From a virus (taxonomy: Duplodnaviria > Caudoviricetes), in the IMG/VR virus record IMGVR_UViG_3300018494_000083: a DNA stretch of 64,000 nucleotides; one strand, 5' to 3'. Below are positions 1 through 64,000 of this stretch, piece by piece (within the stretch, counting starts at the first letter, position 1; every line of letters begins with the position of its first letter). The notes under the pieces were generated by a model. The model ran no database searches and had not been told where the DNA came from. It worked only from the letters and a program-made list of their open reading frames with translations. The position numbers and the translations under genes are program-made.

Positions 1-166
1 CTTTCTCAGGATCTTCAAAGCATCCAGTCTTCTCTCTCATTTCGAGATCAAGATCAGACATACTACTTTCGTAGAGACGGTCACTTTCATAATCTCTCAT
101 AATCGATTCACACATGATGTCGATATCGTCATTAGACATAAATTCATTGCATTTACGCTTTTCCAT
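1..166 (-). CDS. Partial hypothetical protein (5' part; runs off window start)
   Basis: ATG at 166-164 just after the stop of the upstream minus-strand gene, AGGA SD; reads MEKRKCNEFMSNDDIDIMCESIMRDYESDRLYESS, open to position 1. Confidence 0.6.
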   Translation of the reverse strand, partial: MEKRKCNEFMSNDDIDIMCESIMRDYESDRLYESSMSDLDLEMREKTGCFEDPEK

Positions 167-179
167 ATCGATCACATCC

Positions 180-1793
180 TTAATAATCACGATGGATAGT
201 TTCCATATACTTATAGAAACCACTATCGTAAAGAAGTTTATATTTTGTGAGACTTAATACATCTCGAGGTTCACCAGGCTTACCAAAGTAAACGTCAATG
301 TGATTATCATTTCTCAAATTGTACAAAGTATGATACAGATGTAAGTGACCATGCACGTTAATCTTATCTCCAGCCACAAACTCAGGATAATGTGAGAAGA
401 GATACTTTGCTGTGTCAATTCTATCTGTTACATAATAGTAACCAAGATCATAATAATCTTTGACTGACAGGTGATCATTATTGCCGAGTACCAATACAAC
501 CTTCTTGCAATTTAATCCATTGAGAAGTTTAGTTGTATAAGTCTTGACAAAAGTGGTATCTTTCGAAGTAACGATATCACCAAGCAGAAGCACAAGGGAA
601 TCTGGCGTAGTGACTGCGTTAATTCTATCGATAGCATCCTGAAGTCTTTCATCTGTGGTCATATTGAGATTCTTTCTGCCAATATGAATGTCACTTGCAA
701 GATGAACAAGTTGAGGATGCATTTCAATCATATTTATGATATGCTTCAAGTTAGCGGTATGACCAGGAGCTTCATTAGGAAGAAGCTTTACTAACTCAAT
801 ATTATTGATAACTGTTTTTCTTTGCTTTCCAAGAGGAAGTGCTTCAACTGCTTCATTAAGAGATTCTCTATACTTCTTGATCTGGCTATCGAGATTTTCG
901 AAGTAGAACGAAGGCATATCATCAGCAGCAAGGTGTTGAGCCTTAAGTGCTTCAAGTTCGTTGATCTTCTCTTGGATAGACTCTTTTCGGATTTTAGCCG
1001 ATTCATTGATAACAATCGTCGGATCTGGCTTTTTATTGATATTTCCTTCCTCTTCATCGGTGGAAGTTATATTATTAAGCCTTATTTTCGACAATACTGC
1101 AACTAATTGCATCATATTCTTATGTGTAATCTTCACATAATTGAATACTTTCTGGTTCTTCATGAGAAGATCCTTGGCTTCCTCACGCTCTCTGTTCTCT
1201 CTGAATCCAGGGTGAGTATTCTCGTCCTTTCCATCCTTAACCTCAATAATGAGATTAAATTCAGTGAGATAGATATCGGTGATCCAATGTTTCTTCTCTC
1301 CTTTGAATTCATACTCGAGAATCGGTCCAGGCATTTGAACAGTGTCAGGATCAATATCGAATACTTTATCCAACCACTCAATAGCAAACTTCTCATAAGA
1401 TCCAGTGTAGGTAAACTTATGCTTACCATCAGACCAGAGATAAGTACCACTGATTGATCTATTTGCGAGCATCTTTTCCTGATGCTTGGGATCGGATAAA
1501 AGATTTGTCTTGCCGTAGACACGCATCATTCGCTCTTCGGCAATCTTTTTATTTTTTTCTTTACAAGCCTTGGAACCACAGATCTGATAGGGCTTACCTG
1601 CCTTCTCATTCCATGGCGTCAAGTTATGACAATATCTACAAATACCGCTGACTCTTCCATTATGGTTCAGACTATACACGAACTGTGCAGTCGACATATT
1701 ATTCGGAAGATCCTCCTTATGTACAGACTCGACATGAATAAGGATATCAGCTTTCTTAGAGAATGTCTTATGACAAATAGGACATCTAGCCAT
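180..1793 (-). CDS. C2H2 zinc finger + PD-(D/E)XK (TnsA/head-completion-like) nuclease fused to calcineurin-like metallophosphoesterase
   Basis: CPICHKTF..HVESVH; GSYE...WITDIY..FNLIIEVKDG nuclease motif; C-terminal LASDIHIG, LLGDIV, LGNND, FSHYP, VHGHLH phosphoesterase motifs; AAGGAG SD. Confidence 0.75.
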   Translation of the reverse strand: MARCPICHKTFSKKADILIHVESVHKEDLPNNMSTAQFVYSLNHNGRVSGICRYCHNLTPWNEKAGKPYQICGSKACKEKNKKIAEERMMRVYGKTNLLSDPKHQEKMLANRSISGTYLWSDGKHKFTYTGSYEKFAIEWLDKVFDIDPDTVQMPGPILEYEFKGEKKHWITDIYLTEFNLIIEVKDGKDENTHPGFRENREREEAKDLLMKNQKVFNYVKITHKNMMQLVAVLSKIRLNNITSTDEEEGNINKKPDPTIVINESAKIRKESIQEKINELEALKAQHLAADDMPSFYFENLDSQIKKYRESLNEAVEALPLGKQRKTVINNIELVKLLPNEAPGHTANLKHIINMIEMHPQLVHLASDIHIGRKNLNMTTDERLQDAIDRINAVTTPDSLVLLLGDIVTSKDTTFVKTYTTKLLNGLNCKKVVLVLGNNDHLSVKDYYDLGYYYVTDRIDTAKYLFSHYPEFVAGDKINVHGHLHLYHTLYNLRNDNHIDVYFGKPGEPRDVLSLTKYKLLYDSGFYKYMETIHRDY

Positions 1794-1820
1794 GTTTCAT
1801 ATTCTCCTTATTAGTTTCAT

Positions 1821-1832
1821 TAATAGTATGTT
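1821..1832 (-). promoter_or_regulatory. Phage late-type promoter AACA-N6-TA
   Basis: AACATACTATTA upstream of 1793; same motif found at 11 sites; matches the AR9 non-virion RNAP promoter consensus AACA-N6-T(A/G). Confidence 0.65.
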
Positions 1833-1902
1833 TTTCGTTTATTTAAGGCATTATTAATAACTTTTTACCGTTAAAACTATTATATAAAGGAGGGTGAGAC
1901 CA

Positions 1903-2310
1903 ATGATTGAAGTAACTTTATCTTCCGATTCATTCAAACAAAATCCGACCTTTGCTGACGAGATTGCGATCCTCAGACAGCTCTATAACTTAATCGTTAT
2001 GAAGCCAGGTACAGACCCTCTTAATCCTGCAAAAGGATGTGACGTTAACTCGGCTTACTATAAGTTCAAATCTGAGATGGATACCATTGTTTTGGAACAG
2101 ACCATCAGAGAACAGATACTTGCTTATACTGATTACAAAATTTCTAATGTAAGCTGTAAGACTCTTAAGAGTGGAGAGAAATGGGTGCTTCATGTATTCC
2201 TTTCTATTATGGGAATGGAGCGAGAGCTTGTTGTAAGTACAAACGGCGAATTCTCTCAGTATACGGTCATAGATTCACTAACACAAGAAATTTTTGATGA
2301 AAATCAATAA
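1903..2310 (+). CDS. Baseplate wedge protein, gp25/GPW-like
   Basis: LYNLIVMKPGTDPLNPAKG resembles the gp25 family motif; size about 135 aa; ATG 1903 follows GGAGGGTG (ORF track start 1894). Confidence 0.6.
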   Translation: MIEVTLSSDSFKQNPTFADEIAILRQLYNLIVMKPGTDPLNPAKGCDVNSAYYKFKSEMDTIVLEQTIREQILAYTDYKISNVSCKTLKSGEKWVLHVFLSIMGMERELVVSTNGEFSQYTVIDSLTQEIFDENQ

Positions 2311-2341
2311 TTTATAAATTTTAAATGGAGGAGACTCTAAT

Positions 2342-3916
2342 ATGGAAAACACGACACAGAATTCAAGATTACAAGAAAGACTCAATAAGGTACGTGAAAA
2401 CGATGTGCCCATGAGTCCGGCAGCTCCCGTAGCATCCAAGGAGGAAATTCTTGCGGTAAGAGCAGAGGTTGCTCCTCAGCCCAAGGTAGATCCTGATATG
2501 GATGTTGATGTAATTGACGGCGGTGAAATCGGAACTATCCGTGTAACCGAAGCTGCTCCTACTGAAGAGACTGGACCTGCAGCGCCTGGTGATGATCTCT
2601 TCGATGGTCTCAAGGACATTGAGGCTGAAAACGCTGCCATGGCAGATGAGCTTGCTGAGAAACAGGAGGCTGTACTTGATGGCAGAGACCCTGGTGGTGA
2701 AGATGATACCACCGAAGTTCCTACTGATGATGTCGAGGCTATTCTCAGTCAGATTGAAGATGCTGATGCATATGATGATTCTGACGAGATTCTTAAGAAT
2801 GATAACATCGAGGAACTTCTTGTAGAGATCGAGCGTCAGAAAGTATTTGCGACTGAAGTAAATACTAACTCTGAAGCTACCGGTCCTTCCCAGTATGTCG
2901 TCGAAGTTGACGAGACGTACCAGAACGCAGTAGAAGAAGTAATGGATGTTAACAGCATCAGAATCACAAAGCCTACCAACACTGGTCGTAATGCTCTTCT
3001 CGAGAGATATACCAATGTGGGTAATAGCGTAGCTATTCCTCTTCCCAACTCTGGCATCTTTGTACAGATCACCGGTGCTGGTGTAGATGAGCTTATCGCT
3101 ATGTCCAGAATTAACACTGAAAATCCTATGGCTGATGAGCTCAACAAACTCAAGTTTGTTTGTGACCATATCATCAATTCGAGTATCGGTCCTATGAAGC
3201 TTCAGCAGCTTATCAAGGTTGTATCTTACTACGACCTCTATACTCTTTACTACGGACTTCTCGCAGCTACTCATCCCGATCATATCGAGATTTCGAGAAT
3301 TTGTCCTGTTTGTGAAGAGACCTATTATGTTGACATGAGAACGAGAGACCTTCTTCTCAATGCAACAGACTTCCAGAGATCTGAAGCTGATATCCGTGAT
3401 AATGTAACTACTTATAAGAGACTCATCGAATCCGCACAGCTCAGTAAGGTTTATAAGAAGTTCCACTCCAATGGTAACATGCTTATTCACTACAAGCATC
3501 CTTCGATCGAGGCTTGGTTGCAGACCTATCACATGCTCAGACCTGAAGTTCTTCACCGTTACGAAGATCTTGTTAACTTTGCATTCTGCATTGACAAGAT
3601 TGCCCTTCGTGATAAGAAGACCAACATGTTCGTTGAGTATAAGGATCCCAATGAGATCGTTCTCATTATCTCCAGACTCAAGGACATCAATGATAAATAT
3701 GAAATCGCCGACATGGTAGATGAAGTAAGACCTTCTTACATTCCTACCTATGGTTACCAGAAGTGTACATGCCCTCACTGTGCAAGCAAGAATGATACCG
3801 AGAATATCAATGTTCCCAGCTTGCTTTTTACGTTAGCCCGAGACGAGGACTGGATGGCGATGATGAGACGGGCAGCAGTAATCCAGAAGAGGAAAGCGTC
3901 CGAGAAGAAAGGATAA
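2342..3916 (+). CDS. Baseplate hub assembly / tail chaperone protein (T4 gp26-like) with acidic N-terminal extension
   Basis: IPLPNSG motif, CPVC and CTCPHC pairs, YKHPS, ends ..PSLLF; GGAGG SD; follows gp25-like gene. Confidence 0.6.
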   Translation: MENTTQNSRLQERLNKVRENDVPMSPAAPVASKEEILAVRAEVAPQPKVDPDMDVDVIDGGEIGTIRVTEAAPTEETGPAAPGDDLFDGLKDIEAENAAMADELAEKQEAVLDGRDPGGEDDTTEVPTDDVEAILSQIEDADAYDDSDEILKNDNIEELLVEIERQKVFATEVNTNSEATGPSQYVVEVDETYQNAVEEVMDVNSIRITKPTNTGRNALLERYTNVGNSVAIPLPNSGIFVQITGAGVDELIAMSRINTENPMADELNKLKFVCDHIINSSIGPMKLQQLIKVVSYYDLYTLYYGLLAATHPDHIEISRICPVCEETYYVDMRTRDLLLNATDFQRSEADIRDNVTTYKRLIESAQLSKVYKKFHSNGNMLIHYKHPSIEAWLQTYHMLRPEVLHRYEDLVNFAFCIDKIALRDKKTNMFVEYKDPNEIVLIISRLKDINDKYEIADMVDEVRPSYIPTYGYQKCTCPHCASKNDTENINVPSLLFTLARDEDWMAMMRRAAVIQKRKASEKKG

Positions 3917-4101
3917 AGTCTTATCGGCAGCTTTTAGATATGGCATATGAACTTTTTGATGGAAAATATTCGATCCATGATTTAGGTGCTATGCCTTATC
4001 ACGAGCTTATCGAAAATATCGAACGAGAACAGAAGTTCCAAAATGAATTTGGTTCTCGCAGAGATAAGAGAGAAGCTAAAGAAATCGAAGAGAACTTATA
4101 A
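3796..4101 (+). CDS. Overlapping -1-frame ORF: probable frameshift extension of the gp26-like chaperone (or a 53-aa protein from ATG 3940)
   Basis: Frame open from 3796 to TAA 4099-4101; encodes SYRQLLDMAYELFDGKYSIHDLGAMPYHELIENI; G-CTT-TTT-A at 3823-3830; no good SD before ATG 3940. Confidence 0.5.
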   Translation, partial: YREYQCSQLAFYVSPRRGLDGDDETGSSNPEEESVREERIKSYRQLLDMAYELFDGKYSIHDLGAMPYHELIENIEREQKFQNEFGSRRDKREAKEIEENL

Positions 4102-4115
4102 AGGAATGTACAGCT

Positions 4116-4478
4116 ATGAATGTAGAAAAGCCAAAAGACAGAATTGATCTGTTGAAACAGCTGTGCTTCATCGGTGGAGATGAGGCAGTAAATGTATTCA
4201 GTTCCTACATTCCGGATCACTATAATGAGATATACACTCTTTATGGTCTTTTAGAATCATTGAAGATTGATTACAATAATATCAGATTCATGAAACCGAA
4301 GGACCATAAGGAGAGTTTCGTTTTCTTATGTGAATTCAATATTCCATCCGATAAAGAGAAAATAACTGCCTATTTGGCAGACCATGCAAACAAAATACAG
4401 TTCATGCGAAAGAATCCCTACTTGGTGTTTATCAAGGACCAGAACGATTGCACGAACATTAAATTCAAGCATCTTTAA
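4116..4478 (+). CDS. Hypothetical protein
   Basis: 120-aa ORF in operon, AAGGA SD. Confidence 0.7.
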   Translation: MNVEKPKDRIDLLKQLCFIGGDEAVNVFSSYIPDHYNEIYTLYGLLESLKIDYNNIRFMKPKDHKESFVFLCEFNIPSDKEKITAYLADHANKIQFMRKNPYLVFIKDQNDCTNIKFKHL

Positions 4479-4492
4479 AGGAGGGATTAGCG

Positions 4493-6061
4493 ATGTATTT
4501 ACGAATGCTACAAATAGATGATTTCGTGAAGCTGAATAATCTTCGTGAGATCAAGGATCCTATTTACATGCAATTTAAACAACCAACTCCAGAAGGGTTG
4601 TTCAGTCATGAGATTTTTGGTATAACCCAGTATGATAGATCTACTATTTGGGGCTATATCGACCTCGGTGCTAGATTCTTGCATCCTCTTGCGGCGAATA
4701 ACTTTAAGAAATATGGATCGACCTTTGAAAATATCATCTATGGTCTTAAACGCTATAGAATGGTCGATGGTGAGTTTATCGAAGATGAAGAAAATGGTGA
4801 CACCGGAATTGATTTTCTTTACGAAAATTACGATAATATAAAATGGAGAGATACACCGAGTATTGGATCAAGCGAAAGGATTAAATTCCTTAAGCAAGGT
4901 AAAGATAGAATCTTTATCACCAAATTCCCAGTATGCCCTCCGTTCTATCGTGATATCAATGACAACTCTTCCACAGGTATCCCTGTTGTAAATGAGTTGT
5001 ATAAAAAGGTTATCTCTCAATGTATGGCACTTAAGAAGAAAGGATCGTTCTCTTTCTTTGGAAACCTTACAAGAGCTAACATCCAAAAAACACTTGTTGA
5101 AATCTTTGACCATTATGTCACTTCCCTTAAAGGTAAGACTGGTTTAATGCGTAGATCTGTAATGGGTCGTAATATTGACTACGGTGTATGGTGCGTTCTT
5201 GCATCTCCTGTAATTGACTGTGAAAGATATGATGAAATGCTGGTTGACTTTGACCACATGGGAATCCCTCTTGCAGCAGTCCTCGCAATGTTTAAACCCT
5301 TTATCTTACAGGCAACCAAAGATTTCTTTGCAAACGAATTTGTGAGATCGGGTAAATACCCCGTCTTGAAGATGACCGGTAAAGGAAAGTACGAAACTGT
5401 ACTGGTAGACTTTATCGATCCTCTGAGTGAATTCTCTGATGATTTTATCGACAAAAGAATTGCAAACTTTGTCAATGGCTATTCTACCAGATTTGAGCCA
5501 ATTGAGATTCCTAGTAACCGTGAAGGTATTAAGGGATACTTGTCTATATCTGGTCGTTTTGGTAGTGATGAAAAGATCTCTACTCGTCCTATGACTTGGA
5601 CTGATCTGTTCTTCATCGTTGCCGAAGAATGTACACAAGACAAGAGTGCAATCTGGAGTCGTTATCCTATAGATCATTTCTATTCTGTTGAATATCCTAA
5701 GGTTAGAGTAATGTCAACCATTACTACTACAACCGCAACTATCGATAATAAAACCTACAAGTGGTATCCGAATGTCAAAGTTGGTCAAGATTCCTCTTCT
5801 GACTTTGTGGCAACGATTGCACCATGTAACGTTAATATCGGAGCTTTAGGCGCGGACTACGATGGAGATAGTACTCCGCTCAGAGGAATATTCACAGCAG
5901 AAGGAAATATCGAAGCTGAGAAGTTCAGAAGAGATAAAAAGAATTTCTTGGATCTCCAAGGAAGAAATATCAGACCTACAGAGAAAGACTTCTGTCAGTT
6001 AATGTATTCTTTGACTAAGCCTAGCATTGTTATGCCTGGTGAACTTGAAGATCCTAACTAA
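4493..6061 (+). CDS. Phage multi-subunit RNA polymerase beta'-like subunit (N-terminal plus catalytic part), probably virion RNAP
   Basis: PTPEGLFSHEIFG, WGYIDL, KGKTGLMRRSVMGRNIDY, SRYP and catalytic GADYDGD (NADFDGD homolog). Confidence 0.92.
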   Translation: MYLRMLQIDDFVKLNNLREIKDPIYMQFKQPTPEGLFSHEIFGITQYDRSTIWGYIDLGARFLHPLAANNFKKYGSTFENIIYGLKRYRMVDGEFIEDEENGDTGIDFLYENYDNIKWRDTPSIGSSERIKFLKQGKDRIFITKFPVCPPFYRDINDNSSTGIPVVNELYKKVISQCMALKKKGSFSFFGNLTRANIQKTLVEIFDHYVTSLKGKTGLMRRSVMGRNIDYGVWCVLASPVIDCERYDEMLVDFDHMGIPLAAVLAMFKPFILQATKDFFANEFVRSGKYPVLKMTGKGKYETVLVDFIDPLSEFSDDFIDKRIANFVNGYSTRFEPIEIPSNREGIKGYLSISGRFGSDEKISTRPMTWTDLFFIVAEECTQDKSAIWSRYPIDHFYSVEYPKVRVMSTITTTTATIDNKTYKWYPNVKVGQDSSSDFVATIAPCNVNIGALGADYDGDSTPLRGIFTAEGNIEAEKFRRDKKNFLDLQGRNIRPTEKDFCQLMYSLTKPSIVMPGELEDPN

Positions 6062-6068
6062 CGACGAA

Positions 6069-6100
6069 AAAGAGGTAGTAGGAAAACCTACTACCTCTTT
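6069..6100 (+). terminator. Hairpin terminator after beta' gene
   Basis: AAAGAGGTAGTAGG-AAAA-CCTACTACCTCTTT, perfect 14-bp stem. Confidence 0.8.
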
Positions 6101-6288
6101 GATGAAGAAAAAGAACAACCGAGAAATAATATAACAGCTATTGTGATAACTCTGACATTTTATGTTTGTAAATGCTACACGCATTAGTGTTTCAGTTCAA
6201 GCAATAACCACCATATTACTTATGGTTATTTTAATGTTGTTCCTAAATTAAACAAGATTCTTCAACTCATAAAAATATATACATACCG

Positions 6289-6300
6289 AACAATATAATG
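6289..6300 (+). promoter_or_regulatory. Late-type promoter AACA-N6-TG
   Basis: AACAATATAATG; followed about 65 nt later by a terminator hairpin. Confidence 0.55.
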
Positions 6301-6400
6301 TGATGCTTCTCATGCTGTCACATGCTGTTTGTTTTCGGCATTTTTGGACTCCTTATTTTGTAAAAGGGCATATCCTCCGCAGGGATATGCCCGCTTTTTT
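6300..6400 (+). ncRNA. Candidate ~100-nt small RNA with anti-SD tract
   Basis: Promoter motif at 6289-6300, terminator at 6366-6400, internal CATTTTTGGACTCCTTATTTT (antisense to AAGGAG-N8-ATG). Confidence 0.4.
6366..6400 (+). terminator. Rho-independent terminator immediately upstream of cassette array 1
   Basis: GGGCATATCC-N7-GGATATGCCC-GCTTTTTT. Confidence 0.8.
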
Positions 6401-6410
6401 CGTCCTCTGC

Positions 6411-8996
6411 ACTCCAATATCATACGGATTATGGATTCAAGATAAAGGAAGTTTCGTACTTGGAACACCTGTTAGTGGAACTGCGACATATGCATATAGT
6501 TCTAATCTAGATGGTGCTACTCCAGGAATGTATAATGAGGCAGAATGGAGACAGTATTACAGATTAAATATAGACGGAATTGGAGGAGCTGGCGGTTATA
6601 CATACGGGGTTGACGGATTAGGGTATGGTTTTACTCCAGGTACACATGACGGGGTTGACGGATTATATAATGAGATGATTCGACTCGGTTATAGCGGCGA
6701 TATAAATTTTGCAGGAGCTCAAGATAGCATACGAGGTGTATAGACTCCAGCAAGAAATCATCATTCAGTACCAGTTGATTTGAAATCTATGATAAATGTA
6801 TCGATATTTGGAGATGCAAGAAGTAATTATATTGAGGCTAGCTATAATCATGGTGCTACTCCATCAATATTCATAAATTCTGATAGTCATACAAGATATA
6901 CAATTTATAACAGAGATGGACTTGGAAGAGATTATGCATATGTTATCGATAACTATGGTACTACTCCATCTGATACAAACCCAAATTATGATGGGACATT
7001 GGAAGATTTTCATTGGATAGCCAATTATGGAGGACCTTATACAGGTTGGTTACCTACTTGGATAATAGGTGTCACTCCTTTAATGCATGCCGATTCAATA
7101 CATTTAGATCAAAGATCCTTTGCCATTACATATCAAGATGGTTGTTTTCAGGTTGATCAAATCGAAAGTTATTATACCCATGGTTATTACTCCAGATAAA
7201 TTGCTTCATGTAGGCGAATTAGCAGGATGCCATTATTATTGGTTTGGTACTGGCGGATATGGAGGTTATGGCGGAACAGTTTGGGACAAAAGAGGTGTCT
7301 CAACTCCAGTCATGAATTATCACTCAATAAAAATAGATCAATACTCAATTGCCAATATATTACCTAATGGAAATGCACATGCATCTCTAATAGAAACATA
7401 TTATAATCATGGTGTCACTCCACCAGCATTTGGTTGGATGTACCAAGGGAGTCCATCTGGATACGGTCATATTGCAATCATATTTAGTTGGGGAGAATCA
7501 TCTGCTAGCAACCAAAGTACAGCTAATCCAAATGGTGCTACTCCAGGTCATGCTCTCAGGTACAATGGTATGTATCCTGCAGAAGGATCTCTTAGCCTTT
7601 CTGATGGCAGGGGAGCTGATTCTGGAACTATTTATCAGGCGTATAATGGTACTCCTTCTGTTAACGACCCAACGATGTTAATATATGGCGGATATAAATA
7701 TTCCTATTACTTTTATGATATGAGAGAATATGGAGGTATATCTGCTGATTCATCTGTTGGAGATCGAGGTGTTTATGACTCCATTTTGGAATACAAATTA
7801 TGATATAGCTTATCCAACATGGGTTTATAAAATAGAAAGTACTGGTTGGTGTATAAGTTATAGAAATACTACCCTGGATAAACTTGGTGATATACTCCGT
7901 CAGTAGCCGATAAATATAATGGATCTATATTGATACAGGAGAGTGTTCGGATTAATGGAGATTGTTCATGGAATGTATCAAGGGAAAAGTATGGACTCCT
8001 GGGTTGCTGGGAGACGTATATCATTGGTGCGATCAGTTTGAATACACCCAACCAGATGGGATTGTATATAGTAGTGGATTTGGATGTCATTCTAATCATG
8101 GTTACATTACTCCAGTTAGTGTGAATAAAATATATTCTAGCGACATTAATAACACTTGTGTAATTTTAAGAAATGGTGAAAGCGGGACATATGGCTATTT
8201 CTATTCAGGTGCCAATAATGGTGCTACTCCTAGTAATATGACAGATAGCAATGCTCAATTGTGGGATAATGGAATATCTGCAATCGGAACTTGGATTAAT
8301 ACTTTGTGGAATAAAATTGGTGTACAACTCCACATTTAATAGTACGAAATTTTATCCAGGAAATGTACTGTACGAGTTTAATCATAGCTGACGGATACGG
8401 TGTAACAGATCAGTGGTTCATGTCAAATTATAAGCTTGGTGAATACCACTCCAAGATCAGAATCACTAATATATGAAGGAACTGAATTATCAACGGATCA
8501 TTTGTATGCCATACATGATATCGGTCAATGCTCTCCCAGATTTTATATTAATATGTATGGTTCTACTCCAGATGTAAGATATTGGGTTGGTTTAAATGTA
8601 TGGCATGAAGGTATCTTTTGTCATATTCATACTGAATATAATGAATATGTAAATTACGCAAATTGTAAGTATGAGTTACTCCAAGTAGACGAGTTCCACC
8701 AGATGGAGAACAGAGAGGAACTAGAGTTCAAACCGATGGGACGTGTTCCGAACTTATATATACTATTCTTCGGTATGGACAACTCCAAGTAGATCTAAAG
8801 TAGCCATCAATGATGATCGATGGTGCAGATATTGGGAAAATGGGACAGTCACCTTTCAAGCATATCCAACAATCAGGTATGGTCTACTCCAAGTAATTCA
8901 AAAGCTGCAGATAGTCTGAGATGGTGTAGATTTATGAATAACGGAACAATTACAGTCTTAGCTTATCCATCAATATCGTATGAAATACTTACTTGA
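6411..8996 (+). repeat. Cassette array 1: 23 ACTCC-anchored peptide-coding units (101-127 bp spacing)
   Basis: ACTCC at 6411, 6519, 6633, 6744, 6858, 6963, 7074, 7189, 7303, 7417, 7540, 7651, 7778, 7894, 7995, 8109, 8226, 8327, 8448, 8565, 8678, 8782, 8886; each unit reads open from Thr-Pro; most end at Gly-x; no RBS or start codon. Confidence 0.9.
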
Positions 8997-9014
8997 AACA
9001 AAATAAGACATAAA

Positions 9015-9032
9015 TATACATCATATTTGTGA
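9015..9032 (+). promoter_or_regulatory. Class-2 (probably early) phage promoter motif
   Basis: TATACA-TCATATTTG-TGA; same TAT(A/G)(C/T)A-N9-TGA pattern at six intergenic sites. Confidence 0.55.
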
Positions 9033-9137
9033 TATGAGCAGGAGTAATTACAAGACTTATTATATTAATATAGGGAGTTAATATAATAACAGATCATTAG
9101 TAATCACTGTGGGTATATAAAAAGATATACTCTGATT

Positions 9138-9149
9138 AACACATCAATA
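9138..9149 (+). promoter_or_regulatory. Late-type promoter AACA-N6-TA
   Basis: AACACATCAATA upstream of 9218. Confidence 0.5.
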
Positions 9150-9217
9150 ATGTACCGTGAAATGCGGCGCATGTTAATTATCATATCAAAAAAATAATTC
9201 AAAGAGAGGTACACAAA

Positions 9218-9976
9218 ATGACCACAACAAATCCGAAACTCACACTTAGCACTGAAGTCCTTGGTGTGGCAGAAGGAAAACCGGAGGATCTGTCAGGTTA
9301 TATCCTTAATCCTAAGGAAGTATCTTCTGCTGTTGCGAGGGTATTTGAACTTTTGGGTGTTGACAAGGATGATATCAGATGCGTAAAGCTCGCTTCTGAT
9401 GCTGACAACAAGCCTAAGATTATCGTCGAGGTTTCCTACAAAGCTGTTAAGAAGAACGACGATAACCAGCCTACCGCTTCCTGGACCGAGTTCTATGAAG
9501 GCGGCAATCCCGAAGGTGGAAAGAATCGTCTCTCCAACTTCATTTACAAGTCCCTTATGGGCTGTGCGTATTATGGACAGGATCACAACGCTCTCAAGTG
9601 GCGTAAGGTTGTCCGTGGAGATGCTAAGTACGCTCAGATCGAGTTCGATCCTTACATCTTCATTGCATTCGCATACAACATCAACTTCGCTGATCCCTTC
9701 TTCAAGATCTCTGCTCCTGCTACTCGCTGGACTTCCAACGATAAGCTCGACGAGATGTCCGGTAAGGAGAGAAAGGCAATTCTTCGCAAGGAAGCAGAAT
9801 ACAAAGAGGAGAATCTTCGTCCCTGTGTCTTCTACGTAACTTTCGCAAAGAATTCTACTTGGAGAGCTAAAGACGGCTCTCAGGTAAACGGCTTCCATCC
9901 TGAGCAGGTTGAGTACGTTTACGGCGAGATGACTCGCGAGAGAAAGAAGGAGAAGAAAAAGAAGAAGAACCACTAA
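9218..9976 (+). CDS. Hypothetical protein, high-expression codon bias, basic C-terminal tail
   Basis: 252-aa ORF, GAGAGG SD, own terminator, ends RERKKEKKKKKNH. Confidence 0.8.
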   Translation: MTTTNPKLTLSTEVLGVAEGKPEDLSGYILNPKEVSSAVARVFELLGVDKDDIRCVKLASDADNKPKIIVEVSYKAVKKNDDNQPTASWTEFYEGGNPEGGKNRLSNFIYKSLMGCAYYGQDHNALKWRKVVRGDAKYAQIEFDPYIFIAFAYNINFADPFFKISAPATRWTSNDKLDEMSGKERKAILRKEAEYKEENLRPCVFYVTFAKNSTWRAKDGSQVNGFHPEQVEYVYGEMTRERKKEKKKKKNH

Positions 9977-10019
9977 GGTCCTCTCTTTATTCTCCACCGA
10001 TAACACTAGTCGGTAAGAT

Positions 10020-10064
10020 AAATACGGAATGGGGTTTCGGCTCCATTCCGTATTTTTATTTTTT
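10020..10064 (+). terminator. Rho-independent terminator
   Basis: AAATACGGAATGGGGT-TTCG-GCTCCATTCCGTATTT plus T tract. Confidence 0.85.
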
Positions 10065-10089
10065 ATCTTAAGAAAGATGGTTTACTATT

Positions 10090-10500
10090 ATGGCAAAAGA
10101 AATTTCATGTAAAGTACTTAAAGTATATTGCCAAACTGATGAAACTGAATACGGGGATACTCGTATGTGTGAAATCAGTTGGAATAATAGACCATGTAGT
10201 GGTGTGGATATTCGTAAATATGATAAATCGCGTGATGCTATGTTTAAAGGTATCACAGTTACATATAAAGGTTTGGAAGACATCGTAACAGCAGCCATTG
10301 AACATGGCTTAGTTGATACAGATGTCGTAAAGATGGCTATCGATAAGAGAGAAAACTCTGTATTCGGAGACGAAGATTTTGCTAAGTTGTTCAAGAAGAT
10401 GAATCACGAAAGTGAAGCTTATGAAAGAGATAAGTACGGAATGCTTCGAGATGACGATGGTAGAATTGTAATCTCTGCTAGACGAAAGGGGCTCAAGTAA
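10090..10500 (+). CDS. PC4/YdbC-like single-stranded DNA-binding protein
   Basis: RMCEISWNNR...VDIRKYD...MFKGITVT matches the PC4/YdbC pattern (SWN..DIR.W..KGITL). Confidence 0.7.
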   Translation: MAKEISCKVLKVYCQTDETEYGDTRMCEISWNNRPCSGVDIRKYDKSRDAMFKGITVTYKGLEDIVTAAIEHGLVDTDVVKMAIDKRENSVFGDEDFAKLFKKMNHESEAYERDKYGMLRDDDGRIVISARRKGLK

Positions 10501-11522
10501 TGAACTATCCTGAAGTTTACGATGACATAGCCGAAACCTTACGAACTGCACTTGGTCGCAATAAGATCAAATACTCAGTCTTGGATGAATTACTTGAACT
10601 TCCCAGAATTGATGCAATTCATATTAATCTGGATAGTATCTTTTCATTCATTACTGCTAAGTATTTGGTAAAGTCTGAAGAAATAGATGCATCGTATAGA
10701 TATGTGATAGCTTCGTCGATACTGAATATCGTGGGTCATTATCGCCACTTCTGTGTAAGACGTGGATGGATTCCTACAATATATCTCTATGTCACAAATA
10801 AGTGGAGTGAGACAGTTGAGGCTTCCCTAAAGCTCATCGAGATTATATCTTATTATATCGATAAGGTATACTTCATGAAAGTGACAAAACATGATGCTCC
10901 TTATATCTATATGAACTATTTCATTCGAGAGCAAAAGAATTTCAATAACTTAATCCTCACGAAGGATATGATGGATCTTCAGTTACTTGCGGAATATACT
11001 CATGTAATTCATCTGAACAAAGACAATAGTATCTATTATTCACCTAAGAATCTTTGGTACAATATGTCTGAAGGTGCGGTTGAGCATAGTGTGATGACAC
11101 ATGAGCTTATTGGTCCTGTGTTATTCTATTCTGGAACTGGCACAAAGAATTCCGGTGTAAAGAATATGGGTAAAAAGAAGACCGTTAAGTTATTCGATAA
11201 ACTCGTATCCAGAGGTCAACTTACTAATAGCCGATACTTCAGCTATGAAGATATTGTCTATGATGCTGGGGATTTCCTGGATGACGATCTGACAAAGTTC
11301 AAAGAAAACTTCGCAAAGTATGACTTATTTACCCGATACAACAAGGTTATGACCACAAGCAAATCTCGAATCTTGGACAGTTATATAATAGATAAATTCT
11401 CGAGAAAAGATCTCTATGAATTGAATAATAAATACTTTACAGGATTCGATAGCTTGCAACTTGAATATCTCATGGAAGTTCCTGCAGATCCTAAAGCAGG
11501 CGGTCGTAAACTGAAATGGTAG
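10500..11522 (+). CDS. 5'-3' exonuclease/flap endonuclease-like protein (divergent)
   Basis: IHINLDS, LILTKDMMDLQLL (cf. SGDKDLLQL), GVKNMGKKKTVKL (cf. H3TH GVxGIGxKTA). Confidence 0.55.
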   Translation: MNYPEVYDDIAETLRTALGRNKIKYSVLDELLELPRIDAIHINLDSIFSFITAKYLVKSEEIDASYRYVIASSILNIVGHYRHFCVRRGWIPTIYLYVTNKWSETVEASLKLIEIISYYIDKVYFMKVTKHDAPYIYMNYFIREQKNFNNLILTKDMMDLQLLAEYTHVIHLNKDNSIYYSPKNLWYNMSEGAVEHSVMTHELIGPVLFYSGTGTKNSGVKNMGKKKTVKLFDKLVSRGQLTNSRYFSYEDIVYDAGDFLDDDLTKFKENFAKYDLFTRYNKVMTTSKSRILDSYIIDKFSRKDLYELNNKYFTGFDSLQLEYLMEVPADPKAGGRKLKW

Positions 11523-11532
11523 GAGGTAACAC

Positions 11533-12777
11533 ATGTCAATACCTGTAACTGACCTTTCGGTCTACAAATATATGCTCAGTGATGTAACTCTGACAGCTCC
11601 TGGTTGGTCTGAACCATACGTCATTGAGCAAGGTAAAATCACTTCTGTTTCAATTGTGAATAACTATGAGGGTGCTATCATTCCTCAGTTATCACTTGAA
11701 GCAGTTGTTCCATATAAGACATACTATGAGATCTTGGCATCTTCCAAGAATCTCGAAGCAACATTTACTATCTCTTCTACAATCGGAGGAGATACCAGTG
11801 GATCGGGTGAACAGACACCTTTGGCAGCCTATAATAATGAGTATGCTAAAGTTAAGATGCGTGCAACTAACCAAGGTTATGTGCACTCACGAGATGTTGT
11901 TGAAACCCAGATGGACATCACAGGTGATACATCAACTAGCGAGTCTATGGATATGCAGATCAAACTGTTTCTGTATGACTCGGAGAAGTTGATTAAATAT
12001 AGACGCAATAAGTCGTTTGTTATTAACGGTAACATGAACGATGCTATCTATGAAATGCTTTCTAGCCGAGGTGTAGATAATATAGTATTTACACCAACCA
12101 TGGAAGTAGAACAAGCTACTTATGCAATTCCTTATGGTGACCTTGGTCAGAATCTTGAAGATCTCAATCGCCACTATGGAATATATGATTACAAGTATCT
12201 ATTCTTTATGGGTCTCGACCGTACATACTTGATCTCTAAGGGAAACCTCGGAAACGATCTCGAGTATGGTGAATTAGGTACTGTTAATGTCTATGTAGAG
12301 CCTTATGATTCCGAAACGCCTAATATCTATGCTGGTTGCTATCGAGATGAGATTAATAAACTCTATGTACTTGGTACAATGGATGCAAAGATTGATGATG
12401 TCGACACTCTTGCAGACTATGCATATGGTGGCAAGATCACCAGTGTAGTAGCAGGAACCAAAAACAAATACACTGATACAGTTGGTACTTATGATGTAGA
12501 GAAGTCCTATCTTATAAACAATAAGAAAGAACATACTCAGTTCATCCACGAGCTTCATGAAAGTAAGAGAATGCTTATGGTAAACTTCAAGAACATCGAC
12601 CTTAGTATCATTACACCCAACAAGAAATATGTGGTTTTAGCTAATGAAAAATTCTATGACCAGGATTATGAAATCTCTGGAGAATATAGATTGGCTAACT
12701 CTTCGATTGCTCTTGTTAATGATGGTACCGGTGCATTCAATGCAACTGTATCTTTAAGCTTACTCAAAGTAAACTAA
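11533..12777 (+). CDS. Virion structural protein, possibly baseplate hub
   Basis: 414 aa, beta-rich, IVNNYE..IIP, YGIY..YLFF, ITPNKKY; GGAGG SD. Confidence 0.5.
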   Translation: MSIPVTDLSVYKYMLSDVTLTAPGWSEPYVIEQGKITSVSIVNNYEGAIIPQLSLEAVVPYKTYYEILASSKNLEATFTISSTIGGDTSGSGEQTPLAAYNNEYAKVKMRATNQGYVHSRDVVETQMDITGDTSTSESMDMQIKLFLYDSEKLIKYRRNKSFVINGNMNDAIYEMLSSRGVDNIVFTPTMEVEQATYAIPYGDLGQNLEDLNRHYGIYDYKYLFFMGLDRTYLISKGNLGNDLEYGELGTVNVYVEPYDSETPNIYAGCYRDEINKLYVLGTMDAKIDDVDTLADYAYGGKITSVVAGTKNKYTDTVGTYDVEKSYLINNKKEHTQFIHELHESKRMLMVNFKNIDLSIITPNKKYVVLANEKFYDQDYEISGEYRLANSSIALVNDGTGAFNATVSLSLLKVN

Positions 12778-12791
12778 GAGAGGTAAATACT

Positions 12792-13004
12792 ATGGCAATC
12801 TTACATAAAGTATCTTGCCTCTATGAGAATGATATTGACAAGTTCAATAATATTCTTAAAGAAAATGATTTCTTCATCTGTAGCGGTGGTCCACAGTATG
12901 TATTGCTTAAGGGCGAACGTCAATTCGGTCAACGATTTGAGACACCTCAGGCAGCATACTTGTGGGCTATTCAAGAAATTTTCGGGCAAGATTCATACGG
13001 TTAA
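12792..13004 (+). CDS. Small hypothetical protein
   Basis: 70 aa, GAGAGG SD, followed by terminator. Confidence 0.7.
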   Translation: MAILHKVSCLYENDIDKFNNILKENDFFICSGGPQYVLLKGERQFGQRFETPQAAYLWAIQEIFGQDSYG

Positions 13005-13016
13005 ACAACAAAGATA

Positions 13017-13052
13017 AAGAGTATAGGAAAAATCCTATACTCTTATTTTTTT
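13017..13052 (+). terminator. Rho-independent terminator
   Basis: AAGAGTATAGGA-AAAA-TCCTATACTCTT plus T tract. Confidence 0.85.
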
Positions 13053-13072
13053 GGTTTTTAGTAGGTAGTGAT

Positions 13073-13090
13073 TATACACTATAATTGTGA
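13073..13090 (+). promoter_or_regulatory. Class-2 (probably early) promoter motif
   Basis: TATACA-CTATAATTG-TGA upstream of a small-gene cluster. Confidence 0.6.
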
Positions 13091-13131
13091 TAGAGATATC
13101 AAATAAATAAAATATAGATTGGAGAATCATT

Positions 13132-13368
13132 ATGTCAAACTACTTAGTCAAAATGAAACCCTCAGAAAAGTTACCCGATGGATCTATTTATGTAGATCAG
13201 GAAGCATGCCCTGTATTCATTGAATGCCAGGTTACCTTCGGTTCTACTAAAGTCCATGTTGTTCCTCTTGATGAGGATTATCCCGAAGGTACATATTATA
13301 AAGAAGAATTCGCTGCTCTTGTTGAAGATGGCAAGGCAGTCTTGTTGAGGGATCATGATGAAGCATAA
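13132..13368 (+). CDS. Small hypothetical protein
   Basis: 78 aa, GGAG SD. Confidence 0.7.
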   Translation: MSNYLVKMKPSEKLPDGSIYVDQEACPVFIECQVTFGSTKVHVVPLDEDYPEGTYYKEEFAALVEDGKAVLLRDHDEA

Positions 13369-13585
13369 AAATATCATATTCATACTCGCATCAATAATCA
13401 TTGTATTGGGTGCACTTGCGGCATTAATCATACTCACCCAACTTGCAATTGATCTGTTCTTATACATCTTCATTGAAACTGAACTGTATTGGATTGTGTG
13501 TCCAATCTTTATAGTTTTACTTATCGTTGGAATGATATATGGTGCCACTTCTGGAAAAGGTGGAACTTGGGAGGGAAAGAAATGA
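13355..13585 (+). CDS. Small membrane protein (2 TM)
   Basis: Two long hydrophobic stretches; GAGG SD; overlaps neighbours. Confidence 0.65.
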   Translation: MMKHKNIIFILASIIIVLGALAALIILTQLAIDLFLYIFIETELYWIVCPIFIVLLIVGMIYGATSGKGGTWEGKK

Positions 13586-14034
13586 AAAGAGTATACTCGG
13601 TATGTATAGTAATCGAATTCATATTATGTCTTGGGATGATGTTATATGCATCTAAGTCCATAATTGAAACGTATTATAATACATCACCAATTTGGGCAAT
13701 CGTCGGTGCAGTAATCTGCGATTTGATCATTGGAATTGTATGCTCTTTAATCATGGCATACATTGCAGAATGGGGAGAAAGGGACCAAAAAGAAATGAAC
13801 AAAATGACAAGAAGTGAAGCAATGGCGGCTATTCAAGCCGACCCGAACGTTAAAGTAACTCATGATTACTTTAGTCCTGAAGAATATCTTTATATGAAAG
13901 ATGGGAAGATCTACACAGAAGAAGGATATCTTTTCGAAGACTTTGACCCACATAGTCACAATAACGGAATGCGTCTTCGTGACGGCGAAAACTGGGCAAC
14001 CGGATGGAGTATCTGGAAGGGCGATAGCCAATAA
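13582..14034 (+). CDS. Membrane protein (2 N-terminal TM) with soluble C-terminal domain
   Basis: ATG 13582 after GGAGGG, coupled to upstream stop; C-terminal MTRSEAMAAI..KVTHDYFSPEEYLY..GWSIW domain. Confidence 0.65.
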   Translation: MKRVYSVCIVIEFILCLGMMLYASKSIIETYYNTSPIWAIVGAVICDLIIGIVCSLIMAYIAEWGERDQKEMNKMTRSEAMAAIQADPNVKVTHDYFSPEEYLYMKDGKIYTEEGYLFEDFDPHSHNNGMRLRDGENWATGWSIWKGDSQ

Positions 14035-14045
14035 AGATTAACAAC

Positions 14046-14096
14046 AAAAAAAACGGAGGATAGCGTAATTGCTATCCTCCAAATTTTATTTTTTTT
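14046..14096. terminator. Bidirectional terminator between convergent genes
   Basis: A tract-GGAGGATAGC-N6-GCTATCCTCC-T tract. Confidence 0.8.
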
Positions 14097-14098
14097 CT

Positions 14099-14977
14099 TT
14101 AGTTTACTGCAAACTCATACATAAGTCGAGTGGTCTCTTCTTTAGTATAAGTCTTAATGCCGAGTGAATGAATGCACTCGAGAAGAGTGTATGTGCAAAG
14201 TGTTTCACACAAAATATCTTCCATATCATCAGAGCTTACAGTTGCATTGCCGGACTCAGTCATAACAGCTCTACTCTTGTTGATGTAGATTGCATTGAAG
14301 AGAGACTTAGGACCGTTGTTGAAGACATTTACGCCACCAGCAACTGCCTCAGCCATTGTTTCTCCCTCAACTGCGGACAGAGAATCAACAACTGCGTCAA
14401 TCTTTTCTTTCTGCTCTTTGGACTTAGCCTCTTCATCCTTGTAGATGTCGATGATTCTATCCTGGAGAGCACCTGCATAAACATCCTTAGAATTTTCTCT
14501 TTCGAACTGATCGATGAGTTTCATATCATCCTTACTAAGAATGACTTTCTTATCATAAGCCTTAGCTTCCTCAGTAGACTTCTCTTCAGCGATTGCTTCA
14601 GCGAGAGGAAGGAGAGCTTTGATATAAGGGGATGCATGTTCAAGCTGAGCATGGAGCTTTTCAAACGAATCGCATTCAGAAAGTGCAGAAACAACTTCTC
14701 TGCGAGCCACAGGCATAAGCTGAGGTGCAAGTTCATTTGCATTTTCAATAACGAGCGCATCCATATACAGTCTCGACACAGCCTCTACAATTACTGCTTT
14801 GGTTACATCAAGCTGATACTTCATAACTTTCACAGGCAACTCTTTGGCTGCCATAGACTCGTTGAAAACTCTTCTACTTTCTTCAGTAGCTTCGTTGATA
14901 GCATTCACTCTTGCCTCTTCCTGAGCATATTCATCAGCTCTGACAAGCTTAAGGTATTCAGATACACTATTACCCAT
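14099..14977 (-). CDS. Probable internal head / virion protein
   Basis: 292 aa helical; repeated hydrophobic-x-E-(S/A) motifs (INEA, FNES, IVEA, MAEA, MTES); GGAGG SD; late promoter. Confidence 0.65.
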   Translation of the reverse strand: MGNSVSEYLKLVRADEYAQEEARVNAINEATEESRRVFNESMAAKELPVKVMKYQLDVTKAVIVEAVSRLYMDALVIENANELAPQLMPVARREVVSALSECDSFEKLHAQLEHASPYIKALLPLAEAIAEEKSTEEAKAYDKKVILSKDDMKLIDQFERENSKDVYAGALQDRIIDIYKDEEAKSKEQKEKIDAVVDSLSAVEGETMAEAVAGGVNVFNNGPKSLFNAIYINKSRAVMTESGNATVSSDDMEDILCETLCTYTLLECIHSLGIKTYTKEETTRLMYEFAVN

Positions 14978-15009
14978 GATACTACCTCCTAAAAATACGA
15001 TTTATTTTA

Positions 15010-15021
15010 TAATAAGATGTT
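15010..15021 (-). promoter_or_regulatory. Late-type promoter AACA-N6-TA
   Basis: AACATCTTATTA upstream of 14977. Confidence 0.6.
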
Positions 15022-16639
15022 ACTCAATGTTCACGACGATATTATCGAGAGGAACACTGATAAATTCGGACACATAAGCATCCGTACTTGTCGGAGCATT
15101 GTACTGGATAAGTCTATACTGAGATTGGAATCCATTAATAGATTCGAGCTCGATATACTTAATATACTCAGACATGTCGTTCATTACATTGGTAAGTACA
15201 TTACCCATGTAAAGTTTGTTGTTTTCGGAATTAGCGAAAATCTGTTCAATATGCTTCTTGATACACTGCTTCAGTTCAAGGAGCTTAGCGGTATCAAGTG
15301 TAGCATAGTTTTCAGTCAGACCAGCATAAACTACTACAGACAACTCAAGATCTCCAATATTCACAGCATTGCTACCATTAGAGAATGCAATTGTAAAGTA
15401 GTTACTTGGTCCAGATGTATTGAAGAATCGATAATCTGTATCGAAGTTATTGAGAAGTTTTCCCTTAACCTGTGACAGCAGATCTCTTGAATCAAAGATA
15501 ATATCTCTGAGTCTCTCTTCATATTCATCAAGACTTGCAATTTCTACACAAGGAACATCAAGCATCTGTGCCGGATCATCAGTGGAGATATCGATACGAA
15601 TAATATCAGTCATATCTACATAGAGATCAATAAGAGAAGATGTGTTAGAGTAGACATCACAAAGTCTATATCTAAAATTATCAGTACCTGCATTGTACTC
15701 ACAGATACCGGTATACATAGGATACAAGTTAGTAGAACCAGGAACGCCACCAGTTACAGCAGTAAAGACAGCACTCGAACCAGTTCCAACTTTGTTAACA
15801 AGAAGTCTCGAGTCATTTACATACTCAAAATCTTCGGTCTCTGCATACTCAAGATAATAGCAACCGATACCAAATCTGAACTGTTGAGGATCGATATCGA
15901 TACCATCTGCATCATAAAGAGCTCCATCAATGATAAACTCTCTATCCATATTGATATCAGAAGCACCAGCATTGATATCAGTAGGATTGTACAGATTCAT
16001 ACCCTTGAGTCGGAGAATTGTATTGTTATCAGAATCCATATAAGGATCTACCTTGAGGTCTGCCTCAAATACAAAGATATCATCAGAGTAAGATTTAAAC
16101 TCGAAGTCAAAGATACCTTTTACAATATTCGTTGCATTATTCTCATAGACAAATCCACGGAGGATGATAACTTTCTTAACATTGCCGGTATTTACATAGG
16201 TTACATTTCCATCAGGACCAGCTACGGTTTTCAGAGCCTTATGGTAGTCACCGTCCGTCATTACATTTACCTTCATCTTATATGTATCAGACTGAATATC
16301 TCGAGTGATATCAACATGGTCGATACGGAAGTTGATAGGTGATGTAGTATCAGTGTCCACACAAGTCATTCTCGGCGAAGCACCGATGTTGGAGGAATAA
16401 ACCTGAATACCTGCATCTGTATAAGCAAGGTTGTAAGGAGAGCAATATCTCTGTGTTGGCTCAAGTTCGGTGCCAGAGCTCCAGAAAGTTCCGAGAGTTC
16501 TAGGTGCATCCACATTGACACAACGAGAAGGAATTACTCCACCATCTTTGGTTTTGATCTTAGAGTTGATATCGAATACCATATTTACCAGATCGGATCT
16601 AACCTTTCTGATATAGTATTCATTGATTCCGTCCATCAC
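15020..16639 (-). CDS. Baseplate wedge protein, C-terminal part (frameshift-split gene)
   Basis: No SD; frame extends upstream to overlap the end of 16665-17792; LLNNFDTDYRFFNTSGPS and IKYIELESING C-terminal motifs. Confidence 0.6.
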   Translation of the reverse strand: MMDGINEYYIRKVRSDLVNMVFDINSKIKTKDGGVIPSRCVNVDAPRTLGTFWSSGTELEPTQRYCSPYNLAYTDAGIQVYSSNIGASPRMTCVDTDTTSPINFRIDHVDITRDIQSDTYKMKVNVMTDGDYHKALKTVAGPDGNVTYVNTGNVKKVIILRGFVYENNATNIVKGIFDFEFKSYSDDIFVFEADLKVDPYMDSDNNTILRLKGMNLYNPTDINAGASDINMDREFIIDGALYDADGIDIDPQQFRFGIGCYYLEYAETEDFEYVNDSRLLVNKVGTGSSAVFTAVTGGVPGSTNLYPMYTGICEYNAGTDNFRYRLCDVYSNTSSLIDLYVDMTDIIRIDISTDDPAQMLDVPCVEIASLDEYEERLRDIIFDSRDLLSQVKGKLLNNFDTDYRFFNTSGPSNYFTIAFSNGSNAVNIGDLELSVVVYAGLTENYATLDTAKLLELKQCIKKHIEQIFANSENNKLYMGNVLTNVMNDMSEYIKYIELESINGFQSQYRLIQYNAPTSTDAYVSEFISVPLDNIVVNIE

Positions 16640-16664
16640 ATTCAGGAAAGTTCCGATATCATTC

Positions 16665-17792
16665 TCAGATAACAGCGTTAAGCAAGGGTGTATTCTTAAT
16701 CACATAAGATCTCAGACCATCCATGTCGAGGTTATCAGAACCGGTCTGATTTGTGTAGAAAGGAATACAAGCAAGGCTGATACCTGAATAGGTATGTCTG
16801 CTATCGGGAGAATCGATTTTACATTGGATATCAGATCCATTACCTACGTACTCAAGGTCATTAACCTCAGCACCAAGGGTAGAAAAGATCTCGATTCTGA
16901 ATGTAGAGTTATACTGGGGTTGGAATCCAGTGAAATCAAAACGCACTTTGTGTTCATCATAAAGAACTTCGTAGTAGATGACATTCTCTTCATAGTAGTT
17001 AGTATCATATTTCGGAACTGCCTTCATAAAAGTGAATGTCGAGCTATCGGATTCTTTATAATAAATATTGAAGTAAGAGAACTGGTTGGTATAATCAAAA
17101 TCGATACCAGTCAGGGAGATGGTATCGTTCTCGGTTACAACATAGTCATGCTTAGTTTTGGTAAGCTGTTTGAGTTGAACTCTGAAGAGTACAACTTTCG
17201 TTTTATTTCCAGTTCTGTAGCAAGGAATGTGTTCATGTTGAATATCTTCAGACACATTCATTTCAGGATAAACATAATCAGTTGTAGAGGTTACATCAGT
17301 ATCTCCATAACCGAGATATCTTGCACTGTAAACATACTGACTTGTTTCCTCGGACCAAAGAGCAGTAAGCTCAATGTCGTACTCGGGCTTGAAGACATAG
17401 TTATTGATTGTGATAACAAGGTCTTTCTCAAGAACGAGTTTGTATGTTTTCGGGTTAGTGCTAACTACCTTACCAAAATTAATAATATCATCGGACTTTA
17501 CACCGAGGAAGGTATGAATAGAAGTAGGTGTAGCATTAGGAATCTTTAACCCGATCTTATAAGCAGCATATTCAAGAGTAGATCTCTTCATAGCTGTCTT
17601 GGGAAGGTATTCGTTTGCTCTTACTGACGAGTCATATAAGGAAGATCCATACATATGTGCCAGCGACTCAGTAAGAAGTCCAAACATACCAATTCTTTGT
17701 GTACTTAAATCTTCACCGAAATAGTTCTTACCCATCTCAGTAATTGTTTGGATAAGATCATATTCAGAAGAAATATGGATAAGTTCTGACAT
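16665..17792 (-). CDS. Baseplate wedge protein (T4 gp6-like), N-terminal part
   Basis: IGMFGLLTESLA..RANEYLPKTAMKRSTLEYAA..PNATP, QPQYNS..IFSTLGAEVN: gp6/baseplate J-like motifs. Confidence 0.65.
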   Translation of the reverse strand: MSELIHISSEYDLIQTITEMGKNYFGEDLSTQRIGMFGLLTESLAHMYGSSLYDSSVRANEYLPKTAMKRSTLEYAAYKIGLKIPNATPTSIHTFLGVKSDDIINFGKVVSTNPKTYKLVLEKDLVITINNYVFKPEYDIELTALWSEETSQYVYSARYLGYGDTDVTSTTDYVYPEMNVSEDIQHEHIPCYRTGNKTKVVLFRVQLKQLTKTKHDYVVTENDTISLTGIDFDYTNQFSYFNIYYKESDSSTFTFMKAVPKYDTNYYEENVIYYEVLYDEHKVRFDFTGFQPQYNSTFRIEIFSTLGAEVNDLEYVGNGSDIQCKIDSPDSRHTYSGISLACIPFYTNQTGSDNLDMDGLRSYVIKNTPLLNAVI

Positions 17793-17795
17793 ATA

Positions 17796-19250
17796 TTATA
17801 CCCACCTTAATTTATATTGACCGTCATTCTTTGCTGCTCGATTCTTCGAAGAACTATCACTACCACTCATTGCCATAGAATCGCCCATAGTAATATAGGG
17901 ACCATTGACATATGGTACACCATGAATTCCAAGTTCAGGTAAATAGTTCGGATAGAAAGCAGCAGCTTCACCGGTACCATCAATGTAATAGTATCTCATG
18001 GCATTTCCACAATTAATGTTTTTCTTACCATAATAACTCATGATAGTATCGATAAGTCGTTGATCGGCTGTCATGTTTTTACTCTTAAGTGTATCGGTTA
18101 CTGAGGTTGCAAAAGATGCCAACGAGCTATGAGGACTCGTTGAGCTGTTGAGGTTATCGACTGCAATCTTATTCTTATTGATATCCATTCTGATATAATC
18201 TGAACGGATCTTGTAGAGTGCATTCATCTCCATCAAATGTGCCTCATGTTGTACCGATCTCATGGAGTATGCGAAGTTAATCGTATACTTAAGATCCTTG
18301 TCATTGATGCCATCTTGAGTAGCAAAGATATCATCAGGAACACTCAGCGGGAATATACCAGTGAGTTTTTCCCAATAAATGATATTCTCCATAGTCTCAT
18401 CGGTTACTACATAGTAAGCAGATGCGGCATAGTCAAGGATACCGAGACCAATATAACGGCGATAAGGAGATGCATAACCAAGTGTAACAGCTTGGATATA
18501 CTCAGCCCATAACTTAATTGTATAGAACAAAGAAAGGTCACGGCGATCAGTAAATTCCATACTAACCGTTCCTGCAACCTTATGTTTGAATGTAGGCTCA
18601 CCATAGAGAACAGAGTTTCCATGGAAAGTCTTAGCCATCTCAGTATAGTCAATCTCTCTCTGAGCAGGTGCATAACCACTGAACTGGTTGGTCATGATGG
18701 CTAACCAGGGTGTTTCGAATTTAGGATCAACAAATGCTGCGAGAGACTTGAAGATTCGTTTACCTAGGGCTTCGCCCGATGAAAACTCATTCTTACCGAG
18801 ATTGAAGATATAGTTAAATGTAGGAAGTCGTCCAAGGTCATCATTGATTTTATCAGTATTCGCTTTGTAGCTACTCAGCGAATTCGTGGTAGTCTTAAAG
18901 AGATTCATATTCGGTCTTGTCATGAATAAGAATCCTTTAGTAGAGAGACGACTTTCTGGTACCTGTAGTTTAAAGCGATTTATCTTGGTAATCTGCCTTG
19001 TATCATTAGGAACACTGACCATCAATTCATAGGCAGCAGCTCTTTCAAGTTCAGTAGGCGTACTGACGCTCGTGTTATTACTGATAAACTTATCATCGGC
19101 GTCTTTTGCAGCTTTCGCAATCTTGTCATAATCAGCTGTAACCTGCTTAGCAAGTGCATTTTGGTTATTTGCAACAGTTGCTGTTGACATTGCTGCTTGC
19201 ACTGCTTTCTTTACTTTGTTGATCAAGTTCAAAAAGTTAGATAATGCCAT
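17796..19250 (-). CDS. Virion structural protein, tail-tube/baseplate-like fold
   Basis: FLFMTRPNMNL, LDYAASAYYVV, YWEKLTGIFPLSVP..INFAY resemble tube-fold proteins; late promoter; GGAGG SD. Confidence 0.6.
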   Translation of the reverse strand: MALSNFLNLINKVKKAVQAAMSTATVANNQNALAKQVTADYDKIAKAAKDADDKFISNNTSVSTPTELERAAAYELMVSVPNDTRQITKINRFKLQVPESRLSTKGFLFMTRPNMNLFKTTTNSLSSYKANTDKINDDLGRLPTFNYIFNLGKNEFSSGEALGKRIFKSLAAFVDPKFETPWLAIMTNQFSGYAPAQREIDYTEMAKTFHGNSVLYGEPTFKHKVAGTVSMEFTDRRDLSLFYTIKLWAEYIQAVTLGYASPYRRYIGLGILDYAASAYYVVTDETMENIIYWEKLTGIFPLSVPDDIFATQDGINDKDLKYTINFAYSMRSVQHEAHLMEMNALYKIRSDYIRMDINKNKIAVDNLNSSTSPHSSLASFATSVTDTLKSKNMTADQRLIDTIMSYYGKKNINCGNAMRYYYIDGTGEAAAFYPNYLPELGIHGVPYVNGPYITMGDSMAMSGSDSSSKNRAAKNDGQYKLRWV

Positions 19251-19276
19251 AGGTATCCTCCTCTCTTCTTATCTTA

Positions 19277-19335
19277 TAATAAATTGTTTCTATTATAAGT
19301 CGGAAATTACTGGCTATTTCGTAAACAATAATATA
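19277..19335. promoter_or_regulatory. Divergent pair of late-type promoters
   Basis: AACAATTTATTA on minus strand (19288-19277) and AACAATAATATA on plus strand (19324-19335). Confidence 0.65.
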
Positions 19336-19384
19336 AATTAATGAATTTATTTATTAAAAATATATCTTAAAGGAGGATGAAATA

Positions 19385-20539
19385 ATGGCAGATACTTTGA
19401 AGAATATCGCTGACTTTGCGGATAAATTTGATAGCAATTTCAAGGTTGTTCCGAAGATGACGTCTATCTCCGCTCAGGCAACGAAGTCTACCTATTATTT
19501 TCCGATCTTAGTATCTAAGAATGTCTCCATGAAGACCGCTAATCTCATTTCCACAAACCTTGAGACTATGTACGGTTATTTCATGCGTGCATGTTTTGCT
19601 CTTACCCCTGCTATTAAGGTTAAGGGAGATGTCAACGTTGAAGAATATCTGAAGAGATTCCATCAGAATTCCGGCGTGGCTAGAAATAAATTTGGAATTA
19701 TCTTGAGGGAGGAAGTTGAAGAGTTCAAGTTTCTTCCTAATGAACCGCTCAACGAGGCAGGTAAGTATTGCAAGGATGACTACATGGGTGCAGCAGATGA
19801 TGTGATCGCCTCTGTTAAGTCTGCAAACGATCTCAAAGAGCAACTCAAAGCAAAGGCAGCCATTGATTTCGCAAAAGGATCCTGGGATGCTGGCAAGCTT
19901 GAGAAAGTAAATGGTATGACACCTTCCGTTATGCCTGTAACCTGTCAGTTCCTTGTTGACGGACATGATAAGCCGGTTGAAGTTAAGATTCCTGTCGGAA
20001 TCAAAGTTATGCTTCATCCTGCAGAGCCTGTTGATATCAATGATCGTGTTGCTGATGCAATTGTTGGTCATGGTGTAATCAAGAGCCTCGTTCGCTGGAC
20101 TTCTGGTGAAGTTGAGTCTCTCGGTGATATGCTCTTCGGTACTACTCGTATGAAGAAAAACATTTCTGGGGAAACCAAGATGGATCAGTGGTTCGATGTA
20201 ATCGAGCGTCGTAAGAGAATCAACAAGCTTTCTCTCGGACTGGCTGCTAAGAAGCCTTTCCTTCCCAACATGACTATTCATCTCTCTACTTACGATGTAG
20301 AAGAGATTGAAAGAAAAACAAAAGTAAATCTTCTCAAGAATATCAATATGGCTCAGCGTCTCGTTAAAGAGTGCTTCTTGCTTGCTCTCGTTATCACTGA
20401 CGATGCTTATGAGACTGCTTACATCCTTTACGATGGTCATAATGACTTCGAGGAGATTCCTTTCAATACAATCAAGCGTGAGAATGATAAGACTTCCGAT
20501 ACCATGGTAAGTATTCTCAAAACTTTCGCTGGTAAATAA
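19385..20539 (+). CDS. Virion structural protein (probable head-associated)
   Basis: 384 aa, GGAGG SD, late promoter, PLNEA motif. Confidence 0.7.
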   Translation: MADTLKNIADFADKFDSNFKVVPKMTSISAQATKSTYYFPILVSKNVSMKTANLISTNLETMYGYFMRACFALTPAIKVKGDVNVEEYLKRFHQNSGVARNKFGIILREEVEEFKFLPNEPLNEAGKYCKDDYMGAADDVIASVKSANDLKEQLKAKAAIDFAKGSWDAGKLEKVNGMTPSVMPVTCQFLVDGHDKPVEVKIPVGIKVMLHPAEPVDINDRVADAIVGHGVIKSLVRWTSGEVESLGDMLFGTTRMKKNISGETKMDQWFDVIERRKRINKLSLGLAAKKPFLPNMTIHLSTYDVEEIERKTKVNLLKNINMAQRLVKECFLLALVITDDAYETAYILYDGHNDFEEIPFNTIKRENDKTSDTMVSILKTFAGK

Positions 20540-20549
20540 GGAGGATCAT

Positions 20550-21629
20550 ATGAATAAATATCTCACATATACTGAAGGTTGTGAAGTTGTATCCTTCCTT
20601 AACGAAAATGCAATGCTTCCTACTATTCCTCTCAATGAGGATGCCCAGCTTTCTGCTGGTTCTGCGGTTGTAGATAAAATGCTCGACCTCACTCTTTCGA
20701 GATATAACAAGATCGATTTCGGCGAGATCGAAAAGTCCCGTGGTGACGTAACCAACTGCAGAATGTATAAGAACCTGAGAGAGGCTATTGATATCCTTTG
20801 TGATATCGACATGACTACTCATAAGATTCCTGGTGCTGTTGTAGTTTCGACTGCACTTAACAATCTTCTGACTCTCAAGAATAACTTTATGTATGGCTTC
20901 AGAACTAAGAATTCTCTTGCCATCATCCTTTACAATACGATGTACTACTCGGTTGTTGAAGCTACCTCTTACCTCATCGCTACTTCGGTAGACTTTGCTA
21001 AGAACGGTAACAAGATGGAGTACACTGCTCACGAGATCAACAACAGAGATGTAGTTCTCATCAATAATCTCAACAAGTTTAACCAGAAGGTTGCTGACGG
21101 TGTGGTAATTAAGTTTATCAACACTGCTCACGATACCGAGGTTGAATATAAAGCAAGTGGCGAAACTCTTACTGAGGCTTCGTTCTTCTCTGATAGCCTT
21201 GATGTTATCAGAAAGATTCTCGGCAAGTTTGGTCACATTGAAGAGAAACTTGGTGACAATGGAAAGATCAGCAAGAAGCTTAATCTTACTACTACCGGTA
21301 AGATTGCAGTTGGCTTTGCTTCTGCAGCTGCTCTGATTTACCTTATGGTAAACATCATTCCGATCATCAAGTCTTGTATCTATGTAATTTACAGACTTCG
21401 TCATAAGATCAGCGAATCCGCTAAGATCCAGGCTGAGCTCATCGAGATGAACATTGAGATTCTCAAGGAGCAGGGTGCCGATGAAGATGTAATTGCAAAA
21501 CAGGAAAAGGCGGCTGAAAGATTCCGTAAGATCGCCGACAAATTTGCTCTCGATTGTGATAAGTCCGAGAGAGATGCAAAGAAGGACACGAACGAGGATA
21601 AGATCGATGCGACGGAAGTAATTATTTAA
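20550..21629 (+). CDS. Probable internal head/ejection protein with one hydrophobic segment
   Basis: 359 aa; LTEA, ISES, VVEA motifs; IAVGFASAAALIYLMVNIIPII. Confidence 0.7.
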   Translation: MNKYLTYTEGCEVVSFLNENAMLPTIPLNEDAQLSAGSAVVDKMLDLTLSRYNKIDFGEIEKSRGDVTNCRMYKNLREAIDILCDIDMTTHKIPGAVVVSTALNNLLTLKNNFMYGFRTKNSLAIILYNTMYYSVVEATSYLIATSVDFAKNGNKMEYTAHEINNRDVVLINNLNKFNQKVADGVVIKFINTAHDTEVEYKASGETLTEASFFSDSLDVIRKILGKFGHIEEKLGDNGKISKKLNLTTTGKIAVGFASAAALIYLMVNIIPIIKSCIYVIYRLRHKISESAKIQAELIEMNIEILKEQGADEDVIAKQEKAAERFRKIADKFALDCDKSERDAKKDTNEDKIDATEVII

Positions 21630-21645
21630 AAGAGAGGTGACTGAT

Positions 21646-23295
21646 ATGCCAGAGATCTCTAAAATGGATAAGTTACTGACGATGCTCGAATCAGCTACCG
21701 TTGAAACAGATAAGTATTCTACTTCTCTTAATGAGGAGATTGATATCAAACTTGCTTCTGTATTCGATAAGGTTAATAGCTTCATCAACGTATTCCCAAG
21801 AGTTTCTTCCTCTTATAAGACGGAGGAACTTCATCAGCTTATTAACCAGGTCAACTCTATTCATCTTGATGGAGGTTACAGAGCATCTACTTATCCTAAT
21901 ATGCAGATTGGTGTAGCATCCAATACTCTTAATGTAACATCGTTGTTCGATTTCGTTTTGAACGAGATCAAAAAGCATTCAGCCAAACCATCGCAAACTT
22001 TTAACCCGACACATATAAATCAGAAGGCAATCGCCAATGCATGTAAACAGTGCACAGGAAAGATGCCTTCTGAGCTTATGACTCTTCCCGAGTTCAAGTA
22101 TCAGTTCCAACTTGCTGTGTTTGGTGGCTTTAACAAAATTATTGTCATTCCTAATCTCAATAGGCTGACAAATAATGCGTTAAGAGTGCCGATAATGATT
22201 AAATTTATCGACAATAGATTAATACACCAACATATTTCTCAACTTAAGAAATACAAATCTGATCTTGAGGCTGAATTCGATTCCTTGGAAGCGAAGGATC
22301 CTAGTCTTATGAAGTACTTCAATGCTTATGCCGATGCAATTGGATTAGCTATTGAGAACACTCTTAGGATTTATAAGATCATGAGGAATGTTTATACACA
22401 ATACGATATCGAGTTCCGAAATGTTCTTCGTAACATAGTCGAACACAATAAATCGAATAACGAATCTGTTATTGAGACTAATCTCCTAGAGACGGCTAAT
22501 TTTATTAGCTCTGCAGTTAAGCCTCTTCGTAAGATCTCGTCCAATATCAGCGAGGTTCTGAATGAGTCTGCGTCTCCGGATACGGATTATAATATATCAG
22601 AATCATTAAACAATTTTCTTGCAGACTTCAAAGAAAGAGCATTTGCTACTAAAGAGGATAGGCTCAAGATCCGTACTCGTTATTTGACTGAAATGGGTTT
22701 GGTTACCAAGCGACTTAACCTTGTAGATGCGTTCGTTCGCAAAAATCCCGATATCCAAATTCAAGCATATTCCAATATCAATCGTCTCTTCGATATAGAA
22801 GAGCTCGAAAAGCAACTGTCTAAAAATGCTCAGTTTTTAACTGATATTTTAGAACATTGTGATAAGTACAGTAATAAAGACATAAAATTCTTTATCAAGG
22901 AAATGATTCCGTCAAGTTTACAGCATTGTATTCCTGATAGTGAAGTGAATTTCATTGGTGTACTTTTAACTCAAATTTCGCAAATGATATGTGGTGATAA
23001 TCGGTACATTCATCCGGATATCTATGTCATATCCCAAAATATTGTATCTATCCCAAATTACTTGGGTATAATAGATAGCCACATAAACAATCTCGTTTCA
23101 TTAATTGAACATACAATTAATGAATTGGTTGCTAGTAGTTCTTCTGCTAGTAACGAACTCAAAATGGTAATTGATGTAATAACAAACGCGGCATTCGCGT
23201 ATCTTGCAATAATTCTTAATGTTTACAAAGATCTATCTATTATAGAAGATTCGGCACTACATGCGGTTACAGCAATTTCCGAAATGTTAGACTGA
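21646..23295 (+). CDS. Probable internal head protein
   Basis: About 549 aa helical; MLESA, VLNESA, ISES motifs; GAGGTG SD before ATG 21646. Confidence 0.65.
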   Translation: MPEISKMDKLLTMLESATVETDKYSTSLNEEIDIKLASVFDKVNSFINVFPRVSSSYKTEELHQLINQVNSIHLDGGYRASTYPNMQIGVASNTLNVTSLFDFVLNEIKKHSAKPSQTFNPTHINQKAIANACKQCTGKMPSELMTLPEFKYQFQLAVFGGFNKIIVIPNLNRLTNNALRVPIMIKFIDNRLIHQHISQLKKYKSDLEAEFDSLEAKDPSLMKYFNAYADAIGLAIENTLRIYKIMRNVYTQYDIEFRNVLRNIVEHNKSNNESVIETNLLETANFISSAVKPLRKISSNISEVLNESASPDTDYNISESLNNFLADFKERAFATKEDRLKIRTRYLTEMGLVTKRLNLVDAFVRKNPDIQIQAYSNINRLFDIEELEKQLSKNAQFLTDILEHCDKYSNKDIKFFIKEMIPSSLQHCIPDSEVNFIGVLLTQISQMICGDNRYIHPDIYVISQNIVSIPNYLGIIDSHINNLVSLIEHTINELVASSSSASNELKMVIDVITNAAFAYLAIILNVYKDLSIIEDSALHAVTAISEMLD

Positions 23296-23332
23296 ATCGA
23301 TCCCTATGTAAATATGAGGAGGATTATACATT

Positions 23333-24319
23333 ATGACTATTACGTATGAACAGGCATATAATAAGCTTGATTCCATTGTTGAGTCCGCTCTCGTTAACTT
23401 CGAATGTGAGGTTCTTACTGAGGGTGTGGATGTCGGCAAGGCATTCCGTGTAGTTAAGGCTGCAATCATCAAGCTTATCGATACTGTAATCAATTTCGTT
23501 AAGCAGCTTGCTGTTAAGTTCAAGGCAAGAGGCATCGACAGCGTTCCTTACAAGGCTGGCGAGCTCAAGGCTGCTGTTGATCGTGCAACTGCTGACTCTC
23601 TTTGCGCTAGCATCTCTAAGGTAGCTGGCGATCTCCGCAACGGCGACGTTAACACCAACGCTAACGCTGCTATCAAACTCGGTGAGAGAACCACTGCTGA
23701 CGGTACTGTTAGCAAGGCTGACATCATCGCTATCCTGAACACTGTTCACAAGACCACTGCTCAGCTTAAGGCTGAGATCAACCGCTACGCTGATAACGAT
23801 CCCGACGCTGCTAAGAAGCTCGAGATCATCAAGGGCTACGTAACTAAGCTCAACCAGGTTGCTAACGCAGTTGCTACTGTTGTTGGTAAGGCTGGTGAGT
23901 CTGCTCGTGCAGATGCAAAGGCTCAGAAGGCTGCAAACGCTGCTAAGGCTGCTGCTGGTAAGGCAGAAGTTCCTTCTACTCAGAGCGAGTCTGCAACGGT
24001 TCGTATGGCTAAGCTTCTTGTTGAGGCTGCTGCTATCCTTGAGGAGGCTGAAGGCGGCGATGCTGCTGTTGAGGCACATCCTTATGTTGACGGTATCGAG
24101 GGCGGCGAAGGTACTCAGGATCCTATCGATGATATCCCTGAGGAGAAGCCCGAAGAGGCTGCAGCTCCTGCTCCCGAAGTTTCCGGTGGCGAGGGTGCTC
24201 CCGTAGATCTTGAGGAGATCAAGGAACTTGTTGGCGACGACAAGGAAGCTATCGCTCTCATGACTGAGGACGAAGGCTCCGCTGTATGCGAGGCTGTTGA
24301 AATCGACTTTGGTTTCTGA
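23333..24319 (+). CDS. Abundant internal head / scaffold-like protein
   Basis: Ala/Glu-rich, very strong codon bias, IVESA, LTEG, LVEA, VCEA motifs; GGAGG SD. Confidence 0.7.
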   Translation: MTITYEQAYNKLDSIVESALVNFECEVLTEGVDVGKAFRVVKAAIIKLIDTVINFVKQLAVKFKARGIDSVPYKAGELKAAVDRATADSLCASISKVAGDLRNGDVNTNANAAIKLGERTTADGTVSKADIIAILNTVHKTTAQLKAEINRYADNDPDAAKKLEIIKGYVTKLNQVANAVATVVGKAGESARADAKAQKAANAAKAAAGKAEVPSTQSESATVRMAKLLVEAAAILEEAEGGDAAVEAHPYVDGIEGGEGTQDPIDDIPEEKPEEAAAPAPEVSGGEGAPVDLEEIKELVGDDKEAIALMTEDEGSAVCEAVEIDFGF

Positions 24320-24356
24320 TTTGTATCACCACAGTTGATATAAACTTTGAATAAAT

Positions 24357-24392
24357 ATGGCAGACGGATTAATTTCCGTCTGCCATTTTTTT
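24357..24392 (+). terminator. Rho-independent terminator immediately upstream of cassette array 2
   Basis: ATGGCAGACGGA-TTAATT-TCCGTCTGCCAT-TTTTTT. Confidence 0.88.
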
Positions 24393-24403
24393 GTTTATTT
24401 TTT

Positions 24404-25866
24404 ACTCCATGTATAGGAACTGATCGTCCATTGCCAATATATAATCATCTTGTCAGAAATGTAGGTGCATCATTTAGTACTGGAGCAGATTATGTTTATT
24501 CTGCGTATGACTCCAACAAATGTAAATGATAATAGAGAAATGTACGGAACAAGTTTAATGCTCTTTTCAGGTGAGGGATTTATTAAAATGCATTCAACTG
24601 TGCGAGCATCCCTTGGTGACTACTCCACATAAAGTGCTACATTATGATAGAGAGAATTATGGCAATTCATTAGTTCTATATGATGGACGATCATACGCCG
24701 ATTCATATTATTCTGTAACTTATCAGATTGGTGGATATACTCCATTAAAAGATATAGGATATAATAATTACGAAAAACTCAACGGAATAAACCCAAGTGG
24801 ACAACCAGAGATGAAATACATGTGGATTCCAAATACCGAAAATGACGTCGGTGAGTAACTCCAACCCTTTGGTCTATTTATGATTATAATTATGATATAT
24901 TATACAGAATGGCAGATTATGGAGATTTAATTCTTGGTTCTGCTAGTCAATTATTTGGTGCCCATACTCCAGATACATGCTTTGAAATATTATCAATTGA
25001 ATCAACCAAATGGAAAGTAATTCATAATACTGGTGTAACTGTTGGCGGTCACGGAATTAGAGTCACTGACATTCCGGCTGGTGCAGGTGTTTGACTCCAG
25101 CAATGAATGAATTAAAAGCAGTGATTAATTATTCTGCATTTTTCTGGTTTTGGGATAGTATGTTATATTATGGATATATGCCAAATCATAACATTCCTGT
25201 TTGCACTCCTCTATCAAATCGATCTATATCAGATCTTGAGGGAGATCAGATACGATTTGCTGCATTATACAAAGATGCTGATGTATATTGACATTCCGTA
25301 AATTCTTGGATTTATGGTACTCCATATTCTCCTGGAGAATCTGCAACTTATTATATTGATAACAGCGGAAATAGTTCACCAAGAACAGGCAATATATTAG
25401 AAACTAGAGGTGTGACTCCGCAAGGAAAGATAGATCCATCAGCAAAAGCAGTAAATATCAATATTGCATATAATGGTCTTCCATCTTTACAGAACCCATC
25501 AGTGTCAGTTTGTGAATTACTCCAGTTAGAGAAAATGAATATGGACCACTTTATCACTTTGTCCTTGAAGCTACAGGTATTTCTAGAGGTGCGGGATGGT
25601 GTAGTACTCTTACTCTGACTGGTGTTAATTATTCACTCCTGAGGGTAGATCTTTATCTCACATAATATCGAATAAGGGAGAAGATAATCCTAGGTATACA
25701 AATATAGATACCAAATGGGGTGTTTGTTATTACTCCACAAGCGAAAATTCAAAGTGGAATAAAAACGGTATATCTCTTTATATCTGATTTTGGATTTTAT
25801 AGTATAGGTAATCCGAGCACACAAAAGTATGTTTTTCAGCATTTATATACAGGAGTCAGATCATAA
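24404..25866 (+). repeat. Cassette array 2: 13 ACTCC-anchored peptide-coding units (96-128 bp spacing)
   Basis: ACTCC at 24404, 24510, 24622, 24739, 24858, 24966, 25094, 25205, 25319, 25415, 25519, 25635, 25732; 12 of 13 lack an internal stop in the Thr-Pro frame; last unit ends GVRS-stop. Confidence 0.9.
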
Positions 25867-25872
25867 CTGACG

Positions 25873-25884
25873 AACATTTATATA
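25873..25884 (+). promoter_or_regulatory. Late-type promoter AACA-N6-TA
   Basis: AACATTTATATA directly after array 2, upstream of 25899. Confidence 0.65.
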
Positions 25885-25898
25885 ATAACTTCCGAAGG

Positions 25899-26600
25899 GT
25901 GGTAATGAACATGCAGACTTTTATCGAAATCAAAGATAAATTCAATACCCATGTCTGCAATGGTGAATCATTGCACGACACTTATGTGAAGTATCTCGTT
26001 GATATATTCGAGGAATTTCAGACCCATGTCCAGCATTGGAGAGATGTGGTTAAACATAGAAATCGTATTCTTACTTTCAACCTTGTATATGGTGATGACG
26101 CTACTACCGATACCGATATTAGTGTCTCCTTTAAGAATATCATCATGTATCGCAATCTTCTTCTTAAGGATATGCTTAAGGATAAACTCGGTCACAATAT
26201 TATCAGTTATGAAAACTTCACATCTAACTTCCACAATATTCTTGGTCCTACCAGAATGGTATCTTTGGATTTGATGAACAGTAGCAAGATGAATATCATT
26301 ACCAACATCTCTACAATTATCACTTACATCACATCTATGTACCAGAGATTCTCATCTCTCAAGGTAATGAGCCAAAATGAAAAGGAAGTATATCTTGACA
26401 AGCTCTGGCTCTTTGTTACTCTTTGTAATAATTCAGTCATTGCAATCCGTACAGCCACTTCAGCGCTTAAGAACTATCTTCCCGTTGAAGAGGTTGATTA
26501 TATGTCTATGAAGCGTCCAGCTGAGGGAATTCATTTCAACGAAATCCCCAACGACGTCACTATGACAAGAGAGGAGGAATCTAAGGATGATTCCGAATAA
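25899..26600 (+). CDS. Hypothetical (probable virion) protein
   Basis: 233-aa ORF behind late promoter. Confidence 0.7.
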   Translation: MVMNMQTFIEIKDKFNTHVCNGESLHDTYVKYLVDIFEEFQTHVQHWRDVVKHRNRILTFNLVYGDDATTDTDISVSFKNIIMYRNLLLKDMLKDKLGHNIISYENFTSNFHNILGPTRMVSLDLMNSSKMNIITNISTIITYITSMYQRFSSLKVMSQNEKEVYLDKLWLFVTLCNNSVIAIRTATSALKNYLPVEEVDYMSMKRPAEGIHFNEIPNDVTMTREEESKDDSE

Positions 26601-29031
26601 AAATATCAATCCGCAGTTTAATAAAGCTGATGATCTTGTCAGCTCTAGGGCTTATACTTTCTTAGATTCCTACATCTATATGAGGAACGGAAAGTATAAT
26701 GCTCTATACAATGCAAATAAAGAGATTCTTGCAATTGAGCGAGAGGCTCTTGATAAGCAGAGTGCAGAGATCTTATACTACGCATTGACAGAACAAACAA
26801 AGATGTTGAATACTGTCGTCATTCGTATCCGTAACTTTGCACAGAATATCAGAGGAGACGTGATTCAGAATCTTCAGACAATTATCCCTGAAGCTGATGA
26901 AATGCGTAAATTTGAGGAAGCTCTTAAAGCATCTAATCCTTATCCTCAAAAAGTTGTAAATTACAAGATTTCGCCTATCGAGTATCCGAATATGGCAGTA
27001 TTTTACAGCTTATTCAAGAGAGAATTAAAGGCATATGCCGATATCGAAGATGATAAAGCAGCAAAAGATAATCCATTTATTCACAACTATGCTACCAAGT
27101 TCTTGATTGACTCGGCAGAAGAGTTGGCTCATATCAATGTGGATATCTTATCTTCCGAGGAATTCTTTATTACTAATCTTCCTAAGTTGATTAAGATTAA
27201 GGAATACTTCAAGAAGAAACAGCAAATCATCACCGGTATCAACCGTGACTTCAGAACTTTCTATTTCTATCTCAGACAGTTTAGAATGCTTCAAAAAGTC
27301 ATGGCTACTATGAATCCTACCGTTATGAATGATGGTAGAATCTCTGTTGCCGGTTGTTCCAAACCGCTGAATTCGTTCAGTGATTATCTTATATATTACA
27401 AGCACTACACAATGATGGTTAAGTACCTCATTGATGTAGTATCCACTTACGACATGAAGTTCTTTAACAAGATCTATGCCATCCAATCTAACATCGAAGT
27501 TTACAGAGCAGTTATTAACTCTGTAGTATCTCGCTATCAAACTCAGATGAGAAACAACGAGTCTGCTGAAATTGATAGCATGATTTCTGGTGTGGACAAT
27601 GTGAACTTGTTCTTGAACGACGCTTATGAACTGACTCCCGAAGAGATGGCTCATAAAGAAAAGTGGATGCAAATGGATTATGGTCCCAAGGAGAACTGGT
27701 CAGCTGAAATGAAGGCTGAGTCTGATGCTTATTGGGCTAGACATCCTGAATATTTTGAGAAGTTCAACGATGGACAGTTTGATATCATTCCTGATACTAT
27801 CCATAAACTTGAAGTTCCCAAATCCTTAGTTGCTGATCCTGAGGACGCATATGAGTATGATCCTGACGAAGATCTCGAAGAGATTGAAACAGATGATCAT
27901 AATTATGAGATGCAGAAAGTTAAGGAAGGCAACTCTCTTTACACTACCGATGCTTACAATAGCTTCGATGAGGTTGATAAAACTTGGTTTGAATCTAAGA
28001 AAGTTTTTGATAGCACATCTATCAAGGATCTTATCAGTAACAAACAGGCTACTATCACCGAGGCAGTTGATGCTAAAGTAAATGCGAAGAAAGCTATCCA
28101 GTTGATGAGAGACGCTATCATTGCTGCGTCTGCTAAGTTCAAGGATTCTGCAAAGACTATCCGTGAAGAATATGCAGAAACAATGGATGCACTCGAATCT
28201 TTCAATATAGATGAATTCGATCTTACTGGTATCGAGTTTGAAACCTTTAAATATCATAAGGGTGTAGATCATATGCATCACATCAAGATACCTACATATC
28301 GTCCTGATGATAATGATCTGCTTACTGAAGGTGATGGCATTGGTTACAAACAGAAATACTTCAAAGATCTCTATTACTTCAGTTATAAGGGTCAACCTCT
28401 TAACAAGAACAGATTCCGTGGATCTCAGGCTAAGTCTGTGATCAGCGGTGATAAGATTAAAGAAGCATATGAATTCTTTACTAACTTCATCGATACCTAC
28501 AATAATACTGTAGTGAGAGCTATGGCTGCTTCTAATACTAGAATCGCAAATGCTCTCAGAGTCGATGAAAATATGCTTGAATCTGCATTCGGAAGAACTG
28601 ACCTGCTTACTGAGGCTATCTTGATAAACCGTTCTATGTTTAAGAATGATCTTTATTCTATCTTACTTGAAGCAGGAGAAGATGATCATGACGCAATGAT
28701 GGATGATCTTGAAGATATTGTAGGAGTTGAACCTGAAGATTATGATAGACATGATCCCGAAGGTGATGTTCCTCCAGAAGAAGAGATTCCAGAAGACGAA
28801 GAAAACTCTCAGGAACCCAAGGAACCTGAGAGAGAAGATGATGCAAGTAATTTGAATATTGACGAACCTGAAGCCGAGAAAGCTAATAAGAGTCTTGTAG
28901 TTGCTGAAGCACTCAGAATGTACTGTAAGATTTGTTATGAGGTTCAGTCTGCTCGTATGGATATTTATGAAGAAATCTATGAAACGGCATTCAAGTTCCT
29001 TCATGTATTAATCACTTCAACTAAAAAATAA
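26587..29031 (+). CDS. Probable internal head protein with acidic linkers
   Basis: 814 aa; ITEA, MLESA, LTEA, LLEA motifs; GGAGG SD. Confidence 0.7.
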   Translation: MIPNKNINPQFNKADDLVSSRAYTFLDSYIYMRNGKYNALYNANKEILAIEREALDKQSAEILYYALTEQTKMLNTVVIRIRNFAQNIRGDVIQNLQTIIPEADEMRKFEEALKASNPYPQKVVNYKISPIEYPNMAVFYSLFKRELKAYADIEDDKAAKDNPFIHNYATKFLIDSAEELAHINVDILSSEEFFITNLPKLIKIKEYFKKKQQIITGINRDFRTFYFYLRQFRMLQKVMATMNPTVMNDGRISVAGCSKPLNSFSDYLIYYKHYTMMVKYLIDVVSTYDMKFFNKIYAIQSNIEVYRAVINSVVSRYQTQMRNNESAEIDSMISGVDNVNLFLNDAYELTPEEMAHKEKWMQMDYGPKENWSAEMKAESDAYWARHPEYFEKFNDGQFDIIPDTIHKLEVPKSLVADPEDAYEYDPDEDLEEIETDDHNYEMQKVKEGNSLYTTDAYNSFDEVDKTWFESKKVFDSTSIKDLISNKQATITEAVDAKVNAKKAIQLMRDAIIAASAKFKDSAKTIREEYAETMDALESFNIDEFDLTGIEFETFKYHKGVDHMHHIKIPTYRPDDNDLLTEGDGIGYKQKYFKDLYYFSYKGQPLNKNRFRGSQAKSVISGDKIKEAYEFFTNFIDTYNNTVVRAMAASNTRIANALRVDENMLESAFGRTDLLTEAILINRSMFKNDLYSILLEAGEDDHDAMMDDLEDIVGVEPEDYDRHDPEGDVPPEEEIPEDEENSQEPKEPEREDDASNLNIDEPEAEKANKSLVVAEALRMYCKICYEVQSARMDIYEEIYETAFKFLHVLITSTKK

Positions 29032-29034
29032 ACA

Positions 29035-29161
29035 AGATAAGGGTATGAGCTCACGCTCATACCCTACTTTTTGTCTCAAACGACATCTTTAAAATGAAAG
29101 GAAAAAAACATTGAAAACTTTAACGAAACCATTCACAGAAAACCTCGTGGAATCTCACCAC
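29035..29161 (-). ncRNA. Candidate ~125-nt small RNA with anti-SD-like tract
   Basis: Promoter motif AACATTATAATG at 29172-29161, U-rich body with TTCCTTTCATTTT, ends in the 29040-29065 hairpin. Confidence 0.35.
29040..29072. terminator. Terminator between convergent units
   Basis: AGGGTATGAGC-TCAC-GCTCATACCCT-ACTTTTT. Confidence 0.8.
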
Positions 29162-29170
29162 ATTATAATG

Positions 29171-29503
29171 TTAGTAATTTGCACATTCAATGAACACGAG
29201 GTCATCGGAATCTTCGGTTATATCAAAGAAGATATCAATGTTATCTTTAATCGCAGAATTCAGATCTGCTACATCAGGAATTTCAGTTTCTCTGTCAAGA
29301 CTGTGGTTTATTTCACTCATCACAAATCGAGTAAGTACAGAGGGCATATCCATTCCATTCGTGGATACACTTACAAATTGCTTCCTGATATCATTGCAAT
29401 CTACGCCCTTACATTCGTCATCGAGGTAACGGCAAAGATCGAAAATTGTATAATTTAGCCTGCTCCTGATAAGGAAAGCAGTCGTTCTTGGTGTCATATT
29501 CAT
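29171..29503 (-). CDS. Hypothetical protein
   Basis: 110 aa directly downstream of RusA-like gene, AAGG SD. Confidence 0.65.
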   Translation of the reverse strand: MNMTPRTTAFLIRSRLNYTIFDLCRYLDDECKGVDCNDIRKQFVSVSTNGMDMPSVLTRFVMSEINHSLDRETEIPDVADLNSAIKDNIDIFFDITEDSDDLVFIECANY

Positions 29504-29508
29504 CAGAC

Positions 29509-30216
29509 TTACCTTCTCTTATTCGTTTTCTTTTTGGAATATGGTGTAACTAAAAGTTTGGCATCTATATAATTTTCGAGATCTTTATACGATTTTCTAT
29601 GAGTGATTGTCTTATATGTATATTCACTAATAACCCCATTAGGGAATATGATATCCAACACTACTCGGGGCTTGAGTGAATAGTATTTATTAAAGGATGA
29701 TGACACAACAATGTCATCATCCATTATCACATGTTTCTGAATCATATCACAGTATGCCTTAAGGATATTATCGAAGTCTGGCTTACCGATCGCATAATCG
29801 TGCTCAGTTTCATATAATACCATTTCCAGAGGATTAACAGTGGTAGGCATAGGTGCATATGCTGTTAGATTTATTCTCATAGGAACCGTGATTACTTTGA
29901 GTTCATCATCAATATTCTTAATGAATTTCTCGATAGCATCAAAGTTCGCTTTTGCGTTAGGAACATGTAGACCACGGAACTTAAAATTCGTCCGTGGTCT
30001 ATGTGCTTGAATCGGAATTTCATAAAACGTAAATCTCAAGCAACGGTATTCAATAGACTCTTTAGCTTCCATAACTCTATCAAGAGCCATGTTTAGCAAG
30101 TCCTCGTTAAACTTGTCACCAAGCTTATCTTGTAACCGTTCATAGACATCCAAACTTACATTACCATAGAGTTCAGCATATTCTTTTTCTCTCTCTTTTC
30201 GAGAACGTATACGCAT
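29509..30216 (-). CDS. rusA: RusA-like Holliday junction resolvase
   Basis: PIQAHRPR and KPDFDNILKAYCDMI...DDDIV...KYY..KPRV signature. Confidence 0.85.
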   Translation of the reverse strand: MRIRSRKEREKEYAELYGNVSLDVYERLQDKLGDKFNEDLLNMALDRVMEAKESIEYRCLRFTFYEIPIQAHRPRTNFKFRGLHVPNAKANFDAIEKFIKNIDDELKVITVPMRINLTAYAPMPTTVNPLEMVLYETEHDYAIGKPDFDNILKAYCDMIQKHVIMDDDIVVSSSFNKYYSLKPRVVLDIIFPNGVISEYTYKTITHRKSYKDLENYIDAKLLVTPYSKKKTNKRR

Positions 30217-30275
30217 AATAATCTCCTTTGGTATTTAAGTTATTATAACAATGTCTGTTCCAATTTACTTTTCAA

Positions 30276-32852
30276 TTATCCCTTAGCCAGTGTGTTTGCT
30301 TTTTGTACAGTGTTCATATAGTCGTCAATAAGTTCACGTTCGAATGCAGGGAAATACCAGCCGTCATCGGTGATACGAACCTGGTTCTTTACACGGTTCT
30401 TAAGGAAGTTTGTCATGAACTGTACCTGTACTGTGGTTGATGGAGAGTTAAGGTTGTATCCAGAATAGGATGCAACGAAATCCATCAGACCGATATTATT
30501 GAATAGCATACCAAGAATCTTCTTGTATGCACCTGGGTTGATCGAAGTGAACAACGAACCAAGCGAACCAGTTGTAGTTCCCTTATACTCATTGGTCATA
30601 AAGATCTTTTCATACATATCCTGAATAGAGATTGTTACATTAATCTCTGTAGGAAGATGATGAATTGTATGAGACTCACCGCCATTACCACCACGCTCAA
30701 TTGCAAGAGAACTTACAATACCAAGCTGACAGTTAAACTGACCCTTGGAGAAAGCCTGGATAACAAAAGGTGAGGTATAGGTATTAGGACCAGCAGCCTG
30801 TCTCGGGAGAGCCAGAGCCATCAGTCGTGCAAGAGGTCTGAGCACATAAAGGAATACAGACTCGGGATCACCGTAAGGAGATACGAGTTTAACCTTGAAT
30901 TCGTGGGAGACCTCAGTATTAGAATCAGACCAGATTTCAGGTAAGGACATTTGGGATCCCATGAGGATACCACCAGCACCTTCTCCAATTACACCAAGGA
31001 AAGATCCAGAAAGTGTGCTTGCAATGTTTTCAAAAACACCACCAAGCAGAGAACCTTCAGATACATCAATACCAAGTGCTTCACCGAAGAAAGACCACTG
31101 TTTAACTTTGTCCGAATATTCAGTTACCTTACTTGCTACATTCGACTGAGCAGTTTCGGTACTGAATGTTTGACTGAGCTGAGAATCGGGTTGGTAGTAA
31201 CAGAAGATAGCAGGAGCTGTACCAAACTGACGAGTGAAGATATTGTCTCCTCCATCAAGTACAGTAATTGTATCATCGTACTGACCGTAAGTTGTATTGG
31301 CTCTGCCACTCATGAGTGCACATTCTTTATCGGCAATACCAATAAAGGTTGCAAACATATGACAGAGAGTGTTGACATATGCAATGTATTCATTATACTG
31401 ACTGGAGAATGAATAGAAACGCTCGTAGTCTTTACTGATGAAAGAGTAGATCCAGTTTTGGATATCACCAGCACCAGCACCTTTTACGATACCAGTGATG
31501 ATACCTTTAACACTATCTCCCATCTTAGAGAGGAAGCTAGATCTGTCAGGGAATCCTGCACGGAGAACGGCAATAGGCATATCATTAATAATATTCTCAA
31601 TGAAGTCCTTACCGTAACCAGTACGAGACTTGTCATTACCACCGGTATTAATCCAACCATAACGAATATCTGTATTAGACAGGAAGTTGAAAGGCAGACC
31701 GGTGATAGAGTGAATACTTACATATGGGCTTTCGTTATTTGCGATATTAGACGAATTATTGATAGCATAGATGTTGGAAGTCTGCGAATCACTCTTTTTT
31801 GCGAGATTCTTAATAGCATTTACTGCACCACTGATAGCTGATGCAATACCAGCAAAAATACCAGTCTTAGGTGTAGCAGCATTAGGCTTCTTAGCAGGAG
31901 CAAATAGCGAAGCAAGTTTAAACTTGGATGCAGGTGCTGCTCTTAGAGCCATCATTCGTCTTACAGGAACTTGAACTACTGCTCCAGTTTCAGGATCTAC
32001 TACATTCTTCATAGGAGGAAGTTTGTAGACATGTAGAGCAAGTGTATTTGAATAAATTACAGATGTGAGATTTACCCAACCTGTAATAGTTTCTGTTGCA
32101 GCTTCGTGTGTTCCAGGAAGAGCTCTGACTGCTGCAGGAGTGTTTGTCTTCTGCCAGTATGTCTCATAACTAATGCTCACATATCCATAAAGGTTCTCAC
32201 CTTCTTGACAGAAAGCATAGATATACATTTCAGATTCTTTTCCGAATACACCGAGCTTATGATAATCATTGGTAGTATTAGATGCACTATAATATCCGAC
32301 TTTATCGGCATTATGCATTTCATTACCAATAACTACGCAAGGACAATAATCTACACCAGGTACAAAATTTTTGTTATGACCTTTGTTATAGAGTTCCTTG
32401 ATTTTATTAGGTCTAAGACCCACAAATAATCCTTCGGACCAACCGAAGTCATTTGATCCATTATCCGGTGACACATAACCAACTGTACAAAGTTGATCAT
32501 TATCGTTGCCGGTAGAGCCATAGTCACAAAGATTACCAGACTTAGCAGATGCAATCGAACTATGCACCGGTACCATTTCGGAGCTATATTTTGTACCAGT
32601 TCCGAATTTGGTCATCATGTATTTATATTTACCACCAAGACCCTGTTCAATACGGAACAGAGCATCAGTAGAATCAACCGATTTGTCTGTGAATTTTATG
32701 TAACCTATGGCGGAAGATTTATCAGCTCCTTTTAAAGAAAAGCCAGAGGCTTTTGCGGGGCTAGTTATATATCTCTTGTCACTTCCAGTATAAGCGATTG
32801 CTTCTTTAGCAAACTCTTCTGGAGAGCCGACACGTTTCGATGAAACTGCCAT
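30276..32852 (-). CDS. Large tail/baseplate structural protein
   Basis: 858 aa; GLPFNF, LPEIWSDS, LVSPYGD, ALPRQ..YTSPFVIQAFSKG..LGIV..LPTEINVTISI; directly downstream of the tape-measure-like gene. Confidence 0.65.
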   Translation of the reverse strand: MAVSSKRVGSPEEFAKEAIAYTGSDKRYITSPAKASGFSLKGADKSSAIGYIKFTDKSVDSTDALFRIEQGLGGKYKYMMTKFGTGTKYSSEMVPVHSSIASAKSGNLCDYGSTGNDNDQLCTVGYVSPDNGSNDFGWSEGLFVGLRPNKIKELYNKGHNKNFVPGVDYCPCVVIGNEMHNADKVGYYSASNTTNDYHKLGVFGKESEMYIYAFCQEGENLYGYVSISYETYWQKTNTPAAVRALPGTHEAATETITGWVNLTSVIYSNTLALHVYKLPPMKNVVDPETGAVVQVPVRRMMALRAAPASKFKLASLFAPAKKPNAATPKTGIFAGIASAISGAVNAIKNLAKKSDSQTSNIYAINNSSNIANNESPYVSIHSITGLPFNFLSNTDIRYGWINTGGNDKSRTGYGKDFIENIINDMPIAVLRAGFPDRSSFLSKMGDSVKGIITGIVKGAGAGDIQNWIYSFISKDYERFYSFSSQYNEYIAYVNTLCHMFATFIGIADKECALMSGRANTTYGQYDDTITVLDGGDNIFTRQFGTAPAIFCYYQPDSQLSQTFSTETAQSNVASKVTEYSDKVKQWSFFGEALGIDVSEGSLLGGVFENIASTLSGSFLGVIGEGAGGILMGSQMSLPEIWSDSNTEVSHEFKVKLVSPYGDPESVFLYVLRPLARLMALALPRQAAGPNTYTSPFVIQAFSKGQFNCQLGIVSSLAIERGGNGGESHTIHHLPTEINVTISIQDMYEKIFMTNEYKGTTTGSLGSLFTSINPGAYKKILGMLFNNIGLMDFVASYSGYNLNSPSTTVQVQFMTNFLKNRVKNQVRITDDGWYFPAFERELIDDYMNTVQKANTLAKG

Positions 32853-32872
32853 ATTTTACTCCTTTCTTTAAA

Positions 32873-32904
32873 AAGGTAGGGCTACTTGGGAAACCAAGTA
32901 GCCC
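32873..32904 (-). terminator. Hairpin/terminator after tape-measure-like gene
   Basis: GGGCTACTTGG-TTTC-CCAAGTAGCCC-TACCTTTTT on minus strand. Confidence 0.65.
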
Positions 32905-32922
32905 ATTATTTGGTCAATTATA

Positions 32923-35900
32923 TTAAGCAGTTACTGCCTTGTTATATGCAGAAGTTTTACTTACAGAGTTCTCTTTCGAGGACCAGCTCGTAGCACCAAC
33001 AGCGGGACCATGGTTAGTACCAGTAGGAGTATTTCTAGCTGCATTCTCTTCCATACGGATAAGAGTATCAGAGATGGTATGAAGTGTATCAAGCATCTCA
33101 TTTGCAACCTGTGCAATCTTTCCTACAGTGTCGTCACCTTCGCCACGACCGTTGCCTGCATTAGTAATCTTCTGGATATTTGCTTTCGCAGACTGAACTG
33201 CCTTGCTAACCTTGTTTGCATTCTTCTTGTTAAGAGCCTGCTTAGCTGTCTCAGTAGGAATGGTGATTCCAGTAGTCTGAGGAATGATGCTAGCATTCGT
33301 GCCCTTGAACTTGTCGTATCCAAACTTACGGTTATTCTTCTTGTTGAGAGGATCATAAATATTGATTCCCTCTTCATCGGCATGAGTACCGAGTATATAG
33401 TGAGGATTCTTACCGAAGGGAGAGGTACCTCTACCATCAGAACCAACCATAGCTACAGGAATATTCTGAGTCATTGCATTGATAGCATCCTCAGTGATAC
33501 CGAACTGCTGTTGCATTCCGATTCCAAATTGATCTGCAAGTGCATCAAATACCTTAGTATCAGTGCCTTCAGATTTGTAACCGTTTGCATATGCAAAGTT
33601 CGAAACATCACCAGGCGTCAAATCGCTTCCTGTAAGTCCGTTCATCATCATAGCGGCAGTGGTAGGACCACAACCTCCATCACCAACAGTATCTTTCTTA
33701 CCATGATAGTAACCATACTGCTGATTTCTCCAACGAGGATCCTTTTGATTATAATAAGGAATGAACGACTCGGGTGTTTCTTCGCCTTCACCACGACCTC
33801 CGAAGAGACCCTTGATGGCTCCCCAAGCCTTCTTAGCACCATTAGCAACTGCCGATGCAGCCTTCTTTACACCTTCTTTGGCTTTAGAAGCTACATTAGC
33901 AACCGCTTTACCAACGGCACTATTTTTAACTTTATCAACCGCATTGCTGACAGCTTTGCCAACTGCAGAGTTCTTGACTTTGTCAACAACGCCACTAACG
34001 GCATCTTTAACCTTGCTTACAGCACCCTTAACCTTGTCTACGACACCGGCAGCGAAATCTTTCGCCTTACCAAGAAGATTAGCACCAAAGTCTTTCAACT
34101 TACCAGCAAGATCTCCGATTGTGTCTTTAATCTTACTACCGAAATCCTTCAGTTTATCACCTATCTTACTACCGAAGTCTTTGATCTTATCGAGTGCCTT
34201 AGCACCAAAGTCTTTTGCTTTATCAACAACACCAGCTCCCCAGTCTTTGAGTTTTCCGCCGATTTCACCGATCTTGGCACCAACGCCTTTGCCCCATTCA
34301 CCAATCTTGGAGCCTACACCCTTGGTCCAGTCCCAAACCTTGCCGCCGACATCCTTAAACCAGTTGCCGACTTTACCCATCATTCTTGAGAAACCAGATT
34401 GTTTCTTTGCATTGGGATCTCCATCTCCGATATAGTCTTCAAGTTCGTTAGTGCCTGTGAAGAATCCTTTGATTTTGCCCCAAGTAGTTCTATTCTGAAT
34501 TTGGTTATATTTCTCCATCGTCAAGCCCTTTTCAGCAGCTTCGGGGTGAGCCTTGATGAATGCATCATACTCAGCCTTGTGCTGTTCCTGGGACTTCTGG
34601 AGTTCTTCTTTCTCCTCATCAGATCCGATGATACCAAAGATGATACCAGTCAACCAGTCAACAGGAATAAGTCCAAGAAGCAATCCGGAGATAGCCTTAG
34701 ACAAACCTGCAACGATCTTAAGTTTCAGAGGAGGTTCATATCCAGGTGCAGTCTGCATGATGTTCTTAACGTCAGCCCAACCAGTACCGAAGTCGGTAAC
34801 CAACTGAGCAATAACAAGAGCCCAACCAGCTACGTTAGACCATTTTGCAATGAACGTAGCAGTCTTGGCAGCAAGTTGACCTGCACCCTTTTTAACAACG
34901 CTTGCAGCGATATTGTCAGCAGAACTAGCGATAATCTTACCGCCCTTCTTACCAACAAAGTTACTTATTTTACTTATAATACCCTTAATACCTTTAGAGA
35001 TCCAACCAGTAAGTTTACTTACAGCCGGAGTCTTAGCAACTTTCTGAACTCCCTTGGTGGCTGCTTTCGCAACCTTGCTTACCACACTTGTAGTTTTAGC
35101 ACCAGTACCAAGAGCAGATCCGACACCCTTAGCTACCGAAGATGTCAGTCTCAAAGCACCAGAGGCAGTCTGAACCGATCCACGGACGATCTTACCAGAA
35201 CCAGTTTCCTGGTCGAGGTTGTCGCCCTGCATAAGTTCTTTACCCTCCTTGATGTTATTGATACCAACACCGATCGACGCCATTGAGTGTATATCACCGG
35301 CATTGTTCTTGAGGAAGTTCCAAGCTTTCTGTTTAAGGGTTTGCTTACCATTGACAGCATTTGCAAGTTTACCAAGACCAAGCTTAGTCAACAGACCAGA
35401 GAGCATCGGAGCGATACTGCTAAGTCCGCTCAAAAGATTGCTCAAGAATCCGCCACCTTCACCCTTAGCTGCTGCTTGAATAACTGCACCCATACCATTA
35501 CCAATGCTATTTGCATTAGCCATGATACTCGTCGACTGTTCCAAGGATGCCAATTCACCGGAAGTATCAGCAGAATTAAGAATATTGCTTACATTCTTCT
35601 GTGTCTTCTTAGGATCGTCCGAATCCTGAGTCAACTGTCTTGTGTGCTTTTGCGTCTTCTTTGCAGCTTGGCGTTCAGCCTTAGCTTTCTTGCGTTCCTC
35701 TTTATCCTTCTTACCGAAGCCAAAGAGTTTACCGAATAGACCCGAAGCTTTCTTACTTACTCCTTCAATCTCAACCTTGATAGGTCTATGATTAGGAATT
35801 ACAGTATCTCCACCACGGGCAATAATAGCCTCGGGACCACGCTCACCAACGATATTGAATCCAAGTCCGGTTTTACCACCGAATGCATGACCTTCAACGG

Positions 35901-38900
35901 GAGCTTCACCCTTAGCCTGTTTAGTCAATTTATTTTTGAGCTTTCCGAAGAATCCACCGACCTTTTTACCAGCTCCGGTGAATCTATCCTTCAGTTTTCC
36001 AAAGAAGCCCTTCTTACCTTCGGTTTCGTTTTCCACGCTTTCTCCGGTTTCTTGAGCCTCTTTTTCTTCAGCTTTAGTTATTTTCTTCTTAGCAATAATG
36101 GCACCAACAATAGCGCCAGGAATAGGACCGAGACCAAGCAAGGTGGACGCTAATGCACCCTTGATAGCACCTTTAGCCTTCTTAAAGAAGTTTTTGATGC
36201 CACCACCCTTCTTACCTCCAGTCTGTTCATCCATTGCTTCTCCTGCTTCTTTGGCTTCCTTCTCTTCTTTCTTTTTCTGCTTACGCTTCTTAAGAATGGT
36301 ACCTACCAAGATACCAGGGAGAGGACCAAGTCCAAGGAGAGTAGAAACTGCACCGCCTATAGCGGCACCTTTGAACTTAGCAAGGAAGTTCGACCATTTG
36401 GCTTTCTTCTGGGCTTCCTCGAGAGGTTGACCAGCTTCCTCAGCCGCCTTAACGTCGTCTTTTTCTTTTCTAAGTTTCTTACCTATAATAGAGCCTACGA
36501 TAATACCAGGAAGCGGACCAAGACCTAAGAGAGAAGATGCAACGGCACCAACTACGGCACCCTTACCTCCACCTTTCTTACCATCCTTCATCTCTTTCTT
36601 CCTAGCCTTCCAGGCTTCTTTATCAAACTCTTTACCTTCTGCTTCAGCCTGTGCTTTCATTCTCGCTTTCTCGGCTTTCATCTTACGACGATCACCAACA
36701 ATAGCACCGACAATAAGTCCAGGCATAGGACCAAGTCCAAGCAACGAGGATGCAACAGCACCAGCAGTTGCTCCACCAGATTTAGAGTTCGTTACTTTAT
36801 TCTTAAGCGAATCCCAGAGACCACCTATGCCACCCTTCGCTTCAACTTTCTCCTTGGCTTTCTTACCAAATCCGAAAAGTTTAGAGAGTTTGCCTTGCTT
36901 AGGTTTAGCTCCACCTTCGCCCCCGCCACCGGACTGACCAGCGGCAATATTAGAACCAGCGATATAACCAGCAGTCTGACCAATCGTCTCTTGTGCATTA
37001 GAACCGAAGCTTGTTACATTAACATTGATAGCTCTGCTATTAGGGATAACAGTTCCACCACCATTAGATGCAATCAACTCAGGACCACGTTCACCGACGA
37101 TGTTAAGACCCTTACCAAGTTTACCACCCTTAGCGTGAGCTTCAACGGGTGCTTCACCTGACAGCTGTTTTCTAATCATTCCAACGGCTTTCTTGCCAAG
37201 TTCAACACCATCTTTTACGAGGTCGTCACTTGCGTTATTCTGAGCCGTACGGATTATCTGTTCATATGCCTTCGGGTTCATAAGTCTTTCTTCGTCAGCC
37301 ATACCGTCAACCAACTTAACCAATACAGGTACAGTTCCTTGACCAGCTACGATCTGGACTTTATGGACAATTTCCTCAGCATATGCTTTGGTTTGCTCAA
37401 CTTTGTCTTGAACAGTCTCAGTTGCTTTCTTCTTGACACCAGTTACTTTGTAGCGTTTTGCACCAGGTTTAGATTCACCTCCGCCAGCAGGCTTAGGTTC
37501 CTCATAAAATTCAGCTGCACTACCAGTAGCTTCCTCGTAGGCTTGTTTACCATACTTCTTGGCTTCTTCAGAAAGCTTGTCGACATGTTTCTTGAGGTTC
37601 TTTTCATAGAAAGACTTGAACTTAGTTCCAAGAGGATCGAGAACGTGTTTCTTCAATCCACCCTTAATAGGTTCAATGATATCTTTCTTCATAACTGTCA
37701 TAAACTCGGCTAACATACCAGGTTCGCCAGTCTTCTTGTCACCCCAAATTTTCTTATATAGTTTCGAGTCACCGAACTTACCCTGAATAACTGTCTTGAT
37801 ATTGCTGATCTGTTCAGTAATAACGGATTTGGCTTTAGAGAAGAGCTCTCCAAACATACCCTTATTCTTCTTCGGATCATCACCGTACATAATATCGGAG
37901 ATAGTATTAGCGGTTGCATCAAGTACACCAGGGAAGAATCCAGTTTCTCCAAAGAGTCCATTGAGGACCTTGTTTTGTTTTATATCAAAGACCTTCTTGA
38001 ACTTGTTAACAAAGTTATCCTTTGCACCTCCAAGAAGTTCGTCAGTTGCAGATTTTTCTCCAGACTTAGCAGGTTCAGTAGGTCTAGGACCGACGTCACT
38101 ACTATTGATTCTCTCGAGAAGTTCGTCAACTGTCATATTTCCTACTTCGGAGCTAGCAGAAGTATTTCCACGAGTTGCTCTTCTACGAGGAGTAGGTTTT
38201 TTAGAACCAGATCTTGGTTTAGAACCACCGCCTCTTGGAGCACCGCCACCTCCGGTATCAACTCCGTCATAGAAACCAGTATACAGGAGCATTTCACCAC
38301 TGTCTACTAATTCTTTATCTCGCATCTGTCGCATAGAACGAATTCTACCAATAGACTGCAATTGTTCTTTACGAACTCTTGCCTTGGCATCCTTCGAGAG
38401 AGACAGATACAGAGCTTTCATCATGTCAAAGCTCTTCTTACCACCTCTGAGTTCGAGACCTTTTCTCTTACAGAAATCATAAGTGAATTTAGACGGGTCT
38501 ACATTCTCACCGATTGTGGCAAGGAAGTACATAAACGCATCAAGATCTTCCTGATAGAGTTGCTTCTCGCCCTTGGACATTGTGCCTTCAAGTTTGAAAA
38601 GGTTGTCACTCATCATTCGCCTACTATCACTCATGCTATAAATAACATTCTTGCGATCCTCAGCATCAAGTTCTTGCTTACGCTTTTTACGATCTACAAA
38701 GACACCCTTATTGTAATCGAATATCTTATCTACACCAGAAAGTGCTCGTGTGATTTCTGACAAGTATTGAGGGATTACTTCAGTGATGGCTTTATTTTTC
38801 TTATTTTCAACCTCAAGAGTCAAAGCCTGATTCTTGTAGGATGCAGTCATAGGTTTGGTCATTGTCTTGGTTTCAATACCAAGCATTTCACCAATGGAAC

Positions 38901-39966
38901 GGAATAAACCATTCTTGGAATTCTTTGCCATGTTATTCATTCCCATAAGGAACGATGCAAAGAGACCCTCGACAGAGTCGTTAAGTTTACCCATGCTATT
39001 CTTCATAGACTTAGGTGTAGCAGCATTGAGTCCGAGACTCATGAGCATACCTAATGGGTTATTCTTAAACTGACCGCCGATGGTACCCATCATAGATCCT
39101 AAAAGACCAAGGGTTCCACCTGAGTTATTCTTGAAGTTCTGCTTGACTGCTCTTCCATAGGCTTTGAGATCGATACCATTTCCAGAGAAAATCTCTTCAA
39201 TGGGATTGATGTTTAAAGCACCCTTCTTAGTTCCGAACCTAGCAGCGTTAGTCTCATTCATCTGAGTAACTTGCTGATTGATAGACTCCAACAGACTTGT
39301 CGTCTTATCATAGTATTCCATACTAGAAGCAATGAAGCCCTTCATCTCATTCAGGTTAAAGTTAACTTGTGCCTGAGCAAGATTCTGAAGGTTTCCAAGT
39401 ACATTCATCTGTTCCATATGGAATCTAGATGTCTGAATCATCGACTGTGTATTACCAGACGAAATAACCTGACCAATATAATCAGTTGATCCAGTTATGA
39501 CTCTACCAGTGTCACGGAATCCAGCATTGATGGAAGAAGACGATGCATTTATATTTGCGGCAAGTTGAGAGGCATAAGCAGCCGGATCCTCAGCTCCACC
39601 GGAATCATCATCAAGATAAGAATTCATCAATCCACCGAGAGTAGTATCTCCGGAATCGAATCGTTCATCATTGTAAAGCCTTCCCGATTTAAGGTCGGCT
39701 TTCATATTTGCGAATGTGTCTCCCATATACGACTTGAATGCCGTACTTTGGGCTTTAAGTCCAATCTTGAGTCTGGATCTATCACGAAGAACATCTCTTC
39801 TGAAAGACTGGATTACAGTGCCCGTAGCTACACCCACACTGTGGATGGCAGGCATATGAGTTTCGACGTAATCGGAACCAATCTTTCTAAGTGAATAAGC
39901 CATATTCTTGCGATATTCGTTGCCAGCTTTCTTCTTAGACTTAAGTTTTTCTTTTTTGGAAGCCAT
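32923..39966 (-). CDS. Tape-measure-like protein with C-terminal C39-like cysteine peptidase domain
   Basis: 2347 aa, G/K/A-rich; 11-residue F/W-periodic repeats; two HAxGG..IVGERGPE motifs; YYNQKDPRW..GCGPTTAAM..HYI..IYDP peptidase motif; late promoter. Confidence 0.8.
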   Translation of the reverse strand: MASKKEKLKSKKKAGNEYRKNMAYSLRKIGSDYVETHMPAIHSVGVATGTVIQSFRRDVLRDRSRLKIGLKAQSTAFKSYMGDTFANMKADLKSGRLYNDERFDSGDTTLGGLMNSYLDDDSGGAEDPAAYASQLAANINASSSSINAGFRDTGRVITGSTDYIGQVISSGNTQSMIQTSRFHMEQMNVLGNLQNLAQAQVNFNLNEMKGFIASSMEYYDKTTSLLESINQQVTQMNETNAARFGTKKGALNINPIEEIFSGNGIDLKAYGRAVKQNFKNNSGGTLGLLGSMMGTIGGQFKNNPLGMLMSLGLNAATPKSMKNSMGKLNDSVEGLFASFLMGMNNMAKNSKNGLFRSIGEMLGIETKTMTKPMTASYKNQALTLEVENKKNKAITEVIPQYLSEITRALSGVDKIFDYNKGVFVDRKKRKQELDAEDRKNVIYSMSDSRRMMSDNLFKLEGTMSKGEKQLYQEDLDAFMYFLATIGENVDPSKFTYDFCKRKGLELRGGKKSFDMMKALYLSLSKDAKARVRKEQLQSIGRIRSMRQMRDKELVDSGEMLLYTGFYDGVDTGGGGAPRGGGSKPRSGSKKPTPRRRATRGNTSASSEVGNMTVDELLERINSSDVGPRPTEPAKSGEKSATDELLGGAKDNFVNKFKKVFDIKQNKVLNGLFGETGFFPGVLDATANTISDIMYGDDPKKNKGMFGELFSKAKSVITEQISNIKTVIQGKFGDSKLYKKIWGDKKTGEPGMLAEFMTVMKKDIIEPIKGGLKKHVLDPLGTKFKSFYEKNLKKHVDKLSEEAKKYGKQAYEEATGSAAEFYEEPKPAGGGESKPGAKRYKVTGVKKKATETVQDKVEQTKAYAEEIVHKVQIVAGQGTVPVLVKLVDGMADEERLMNPKAYEQIIRTAQNNASDDLVKDGVELGKKAVGMIRKQLSGEAPVEAHAKGGKLGKGLNIVGERGPELIASNGGGTVIPNSRAINVNVTSFGSNAQETIGQTAGYIAGSNIAAGQSGGGGEGGAKPKQGKLSKLFGFGKKAKEKVEAKGGIGGLWDSLKNKVTNSKSGGATAGAVASSLLGLGPMPGLIVGAIVGDRRKMKAEKARMKAQAEAEGKEFDKEAWKARKKEMKDGKKGGGKGAVVGAVASSLLGLGPLPGIIVGSIIGKKLRKEKDDVKAAEEAGQPLEEAQKKAKWSNFLAKFKGAAIGGAVSTLLGLGPLPGILVGTILKKRKQKKKEEKEAKEAGEAMDEQTGGKKGGGIKNFFKKAKGAIKGALASTLLGLGPIPGAIVGAIIAKKKITKAEEKEAQETGESVENETEGKKGFFGKLKDRFTGAGKKVGGFFGKLKNKLTKQAKGEAPVEGHAFGGKTGLGFNIVGERGPEAIIARGGDTVIPNHRPIKVEIEGVSKKASGLFGKLFGFGKKDKEERKKAKAERQAAKKTQKHTRQLTQDSDDPKKTQKNVSNILNSADTSGELASLEQSTSIMANANSIGNGMGAVIQAAAKGEGGGFLSNLLSGLSSIAPMLSGLLTKLGLGKLANAVNGKQTLKQKAWNFLKNNAGDIHSMASIGVGINNIKEGKELMQGDNLDQETGSGKIVRGSVQTASGALRLTSSVAKGVGSALGTGAKTTSVVSKVAKAATKGVQKVAKTPAVSKLTGWISKGIKGIISKISNFVGKKGGKIIASSADNIAASVVKKGAGQLAAKTATFIAKWSNVAGWALVIAQLVTDFGTGWADVKNIMQTAPGYEPPLKLKIVAGLSKAISGLLLGLIPVDWLTGIIFGIIGSDEEKEELQKSQEQHKAEYDAFIKAHPEAAEKGLTMEKYNQIQNRTTWGKIKGFFTGTNELEDYIGDGDPNAKKQSGFSRMMGKVGNWFKDVGGKVWDWTKGVGSKIGEWGKGVGAKIGEIGGKLKDWGAGVVDKAKDFGAKALDKIKDFGSKIGDKLKDFGSKIKDTIGDLAGKLKDFGANLLGKAKDFAAGVVDKVKGAVSKVKDAVSGVVDKVKNSAVGKAVSNAVDKVKNSAVGKAVANVASKAKEGVKKAASAVANGAKKAWGAIKGLFGGRGEGEETPESFIPYYNQKDPRWRNQQYGYYHGKKDTVGDGGCGPTTAAMMMNGLTGSDLTPGDVSNFAYANGYKSEGTDTKVFDALADQFGIGMQQQFGITEDAINAMTQNIPVAMVGSDGRGTSPFGKNPHYILGTHADEEGINIYDPLNKKNNRKFGYDKFKGTNASIIPQTTGITIPTETAKQALNKKNANKVSKAVQSAKANIQKITNAGNGRGEGDDTVGKIAQVANEMLDTLHTISDTLIRMEENAARNTPTGTNHGPAVGATSWSSKENSVSKTSAYNKAVTA
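36090..36780 (-). repeat. Four hydrophobic glycine-zipper repeats inside tape-measure-like gene
   Basis: GAVASSLLGLGPMPGLIVGAIV / GAVASSLLGLGPLPGIIVGSII / GGAVSTLLGLGPLPGILVGTIL / GALASTLLGLGPIPGAIVGAII, separated by K/E-rich linkers. Confidence 0.85.
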
Positions 39967-40008
39967 GTGAATTGTCCTCCTTTCTATACAGTATATAGCG
40001 TTAACTAT

Positions 40009-40020
40009 TATAGAAATGTT
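40009..40020 (-). promoter_or_regulatory. Late-type promoter AACA-N6-TA
   Basis: AACATTTCTATA upstream of 39966. Confidence 0.65.
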
Positions 40021-40040
40021 TCGCTTTTAAAGACGAAGAA

Positions 40041-40075
40041 GGAGAGATAAGCCAATAATTCTAGCCTATCTCTCC
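40041..40075 (-). terminator. Hairpin after RNAP beta gene
   Basis: GGAGAGATA...TATCTCTCC inverted repeat just past the stop at 40086. Confidence 0.5.
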
Positions 40076-40085
40076 AAATTTTATA

Positions 40086-43000
40086 TTAAGTATCTTTATC
40101 TTCGAGGATGTCTTTAATCTTCTTTTCTGCACCAATCATGACTGTATTAAGAGCCAAGGAAATAGATGCAGACTGAGTCATACGTGCCATCAAACCAGAG
40201 ATCGAAAGGAACGCATCAATCTTGATACTCGGGTCAGAAACCAGATACGGCTCCAAACCAAGAGGAATTGTAGATTGGTTAATACCCTTCAGAGCGGTTG
40301 AGAAGGACAGCTTATCACCAACAGAGAACGAGTCAACGGTCTGTACAAAGAACTTGATCAGAACTTGGAACTCATCCATCTTAGTGCCAGCAATCTTACC
40401 ATTTACAGGCACAGTAACATCGGCAGTATCATTCAAGGTAGTCATATCCTTAAGATTGATACCTGCTTCTTCGAAGTTCTTAAGTCTTTCCTTGATCTTT
40501 CTCTCATAGTTAGTAATAACTTTTCTGAGCGAAGGACTGAGCTCGGACTTAGGACATGTGTAATAGATCTTGATATCGACAACCTTACCGTTCCACTTGG
40601 ACTTAACATGATTCTTGGAAGCTTCGATAAGTTTATCTTTCTCTTCCTGATTCATCTTAGAAAGCATCTGGTTAAGGTAGTCATCTTCGTAGGATTCATC
40701 AAATACAATGAACGGATCATTTACATTGACAGAATCACCTACAGATTTGATTGCATAGATATTGGAATTCTTACCAAGACGAACTTCTTTAACTTCATCT
40801 ACATAAGAAGCCATTCTCTGTGCAAACTTTTCAGTTACAAGGGTAGAGTCCTCGTAAACGAACGAACCGTGAATAAGTGCAACTCTAGCCAAAGGACCAG
40901 ACTTGTAGATAACTTCACCAGCAAGTTCATCATACTCGAAGAACTGACTGTTTGCTGCAAGCACATCGCCTTCAGAGAACTTCTGACCAACTGTCTTGTA
41001 AATAGGATCGAGTCTATTGTTGATATAGAAACCTGATCCGGTATTCAGAGACTGTCTATCGGTCAAGTCAATTACTTCGGATTTACCAGACTCATAACGA
41101 ACGATCATATATCCAAGGTCAGGGTTGAACTCATGTACATAACCGTTCTCTTTTGCTTTGAATGCAAATTTATCGGAAATGATCTTAGGAAGAACCTTAT
41201 CTGCACCATACCCAAATAACGGAACATCAGAGTCCATAACGGCGAGAGTATGTCTAGACTGAGTCGATGCCATGCCAACACGCTGAGGGTCATCATGAGT
41301 TGCTGTCATAGGAATAAGCATTTCTGCACCGGACAGAAGGTTCGTCTGATCGAGTTTTTCTTGGTCTTCTCCATAGCCTACATCGAGGTAACCTCTAAGC
41401 GAAGTTACATTCGGGTTGAGAGCCATGATACGAGAAATACCTACGTTTGCAGATACAGGAGACGACTGTGCAAGAATGCCCAACATAGAGTCATTATATG
41501 CACGCTTGTCGATCTTAAATCCTTTATCAACGTTACATCCACCAGGACCCTTATAAGAAGTTGCTCTCATACGATCGATTTCAAAAATCGGGTTAAGATT
41601 AGAATACTCTTCCATAACCTGAGAATCGAACATATTGTTTATCAACTCGTTAGTCTTGATAGAGAACTTGTTGGGATTCTTATTATCTGCTGTAGATCTG
41701 TAGGATTCATATGCTTTCGAAAGCACCTTATATAGGTGAGCATTGAGCATCTCATTACTTCTGATACGATAGTTCTTGAGGTCACCATCTTTATCAAAGG
41801 TATTATTTTCAAGCAGAGTATTAGCATAGATTACAAGATCAATAAAGTCAGTAGGAAGGTTATAATCTTCCAATACTTCTTTAGTAATCGAATCTATAAA
41901 CAACTGCTGGAAGTTCTCAAACGCAGTGCCGATATTTCTACGACCAAACATCTTCATGAAAATATCGTAATAGATATCTTTAGAACAGAAGTCGAGGAAG
42001 TTGTAATCCTCAGTAGGAATATCATAGAAACCGTTCAAAAGCAGAGAGTTGCTATACGGATAGAGATCATAGCTAAGGAAACCATCAGCAAACTGAATAG
42101 TTCCACGCTTAGTAGAATCTTCCTTAGTTCTAGTCTCGGAGAATTTATGGTTACATTTAAGCTTAACGAGCAAAGGCTCAAGACCGATCAAGAAAGACAG
42201 AAGAAGTACAACAGGTACATCTTTTGCCATGATCTTAGCTCTCGTATAAATCGACTTCTTAGTACCGGAGATAGATTTGAACTGACTTCTGATCTTTTCG
42301 TCATCCGAATGTTTAATAATAAAGTCGATAGGTGTCATGTTGGAATCTTCTCCATCATAGATAACCTCTCCACTCTTAACATCGAGACAAACAAGAGACT
42401 TCTTACCAGTCTTATCAGTTTCAATAGCAAAAGGAAGTTCATCTTTCTTATCATAAGTAAGATCTTCACTTTCGCAAATAGAGCGAATGTCATCTTGACG
42501 AAGGTAGATGACTGTATCAGCATTCTTCAAGGTAATAGTTGTGAACTTCTTACTAAGCTCATCATATTCCATCGAAGTCATATAGGGAACGTTATCCATT
42601 AGGTTGTTACCCTTCTCGAATTCAATAGAAGAATTCTCAAGAGAACCAAGAAGTTTCATGAATTTCGAAACCTTATTGGACACATTCTTACCGAAACGAG
42701 TCATAAAGATTTTATTGTACAAAGAGGAGATCTGAACCTGGTCAGGCGCAACCTTTGTAACAGGAAGAGGAATAATCTGGTTGATAAAGATCTTGTCGGA
42801 TCCATTGAGGAACATGAACTTATCATTCATGAACTTAGGTACATCGAATGAGAAGCTATGTCTTCTACCATACTCATCCTCATAAACACAGGAATACCTG
42901 AAGATCTTGTCGATTGCAGTAGAGATATCTTCCTTATTGATAGAAATCAGATAAAGAGGTCTATCTTTCTCAGCAAAGGAAGTAAGGATATTCATCATAT

Positions 43001-44432
43001 CATACTCAAGAAGCTTCTCATTGTAACCCTTTTCAAAGTTACTAAACTTGATATGCTTCATTCGAGGATTGATAACAGAAGTTTTAACTTCAAAGTCATC
43101 AATCTGTTTAGCTTTTGCTTCCTTAGCAAGATCCTGTACAGATTTCTCTCCAACCTTGAGATCTTTCATTTCTTCCTTGATCTTCTCAATACGAGCAAGT
43201 CTAGGAGCAGACTGAGTCGGAGCAATAGTTTTCTTAAGCTCCTCTTTTACAGTCTTGTTTACTTTCTCTTCAAGATCAGAGATATCGATATCTTTAATTG
43301 TAGGTTGAGGTGTATTATCAACCTCTACCTTATTTTCATCAACCTCAACATCCTTCGGCTTAGTAATTCTCGTAGTCGAAAGAGTCTTCTTTTTGTCAGC
43401 AGTCTTCTGAGAAGAAGCCATATCATCAGATGTGGGTTTCTCTGTTGCTTTAACTGCAGGTTGAGGAGGTGTCATTTTTGTATTTGCTTTAGCCTTGCTA
43501 ACTTCCGAGTTGACGGTATTAACAATTCTATCTTTAGCAAGATCGTCTATAGGAAGACGATTGACATCTCTAATCACATTCTTGTTATAGTTTGTGATTG
43601 TGTCACTGTTCTTCTGATCAAGGGTTTGATCATTCTCAGTTTCATTATCTGTGAGATTTTCGTCATCGACAACAGAAAGATCGATATTACCCTTGGAAGA
43701 TCTTAATCTCTTAAAGAGCTTGTTCATAAGAACCGGTGTATCTTCATTCATATCATTAGCATTCATGTAGAATAACTCATTATGGTTCATGAAAATGAAA
43801 GTCCAGTTCTTGAACACTTTTCGAATAGTACTCGGATCATCGTGAATCTTACGAACAACAACGATACCGAAGTTATAGAGTAAATCCCTCTTGAACCAAA
43901 GAGAACTCATTGCAGGGTTATCGATGTATTGATCGAGAGGAATGTAGATATATTTCTTATGGTTAGGAAAGTCTCTTCCAATATCCTTGATTTTCTTAGC
44001 AACCTGATCGAACTTGATCTCGGACTGTCTGACTGCAGACTTTCTATCGATTCGCTCGTTTGTATTAAGAAGGTCATTAAACTGACCGATCTCATAGATT
44101 ACATTATAATCACGAACCATATCAGGTTTCGGCTTTAACTGAACATCAGGATGCAGTCTACCAAAGTGCTGAGAGTAGACTTCTCTCTGTTTGTTGATCT
44201 CGCGAACTTGCTGACCTTCAAACTTTTCAGAGAGCTTCCTTTCAATATAATAGCGTGTATATCTTCTGAACTGAAGATAAGGGTTGTTAAAGAACTCTGC
44301 CGTTCCATCAAGACTGGTAGACAACACAGTTACCAGTGTACCTTTCATAGGCGTCTTCATATCATACGGCATTGTGAATTTATCTCTAACCCTATACACT
44401 CTATTAGGAACTAATCTATTAAAATTAAGCAT
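40086..44432 (-). CDS. Phage multi-subunit RNA polymerase beta-like subunit with long N-terminal extension, probably virion RNAP
   Basis: VPKFM..FMFLNG, YRIRSNE, SYKGPGG, SSPVSANVG, HDDPQRVGMASTQ, YEDS, VGDKLS..ALKG, ARMT motifs; preceded by late-type promoter. Confidence 0.92.
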   Translation of the reverse strand: MLNFNRLVPNRVYRVRDKFTMPYDMKTPMKGTLVTVLSTSLDGTAEFFNNPYLQFRRYTRYYIERKLSEKFEGQQVREINKQREVYSQHFGRLHPDVQLKPKPDMVRDYNVIYEIGQFNDLLNTNERIDRKSAVRQSEIKFDQVAKKIKDIGRDFPNHKKYIYIPLDQYIDNPAMSSLWFKRDLLYNFGIVVVRKIHDDPSTIRKVFKNWTFIFMNHNELFYMNANDMNEDTPVLMNKLFKRLRSSKGNIDLSVVDDENLTDNETENDQTLDQKNSDTITNYNKNVIRDVNRLPIDDLAKDRIVNTVNSEVSKAKANTKMTPPQPAVKATEKPTSDDMASSQKTADKKKTLSTTRITKPKDVEVDENKVEVDNTPQPTIKDIDISDLEEKVNKTVKEELKKTIAPTQSAPRLARIEKIKEEMKDLKVGEKSVQDLAKEAKAKQIDDFEVKTSVINPRMKHIKFSNFEKGYNEKLLEYDMMNILTSFAEKDRPLYLISINKEDISTAIDKIFRYSCVYEDEYGRRHSFSFDVPKFMNDKFMFLNGSDKIFINQIIPLPVTKVAPDQVQISSLYNKIFMTRFGKNVSNKVSKFMKLLGSLENSSIEFEKGNNLMDNVPYMTSMEYDELSKKFTTITLKNADTVIYLRQDDIRSICESEDLTYDKKDELPFAIETDKTGKKSLVCLDVKSGEVIYDGEDSNMTPIDFIIKHSDDEKIRSQFKSISGTKKSIYTRAKIMAKDVPVVLLLSFLIGLEPLLVKLKCNHKFSETRTKEDSTKRGTIQFADGFLSYDLYPYSNSLLLNGFYDIPTEDYNFLDFCSKDIYYDIFMKMFGRRNIGTAFENFQQLFIDSITKEVLEDYNLPTDFIDLVIYANTLLENNTFDKDGDLKNYRIRSNEMLNAHLYKVLSKAYESYRSTADNKNPNKFSIKTNELINNMFDSQVMEEYSNLNPIFEIDRMRATSYKGPGGCNVDKGFKIDKRAYNDSMLGILAQSSPVSANVGISRIMALNPNVTSLRGYLDVGYGEDQEKLDQTNLLSGAEMLIPMTATHDDPQRVGMASTQSRHTLAVMDSDVPLFGYGADKVLPKIISDKFAFKAKENGYVHEFNPDLGYMIVRYESGKSEVIDLTDRQSLNTGSGFYINNRLDPIYKTVGQKFSEGDVLAANSQFFEYDELAGEVIYKSGPLARVALIHGSFVYEDSTLVTEKFAQRMASYVDEVKEVRLGKNSNIYAIKSVGDSVNVNDPFIVFDESYEDDYLNQMLSKMNQEEKDKLIEASKNHVKSKWNGKVVDIKIYYTCPKSELSPSLRKVITNYERKIKERLKNFEEAGINLKDMTTLNDTADVTVPVNGKIAGTKMDEFQVLIKFFVQTVDSFSVGDKLSFSTALKGINQSTIPLGLEPYLVSDPSIKIDAFLSISGLMARMTQSASISLALNTVMIGAEKKIKDILEDKDT

Positions 44433-44464
44433 TATGTTCCCTCCTAAAGGTTAATTTGTTTAGT

Positions 44465-44476
44465 TATATAACTGTT
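44465..44476 (-). promoter_or_regulatory. Late-type promoter AACA-N6-TA
   Basis: AACAGTTATATA upstream of 44432, pointing away from array 3. Confidence 0.65.
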
Positions 44477-44502
44477 CCTTATAAGATTTCTTAGAAAAAT
44501 TT

Positions 44503-45209
44503 ACTCCGAAGCCATTTATTCATATCTGGCAAGGAGAAGATGTATCACTGATTCATATGTCAGTCGTGTATGATAATGGAAATGGATCTGTAAGATATAT
44601 CGCAGGATTTGATGGTGTTCAACTCCAAGTTATATATACGACAAATATGCAGATAGTCGCTGGTCAAAAATATTATCAGGTGGAGATAATACATTTGAGT
44701 CTGGGTCAGCGGATAGAATTTATGGTCTACTCCAAGATTTTATTATAATGAAAATCTAGTAGATGATAGAATGATATTAGTTAATGGAACTGTGGATATG
44801 ACTATATATCCTTATAAAATGTATGAGTTACTCCAGGTCCATGGATGCTACCTTGGGGTCTTGATCAGATTTATGGGATTAATCAGTATTCAAATCTCGG
44901 TGTTTCTTTTCCGACTAATCCAAATAATAAAGATGGTACTCCTGCTGGATATAAGATGCCAAACAATACCGATAGTCTATACACTCAGAGAATTATGCAA
45001 ATGAGTGATAAAGGATCAGGGACAACACAATACATTCCAAAAAATAAGTATGGTATATTACTCCATCAAACAATAAACGATATAAGTATGAAGAAAATAG
45101 ATATTTTACATTTAATGAAACTGGTGATGTTGAAACCTGGTATGATATTCCTAATGCCGAGTATGAATTGTATACATTTTTATACTTCAACAGACAATAT
45201 ATCAAATAG
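44503..45209 (+). repeat. Cassette array 3: 6 ACTCC-anchored peptide-coding units (101-122 bp spacing)
   Basis: ACTCC at 44503, 44622, 44729, 44830, 44938, 45060 (possible degenerate ACTTC at 45184); all open in the Thr-Pro frame. Confidence 0.88.
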
Positions 45210-45271
45210 AATCGCTGACCAACTCGTACTCAATCAGCACCTCCTATTTGCCTCTTTTTTCGTCATTTTTC

Positions 45272-45420
45272 AAATGGGGAAAAGGAAGGAGAGAAGGGGG
45301 AAAGGGGGTTGAGAGAAAGAAAAAGGGGAAACATACCCCATGGGAACCGAGGGAGACCGAGGAGAGAAATCCCCCTCCGGAGGGAAGAATAGAAAGAAAA
45401 AAAATAAAGAGAAGAGAGTA
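45272..45420 (+). other. Non-coding polypurine / G-run tract
   Basis: GGGG 45276, GGGGG 45296, GGGGG 45304, GGGG 45325 in a nearly pure A/G stretch. Confidence 0.7.
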
Positions 45421-45461
45421 CTGAGTGAAGGTCGAAATAACGATTTAATTTCTCTTATAAT

Positions 45462-45479
45462 TATATACTATACTATTGA
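45462..45479 (+). promoter_or_regulatory. Class-2 (probably early) promoter motif
   Basis: TATATA-CTATACTAT-TGA. Confidence 0.5.
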
Positions 45480-45548
45480 AATAAGAGCTAAATATAAGAT
45501 TTTATTTCAGAGTAAACTATTTATTAATAATTAAGGAGGAAATTAATT

Positions 45549-45770
45549 ATGGCTTTTAAGGATGTGAATAGAGATGTCTATATCGACATTCTACTCAAAG
45601 ACCTTGCACGACAAACAAAGGCAAACACACTGCCTCCAAGTGCAGAAGTTATCATGCATTATATCAGAGAAGGCAATATGAATGATAACGAGAAACTCAA
45701 CAAACATGGAATGCTTGTGCGAGACGGAAGAGTCGTCATTCGCTCACGCAAATTAAATCCGATTAAGTAA
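45549..45770 (+). CDS. Small hypothetical protein
   Basis: 73 aa, AAGGAGG SD; C-terminal RDGRVVIRSRK motif. Confidence 0.75.
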   Translation: MAFKDVNRDVYIDILLKDLARQTKANTLPPSAEVIMHYIREGNMNDNEKLNKHGMLVRDGRVVIRSRKLNPIK

Positions 45771-45797
45771 TAAATTTCATTTAAAGGAGAAACACAA

Positions 45798-46328
45798 ATG
45801 GATACTATTAAGTCCCTGGTAGAGAGCAATGCCAACAACGCAAGAAAGACGAAGAACAATGATCTGTACTTCAAGATCGTTTGTGCAATTTGCTCCGACG
45901 ATTCTTACGTAGCTAAGAATGTAAAAAATATCACCGCTGATGGTGCTGTCATCACTGACGATCTCAAGCTCTCTGTAGCATTCAAGAGAATCCTCGCTCA
46001 GGTACTCAAGAAGAGCACCAGCATGACCGAGGCAGAGGCTTTCGAAGCAGCCAACGGTGTAGAACTCACAACTGATCAGGCTAAGACCCTCATGCACATC
46101 ATTCATGAAGCCGACTATATCATGATGAAGGACTGCAACAAGAAGGTTCAGATGTTCAATAAGCCTGGTTTCGATATCACTCTTTCTATCGGCACAGCAC
46201 CTGAGTCGATTCGTCCCAATCCTCAGAACAGAGCAGTATCTGTCAAGATTGAGGCTCATGACAGACTTCAGGTAAGCCAGAAGATCTTCGACTTCCAGAA
46301 GAAGACCGTAAAGACTCCCAAGAAGTGA
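45798..46328 (+). CDS. Possible HU/IHF-like DNA-binding protein
   Basis: KKVQMF..ESIRPNPQNRAVSVKIEAH resembles the HU arm (RNPQTGE..I.A); strong codon bias; basic tail. Confidence 0.45.
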   Translation: MDTIKSLVESNANNARKTKNNDLYFKIVCAICSDDSYVAKNVKNITADGAVITDDLKLSVAFKRILAQVLKKSTSMTEAEAFEAANGVELTTDQAKTLMHIIHEADYIMMKDCNKKVQMFNKPGFDITLSIGTAPESIRPNPQNRAVSVKIEAHDRLQVSQKIFDFQKKTVKTPKK

Positions 46329-46352
46329 TTTGAAACAAAAAAAATAAAATAT

Positions 46353-46389
46353 ATGGGAATAGCAACTTAATGCTATTCCCATTCTTTTT
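46353..46389. terminator. Bidirectional terminator
   Basis: ATGGGAATAGCA-ACTTAA-TGCTATTCCCAT flanked by A and T tracts. Confidence 0.8.
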
Positions 46390-46392
46390 CAA

Positions 46393-46743
46393 TTATTTTT
46401 CTTTCGGACTAGAATTTTCTACCGTATCTTTCGGATGATCAATTTTAGCCACGACGGGAGGTTGAATGCCTTTGCGATTAAGAAAGGTATTCACCAAACT
46501 GATTCCTGTGTCGAGAACACGATCGATCGTTTCATCAGTAATATTGATGTTGATCTTAGTGTCGACACGTGCCGAATCAAGCACTCGGTCAAAAGTAGAT
46601 TTCTTCTTATTATTTTTGACCTTATATTTTTTCTTCTTTGACTTTTTCTTTTTCTTCTTCTTGGGTTTATCTTCATCCAAGAAGTCGAACTTATCAAAGT
46701 CATCGAAGTCCAAATAAGAAGAATTAGTTTTTTTCTTGCTCAT
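46393..46743 (-). CDS. Lysine-rich hypothetical protein
   Basis: 116 aa, AAGGAGG SD, KKKKKKKSKKKK tract. Confidence 0.7.
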   Translation of the reverse strand: MSKKKTNSSYLDFDDFDKFDFLDEDKPKKKKKKKSKKKKYKVKNNKKKSTFDRVLDSARVDTKININITDETIDRVLDTGISLVNTFLNRKGIQPPVVAKIDHPKDTVENSSPKEK

Positions 46744-46864
46744 AAGACCTCCTTAGAGTTAGAATTGACTTGCTTTACCATATTTATATTGTATATTTAA
46801 ATTATGGTACCGAAATTTTATTATTAAAAATAAGGCTATTATAGATAGCTTATGAGGTGAAATT

Positions 46865-47167
46865 ATGCCAGAAGTAATCAAACACAAATGTGTGTACAGA
46901 GAACTGTCCGAGGATGGAAAGACTAAGGTTGATAAGGAAGGAAGATGCATCTGTACACTGGATATCCGTAAGAGATGTCCCAGAACTCAACCTTGTGTAT
47001 TCTGTAAAGAAGATGCTCCTCATACTCCTGCGGAAATGATCGCCATTATGAAGACTAATCCGATGGAAGTAGTTGAAGATGTGTTCCTTGACAGAAAGCT
47101 CACAGGACATGAGAAACTCATTGCAGGAAAATTCGTAAAGAAGTATTACACGATTCCTAAAAACTAA
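46865..47167 (+). CDS. Cys-rich (possible zinc-binding) small protein
   Basis: HKC..CIC..CPRTQPCVFC; GAGGTG SD. Confidence 0.7.
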   Translation: MPEVIKHKCVYRELSEDGKTKVDKEGRCICTLDIRKRCPRTQPCVFCKEDAPHTPAEMIAIMKTNPMEVVEDVFLDRKLTGHEKLIAGKFVKKYYTIPKN

Positions 47168-47178
47168 ACGATTGGAGA

Positions 47179-48105
47179 GTGATGCTTATGCGAATCTTTT
47201 ACTCCCCAAATATCAATAAGTTAATCACTTTGTATTTGATGGAGAATGACTATGATCTGTCTCTCAATAAGATAGATTATATCATAAATAGTCGTCCAGA
47301 TGTTTTGGAAGATTTATTAAGTATCATTCATCTTGTGCTTGAACACAAAAAATCGTTCACTATATTGGGTAGAGAGGCTATCCCTCACGACAAGAAGTTT
47401 TATCTTCGAGCTTCGTTGAAGGATATAGTCTCTCACCTGAATAGTAACCCTGAAGATGATGACCTGAAATCTATATTAGATAAGATTCCATCATCTTTGA
47501 TAAGTCAGTTGATTGAAGATCGAATCATCAGGCATAAGAAAAAAGATACATATTCTCCATTGTTTGCGTCCTCGAAGAAGGACGTACAACTCTCTATTTT
47601 TTTCCTTGATGACATGCAAGAACTCGACGGCAACCTAGCGATTTGTAAAAGATTGCGGTTTCCACCCGAATTAATTAGAGAGCTTTTCCCACTTACCATT
47701 AGGTTATTCATACCTAAGGACATTACCTTTTCCGTCCCTGATGGAAAGTTGATATATAAATCTCCACTATTCGTTAAAGATCATCTCATAACTGAGAATC
47801 TTAAAGAATCTTCTAAACGAGAAAGAACTCTTGCTAAGTATAAAGCAACGATTGATACTATGCTATATGAGACCACTGGATGTGAAATGTATCTATCTGG
47901 AAATACTGTCTACTCTACAATCATCACAATGAATATCGAAGATTGGATAAGATTCATAGATACCACATCTAAGATTGATCAGAATTATGATCATCCTGTA
48001 GTTAGTGCAATTCCATATTTTGCTTATCAATACAGACATCTATATGAACTTCTCGGAACTCATGAGTGGAGAATGAATCTAAGTAAAATTGTAAAAGGAG
48101 GTTGA
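47179..48105 (+). CDS. Hypothetical protein
   Basis: 308-aa ORF in operon. Confidence 0.75.
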   Translation: MMLMRIFYSPNINKLITLYLMENDYDLSLNKIDYIINSRPDVLEDLLSIIHLVLEHKKSFTILGREAIPHDKKFYLRASLKDIVSHLNSNPEDDDLKSILDKIPSSLISQLIEDRIIRHKKKDTYSPLFASSKKDVQLSIFFLDDMQELDGNLAICKRLRFPPELIRELFPLTIRLFIPKDITFSVPDGKLIYKSPLFVKDHLITENLKESSKRERTLAKYKATIDTMLYETTGCEMYLSGNTVYSTIITMNIEDWIRFIDTTSKIDQNYDHPVVSAIPYFAYQYRHLYELLGTHEWRMNLSKIVKGG

Positions 48106-48650
48106 CTATGTCTTCCTACTTACATAAAGCGATCATCCTCGCAAATTGGCATCCATCTGATAAAGAGCAACTTCAAACTGTCGTAATGGAAACGAGAGGA
48201 ATGAAAGTTTGCTCAGTACTTTATGTTGATGATGCAGGATCTATTAAGTCGGATAAAGATACCGTTAAGGCTAATCTCAAATCTGAACTTTATAGTGATA
48301 TGTACGATGATGATCTGAAGATAAAGGTTAAAGAAGCATTCGACGGTAAGGATGCTATCAAATATATAGTAAAGTATCTCGACAAAATCTGGGATGAGGA
48401 ACTTCAGGTTTACTTCTACCACCCAGATGAGGATACTTACGAACTTCTCCAGAAGAAGATAGAGGAAACGAATGGAAGAATCTATATGGATGACTACCAT
48501 TCTATTTTCTCTGATAAACGAGACATTGCAAAAGATATTAAAGAGATTATGCGAGATGAGGGTCTTAAGATGGAAAATCTCATCGATGACTCACAACTCT
48601 CCTTTGTTTATTATCTCACTGCACTTGTCGAAAGATTGAATACCAGATAA
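48102..48650 (+). CDS. Hypothetical protein
   Basis: About 180 aa, GGAGG SD (ATG 48108). Confidence 0.75.
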   Translation: MTMSSYLHKAIILANWHPSDKEQLQTVVMETRGMKVCSVLYVDDAGSIKSDKDTVKANLKSELYSDMYDDDLKIKVKEAFDGKDAIKYIVKYLDKIWDEELQVYFYHPDEDTYELLQKKIEETNGRIYMDDYHSIFSDKRDIAKDIKEIMRDEGLKMENLIDDSQLSFVYYLTALVERLNTR

Positions 48651-48673
48651 TCAGTAAATTGTCTGCTTATTGG

Positions 48674-48685
48674 AACATTTCAATA
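48674..48685 (+). promoter_or_regulatory. Late-type promoter AACA-N6-TA
   Basis: AACATTTCAATA upstream of 48710. Confidence 0.6.
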
Positions 48686-48709
48686 TAATGAAAGAGAGGA
48701 TACATATAC

Positions 48710-49780
48710 ATGATTTGGAACGAAACACCGAGCGACTTCATCCTGTTGGGAGCTGATATGTTGTCTCCAGTTAATAAGAATGACGTTGTTCTAATTCACA
48801 GAAACAAGTATATGCGGATTTTCAAATCTGGATACAATAATAGTCCAGTAGATATTAATATCATTGAACAAGCTCTGGAAATTTTGCTCTCTAGCGATGA
48901 CGGACTTTCTGATATGGTTGACTCTTATATTGAATATGCGTTCAATAAGGAGGCTCCATTCTGTCCGGTTGTCTGCACTAAGAGAATGGATTGGTGCTTA
49001 AACCAAATTCGATATATTCACGAAAAGGATAGACTTCTTTTCAGAGATATCTTCAGCATCGGAATTGTAGAAACAAATGATAATATCGATTCTCCTGAAT
49101 GGAAAAAGTTTGTTAAATACATGAATCTGAAGTTTAGGGATCTCACTAAGAAGTATCCTTTATTTGAGCACTTCCATCTTTATGATGATTCTACCGATAA
49201 TGACTACCGTATTCTTACCTTAGAATGTGGCAATATCGTAGACTGGCAACCAAAGTTCAATAAAAACACCACTATTATTACAACTAATAACCCCACAGTT
49301 ATCAATGCCTACCGAAAGGTATCTGATAGCTATAAGTTATTCCAGTTCAATCCAGATAGTATCTCTCACATGAAACCGCATGTAGAAACCCACGTTGAAA
49401 CCTTTACTCGTATTCATAACTGCAAGACTGCTCAGGAAGTCATTGAGATGTATAGAACTATCAATAATAATATCATGGGCTTTCTCAATGGATATGAGAG
49501 AGGTAATGAAGATGATGTATCTATCGACGCTTATAATACATTCATTTATTCACTCACCGATGATATCGAAGCAGTGAATGTCTTGAAGGATATTGAGATC
49601 GAAGATCCGTCACTTCTTGATGATATGTATTGTATCATTAACACATGCTTAATGTATATTAAGGACCGCTATATGGGTCAGGTTGGACTTCATTCTGAGG
49701 TCTCTACTATGGCTATCATTTATAGAGGTCAACTTATTCGAAATAAAGATTTGTTAAAACAAATTAGGAGGTCACTATGA
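48710..49780 (+). CDS. Hypothetical protein (late)
   Basis: 356 aa, GAGAGG SD. Confidence 0.75.
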   Translation: MIWNETPSDFILLGADMLSPVNKNDVVLIHRNKYMRIFKSGYNNSPVDINIIEQALEILLSSDDGLSDMVDSYIEYAFNKEAPFCPVVCTKRMDWCLNQIRYIHEKDRLLFRDIFSIGIVETNDNIDSPEWKKFVKYMNLKFRDLTKKYPLFEHFHLYDDSTDNDYRILTLECGNIVDWQPKFNKNTTIITTNNPTVINAYRKVSDSYKLFQFNPDSISHMKPHVETHVETFTRIHNCKTAQEVIEMYRTINNNIMGFLNGYERGNEDDVSIDAYNTFIYSLTDDIEAVNVLKDIEIEDPSLLDDMYCIINTCLMYIKDRYMGQVGLHSEVSTMAIIYRGQLIRNKDLLKQIRRSL

Positions 49781-51804
49781 TTGAACTTATTAAATCATTA
49801 TGTGAAGATGTAAACACATCTGTTAACGATGCGTATGCTGATGACGCCGATGCACTCGGCTCAGCTCATGTTAACTTCTCTAACTATGCAAAGAAAAAGC
49901 TTGAGCAGACTGTATCTAAAATAAGAGCAATTATATCTGGCTTTGAAGACATCAAGGTTAGAGGAGAGAATGAGTTTTGTCGTCAGTATGTGCTTTGTCC
50001 CATGGATGGCAAGGAATTCTTTATCCTTAAGGAAGAGTATGAGAAGGAACTTGATAAGATCTTTACTCATGCTGCTACTCTCGATAGCGACTGCGTTCAG
50101 GACTATCTCAGAAAAGAATTCATCGGTCTTGTTATCGTAGATAATGGAACCTTTGACTGTGAAACTTATGATTGTCTCAAATCTAAGCTCACTGAGAAAG
50201 TTGATTCCATGGGTCTTAACGACACATTTATCAATAGCTTCGTAGAGAGAACCAAAGGTTTTATTCTCGAAGCTCAGGAGATCCTTGTTGGTCTTACCAA
50301 TAAGATTCTCAATGATAACGTAACTACTGTCAAGGACTACGAGATTGCTGTTGAGATGGTTAATGAAACTGAAAAGTTTGTTAACACTCTCGTCGAAATC
50401 TATACTCAGTCTTATATCAGAATGTATGAGGCTACCAAGGAAAGACAGAGTTCCGAAACTCAGGTCGCTGCAGATCAAGCATACGGCGATCTCACTAAGA
50501 TTGAGGGTGAAGTTGAGAAGTGTAAAGCAGTCCAGGATAAATGGGTTGCTATTCACAGCGAACCCAATGTCGAGCTTGATAAGAAGATTCAAACTCTCAC
50601 TGAGAAGTGTGCAGAAGCAAGACAGAAGTATATTTCTTGCAATGAAGAGGCTACTAAAGAATCCGAAGAGTCTGTCGCAAAGTATATTCAGAGTCTCAAT
50701 GCTTGTGTAAAAGAGATTCGTGATTTCTATGCTACTTATGAGCGTAAGGAATTTCTTGAGTCTCGTGAGAAGAGAATTGAAAAGATGGAAGACTATGTAA
50801 AGGGTGCACTTGAAAGAAAGTATCCTTTGAGAATTCCGCTTTATAAAGTTGATAACGCATCGAAGGATGTCAAGGAGATTATTCGTAATGAATTTATCCC
50901 TGCTATCTCTGAGATTGCTGACAAATATAAAGAGTATATTATTCTGGCTCCTAAGTTTGACGATGAGTCGGATGATATGTTTATCTATCTTACCCTTCGT
51001 GAACCTCATGGCGATGAAGGTGATAAGGAAGTAAGAGCTGCTGATATTGATGAGAAGACTATCAATGAAGCCGCTGAAAAGATTTTCGTAAAGCCTAACG
51101 GTGATTACATCGTACATTCCAATGGTGGTTGTGCTGTGTATAGCTCTCATGATGTCTATAAGGGTCACGTAAGTGGCGAGACTGATGAAGAGTGCATTAA
51201 GAACTTCAAGCTTAATAAACTCACCGAGGCTGCTGATCTTCCTGGTAAGGGAGATTATTCCATCGATAAAGATGGTCGTCTCTATGTAGTAACTCTCAAT
51301 GGACAGTTTATCGGTAACGGCGGCTCCTATGATGAAGCTCGTGAAATTATCGATGATGATATCCGTGAGAAGAAGCACGCTACTCAGAATGAGGCGACTC
51401 TCACAGTTGAAGAAAGAAAGCAACTGAAGAAGTCTGACTTTGGTGTTCCTGAGATTATGGGTTATCCCCTTAATGATGAGGAGCATATCAGAAAGGCTAT
51501 TCAGTTCTTCCAGTATTGCAAACCTCAATATAAGGACACTCTTGCAAAGAACATCGTCAAGAAAGTTATCGAATTCCGTCTTGTTGGTAAGGTGAATATC
51601 ACTGCTAAACATCCTGGAAAGAAGTACTTCCCTGAGTGGATGCTCGATACTGCAAAGCCTGAGTTGAAGGTTGACGAGGACAACACATATACCATTACTG
51701 TAGATGGAAAGCAAGTTGCAAGTGGAACTATCCACAAGGAGACTGAGTCCACAATTAATGAGTCGGTAATTATCGATCCTAAGACTGGACATTTCTATCT
51801 ATAA
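49777..51804 (+). CDS. Probable multi-module internal head protein, includes DUF6582-like module
   Basis: LTVEERKQLKKSDFGVPE..YPLNDEEHIRKAIQFF; modules bounded by ILEA, FLES, INEA, LTEA, INES. Confidence 0.65.
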   Translation: MIELIKSLCEDVNTSVNDAYADDADALGSAHVNFSNYAKKKLEQTVSKIRAIISGFEDIKVRGENEFCRQYVLCPMDGKEFFILKEEYEKELDKIFTHAATLDSDCVQDYLRKEFIGLVIVDNGTFDCETYDCLKSKLTEKVDSMGLNDTFINSFVERTKGFILEAQEILVGLTNKILNDNVTTVKDYEIAVEMVNETEKFVNTLVEIYTQSYIRMYEATKERQSSETQVAADQAYGDLTKIEGEVEKCKAVQDKWVAIHSEPNVELDKKIQTLTEKCAEARQKYISCNEEATKESEESVAKYIQSLNACVKEIRDFYATYERKEFLESREKRIEKMEDYVKGALERKYPLRIPLYKVDNASKDVKEIIRNEFIPAISEIADKYKEYIILAPKFDDESDDMFIYLTLREPHGDEGDKEVRAADIDEKTINEAAEKIFVKPNGDYIVHSNGGCAVYSSHDVYKGHVSGETDEECIKNFKLNKLTEAADLPGKGDYSIDKDGRLYVVTLNGQFIGNGGSYDEAREIIDDDIREKKHATQNEATLTVEERKQLKKSDFGVPEIMGYPLNDEEHIRKAIQFFQYCKPQYKDTLAKNIVKKVIEFRLVGKVNITAKHPGKKYFPEWMLDTAKPELKVDEDNTYTITVDGKQVASGTIHKETESTINESVIIDPKTGHFYL

Positions 51805-51832
51805 CTCTATTAATATTAAGTGAGGTATTGAT

Positions 51833-52546
51833 ATGAGAATTCCAAGGGTATATAAACGAGACGGAACTTCTGACCCGAGTATCAAGAAAACGATTCTCGA
51901 AGTCGAAGCACTTCCTGTCGTTGAGTATGATCCTGATGTAGACTTTGATGATGACAAATCGGTCAATCGCTATATAAGAGCCATCAAGGGAGCTATCAGA
52001 TCATCCAACGAATACAAGAGACTTATGCGATTCCTCAAGGATAAGTGTGAGTTTAACAAGTGTTTCTTCTTGCCGAGAGTTAAACGTATGAGAGATAGCA
52101 ATATCATGATCGAGATGCATCATACGGGATTTGTAATGGAAGACATTATCGTCACAGTTCTCAGAAAGAGATATAGTGAAAGAGAAGATTATGGTGTGCA
52201 GGCAGTAGCCGAAGAGGTTATGTATGAGCACTATAATGGTAACATTTCGTTGACTGCTTTGTCATCGACTATGCACTCTCTTATTCACGAAGATGATAGT
52301 GGACTCTTTATCCCGCTTCAGATGGTTGATTATGGCGATATCAATCTCTTCGTTGAGAAGTACAAGGAATGGGTTCCGAAAGAGACAATGAAGAAATTCA
52401 GTCAGTACCAGATTCTCAGTTCTGCTATTGCACGAATTGATGATATTATTCCTGACTATCTTGATAGAAACTTTATCTTCTTCAAGAAAGAAGGAGTCGA
52501 AGTACCTGATATGAATAAAATTCTTGAGCTTATTGAACTCGAATAA
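51833..52546 (+). CDS. HNH-like phage protein
   Basis: IRSSNEYK..CFFL..IEMHH..HY..LSSTMHSLIH pattern. Confidence 0.55.
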   Translation: MRIPRVYKRDGTSDPSIKKTILEVEALPVVEYDPDVDFDDDKSVNRYIRAIKGAIRSSNEYKRLMRFLKDKCEFNKCFFLPRVKRMRDSNIMIEMHHTGFVMEDIIVTVLRKRYSEREDYGVQAVAEEVMYEHYNGNISLTALSSTMHSLIHEDDSGLFIPLQMVDYGDINLFVEKYKEWVPKETMKKFSQYQILSSAIARIDDIIPDYLDRNFIFFKKEGVEVPDMNKILELIELE

Positions 52547-52552
52547 AATAAC

Positions 52553-52584
52553 GCAGATAGGGAGAAATCCCTATCTGCTTTTTT
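52553..52584 (+). terminator. Rho-independent terminator
   Basis: GCAGATAGGGA-GAAA-TCCCTATCTGC-TTTTTT. Confidence 0.88.
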
Positions 52585-52604
52585 GTGTTTTCTTGGATAG
52601 TGCT

Positions 52605-52622
52605 TATACATTATAAATGTGA
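52605..52622 (+). promoter_or_regulatory. Class-2 (probably early) promoter motif
   Basis: TATACA-TTATAAATG-TGA before an accessory gene cluster. Confidence 0.6.
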
Positions 52623-52672
52623 ATAACGGCATGTTAAAGAAAAAAGTAATATTTGAAAAGGAGGAAATAATC

Positions 52673-53182
52673 ATGTCGAACAAAGAAACCTATACACCTC
52701 GCAGAAAAACTGCAGACCGAGCAAACATTCCAAAGTCTCAGCAGGAGGCTTATGACATTCTTGATAAACTCAGAGAATGTCCTAGTTTAATCCCCGATGA
52801 TCTATCCAAGAGACCGACTAAAGAATTAATGAAGGTCTGTGCAGAAACCATACAACAAATTCATGTTGGAAGTGCATCTCTTCGCGCATACGCAGTTGAT
52901 ACTAAACGCGAAATTGAAAACCTTGCGAATGATGTCAAGATTCAAAGTGAGATGCTCAATCGTCTTTACCTTGACGTTATTATGAAGGCTATCAATATCT
53001 TATTCTATACTAACGAGTGTGTAAGAAATTTGGTAACTAACGACAATCGCAAAGAACTATCTGAGATTCTTAGGACTTTTAATCATTTGTATAAAATTCT
53101 TGCAAATGAAAAAAGATCTATTGAAACCATGATCGACACACTAAAATTCATATCGGTGAAAATATGGGGAGATGAACAATGA
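52673..53182 (+). CDS. Hypothetical protein
   Basis: ATG 52673 after AAGGAGG. Confidence 0.75.
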   Translation: MSNKETYTPRRKTADRANIPKSQQEAYDILDKLRECPSLIPDDLSKRPTKELMKVCAETIQQIHVGSASLRAYAVDTKREIENLANDVKIQSEMLNRLYLDVIMKAINILFYTNECVRNLVTNDNRKELSEILRTFNHLYKILANEKRSIETMIDTLKFISVKIWGDEQ

Positions 53183-53478
53183 AAAGAATTCTTACACTTT
53201 TACTTATCATAATTATATTGAGCTTTGTCCTTATTAGTTGCACATCAAACTATGATGACCAACTAAATGTTGATGAACCTTGGGTACTCATCTCATATTC
53301 GGGTGATAAATACAGGATCCATCAAAAAGTTCTTTATAATACTGAAACCGAATTAACCTACATCTACGATTACAGATGGGCACATGAAAACGGTATATAT
53401 ATCGTTACTAACCAAACTTTAACAATTGTTGATAAACAGGGTAATATCATCGGATGTAATATTATAGGAGGAGAATAA
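53179..53478 (+). CDS. Putative lipoprotein
   Basis: MKR + hydrophobic stretch + LISC lipobox-like. Confidence 0.65.
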   Translation: MKRILTLLLIIIILSFVLISCTSNYDDQLNVDEPWVLISYSGDKYRIHQKVLYNTETELTYIYDYRWAHENGIYIVTNQTLTIVDKQGNIIGCNIIGGE

Positions 53479-53480
53479 TC

Positions 53481-53912
53481 ATGGAAGATAATTTTTATCC
53501 AAAGAATCTGGATGACGCAAAAGATTATATAAAACGTGCAGAAATATTTCTTCACTCTATGACAATCGATAATGTACATGATTCTGCGTTATGTATTCAT
53601 TCTATTGCATCACAAATAAATCACTGGTCGACGTGTGAAAAACGAGTAATTGAAGGCAGGTTTATTGATGATCTCAGTTTATTGATTGATATTCTGGATC
53701 AAATATCATTGATAGTTGCCAAGTCTATCAATATGATATACGATTTCAGACGTATGCTCGATTCTCAAACTGATATTCCGTTTGAAAAGCAACTCGATTA
53801 TCTCTTTGCTGACCAGAGTAATATCATTTGTACTACTCGCATATACAGATATGTCTTAACAAAACTTCAGGAGGAACAAAATGAACAAACGCAAACTGAA
53901 GAAAAGAAATAA
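53481..53912 (+). CDS. Hypothetical protein
   Basis: 143 aa, GGAGG SD. Confidence 0.7.
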   Translation: MEDNFYPKNLDDAKDYIKRAEIFLHSMTIDNVHDSALCIHSIASQINHWSTCEKRVIEGRFIDDLSLLIDILDQISLIVAKSINMIYDFRRMLDSQTDIPFEKQLDYLFADQSNIICTTRIYRYVLTKLQEEQNEQTQTEEKK

Positions 53913-54066
53913 AAAGCTTGAGCTCTTTGCTATTAGTTTTGTCTCTTCTTATCGAGAACTAAAAGAGCAAGACCGTTCTTATCATGAGTATATCTTGAGA
54001 GAACAGAGAAGAAAGCGATACCTCAAACAACACAACGTTACACCTGCGGAAACATTTGAATTTTAA
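53881..54066 (+). CDS. Small basic hypothetical protein
   Basis: 61 aa, GGAGG SD, MNKRKLKK start. Confidence 0.65.
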   Translation: MNKRKLKKRNKKLELFAISFVSSYRELKEQDRSYHEYILREQRRKRYLKQHNVTPAETFEF

Positions 54067-54076
54067 TGGAGGAACC

Positions 54077-54544
54077 ATGAATAACAAAATCAATAATATA
54101 TGCAACATCAATCTCGACATCATGATCGTCATTGAGTTGGAAGATCATGCTACGGTTAAGAAAGTAGGAAATCAGATTCATAACCAACTTAAAGGAAATC
54201 CTGATTATGTAGGATCTGCAATCCTATTGAATCTTTCTGATGAAGATTCGGAACATGAAGTTCGTCTCTACTTCTTCAAGGATCGTATCACTACACCATA
54301 TGTGGTTCTCAGCTATCTTGCTATCAGAAGTTGCCGAATCCGTGTCAATACTTCTTCTGAAAAAGAATTTATCAGGAGAGTTGATCGTTATTGGCAACAG
54401 CTTGCCACAATGGGCGATAAGCACTTTATCTCGATCAATACATCTAATACGACAGATGAAGTTGATTTCGAGAATGAGATTATTGTAACCATGAATCTCA
54501 AACCCGATCTCAGCACACATCATGTCGACATGTTTATTTTATAA
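54077..54544 (+). CDS. Hypothetical protein
   Basis: ATG 54077 after GGAGG. Confidence 0.7.
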   Translation: MNNKINNICNINLDIMIVIELEDHATVKKVGNQIHNQLKGNPDYVGSAILLNLSDEDSEHEVRLYFFKDRITTPYVVLSYLAIRSCRIRVNTSSEKEFIRRVDRYWQQLATMGDKHFISINTSNTTDEVDFENEIIVTMNLKPDLSTHHVDMFIL

Positions 54545-54559
54545 TGAAAGGAAACTATC

Positions 54560-55075
54560 ATGAAACTCGAACTCTCTACATACCTTAGAAATCTTCTCGG
54601 AACCGAGTTGTATCTTAAAATGAAAGAGGTTGCATATCAACCTAAACAACTCAAGCTCTTTATAGCTTGTGGACAAACAGCACTTCATCTTACTTCTGAT
54701 AAGGCAATGAAAGAAAAGATTTCTCTCTTTAACTTCCGCGATAAAAAGTACGATGAGACTCTCTATCTTGTAAGCATTGGAAGTTGCTTGGAACCTAGGA
54801 ATATGGAACCCATCGAGATCCTTACTCAGAGCGAACTCGATAAACTTTATATCTACCAGGCAGACGTCAACGAAGATGGAAACTACTGTCTTCTCAGAAA
54901 AGGTTGGGATCATTCTGGTCTTAACTTTGGCATGAATGTCTTCACTACCGAGCCTATCAAAATGGAAGGTGATGAACTTATCCTGGATGGCGAGTATGGA
55001 AGAAACTTTGTTTGGACTGGAGACACAATGATGTGTACTCTATCTGAATTCATCGCAACAAGAAAGGAGAACTAA
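54560..55075 (+). CDS. Hypothetical protein
   Basis: 171 aa, AAAGGA SD. Confidence 0.75.
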   Translation: MKLELSTYLRNLLGTELYLKMKEVAYQPKQLKLFIACGQTALHLTSDKAMKEKISLFNFRDKKYDETLYLVSIGSCLEPRNMEPIEILTQSELDKLYIYQADVNEDGNYCLLRKGWDHSGLNFGMNVFTTEPIKMEGDELILDGEYGRNFVWTGDTMMCTLSEFIATRKEN

Positions 55076-55076
55076 A

Positions 55077-55910
55077 ATGGCAACACCAAAAAGATTCGGG
55101 ATTGACGAAGTCCCAATGCGCGGATACGGAACTTTGTATCCATACAATACCCAATCGGGATATGATGTTTTCTTTCCCGATACAACAAGACCGATTCCCT
55201 TCGTTTTTGCTGATGAGAGAATCAAGAGAAGAACCAAACCCATCGTAGGTCAGGCATTCTATGTTTACGACGTGGAGGCTCTCTATGGAGAAAGTTTTAA
55301 GAACCTTCCTCTCGGTGCCATGGTTTGTCAACTGAATAAGTCTGGCGAACCTCGAGCAAAGTATTTCATGGGATGTCTCATCACACCGTTGCCTATCCCC
55401 GATGAGGTTCTCGAGAAGAGATACTTCTATCTCTTTGATCCGGAGGATTACGCAAGAGCAAGAGCCAACGAGAGAAATCTCAACAACCCGATCATCCTCA
55501 CCGAGCAGATCTTCCAATTCGATATCTTCCAGTTTATGGAGAATACTGCATTTGGAACAGACCGCTATGGAATTGAACCTGTGGTCGTTAAGTTCGGATA
55601 CTACTCTGTCGCAAATAAAAAGATCATGAGAGATGGTCAGTATGGAATGCTCGATATCAAAAACAGAGAATTCCATCGTATTGCATATCCCAATAACGAT
55701 AAGGGTAATTTCCCTGAGAAGGGCTGGTATGCAAGAACCGGAGGAGAGTCTTGCTATCTGAACAAAAATGCCACCGGATATTATGCAGTGACCCAGATGG
55801 TCGGTCTTGACTATCTCTTCCCGACAATTTCCGGTATGGACGAAATCTTCAACGAAAACGAAAAATACCTTAAAGATACATTTAAGGAGAAATGGCAGGA
55901 AATAAAATGA
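55077..55910 (+). CDS. Hypothetical protein
   Basis: 277 aa, AAGGAG SD. Confidence 0.75.
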   Translation: MATPKRFGIDEVPMRGYGTLYPYNTQSGYDVFFPDTTRPIPFVFADERIKRRTKPIVGQAFYVYDVEALYGESFKNLPLGAMVCQLNKSGEPRAKYFMGCLITPLPIPDEVLEKRYFYLFDPEDYARARANERNLNNPIILTEQIFQFDIFQFMENTAFGTDRYGIEPVVVKFGYYSVANKKIMRDGQYGMLDIKNREFHRIAYPNNDKGNFPEKGWYARTGGESCYLNKNATGYYAVTQMVGLDYLFPTISGMDEIFNENEKYLKDTFKEKWQEIK

Positions 55911-57070
55911 TTACACGTGTCGATCAGCTCGAATTGAGGGACAATAACTATATCGCTTCTCGGACAAGGGAGCTTATGAAAACCGGAGCATACGAAGCCG
56001 ATCAGCTCGAGCAAATCTTCTTTGCACTTCTCTCCGGAATGGATGAGAAGCATTTTACCGATCCTAAGCTCCCTGCGTCTCGTATGAGAATTATGAGAAC
56101 TTGGATTGGTAAGGGTGTCGATCCTGATATCATGACCGACTTCGCTTCTAAGCGTCACGTTCATTACCAGGATACGGATGGACAGTTCGTATATCCCGAG
56201 GATAAACTGAGTGCTATTGGATATGTTTATCACGTAGCATCTGTCAATCCCGATCCTTGGTTCTTTGATACTCTTTCGGTTCCTCATATCCTGATGTATA
56301 GATCCCTTCTCAAAGATGGTATCACCGTACCCGCACATTACAGCATGTATAATGCGACATGGTATACATATCTTATGACGAAAGCCAAGAACAGCAAAGT
56401 CGATACTCTTCTTATCGAAGGGTTCGATTATTATCGTCATCATATCACGGCTCTCAATGAGATTGCTGAAGACTGTGACGAAGCATCTGCAGAAGCAATT
56501 CGTCGTCTTATTCCTAAAGTTAGGAGAACTGATGACGAAGATGTTATTCTCGTTATTTCCAAACTGATTCAAAAGATCATTCGATCTACACCTACTATTG
56601 GTGAAGATAAGGCAACGGAACTTCTTTCCATCGTTGAGAAGAATATCGAGAACTCTGCTAACTATAAGGCGGATGCTAGGGTATGGTCCTGTATATCTGA
56701 GGTTCTGAACTGTGCCTATGATACTTATAATCCGATGTATCATCATGGTGGATTGACTGATGGTGGAAACATGCATATGGCTTCCAATGACCTTATCTGT
56801 CAGTTTGCTTGCTTCCCGATAGATACGCTTCCTTATGTGGTAAGCGAGATCATTAAGAAATCGGATTATCAGTGGATCAGACCCACAGATGATATTCGTC
56901 GAATCGTTCTTCTTCAGAAGATCGTTAACGATAAATCTCTCAGTTTCAGCGTTATGGATATGGAAAGAATTCGCGATCCTGAAATTCCTTATGAGCGAGT
57001 CGAGAAGTACATCAACAAAGAGATCAGAAAGCAAAGATTCAAAAACTTCTTCAAGAGAAAGAAGAAATAA
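55892..57070 (+). CDS. Hypothetical protein
   Basis: 392 aa, AAGGAG SD, followed by terminator. Confidence 0.75.
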   Translation: MAGNKMITRVDQLELRDNNYIASRTRELMKTGAYEADQLEQIFFALLSGMDEKHFTDPKLPASRMRIMRTWIGKGVDPDIMTDFASKRHVHYQDTDGQFVYPEDKLSAIGYVYHVASVNPDPWFFDTLSVPHILMYRSLLKDGITVPAHYSMYNATWYTYLMTKAKNSKVDTLLIEGFDYYRHHITALNEIAEDCDEASAEAIRRLIPKVRRTDDEDVILVISKLIQKIIRSTPTIGEDKATELLSIVEKNIENSANYKADARVWSCISEVLNCAYDTYNPMYHHGGLTDGGNMHMASNDLICQFACFPIDTLPYVVSEIIKKSDYQWIRPTDDIRRIVLLQKIVNDKSLSFSVMDMERIRDPEIPYERVEKYINKEIRKQRFKNFFKRKKK

Positions 57071-57078
57071 AGATAAAC

Positions 57079-57115
57079 GCCTATGGGATTTCGGTCCCAT
57101 AGGCAATCTTTTTTT
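57079..57115 (+). terminator. Rho-independent terminator
   Basis: GCCTATGGGAT-TTCG-GTCCCATAGGC plus T tract. Confidence 0.85.
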
Positions 57116-57157
57116 GTTTTGTAAATCAAAAATTAAGTATGAAATAAGCCGTAAAAC

Positions 57158-57175
57158 TATGCACTATTATAGTGA
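57158..57175 (+). promoter_or_regulatory. Class-2 (probably early) promoter motif
   Basis: TATGCA-CTATTATAG-TGA upstream of RNase H gene. Confidence 0.55.
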
Positions 57176-57196
57176 ATAACAAATGGAGGTACTATT

Positions 57197-57883
57197 ATGG
57201 ATCGTATTGAAATCTATACTGACGGTTCATCTTTCATAGGTAAGAATCGACAGTTCTACGAATCCTCTAGTGCGGTTGTAATCTTTTTGAATGACGAGTG
57301 CATATATAAATGCGGTTGTTATCATAAGGATGGAACCAATTCACTTGGGGAACTTTACGCTATGTTGTTGGGGTTGTCAAAGGCGAAGGAGATCGTTGAA
57401 GAGAACTCGTTTAATGACGAACCCGAAGTAGTTGTTTTCGCAGATTCTGATTATGTAGTAAAATCTCTCACATCTTATATCAAGGGCTGGGCAAAGCAGG
57501 GACTTGACAGAACATGGATTAGCTACTCGACAAAGAAAGAAGTAGCATATCAGTCTATCTTTAAATATCTGTATGCAACATTTTTGGATAAAAAGAAGGC
57601 ACCGTTCAAGATCAAGTTTTATCATATCAATAGTCATATTCCGAAATCTGGATTACAGAAAGCAAGATACTCTTTCATGAAACGAAATGAAGAGGACATT
57701 TCGCTTGAAGAATTCACTAAACATTCTCAAAGGAACGACATTGTTGATGTCCTTGCGGAGAAGATCCGAGATGAAAAAATTTATTACTTTGAAGAAGGTG
57801 ATGATAGATGGGTAAGAAAAAGAAACATAATCACAAGAGATGGGATGATAGTTATAAGAAAAAGAAAAACAAACAAAAAGTAG
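57197..57883 (+). CDS. rnhA: Ribonuclease HI
   Basis: IYTDGS, TNSLGELYAM, ADSDYV, HINSH, NDIVDVLA: full D-E-D-H-D set. Confidence 0.9.
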   Translation: MDRIEIYTDGSSFIGKNRQFYESSSAVVIFLNDECIYKCGCYHKDGTNSLGELYAMLLGLSKAKEIVEENSFNDEPEVVVFADSDYVVKSLTSYIKGWAKQGLDRTWISYSTKKEVAYQSIFKYLYATFLDKKKAPFKIKFYHINSHIPKSGLQKARYSFMKRNEEDISLEEFTKHSQRNDIVDVLAEKIRDEKIYYFEEGDDRWVRKRNIITRDGMIVIRKRKTNKK

Positions 57884-58443
57884 ACTATCGGTCCCGAGCA
57901 GAGCTACTATTGAGTGCTTATCCTGAAGCTATCTTAAACCTTTGGTTCGGAGACAACGAAGAGGAGAGGCAAAAGTTTTCATTCTGGCTACTTGAACAAG
58001 AGCAATATGTGGATGATTCCGCTTTGGATATTCTACATGGAGATGATGACGAAGAATATGAAAAGAAGATTCGTAAACTTCGTCGCAAAGAATGTACCAG
58101 TATGAATGACATGCTTATCCGACTCGATGAGATTCGTTGGGTAAAAGAGAAAAAGCATAAAGGAAAGAAACTCAAAAAGAAACTTCGTAAGAAGGATCTT
58201 GGCATAGCAACCTATATGGATTCTTCCAGATATAGAAAGTCTTACCTCAGTAACGATGAGTACAGGAAGAGTCTAAAGAAACTTGCTGAACGAGAAAGAC
58301 GGGAAGAAAAGGAAATGAGAAAACTCGGATATATCAGATCAATAGATCCAGACAAAGAGCTTAAGAAGATCCTTAAAGCAAATGAAGCTATGACTTCTGT
58401 CCTAAGTGATGCATATGTCCAAAAACATTATTTAAACGATTAA
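57808..58443 (+). CDS. Highly charged hypothetical protein
   Basis: 211 aa, K/R/E/D-rich, AAGGTG SD, overlaps rnhA end. Confidence 0.7.
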   Translation: MGKKKKHNHKRWDDSYKKKKNKQKVDYRSRAELLLSAYPEAILNLWFGDNEEERQKFSFWLLEQEQYVDDSALDILHGDDDEEYEKKIRKLRRKECTSMNDMLIRLDEIRWVKEKKHKGKKLKKKLRKKDLGIATYMDSSRYRKSYLSNDEYRKSLKKLAERERREEKEMRKLGYIRSIDPDKELKKILKANEAMTSVLSDAYVQKHYLND

Positions 58444-58452
58444 GGAGTCGAT

Positions 58453-59097
58453 ATGAAATTCTTAATTCCAAACTATAAGAGCAAGCATCTTGAGAAAGAT
58501 GTTAAAGCTCGTGGGTGGTTGGATGATGAGTCTAAGCTTATAGCTGATATAGACTCTATGAAGCTACCCGAATATCCCGTTGCGATTATACATGGGGTAC
58601 CGGCACTCTACACGGATGTTCGATTCACATTCTACCAACATGGATTCGAAACTTCTGATAAAGAAGGAATCTTTATTGTATATGAAGGTGGATGCGGAAC
58701 ATTCAAACCTGTGGCATTCTTGACTATGGAAGAGATGGAAGCACTTCATCATTTCTCTATTCGTCACGATGACAAAGGAAACGCTGCGACAGTTGAAGAT
58801 ATTGTCTGGTGTGACCACTTTGCAGATCTTCTCACCACCATGGACATTGAAGCCATGAGAGGAGATAAACCTGAAAGTTATGCTGATGTGAAAATTGGCG
58901 AATCTTTCAGATACCTCGGAAACATCAAGCATGATAACAATTTCACTGTCACTGACACATTGGAATTCGCAGACAAGTGCACTATCAGTCAATTCATTCA
59001 GAAGTATAAGAATTTTGATCCGACTGTAAAGTTAGATGAGATTTTTGTTATTTCTGCTTCTGACTACGTATTCAATAAACTATTTAATAAACACTGA
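58453..59097 (+). CDS. Hypothetical protein
   Basis: 214 aa, AAGGAG SD. Confidence 0.75.
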   Translation: MKFLIPNYKSKHLEKDVKARGWLDDESKLIADIDSMKLPEYPVAIIHGVPALYTDVRFTFYQHGFETSDKEGIFIVYEGGCGTFKPVAFLTMEEMEALHHFSIRHDDKGNAATVEDIVWCDHFADLLTTMDIEAMRGDKPESYADVKIGESFRYLGNIKHDNNFTVTDTLEFADKCTISQFIQKYKNFDPTVKLDEIFVISASDYVFNKLFNKH

Positions 59098-59117
59098 TAA
59101 TGACAAGCGTTTGCAAA

Positions 59118-59135
59118 TATACATTATTAACATGA
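59118..59135 (+). promoter_or_regulatory. Class-2 (probably early) promoter motif
   Basis: TATACA-TTATTAACA-TGA. Confidence 0.55.
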
Positions 59136-59148
59136 GGAGGTTGGTCCT

Positions 59149-59616
59149 ATGGGAACACTTCTTAACAAACTTCTGGTACTATTGAGGTTACGAAAACCTG
59201 ACCACATCAAAAGAATTGGTTACCAAGTAAATAGTGTGGATTTTTACTGGTATGAGTTCGACACTAAGCATCCGAATCACGCAAGCTTTATAGGAAATAT
59301 GGCATTCCATTTAAAGGAATTGATCGAGAAATATTATGAAGCAGGACAAAGCGTGGTTATCGATATCCGAGCGCATAGCTCAGAACCAGTATTCAAACCA
59401 ATAGTATTTGTAGATCCTTTTAGTCAGTTTACAAAGGTAGACGATGGGCGTCGTTATATCATTAACTATGAAGAAACGACATCTCCCCACATTCACGAGT
59501 ATAGAACAAAATCGTTCATCTATCACGTAGACTTTATAAGGTCTCTATATTTTACATTGGTCGAAACCTTCAAAACGTACCCAGAAATAAAATCAATAAC
59601 TCTCAAATTCAATTAA
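59149..59616 (+). CDS. Hypothetical protein
   Basis: 155 aa, GGAGG SD. Confidence 0.7.
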   Translation: MGTLLNKLLVLLRLRKPDHIKRIGYQVNSVDFYWYEFDTKHPNHASFIGNMAFHLKELIEKYYEAGQSVVIDIRAHSSEPVFKPIVFVDPFSQFTKVDDGRRYIINYEETTSPHIHEYRTKSFIYHVDFIRSLYFTLVETFKTYPEIKSITLKFN

Positions 59617-59634
59617 ACGAAAGGAAACAGCGGC

Positions 59635-62600
59635 ATGGGAAAAAAGGATCGCAAAATCCCTGTATCGGATTTCATATCCGATAAGAAACTCGAACGCATC
59701 ATGAAGTTCATCGAATCTGCGGAATCAACTGAAGATGTGTACGATCGAATTGAGAGTCTTTTGGAAGATGACTTTGAGGTAAAGGATCTCGGTACAAACC
59801 GAATCGTTCTGAAATCAAAGAAGTCTAAGTACAAAGACTTGATATTCAAGGTGGCAGGGGATAGCCACGGAATTGAAGCAAACTTTAGAGAATTCTATAA
59901 CGGAGATCTTGACAAGAGACTTACGTTCTCTTATTCGATTTCCAAGAATGGAGTTTTCGTTGTACAAGAAAAAGTTAAACCTTTCACTTCCAAGGACATG
60001 GAAGAGTATAAGAAGGATGTTCGTGAAATGCTCACTCATCTTTCTAAGAAGCTTCTCTTGGTTGACTGTAAGGTTAAGAACTTTAAAAACTTCGGTCTCC
60101 GTTCCAATGGAGATGTATGTCTCCTGGATCATGGAGATACGGTTCCTCTTCCTGAATACCAAGGTGATAAAATCATCAATGTAAACGAGGAGTCTTATGT
60201 GTCTTTGAGATGCAAAGGATTTAAGGACCCTGGAGAAACAAGATCAACCAAAATCAAGCCTTGTGGAGGCAAACTCAAATACTCGAAGAATTTCGATTAC
60301 CTCGAGTGTGAGAAATGTGGAACTCGTATAACGGTCAATGATGCGTATAAAGAGTTCTACGGCGATGCCAGAATTTCAGCAACTGGCAAGAACACCAGTA
60401 TCGACGTTGATGAATCATTCTATCAATGGCGAGACAAAATCCGTGAATACTGCGTTCAGACCATGGACGAAGTAGAAAATAATTCAAGTAATAATCAGGA
60501 GGAGGAAACTATCATGGTCGAAAAAATCATTGGCGGTGAAAAGTGTATTCAGTTGAAGGGTTACTGGGTACCTGAGCATCTGACAAAGGGAGTTTATGCA
60601 ATGAACTATTCTGCAGCAAAATGTGGAAATCTTGCCGTTGCAAAGCTTCTTGAAATCGGTAAGCTCAATCCGAAGGACTATGTTGTAACCAAGGATGATC
60701 ACATGGCTCGTAAAGCCGAGATCGCCGAAGTTGCAGCTATCAGATCCAACACCAATCCAACCAACCCTGTGGCAGTCACTTCTACGAAGAGACCTAAGCC
60801 TGATCCGAATACTCGTAAATCGTTCGACGAGTTTGCATCGGATGCTCTCACAATTGCAAAGGAAGATATCGGTAACAATGCCTATGTCTTCGTCATGTTT
60901 GAGGATGTCTTCGGAAAGACAGATCCTGTAGACTGGCTCGTGAAGAACGTATGGTTCCGTATCCGTGATTGTGAGGATGTTGAAAGAGCAAGATACGATA
61001 TCCCCAACCACAGATATCAGATCGAGTTTAAGAAGAACTCGAGACCGAAGCCGAAGAAGCCCGAACCGGTTGCCAAGGTTGAGAAGGTTGAGGAGAAGCC
61101 CAAGAAGAAAAAGATGACCAATGACGAGTGGATTCTCAGTCAGCCTCAGTTCCTCGTAAACGGTGTTTGTTGTATCATTATCGGTGAGTACTATGTACCT
61201 TGTGAGCTTGCACTCTTCGGTATGAATAAGGATGCAATCAAGACCGCTCTTAAGGCAGATGGATATCAGCCTAAGAAGTTCAGAACTGACAATCCTGAAG
61301 TATTCGCAACCAGAGTCAATACCAAGAATACCGCTACCGATGACGACGATGATGATGTTCCTGAGTCTGTAAAGCAGATCGTTGATGAGTATATGGAAGA
61401 AGTCGGAACAGATCCTGAAGAGGATGATGACGACAAATTCGTATGCTCCGAAAGCGACGATGACGTTGAAGATCTCAGCGACAGATTCGACAGATTCATG
61501 GCAGAGAATTCGGACAGTGATACCGATACCTCTGGTTATGAGGACGACGATGATGAAGATGAGACTGAGCCCACTCCCGTTGAGGTAGACGAAGAGCCTA
61601 TCGATGAGAGAGACGCTGAGCTCATGAGAATCACCAAGTCCAAGAGAGCCGATGGTATCACAAGTGCCGTCGAGAAATATCGTCAGACCTACAGAGAAGC
61701 TATGAAGTTTATTCAGGCTATCGAGTCCGACGGCGAAGCAAGTGCAGACCGTAAGGTAGCATTTGTAAACAAGATCAAGTATGGTCCCAACGGCTGCTGC
61801 AACCTCAAGGTAAGCGATGCAGTTGATATGGTAAACAACCTCCTTCCTGTAACTGCTAAGGAATCCGCAATCCAGTTCACTATCGCCGACCGTGCATACG
61901 ACACTTGCAATCTCATTGCTCAGATCATTGAGAACGCATTTGGTCTTACTGTATCGGTTTACAGTGATACCGATTCTGCAAGCCATGGTATCGAGATCAT
62001 CAGCAAGGTCTACGAAGCCGCTGAGAGATTTATCAGAGATCATAAGGAAACCTTTGATCCTGAGACTGGTCTTGATTATATCCTCGGTGGTCGTGGTTGC
62101 GACATCATGGATGTTTGCAGAAGTGCTGCTCCTTGGGCTCAGGAAGATGAGTTCAACAAATACTGCGATATCCACGAGGACTATGAGTACGACGCAATGT
62201 CTGCCGTTTCTGATCTTCTCAATACCCTCTATTGCATGGGTATGAATGAGGATCTCGAAGAGGACTACAAGGACGAGGAAGGAAAGATCGATGTCAAGAA
62301 GCTTTGCGAATTGGCAACGCCTATCTATAAGCAGTTCGTGACCATGGTTCACCATTATGCTAAGGAATTCGGTATCCTCAATACGATTCCTACATATGAC
62401 GAGCTCGGCACCTTTGTTGAGCAGTATGACCATGCAAGAGCAAATGTCTACCACTACGGAATGGAAGTACTCAACGGTCTTATCAAGAAGATCTATGAGG
62501 CATTCGCTGACGTAGATTGGGAGAGATTCTGCAATATCACATACTTCGCAGCAGACTGCATTCCTGCAATGACTGACCTCTGGAACGGAACTCACGATCG

Positions 62601-62841
62601 TGCACAGAACCAGCCCAATGATGTAACATTGGCATTCAAGTGCATGTTTGAGATCATCTCCGAGTTCAATCAGAACAAGGAAGCTGTAGAATCCGACGGT
62701 GCAGAACCTTGTATGGATGAACCAGAAATCGACTGGGCTGACAGATCCCAGGATGAAATTCGTGGAAGAATCAAGGATCTCCAAAGTCACAGAGCAGACA
62801 TCGATAAGGAAATCGAGAGACTGTCTGGTTATCTCAAGTAA
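59635..62841 (+). CDS. Protein-kinase-like domain + zinc ribbon fused to large acidic C-terminal region
   Basis: LGTNRIV, LIFKVA, NFRE, VVQEKV, LVDCKVKNFKNFG, LLDHG; C..CGG..CEKCG; in-frame GGAGG-ATG at 60514. Confidence 0.65.
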   Translation: MGKKDRKIPVSDFISDKKLERIMKFIESAESTEDVYDRIESLLEDDFEVKDLGTNRIVLKSKKSKYKDLIFKVAGDSHGIEANFREFYNGDLDKRLTFSYSISKNGVFVVQEKVKPFTSKDMEEYKKDVREMLTHLSKKLLLVDCKVKNFKNFGLRSNGDVCLLDHGDTVPLPEYQGDKIINVNEESYVSLRCKGFKDPGETRSTKIKPCGGKLKYSKNFDYLECEKCGTRITVNDAYKEFYGDARISATGKNTSIDVDESFYQWRDKIREYCVQTMDEVENNSSNNQEEETIMVEKIIGGEKCIQLKGYWVPEHLTKGVYAMNYSAAKCGNLAVAKLLEIGKLNPKDYVVTKDDHMARKAEIAEVAAIRSNTNPTNPVAVTSTKRPKPDPNTRKSFDEFASDALTIAKEDIGNNAYVFVMFEDVFGKTDPVDWLVKNVWFRIRDCEDVERARYDIPNHRYQIEFKKNSRPKPKKPEPVAKVEKVEEKPKKKKMTNDEWILSQPQFLVNGVCCIIIGEYYVPCELALFGMNKDAIKTALKADGYQPKKFRTDNPEVFATRVNTKNTATDDDDDDVPESVKQIVDEYMEEVGTDPEEDDDDKFVCSESDDDVEDLSDRFDRFMAENSDSDTDTSGYEDDDDEDETEPTPVEVDEEPIDERDAELMRITKSKRADGITSAVEKYRQTYREAMKFIQAIESDGEASADRKVAFVNKIKYGPNGCCNLKVSDAVDMVNNLLPVTAKESAIQFTIADRAYDTCNLIAQIIENAFGLTVSVYSDTDSASHGIEIISKVYEAAERFIRDHKETFDPETGLDYILGGRGCDIMDVCRSAAPWAQEDEFNKYCDIHEDYEYDAMSAVSDLLNTLYCMGMNEDLEEDYKDEEGKIDVKKLCELATPIYKQFVTMVHHYAKEFGILNTIPTYDELGTFVEQYDHARANVYHYGMEVLNGLIKKIYEAFADVDWERFCNITYFAADCIPAMTDLWNGTHDRAQNQPNDVTLAFKCMFEIISEFNQNKEAVESDGAEPCMDEPEIDWADRSQDEIRGRIKDLQSHRADIDKEIERLSGYLK

Positions 62842-62954
62842 GTCGACAAACAATAATAATAGGATATAAAGCTGGGGTGTTTGATAATTTCTTACACCCC
62901 AGTTAACATCCATATAACCAATTTAACAACAAACCTAATTAGGAGGAAACAAAA

Positions 62955-63851
62955 ATGATCATTGCTGTTAAAGAGAGCAAGGTCGAGAAGGTAAACCCGA
63001 GTCTGTTCAATATCTGTTTTGTGAGCAAGAAGGGACCCACTATCGACGGCGCAACCAACATGGACATTCTTCTTCCTACTGATGATCTTTACATTGGTAG
63101 AAAAGAGGGTACTGTTGGTAAGAAGAAATTCGAAAAGAAGTATTCCAAGTATCTTCACAAGAAGAATACTTACGTAGAGTGGGCAATCTACTCTATCGGT
63201 CGTGCACTTGCAAGCAAGCCTGGAAACATCTGCTTTGTGTGCACTGACGAGGAATACGAACTCGGTTATCTCCGAATCCTTGGCGAGACGATCGCTGAAA
63301 TGTTCGGAGTAGACTTCGAAACTGGCTACAAGGAAGCTAAGGAACTCATCGATAACGAACTCGAGGTTTATACCAAGAAGGAGAGAAAGGCATTCGAGAT
63401 GGATGACGACGATGAGGACATGTCTGACAAGAAAGCCAAGATGAAGAAGTACGTCACTAAGGAAATCTCCAAGTCTCTCAGAGGCTCCATGTCTGTTGAG
63501 GGTTCTGAGCTTATGGAAGAGATGAGCACCAGATTCGCTATCGACCAGCTTGCACTCAAGCTTGCCGGCGACGGCGTCCTCACCATGAATAAGAGTGGTG
63601 ATGGTGTTAAGTCTGTCGATGTCGAAAAGTTCGATGGCAAGTCGAAAGACATCGTTGAGATCATCATGCAGCCTAAGGAAGATGAAGACTTCGGTCCTGT
63701 CGTTAAGGCAATCCTCAAGGGATATGGCGTAAAGTATAAGTACGAAGACCTTAAGGATCTCGGCAAGGAGAAGCTCATTCAGCTCGTAGGCGAGCTTTAT
63801 ATCAAGCTCGGAGAATACCGTAGTGGTTCAAGAGTAATCGATAACGATTAA
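62955..63851 (+). CDS. Hypothetical protein
   Basis: 298 aa, AGGAGG SD. Confidence 0.8.
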   Translation: MIIAVKESKVEKVNPSLFNICFVSKKGPTIDGATNMDILLPTDDLYIGRKEGTVGKKKFEKKYSKYLHKKNTYVEWAIYSIGRALASKPGNICFVCTDEEYELGYLRILGETIAEMFGVDFETGYKEAKELIDNELEVYTKKERKAFEMDDDDEDMSDKKAKMKKYVTKEISKSLRGSMSVEGSELMEEMSTRFAIDQLALKLAGDGVLTMNKSGDGVKSVDVEKFDGKSKDIVEIIMQPKEDEDFGPVVKAILKGYGVKYKYEDLKDLGKEKLIQLVGELYIKLGEYRSGSRVIDND

Positions 63852-63865
63852 TTTGAAATCAATAT

Positions 63866-63902
63866 AAATCAGGATATCATTTAGCGTGGTATCCTGATTT
63901 TT
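63866..63902 (+). terminator. Rho-independent terminator
   Basis: AAATCAGGATATCA-N7-TGGTATCCTGATTT-TT. Confidence 0.75.
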
Positions 63903-64000
63903 ACCAAATACATGGAAAATATCAACACTGGTATCTGGCACCGAGATGCTTACACTACGGAGGATTTCGATTATATCATTTCTAAAAGAATCACGGAATA

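Follow-up and report, generated by a model that had tools for sequence, protein, structure and literature searches.

Cassettes without start codons in a jumbo phage are under protein-level selection and probably form a silent library of loops for one large protein

The window, as we call the whole 64-kb stretch of viral DNA analyzed here, contains three arrays (A, B and C) with a total of 42 cassettes of ~110 nt that run from ACTCC to GGT and have no start codon. The question raised by this locus is why such DNA should differ between related cassettes as if a protein were read from it. The initial annotation had taken synonymous differences among cassettes of array A as a sign of protein-level selection and had set them apart from the mutagenesis of DGRs. 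The virus is a jumbo phage, marked by its split RNA polymerase beta subunits and by related contigs of ~260 kb; to judge from record names, the samples are probably from ruminant gut. The positions of the arrays and of the units discussed are collected in Table 1.

Table 1. Arrays, individual cassettes and the hairpin next to array A, with their positions in the 64-kb window.
Feature	Position	Strand	Description
Intrinsic-terminator-like hairpin and T-run	6366..6402	+	Directly 5' of array A; 11-pair stem
Array A	6411..8995	+	23 ACTCC-anchored cassettes, 101–127 nt; joints often frame-breaking
Cassette 6744	6744..6857	+	Second family, ends YNHG; dN/dS 0.24 to 3 orthologues
Cassette 7074	7074..7188	+	Second family, ends YTHG; dN/dS 0.69 to 2 orthologues
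Cassette 7303	7303..7416	+	Second family, ends YNHG; dN/dS 0.84 to 4 orthologues
Cassette 8678	8678..8781	+	Neighbor of unit 8782 and equal to it in length (104 nt)
Cassette 8782	8782..8885	+	Thr-Pro…Tyr-Gly, 34 codons and linker; dN/dS 0.30 to orthologue
Cassette 8886	8886..8995	+	Final cassette of array A; dN/dS 0.42 to 4 orthologues
Array B	24404..25856	+	13 cassettes; starts directly 3' of a terminator-like hairpin
Array B unit 24966	24966..25093	+	In strain L015 its orthologue (111/117 nt) fills the slot of the full-length target, in frame
Array C	44503..45190	+	6 cassettes; located 5' of the RNA polymerase beta gene, which has the divergent orientation

Anchored at ACTCC, the units of the three arrays measure 96–128 nt. 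Array A has the gene of an RNA polymerase subunit (4493–6061) on one side and a 252-aa gene (9218–9976) on the other. In the ACT-CC frame a single stop was found among 1,421 codons; the two remaining sense frames had 76 and 161. The sole cassette of the window with an internal stop (TGA) is located at 25205-25318; decayed cassettes are rare but do exist. Across strains the array order is kept, with internal gains and losses and without polarised growth, and the units compared sort into 86 families. Searching INPHARED by blastn with array A gave chance matches only, pattern scans of IMG/VR and JGI did not retrieve this phage, and the Rfam and tRNA scans were empty. A sigma-70 scan found 10 sites versus 16.9 expected, which is uninformative; the phage has its own polymerases. 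Units 6519 and 6633 have in common an identical stretch of 15 nt (GGGGTTGACGGATTA, window 6606-6664), a local copy between neighboring cassettes, and directly 3' of array C there is a purine-rich stretch of low complexity (45300-45420). The RNA polymerase subunit gene next to array A codes for 522 aa, and in several of the strains L004, L005, L006, L008, L009 and L010 the gene call ends after 455 aa and extra DNA follows, which suggests that an intron or another insertion is located close to the 3' end in these strains.

We have realigned the units on which the initial annotation was built. Units 8782 and 8886 align by codons just as reported there, with one codon gap, 34 aligned codons, 19 identical residues and exactly the same nine synonymous pairs. 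Their BLOSUM local score of 86 is the top value among 861 unit pairs, and the maximum of the shuffled null was 50 (20,000 draws). The dN/dS of the pair was between 0.26 and 0.42 depending on kappa, with upper confidence limits of 0.73–1.09, and the pair by itself is too short for a firm value. The second family that had been proposed (6744, 7074 and 7303) stood in part. The scores of 6744/7303 (78) and 7074/7303 (62) are both above the null maximum, but 6744 and 7074 share only 11 of 37 residues and are connected via 7303. Within this family dN/dS was 0.50 for 6744/7303 and 1.13 for 7074/7303, both with intervals that span 1. The second family is weak evidence by itself; in unit 7303 little constraint is detectable even against its orthologues (Table 1). 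The neighboring cassette 8678 probably belongs to the 8782/8886 family too, at a greater distance; this assignment is weak, the score (36) being under the 99.9% level of the null.

Other strains help to understand the pair. The 8782 type is the final unit of array A in strain L006, and the 8886 type is the final unit in L004, L007, L008 and L009. The final units of these last four strains are mosaics in which the first two thirds are 8886-like and the last third is 8782-like. We infer that the window probably holds, in tandem, two diverged and recombining alleles of the last slot of array A.

Protein-level purifying selection, as the initial annotation had claimed, is established because orthologous cassettes from other strains could be compared, and not by the within-genome pairs. 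Comparing the window with five strains, the dN/dS of orthologous cassettes was 0.40–0.47 (CIs 0.28–0.61). The same cassettes read in the shifted sense frames gave ~1.3, and of the other frames only the antisense one with common third positions was also low (0.52), as expected. The constraint tracks the ACT-CC (Thr-Pro) frame of each unit. Similar values were found for array C (0.42) and for array 1, which is close to the RT and outside the window (0.48). In pairs diverged by less than 5% dN/dS was 0.21 (0.14–0.33, each sequence used once per bin), therefore the constraint is current. Accordingly, the suggestion that the cassettes are old and are, or were, translated can be refined: they are read in another context and the selection is no fossil. 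Pooled pairwise values are non-independent, and our conclusions draw on the window-versus-strain intervals and on matched pairs that enter each bin only once; sorting pairs into divergence bins biases the trend of dN/dS, not its value below 1. Only 4 of 286 distinct units bear a stop, at least two of them by frameshift, when ~5% of random point changes would create one. The flanking genes have dN/dS of 0.04–0.05, so the cassettes are constrained, but far more loosely than their neighbors.

The context in which the cassettes are read was found outside the window. Contigs near-identical to it (0–1 mismatch in 11.8 kb), and their relatives, carry a target gene of 1,873–1,883 aa with BspA-type LRRs and a DUF6273 domain (Pfam DUF6273, E 1e-9). 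Array units fill a variable slot of this gene, which bears out the proposal that they are translated elsewhere. After the target come two genes of unknown function, then the avd-like gene, a spacer of 426 nt and the RT; these last three are located ~8.6–10.6 kb before the window. In seven strains the slot between WWLR and VCFG holds seven unrelated in-frame ACTCC…GGT loops while the rest of the target is conserved, with dN/dS near 0.1 in the codons flanking the slot, and the clone of the window has an eighth, different loop. The loop of L013 is identical to an array unit of its own contig (111/111 nt). That of L016 is identical over 106/106 nt to a unit (in L121) of the orthologous array C of the same contig, k141_330123, ~185 kb distant. 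L015 carries the orthologue of a window unit (Table 1), and L017 matches a unit of another strain across 94 nt. The donors stay in place after copying (L013, L016/L121), i.e. the transfer is non-reciprocal. These comparisons show error-free copying of an entire unit (ACTCC through the Gly codon) into the slot WWLR-TP…G-VCFG, with the donor retained. The homology between donor and target amounts to 5 nt on the left and 1–8 nt on the right, and whole units are replaced. As for direction, slot conservation favors a flow from library to target: the donors remain, and where strains carry other targets the orthologues of these donors occupy the same slot, although some copying back into the arrays may occur.

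The target protein aligns with canonical DGR targets. Its model (pLDDT 65) has as top structural match the N-terminal region of 9qa6 (Z 6.6, rmsd 3.9, 138 residues), and Foldseek gave no significant match with this model; the C-type-lectin reading of DUF6273 is taken from PMC10743442. Searching with the target C-terminus retrieved, among full-length proteins, only the variants of this phage, and no second phage lineage with the system. Immediately upstream of the target gene there is a 3,690-aa LRR_5 protein (L012:1-1180).

A partial second copy of the target slot is located on the minus strand ~4.8 kb before the window, 3' of a terminator (L002:16520-16900, L003:12283-12650). It is near-identical to the main one over 61 nt on the left and 75 nt on the right, and then decays into an inverted repeat. 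We considered the difference between L002 and L003 as clonal switching from the library and rejected it, as two occupants are shuffled between main and second copy and recombination or misassembly explains them. Likewise, a 256-aa "target" in L001-type contigs is the left flank of the second site joined to the right flank of the main gene, the full gene having 1,883 aa. This join and the occupant swaps are the product of inversion/recombination, conversion or misassembly, not fresh draws from the library. The clone of the window showed, in several samples, only these two occupants in several flank combinations, therefore switching is not visibly fast.

The RT next to the target has an intact YVDD and a dN/dS of 0.10, and its best solved profile match is the Bordetella DGR RT (8ub7, E 3.5e-36). 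Canonical DGRs, with the TR located in the spacer, account for 68 of the 80 viral RT loci nearest to it; most of their targets belong to the WWLRSP…GVxFG type, in which the loop has ~21 residues. No comparable cassette array was found near these 80 loci within the DNA retrieved for each. In the RT tree the phage enzyme sits on a long branch (2.6–3.0) without a settled placement. Where the DGR signature is [I/V/L]GxxxSQ, the phage RT reads FGAPFSQ; 101 of 113 homologues and 76 of the 80 loci have Leu or Ile at the first position, and the sole Phe is that of this phage. The Phe sits at the position of Ile181, which in bRT promotes adenine mutagenesis (10.1101/2020.04.29.068544). The accessory gene upstream of the spacer (164 aa) has no match at the sequence level and is Avd-like by fold and position; the clusters that its Atlas model resembles are an Avd-like one (TM 0.66/0.81) and an IVP four-helix bundle. 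Across strains the RT, the gene for this protein and the spacer are conserved, and the spacer retains the 3' motifs of canonical relatives.

The spacer also holds what remains of a template. Target and spacer have in common GGTGTTTGCTTCGGG, an IMH/IMH*-like pair, and then diverge. The TR is reduced to a stub, ACATCGTAT joined to GGTGTTTGCTTCGGG, in which the bases left of the junction belong to the spacer RNA only and not to the constant flank of the target. We compared the cassette ends with this stub. A contiguous in-frame match of at least 4 nt was found in 62 of 65 (mean 5.7), versus 2 of 65 per other frame. Among the families of units with a target-side match of 2 nt or less, 12 of 18 matched the RNA-only side by 4 nt or more, against none of 48 among units with a target-side match of at least 4 nt (p 4e-9). 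In our pair, the 3' end of unit 8782 (GTAT/GGT, the slash marking the junction) matches the stub by 4+3 nt, and that of unit 8886 (ATCGTAT/G) by 7+1 nt, of which the 7 are RNA-only. A third-position G directly before the junction TAT, rare inside cassettes (15/92), was found in 16 of 22 (p 7e-7), therefore the junction signal acts on nucleotides and not on protein. It had been predicted that the L016 loop derives from an RNA-side-matching unit, and the L121 unit indeed matches 1 nt of the target 3' flank and 6 nt of the stub. The longest RNA-only-side match seen, 10 nt, belongs to the first array C unit of L117 (1583-1685) and its orthologues in L118–L121, a unit that is absent from array C of the window. 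The stub is predicted to fold into a hairpin whose loop contains GUAU (pair probabilities 0.6–0.86). A solo cassette is located 3' of a terminator and upstream of the avd-like gene (L001:20190-20306); it is present in L001, L012, L016 and L018 and cleanly absent from L013, L014, L015 and L017.

We think it likely that the units serve as a silent library, each one a complete alternative binding loop for the same large protein with LRRs and DUF6273 (putatively C-type-lectin-like), and that their copying depends on the RT and the stub. The protein-level selection on the cassettes would follow from this copying, in which whole loops enter a surface-protein gene almost without error: only units that encode a workable loop would help the lineage, and start-codon-less DNA would in this way come under purifying selection. 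The copying itself would be done by a degenerate DGR. The RT–Avd complex would prime on the conserved 3' spacer of its own RNA and copy the constant end of 15 nt (IMH*) as well as some bases of the template stub. At the predicted hairpin loop the nascent cDNA would switch, by 4–8 nt of microhomology, onto a cassette, be extended to ACTCC, integrate at the target IMH and be resolved at the 5-nt ACTCC match. The template switched to could be array RNA, with the RT continuing, or array DNA, with a DNA polymerase continuing, and a short cDNA that primes DNA-templated synthesis fits equally well as an RNA template. Terminator-like hairpins directly precede arrays A and B as well as the solo unit, which counts against RNA. 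On non-DGR RNA, bRT-Avd makes cDNA of only ~5–35 nt and still mutates adenines (10.1101/344556), therefore the phage RT would need new properties. The left match between cassette and target is 5 nt versus the at least 8 bp of identity needed for known 5' integration (PMC3240598). New cassettes would arise by ordinary point mutation, duplication and inter-strain recombination. That a DGR has been rebuilt as a high-fidelity cassette copier, in which a stub RNA and a jump of the RT in trans by 4–8 nt of microhomology bring ~100 dispersed, unrelated and pre-selected loop cassettes to a binding protein, is a reading towards which we lean only slightly.

One alternative would be a canonical DGR, the family differences being due to adenine mutagenesis of a template repeat elsewhere in the genome. 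A DGR-type RT and an Avd-like gene are indeed present, and 25 of the 36 differences between 8782 and 8886 have an A in one copy. Nevertheless this reading is already contradicted and we consider it hardly credible. A single template with A at the variable sites of the pair would carry a TGA stop, and at 11 columns both copies would have had to mutate, each in a different way. In canonical TRs 33% of the codons are AAC, in the cassettes 1%. The singleton rates, polarised with orthologues, show no adenine bias (A 0.185, T 0.197, C 0.225, G 0.11), with T>C and A>G dominating. In the same-contig copies, two only and with expressed loops filtered by selection, 0 of 73 adenines were changed (95% upper bound ~4%); the adenine change of the Bordetella enzyme in vitro is 52% (10.1101/2020.04.29.068544). 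The TR/VR pairs of canonical relatives have 7–29 mismatches, nearly all A-only. No A-only template was found in the window and the related contigs searched, which are part of the genome, and in 8 strains the TR slot holds, instead of a full-length template repeat, only the near-invariant stub with its 15–17 nt match. The diversity is thus stored and not generated by A-to-N retrohoming, as had been proposed; the accompanying contrast with DGRs applies to the mutagenesis only, the cassette ends being tied to a DGR RNA stub. Translation of the units in place, as small peptides or frameshifted polyproteins, would be another source of selection, and runs of in-frame units do form ORFs of up to 227 aa that gene callers predict. 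However, the joints shift frame between strains, so these ORFs are not conserved; the units have neither a start codon nor a ribosome site, the constraint follows the ACT-CC frame of each unit, and it is in the target that units are in frame. We regard it as very improbable.

Two other readings accept the exchange between arrays and target. The main flow could go from target to array, the RT writing expressed or co-infection-acquired loops into the arrays and the reuse of the library being secondary. Selection would then be explained directly, as earned in the expressed gene. The fragments of stub and target flank in the cassette ends, and a solo unit present or absent at an otherwise empty post-terminator site, which indicates that units can be inserted at new places, agree with it. 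Cassette dS (0.28–0.38) is also above that of the flanking genes (0.11–0.14), but this is not specific because the N-terminal part of the target has a dS near 0.3 too. An archive of this kind does not fit the conserved array order, with its internal changes and lack of polarised growth, nor the same-slot orthologues of copied units where targets differ, and nearly all of the ~15–20 slots per array are constrained simultaneously; we find it unlikely. Somewhat more doubtful to us is RT-independent gene conversion of DNA, as in Borrelia vls, by phage recombination proteins and with the DGR as a bystander relic. The copies are error-free, recombination-type genes are present (a RusA match at 29509–30216 and a PD-(D/E)XK nuclease beside array 1), and vls is a precedent for selection on unexpressed cassettes (PMC3828179). 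But the homology to the target is very short on both sides, many units, one copied unit among them, match the RNA stub instead of the target, and RT, avd-like gene and spacer are all conserved.

The library-copying system that we favor works like vls silent-cassette conversion and is made of DGR parts. It departs from both in defining traits, with no TR in the DNA searched, no adenine mutagenesis and no long homology. With DGRs (Bordetella phage BPP-1, mtd-avd-TR-Sp-brt; Firmicutes-phage DUF6273 targets including tentaclins, PMC10743442) it shares the DGR-type RT, the Avd-like gene and the order avd-spacer-RT. The conserved 3' spacer motifs, the IMH/IMH*-like 15–17 nt in common, and the DUF6273 target with a variable loop between WWLR-(S/T)P and GVCFG are further likenesses. 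It differs in lacking a full TR in the DNA searched, in lacking adenine mutagenesis and in the Phe at [I/V/L]GxxxSQ. Moreover, its loops have ~30–37 residues between TP and G and are mutually unrelated, compared with ~21 residues in DGRs, and its donors are dispersed, up to ~185 kb away. In the case of Borrelia vls/vlsE (PMC3828179, PMC11499132) the likeness lies in arrays of unexpressed cassettes, one expression slot, non-reciprocal copying and selection read via dN/dS on silent DNA. Yet vls cassettes are ~90% identical to the expression site and donate segments, whereas in the phage ~5 nt are common and the whole unit is swapped. Among vls cassettes dN/dS exceeds 1 in the loops, while the phage orthologues are under purifying selection; also, the cassettes here are in a phage genome and a retroelement is implicated. 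Shufflons and invertible tail-fiber switches (Mu Gin, P1 Cin, R64) work by reciprocal inversions at longer recombinase sites. They resemble the phage system in swapping alternative receptor-binding segments, but here the donor stays put after copying. In the literature searched, whose coverage is incomplete, we found no description of this system and none of silent-cassette gene conversion for any phage.

The arrays are a natural example of DNA that is under selection even though only a copy of it, made elsewhere, is read, and this selection could be measured across phage strains. They suggest that a DGR can lose its template repeat and its adenine mutagenesis and still retarget a protein, choosing among proven loops and not by random sampling. 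Two open questions on DGRs become testable, namely the determinant of fidelity, with a natural Phe at the Ile181 position, and the minimal homology for cDNA integration. A faithful, microhomology-guided writer of ~110-nt segments would also be of interest to genome-editing specialists. If the RT was not the agent, we would still be dealing with a new variant of silent-cassette gene conversion.

Some minor features of the window and its relatives were also observed. In a 328-aa gene there is a short patch (23797-23823) with 2–12 differences versus the otherwise near-identical L115 and L116, a local repeat or conversion tract. Two or three tandem ORFs of 60 aa are located 3' of the dUTPase gene (L012:17116-18099), their copy number differing among strains. 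Finally, a 537-aa protein coded on the minus strand at 180-1793 has PHROG matches to an endonuclease in its N-terminal part and to a phosphoesterase in its C-terminal part, and could be a homing endonuclease fusion.

Follow-up and report, generated by a model that had tools for sequence, protein, structure and literature searches.

Three arrays of short coding modules that lack start signals are carried by a large gut jumbo phage and are reshuffled between its strains, and their junctions raise the question of how such modules come to be joined and exchanged. Every unit begins at the same ACTCC, whereas the sequence between the terminal Gly codon of one unit and the ACTCC of the next is variable. 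A first-pass annotation read this combination of a precise left end and a ragged right end as the trace of a captured DNA or cDNA fragment, and therefore as an acquisition-type memory formally similar to CRISPR spacer acquisition but storing coding segments. Our analysis of the window, by which we mean the entire 64-kb stretch of DNA that was analysed (about one quarter of a genome of roughly 250 kb), confirms the junction observations and leads to a different reading of them.

Layout and coding capacity of the arrays

The 42 units in arrays A, B and C (Table 1) are 96-128 nt in length, corresponding to modules of about 32-42 residues. There are 57 ACTCC pentamers on the + strand of the window, of which 42 lie within the 4753 nt of the arrays, every one at a unit start, and 15 are found in the remaining 59247 nt. 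The pattern GGTNNNACTCC matches 11 times where 1.17 matches are expected, a count that none of 100 shuffles reached. The units are protein-coding, as is evident from the rarity of stop codons in the ACTCC frame (4 in 1573 codons) relative to the other two frames (79 in 1551 and 175 in 1545, or 5% and 11%). These off-frame rates match those of the 33 genes of the window, with no excess in the units.

Table 1. Positions of the arrays, their upstream elements and the junctions between 7640 and 8460.
Feature	Position	Strand	Remarks
Array A leader	6100..6410	+	conserved, non-coding; junction-like GG/ACTCC at 6346-6352
Terminator-like hairpin, then T run	6366-6392	+	from terminator scan; stem ends 19 nt before first unit of array A
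Array A	6411..8996	+	23 units, each ACTCC-led (Thr-Pro) and open in the ACTCC frame
Stretch of the original finding	7640..8460	+	eight junctions of Gly codon and spacer, each followed by ACTCC
Junction GGT	7648-7650	+	next ACTCC at 7651
Junction GGTGTTTATG	7768-7777	+	next ACTCC at 7778; frame shift +1
Junction GGTGATAT	7886-7893	+	next ACTCC at 7894; frame shift +2
Junction GG	7993-7994	+	next ACTCC at 7995; frame shift +2
Junction GGTTACATT	8100-8108	+	followed by ACTCC
Junction GGTGCT	8220-8225	+	next ACTCC at 8226
Junction GGTGTACA	8319-8326	+	next ACTCC at 8327; frame shift +2
Junction GGTGAATACC	8438-8447	+	next ACTCC at 8448; frame shift +1
Terminator hairpin	24357-24386	+	with T-rich run; region 24357..24403 directly ahead of array B
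Array B	24404..25866	+	13 units; 5/12 junctions in frame
Array C	44503..45209	+	6 units; 1/5 junctions in frame; no start ahead of first unit

All units are diverged paralogs of a single repeat of ~37 residues with the common architecture TP...G...G and a Trp/Tyr/Gly-rich product. Mean pairwise identity between units is ~15%, no near-identical pairs were found among them, and apart from the arrays a unit profile matches nothing in the window (best E 0.29). Codon use is relaxed, with a GC3 of 0.22 compared with 0.29-0.57 in each of the 33 genes. The last units of arrays A and C are homologs of each other and both terminate in a natural stop. Array C is flanked on both sides by minus-strand genes, and the genes downstream of arrays A and B are not homologous to each other.

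The sequences at the array heads exhibit few signs of translation initiation. The array A leader is predicted to fold well (z = -4.16) and is conserved, with 4 differences in 300 nt in the relative contig X10 versus 12 in 112 nt in the adjacent unit; it has no Rfam family, and its ATG at 6303 is not preceded by a Shine-Dalgarno sequence. The terminators located 18-19 nt ahead of arrays A and B were called strong. The first unit of array B has neither ATG nor GTG in frame ahead of it; the one in-frame candidate is a TTG at -57 (24347), and the sequence upstream lacks a Shine-Dalgarno motif. Within the arrays no open reading frame has a Shine-Dalgarno-led start, and the single 5-mer found there precedes a TTG that is out of the unit frame. 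Most genes of the window differ in this respect: 24 of 33 carry GGAG or GAGG before the start, as read off their upstream sequences, and 20 of 33 carry the 5-mer. Strong use of this signal, together with an RNA polymerase similar to that of AR9/PBS1 (31-35% identity), suggests that the phage infects a Firmicute of the animal gut.

Unit ends and their variation between strains

The ten junction examples of the first-pass annotation read as it gave them: GG before 7995, GGT before 7651, 25319 and 44938, GGTCT before 8886, GGTGCT or GGTGTC before 6519, 6858, 7074, 7417, 7540 and 8226, and GGTGATAT, GGTGTATAG, GGTGAATACC and GGTGTTTGTTATT before 7894, 6744, 8448 and 25732, respectively. Its claim of an invariant left boundary also holds, and this boundary is set at the nucleotide level, in that ACTCC opens 42 of 42 units and the Thr codon at the unit start is always ACT, compared with 37% of Thr codons within units (P about 5e-19). 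An extension of the motif by selection to a CCA Pro codon was rejected, as CCA is used at 32/42 unit starts and already accounts for 66% of Pro codons within units.

The description of a ragged right end is correct only for the stretch between GG and the next ACTCC, which varies from 0 to 12 nt and contains all frame changes. The Gly codon itself is fixed as GGT in 31 of 34 cases, versus 27% within units (P about 4e-15), and the base after the terminal GGT is G in 20 of 30. The right end is therefore anchored by a motif of its own, and what looks ragged is a spacer, free of constraint, that lies between two defined ends; imprecise processing of the right end is not indicated. At 34 of the 39 internal junctions the last 18 nt of the unit include a Gly codon read in that unit's frame; the other five (units 8565, 24404, 25094, 25415 and 44729) have none. 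The motif common to the units is only 5-14 nt long, consisting of ACTCC plus, at most junctions, GGT(G). All 42 ACTCC motifs lie on one strand, and the reverse complement GGAGT occurs twice within the arrays. Units and junctions fold no better than shuffled sequences (mean z = -0.37 and -0.35, respectively; 2/42 junctions below -2).

Unit length modulo 3 is 0, 1 or 2 at 19, 6 and 14 of the 39 junctions, leaving 20 out of frame. The frame is preserved at ten of the first 12 junctions in array A and at 9 of the remaining 27 across all arrays, and each of the six +1 junctions yields an in-frame ATG, GTG or TTG no more than 12 nt from ACTCC.

Relatives were represented by called proteins and by contigs aligned to the window at 80% likeness. 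Whole units are lost, swapped and re-ordered among them, with breakpoints at the ACTCC/GGT motifs. Unit 6411 is absent from X10, where the joint runs from the leader to ACTCC(6519) (side 112), and from the protein P0008; unit 8448 is absent from contigs X9 and X10 (side 115). X9 carries 97 nt in place of units 7778 and 7894 (side 255), and X10 has the order 8226, 7995, 8327 (side 56). Three further joints are weak, with sides under 30 nt (7222>7291, 7783>7877 and 7898>8226). Among the called proteins of relatives, the 6744-type unit is followed by six different units.

Exchange had been expected to involve crossovers at or before the Gly codon, and two cases bear this out. First, at least 25 of the 46 differences between X9 and the window across 7189-7773 fall in a divergent patch at 7309-7400, inside one unit and between its motifs, while the neighbouring units hold at least 6 and at least 4 of those listed. 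This patch is a segmental replacement tract bounded by cassette ends. Second, in P0022 the body of unit 24510 is fused to the 'GGY' tail of unit 24622, with the crossover at TTGGTG.

Spacers also change by small indels between strains, at junctions 7539/7540, 7650/7651, 25093/25094 and 45059/45060. An additional A at 7539 is present in X10; the same variant shifts the frame in P0007, P0008, P0009 and P0028 and marks the start of the open reading frame in P0018. P0003 has 3 extra nt at 7650/7651, and junctions that are +2 in the window keep the frame in P0026 and P0029. Within units, the contig alignments reveal indels only as compensating pairs. The strain differences are mostly transitions, affect all four bases and are spread along the whole array, including regions away from the leader end. 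Divergence between X9 and the window amounts to 6-9% of positions within the arrays and 0-3% in their flanks. The arrays are the fastest-changing loci of this phage, and are consequently the place to look for determinants of host recognition or counter-defence.

Competing readings of the arrays

Given these features, the chances seem to us about even that the arrays represent a largely silent library in which recombination at ACTCC and GGT(G) reassorts the modules. Each unit would be a self-contained module marked in DNA at both ends, by ACTCC(A) encoding Thr-Pro at the 5' end and by GGT(G) encoding Gly at the 3' end. Crossovers in or beside these two motifs would delete, replace, duplicate or re-order modules or their interiors, and the frame of an incoming module would be re-set by the crossover at ACTCC or GGT. 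If so, spacer length would be under no selection and would drift by small indels, which would explain why neighbouring units beyond the first half of array A stand in nearly random frames relative to one another. The arrays would form a largely silent stock, given that they have no ribosome-binding site, that two lie directly behind terminators and that their codon use is relaxed. Modules might stay intact because they cycle frequently through translated configurations, which could be in-frame runs of units, restarts at an ATG, GTG or TTG derived from an xATGGT or TTGGTG end motif with a spacer shift of +1, or an expression site located elsewhere in the genome, beyond the window.

Motif recombination would be the working mechanism, the silent units may serve as its reservoir, and the Trp/Tyr/Gly-rich product may be a variable binding protein. 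Should the library be a working one, it would be the first variation system of the silent-cassette type reported in a phage (the literature on phages contains no comparable start-less module system among the matches listed), and a compact natural case of very short DNA motifs that keep modules exchangeable while making the frame of the neighbours irrelevant. A more specific version, which we offer tentatively and regard as rather doubtful, is phage-encoded silent-cassette variation in which at least 42 start-less modules (ACTCCA...GGTG) are copied or fused into a translated position by phage-directed recombination, diversifying Trp/Tyr/Gly-rich binding modules across the population. If true, this would add a third route to diversity in phage host range or counter-defence, beside diversity-generating retroelements and invertible tail-fibre segments.

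Several observations sit uneasily with the library model. The searches described below found neither an expression site nor a recombinase beside any array, and the genes downstream of arrays A and B are unrelated. Shared motifs of 5-14 nt are short for homologous recombination, and unit 25205 of array B already carries a nonsense codon, an internal TGA where its relative P0026 has Trp.

The arrays might instead be ordinary, fast-evolving repeat-protein genes translated in place, with the breaks reflecting recent damage or on/off polymorphism and the silent units having no role. We consider this unlikely, even though the units are indeed paralogs of one repeat, the first half of array A is mostly in frame, and start codons are available at the +1 junctions. 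In-frame runs of nine units (P0003), six units (P0026) and three units with a natural stop (P0029) exist in relatives, and these runs, like the natural stops at array ends, fit plain genes as well as a library. Furthermore, the P0025 protein is 93% identical (99/107) versus 39 differences in 558 nt of the matching X10 contig, which suggests purifying selection, if only roughly and on the assumption that protein and contig come from the same strain. However, translation in place does not account for arrays whose reading frames have no Shine-Dalgarno-led start, for arrays B and C having no usable start at all, or for the random frames found everywhere but in the first half of array A. Moreover, for 13 of the 42 units the frame is closed by a stop 3-30 nt upstream and is not reopened by a start before the unit begins. 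Although untranslatable in place, these units contain no stop in about 470 codons, against the 24-52 predicted from off-frame rates. The diverged relative P0026 retains the +2 break between units 25415 and 25519, and plain decay would not restrict net indels to spacers. Nor do the arrays look like an ordinary tandem-repeat protein gene, with unit lengths in multiples of three and a single open frame behind a start signal: 20 of 39 junctions are out of frame, and no Shine-Dalgarno-led start is present.

The original proposal, that DNA or cDNA fragments were captured through one site-specific and one imprecise end as in a CRISPR-like memory, is very improbable. In its favour are the invariant left end, the conserved leader of array A and the leader-proximal unit 6411 that is present in the window and absent from X10 and P0008. 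Indeed, the arrays resemble CRISPR arrays in having a conserved leader, one-directional units of similar size and strain-variable content. In contrast to captured foreign DNA, however, the units are coding paralogs of one repeat, with no homologs but one another among 1.84 billion representative proteins. Their length is not fixed, sequences repeated between units are no longer than 5-14 nt, CRISPR-type identical direct repeats are absent between units (Tandem Repeats Finder reports no array there), and strain differences extend along the entire array, well beyond the leader end. The right end, as noted, has its own GGT(G) motif. Four junctions so far differ from strain to strain by small indels, and indel variation of this kind was part of what the first-pass annotation had itself named as telling against capture. 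No recipient gene was found in the window, where Cas1-like proteins, reverse transcriptase and integrase were not found either; specifically, no Cas1/Cas2 or reverse transcriptase is present among the 41 proteins scanned with PHROGs and the 56 scanned with Pfam.

It is similarly far-fetched that out-of-frame junctions are read by programmed frameshifting or ribosome hopping signalled by GGT and ACTCC. Frame changes do occur only at junctions, and the Gly codon ahead of most of them parallels the T4 gene 60 bypass, in which the take-off codon is Gly. Against recoding, neither a slippery heptamer nor a matching landing codon is present, the spacers differ in sequence as well as in length, the junctions are unstructured by the fold scores given above, and the array heads have neither a start nor a Shine-Dalgarno sequence. 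An in-frame stop at 6741-6743 directly precedes ACTCC, and others lie within 6 nt ahead of several other units.

Lastly, it is scarcely credible that strain mixing in metagenome assembly created the frame breaks and unit order, for although the window is metagenomic and the X7 locus is split into short contigs, six runs contain 99-100% of sampled words of 6300-9000 (these may be the window's own source and so are not independent evidence), the inter-unit motif of at most 14 nt is shorter than the 31-letter words behind the contigs, and the identical +A variant recurs in proteins of several separate contigs and in X10.

Known systems and searches beyond the arrays

By analogy, the arrays appear to be a variant of silent-cassette or modular-adhesin systems. 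In Borrelia vls, contiguous arrays of silent cassettes lie beside one expression site, vlsE (PMC11499132). The phage arrays share with vls the head-to-tail coding cassettes that stay open although they lack a start or promoter, a property also used to define pilS-type systems, as well as short conserved end sequences and segmental replacement tracts between variants. They differ in that no expression site was found in the phage searches, in comprising three arrays, in having flanking motifs of 5-14 nt, and in their carrier, a lytic-type jumbo phage rather than a bacterium facing antibodies. Furthermore, vls cassettes are about 90% identical to each other, far above the average for the phage units.

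T-even gp38 adhesins carry hypervariable segments between conserved glycine-rich motifs that are swapped between phages (PMC3157838). In the arrays too, short motifs involving Gly bracket variable segments that are exchanged as modules between related phages, and variable binding is the likely role of the units. However, the four segments of gp38 belong to a single uninterrupted gene that is translated, unlike 42 units in three start-less arrays with half of the junctions out of frame. In sequence the arrays are not similar to gp38 (Pfam and PHROG gave no match), and the resemblance is one of mode of action and not of membership. Tetart 1998 is a further work cited on these adhesins.

For the polymorphic toxins Rhs and CdiA, C-terminal diversity is attributed to recombination with standalone cassettes (PMC3482391). 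Like these orphan cassettes, the phage units are start-less, lie downstream of genes and have a short conserved 5' motif, which in the orphan cassettes permits recombination onto an expressed gene, and a free 3' end. The orphan cassettes comprise whole toxin domains plus immunity genes and have tens of nucleotides in common with the main gene. The phage units, in contrast, are small and tandem, and no main gene was identified for them.

Three other classes were rejected. A diversity-generating retroelement would have a template/variable pair and a reverse transcriptase, neither of which was found in the window, and would change adenines, whereas the changes here affect all four bases. An integron cassette array does not fit sequences that have no folded attC-type sites (mean z = -0.37, -0.35) and no integrase found in the window, nor does a shufflon or other invertible segment fit arrays with no inverted recombination sites, with 42/42 ACTCC on one strand and GGAGT only twice.

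No expressed gene holding a unit between the same flanks was found in the window, and no recombinase was found adjoining any array. A search of the nine-unit open reading frame against the representative proteins returned 8 real matches, all of them short array reading frames, and a profile search among longer proteins yielded 14 matches, all of at most 334 residues; a single-unit gene could be missed by these searches. The 4040-residue match P0013 proved on reading to be a spurious low-complexity repeat. Neither units nor neighbouring genes have a Pfam or PHROG family, and Rfam families and tRNAs were not found. Listeria phage LPJP1, Bacillus phage Goe21 and Staphylococcus phage S6 contain no unit-like stretch, an empty answer that shows little, and no RNA data set is listed as containing 6300-9000.

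AlphaFold2 models of P0003 are unusable (mean pLDDT 29.6 alone, 34.0 with 21 rows), the solenoid-like structural neighbours of its Atlas model are meaningless at a pLDDT of 0.29, and P0003 has no match among solved structures. Feature matches of P0029 are weak. The unit profile has one weak match to a solved structure, a designed beta-trefoil (E 0.02, with ~5 bits in each of three stretches), which can be taken as a lead only.

Finally, the DNA pattern GGTGNNACTCCA, gap 85-115, GGTGNNACTCCA identifies 17 IMG/VR loci. Eleven have no ACTCC chain, and L006, L011 and L015 have chains of three. Loci L012, L017 and L019 have periodic ACTCC and were rejected as related arrays, being ankyrin repeats on reading; by contrast with the phage arrays, L012 and L017 have units of 99-105 nt or multiples thereof that are in frame within repeat runs.

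Arrays of units with two defined ends

ACTCC occurs 57 times on the plus strand of the window, and 42 of these occurrences lie within three one-directional arrays (Table), where they are spaced 96-128 nt apart and each marks, without exception, the start of a unit, which we name by that coordinate. Read in the ACT CCn frame, the units contain four stops in 1573 codons; the other two frames hold 79 in 1551 and 175 in 1545, rates equal to those of the off-frames of 33 ordinary genes. Of the four in-frame stops, one is the TAG of junction 6741 and two mark the natural array ends. The fourth, a TGA, lies inside unit 25205 (25205-25318), the sole internally stopped unit among the 42, at a position where P0026, a called protein of a relative, reads Trp (TGG); thus some decay does occur. 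An own-frame Gly codon falls within the final 18 nt at 34 of 39 internal junctions, the gap from its GG to the next ACTCC is 0-12 bases, and unit length modulo 3 is 0, 1 or 2 at 19, 6 and 14 junctions, respectively. Reading frame is preserved within every unit, and changes are confined to the short stretch preceding ACTCC.

Coordinates of arrays and other features in the window and in IMG/VR loci
Feature	Coordinates	Strand	Remark
Array A	6411-8996	+	23 units
Array B	24404-25866	+	13 units
Array C	44503-45209	+	6 units
RNA polymerase gene	4493-6061	+	PHROG E 4.5e-74
RNA polymerase gene	40086-44432	-	PHROG E 5.8e-163
Array A leader	6100-6400		300 nt upstream of array A
Strong terminator hairpin	6366-6392		array A begins 19 nt downstream
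Terminator hairpin	24357-24386		array B begins 18 nt downstream
Protein with tape-measure-like stretches	32923-39966	-	2347 residues
Purine-rich tract	45230-45420		just 3' of array C
Short ORF	45549-45770	+	73 residues
Ankyrin-repeat array, L012	2458-5030		
Ankyrin-repeat array, L017	2500-3870		labelled giant-virus bin
Ankyrin-repeat array, L019	2809-3420	-	labelled giant-virus bin

Both unit ends are set at the DNA level. The unit-start Thr is encoded by ACT in 42 of 42 cases, compared to 37% of unit-internal Thr codons and 48% in genes (P about 5e-19), and the terminal Gly by GGT in 31 of 34, compared to 27% of unit-internal Gly codons (P about 4e-15). The base after this GGT is G in 20 of 30 cases, and the preceding codon usually reads NAT (Asn, His, Tyr or Asp), yielding xATGGT at least 19 times by our count; TTGGTG (at least 6 times) and AGGTGT (at least 4) are other end forms. 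CCA was considered as a special second codon (32 of 42) and rejected, since 66% of unit-internal Pro codons are CCA. The first-pass annotation had proposed a precise left end and a ragged right end, and its ten quoted junction examples are all present in the sequence as stated. The left end holds; because the terminal GGT is fixed, the supposedly ragged right end is more aptly viewed as a free spacer that separates one fixed 3' motif from the fixed 5' motif that follows.

All-against-all BLAST and alignment reveal a common plan (TP, about 8 residues, strand, central [DN]G turn, strand, [YHN]G), a mean column identity of 15%, and subfamilies reaching 43-58% identity, some of which bridge different arrays. 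Trp (4-fold), Tyr (2-fold) and Gly (1.7-fold) are enriched and Lys and Glu depleted. The units are thus paralogs. No Pfam or PHROG family matches them, and a search of 1.84 billion representative proteins returned eight real relatives, all short ORFs of related phages; a ninth match, to a low-complexity protein, was spurious.

Exchange of units among relatives

Comparison with relatives shows entire units being exchanged at the motifs. For two sequencing runs, X9 and X10, contigs of relatives were aligned to 5500-9500, and each joint is given with its side length in nt. Unit 6411 is missing from X10, where the leader tail abuts the ACTCC at 6519 (side 112), and unit 8448 is absent from both (side 115). 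In X9, 97 nt of other sequence take the place of units 7778 and 7894 (side 255); the change begins within the spacer and stops 6 nt short of the ACTCC at 7995. X10 carries the order 8226, 7995, 8327 (side 56). Three more rearrangement joints, with sides below 30 nt, are weak. Among called proteins of relatives, the 6744-type unit has six different right neighbours, six proteins carry an additional 'TPGINQY' unit, P0003 lacks unit 7074, and in P0005 a 7417-type unit precedes a 7189-type unit. In P0022 the body of unit 24510 ends in the tail of another unit, 24622, with the crossover at the TTGGTG end motif.

X9 differs at 6-9% of positions in arrays versus 0-3% in flanks, and at least 25 of its 46 differences in 7189-7773 cluster at 7309-7400, within one unit, beginning 6 nt after its ACTCC and ending 11 nt before its GGT; by our codon reading, those 25 produce 14 amino-acid replacements and 6 silent changes. 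P0029 is 88% identical to the window in the last unit of array C versus 55% in the preceding two.

Most likely, the arrays are sets of coding modules whose two ends are defined in the DNA; junk spacers separate the modules, and recombination at these ends or beside them reshuffles them. Crossing over at ACTCC or GGT would re-set the frame of the module, leaving spacer length free, and this freedom would explain how frames can be random (in frame at 9 of 27 junctions beyond the first half of array A) while units stay intact.

Translation and spacer variation

In several respects the arrays look unlike translated genes. By our reading, GGAG or GAGG lies 5-12 nt upstream of the start in 24 of 33 genes (a 5-mer in 20), and the sole Shine-Dalgarno 5-mer within the arrays precedes a TTG outside the unit frame. 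Arrays A and B each begin shortly after a terminator hairpin; the only start upstream of array B is a TTG at 57 nt with no Shine-Dalgarno motif, and no in-frame start lies upstream of the first unit of array C. For 13 of the 42 units, a stop lies in frame 3-30 nt upstream and no start intervenes, yet none of the 13 is internally stopped. GC3 is 0.22 in units, lower than in all 33 genes (range 0.29-0.57), and Pro, Gly and Thr codon choice differs sharply: units favor A-ending codons (Pro CCA 66%, Gly GGA 55%) and genes T-ending ones (Pro CCT, Gly GGT), with the ACT and GGT boundary codons the only unit codons that follow gene-like choice. At all six +1 junctions the end motif yields an in-frame ATG, GTG or TTG no more than 12 nt from the following ACTCC, and gene callers pick such starts in relatives (MVITP, MVLTP, MTTP); these are a consequence of the end motif, and selection need not be invoked.

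Given the missing start signals, upstream terminators and relaxed codon use, most units are most likely silent in place. Since they are intact and conserved across diverged strains, they are also most likely exposed regularly to selection as protein on a population time scale, which would occur in the arrays' in-frame runs or at a putative expression site outside the sequence seen. Translation of the units in place as ordinary genes keeps real weight, as in-frame runs reach nine units in relatives. Junction sequence, upstream stops and structure gave no evidence for recoding at junctions, and window scans and contig comparison revealed no sign of a diversity-generating retroelement, integron or inversion system.

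The proposal that DNA or cDNA fragments are captured with an imprecise right end, as an acquisition-type memory, is not supported: spacers vary by ordinary small indels, the pattern the annotation itself had named as refuting capture. Searches of the window and protein databases found no recipient gene against whose flank the post-Gly bases could be compared. In X10 an additional A follows 7539; the same change frameshifts P0007, P0008, P0009 and P0028 and appears in P0018 as the ORF start. P0003 has one additional codon at 7650/7651, and P0026 (25093/25094) and P0029 (45059/45060) are in frame where the window is shifted +2. Within units, indels in the contig alignment occur only as compensating pairs.

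Comparable systems and phage setting

In mode of working, the closest known systems include vls silent cassettes (PMC11499132) and the motif-bracketed module swapping of T-even gp38 (PMC3157838), and the arrays also resemble the orphan C-terminal cassettes of polymorphic toxin systems (PMC3482391). By sequence or architecture they belong to none of these, and no phage system of this kind was among the matches listed in a full-text literature search. Three IMG/VR loci that match the unit DNA pattern GGTGNNACTCCA at 99-102 nt spacing (L012, L017 and L019) proved to be unrelated ankyrin-repeat arrays, which match since G-x-TPLH is also the run found in ankyrin repeats; being in frame, they provide a useful contrast.

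The window belongs to a jumbo phage. Its multisubunit RNA polymerase genes are split, with the nearest GenBank relatives in Bacillus phages Goe21, AR9 and PBS1 and, also among the closest, Listeria phage LPJP1 and Staphylococcus jumbo phages (31-35% protein identity). Strong Shine-Dalgarno sequences precede most genes, and the locus-bearing sequencing runs are animal faeces or gut metagenomes. In the plus-strand polymerase gene, 358 additional nt separate 5845 from 5858 in X10, and contigs of X9 break at 5845 and 5883; this insertion polymorphism of relatives may be a mobile intron or an intein, of the kind seen in AR9-like phages.

The array A leader is much more conserved than the units, as X10 differs in it at 4 of 300 nt versus 12 of 112 in the next unit. 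It folds well as RNA (z = -4.16), ends in the terminator and has its own GG/ACTCC at 6346-6352. It matches no Rfam family and could be a small RNA or regulatory leader. The purine-rich tract beyond array C (G and A runs) has several hairpins, terminator-like sites on the minus strand and only chance-level Rfam matches. The 73-residue ORF, without a family match, has a perfect AGGAGG ribosome-binding site and lies between array C and gene 45777-46382 (minus strand). The 2347-residue protein with tape-measure-like stretches also has, close to the C-terminus, a Peptidase_C39-like domain (E 2e-9).
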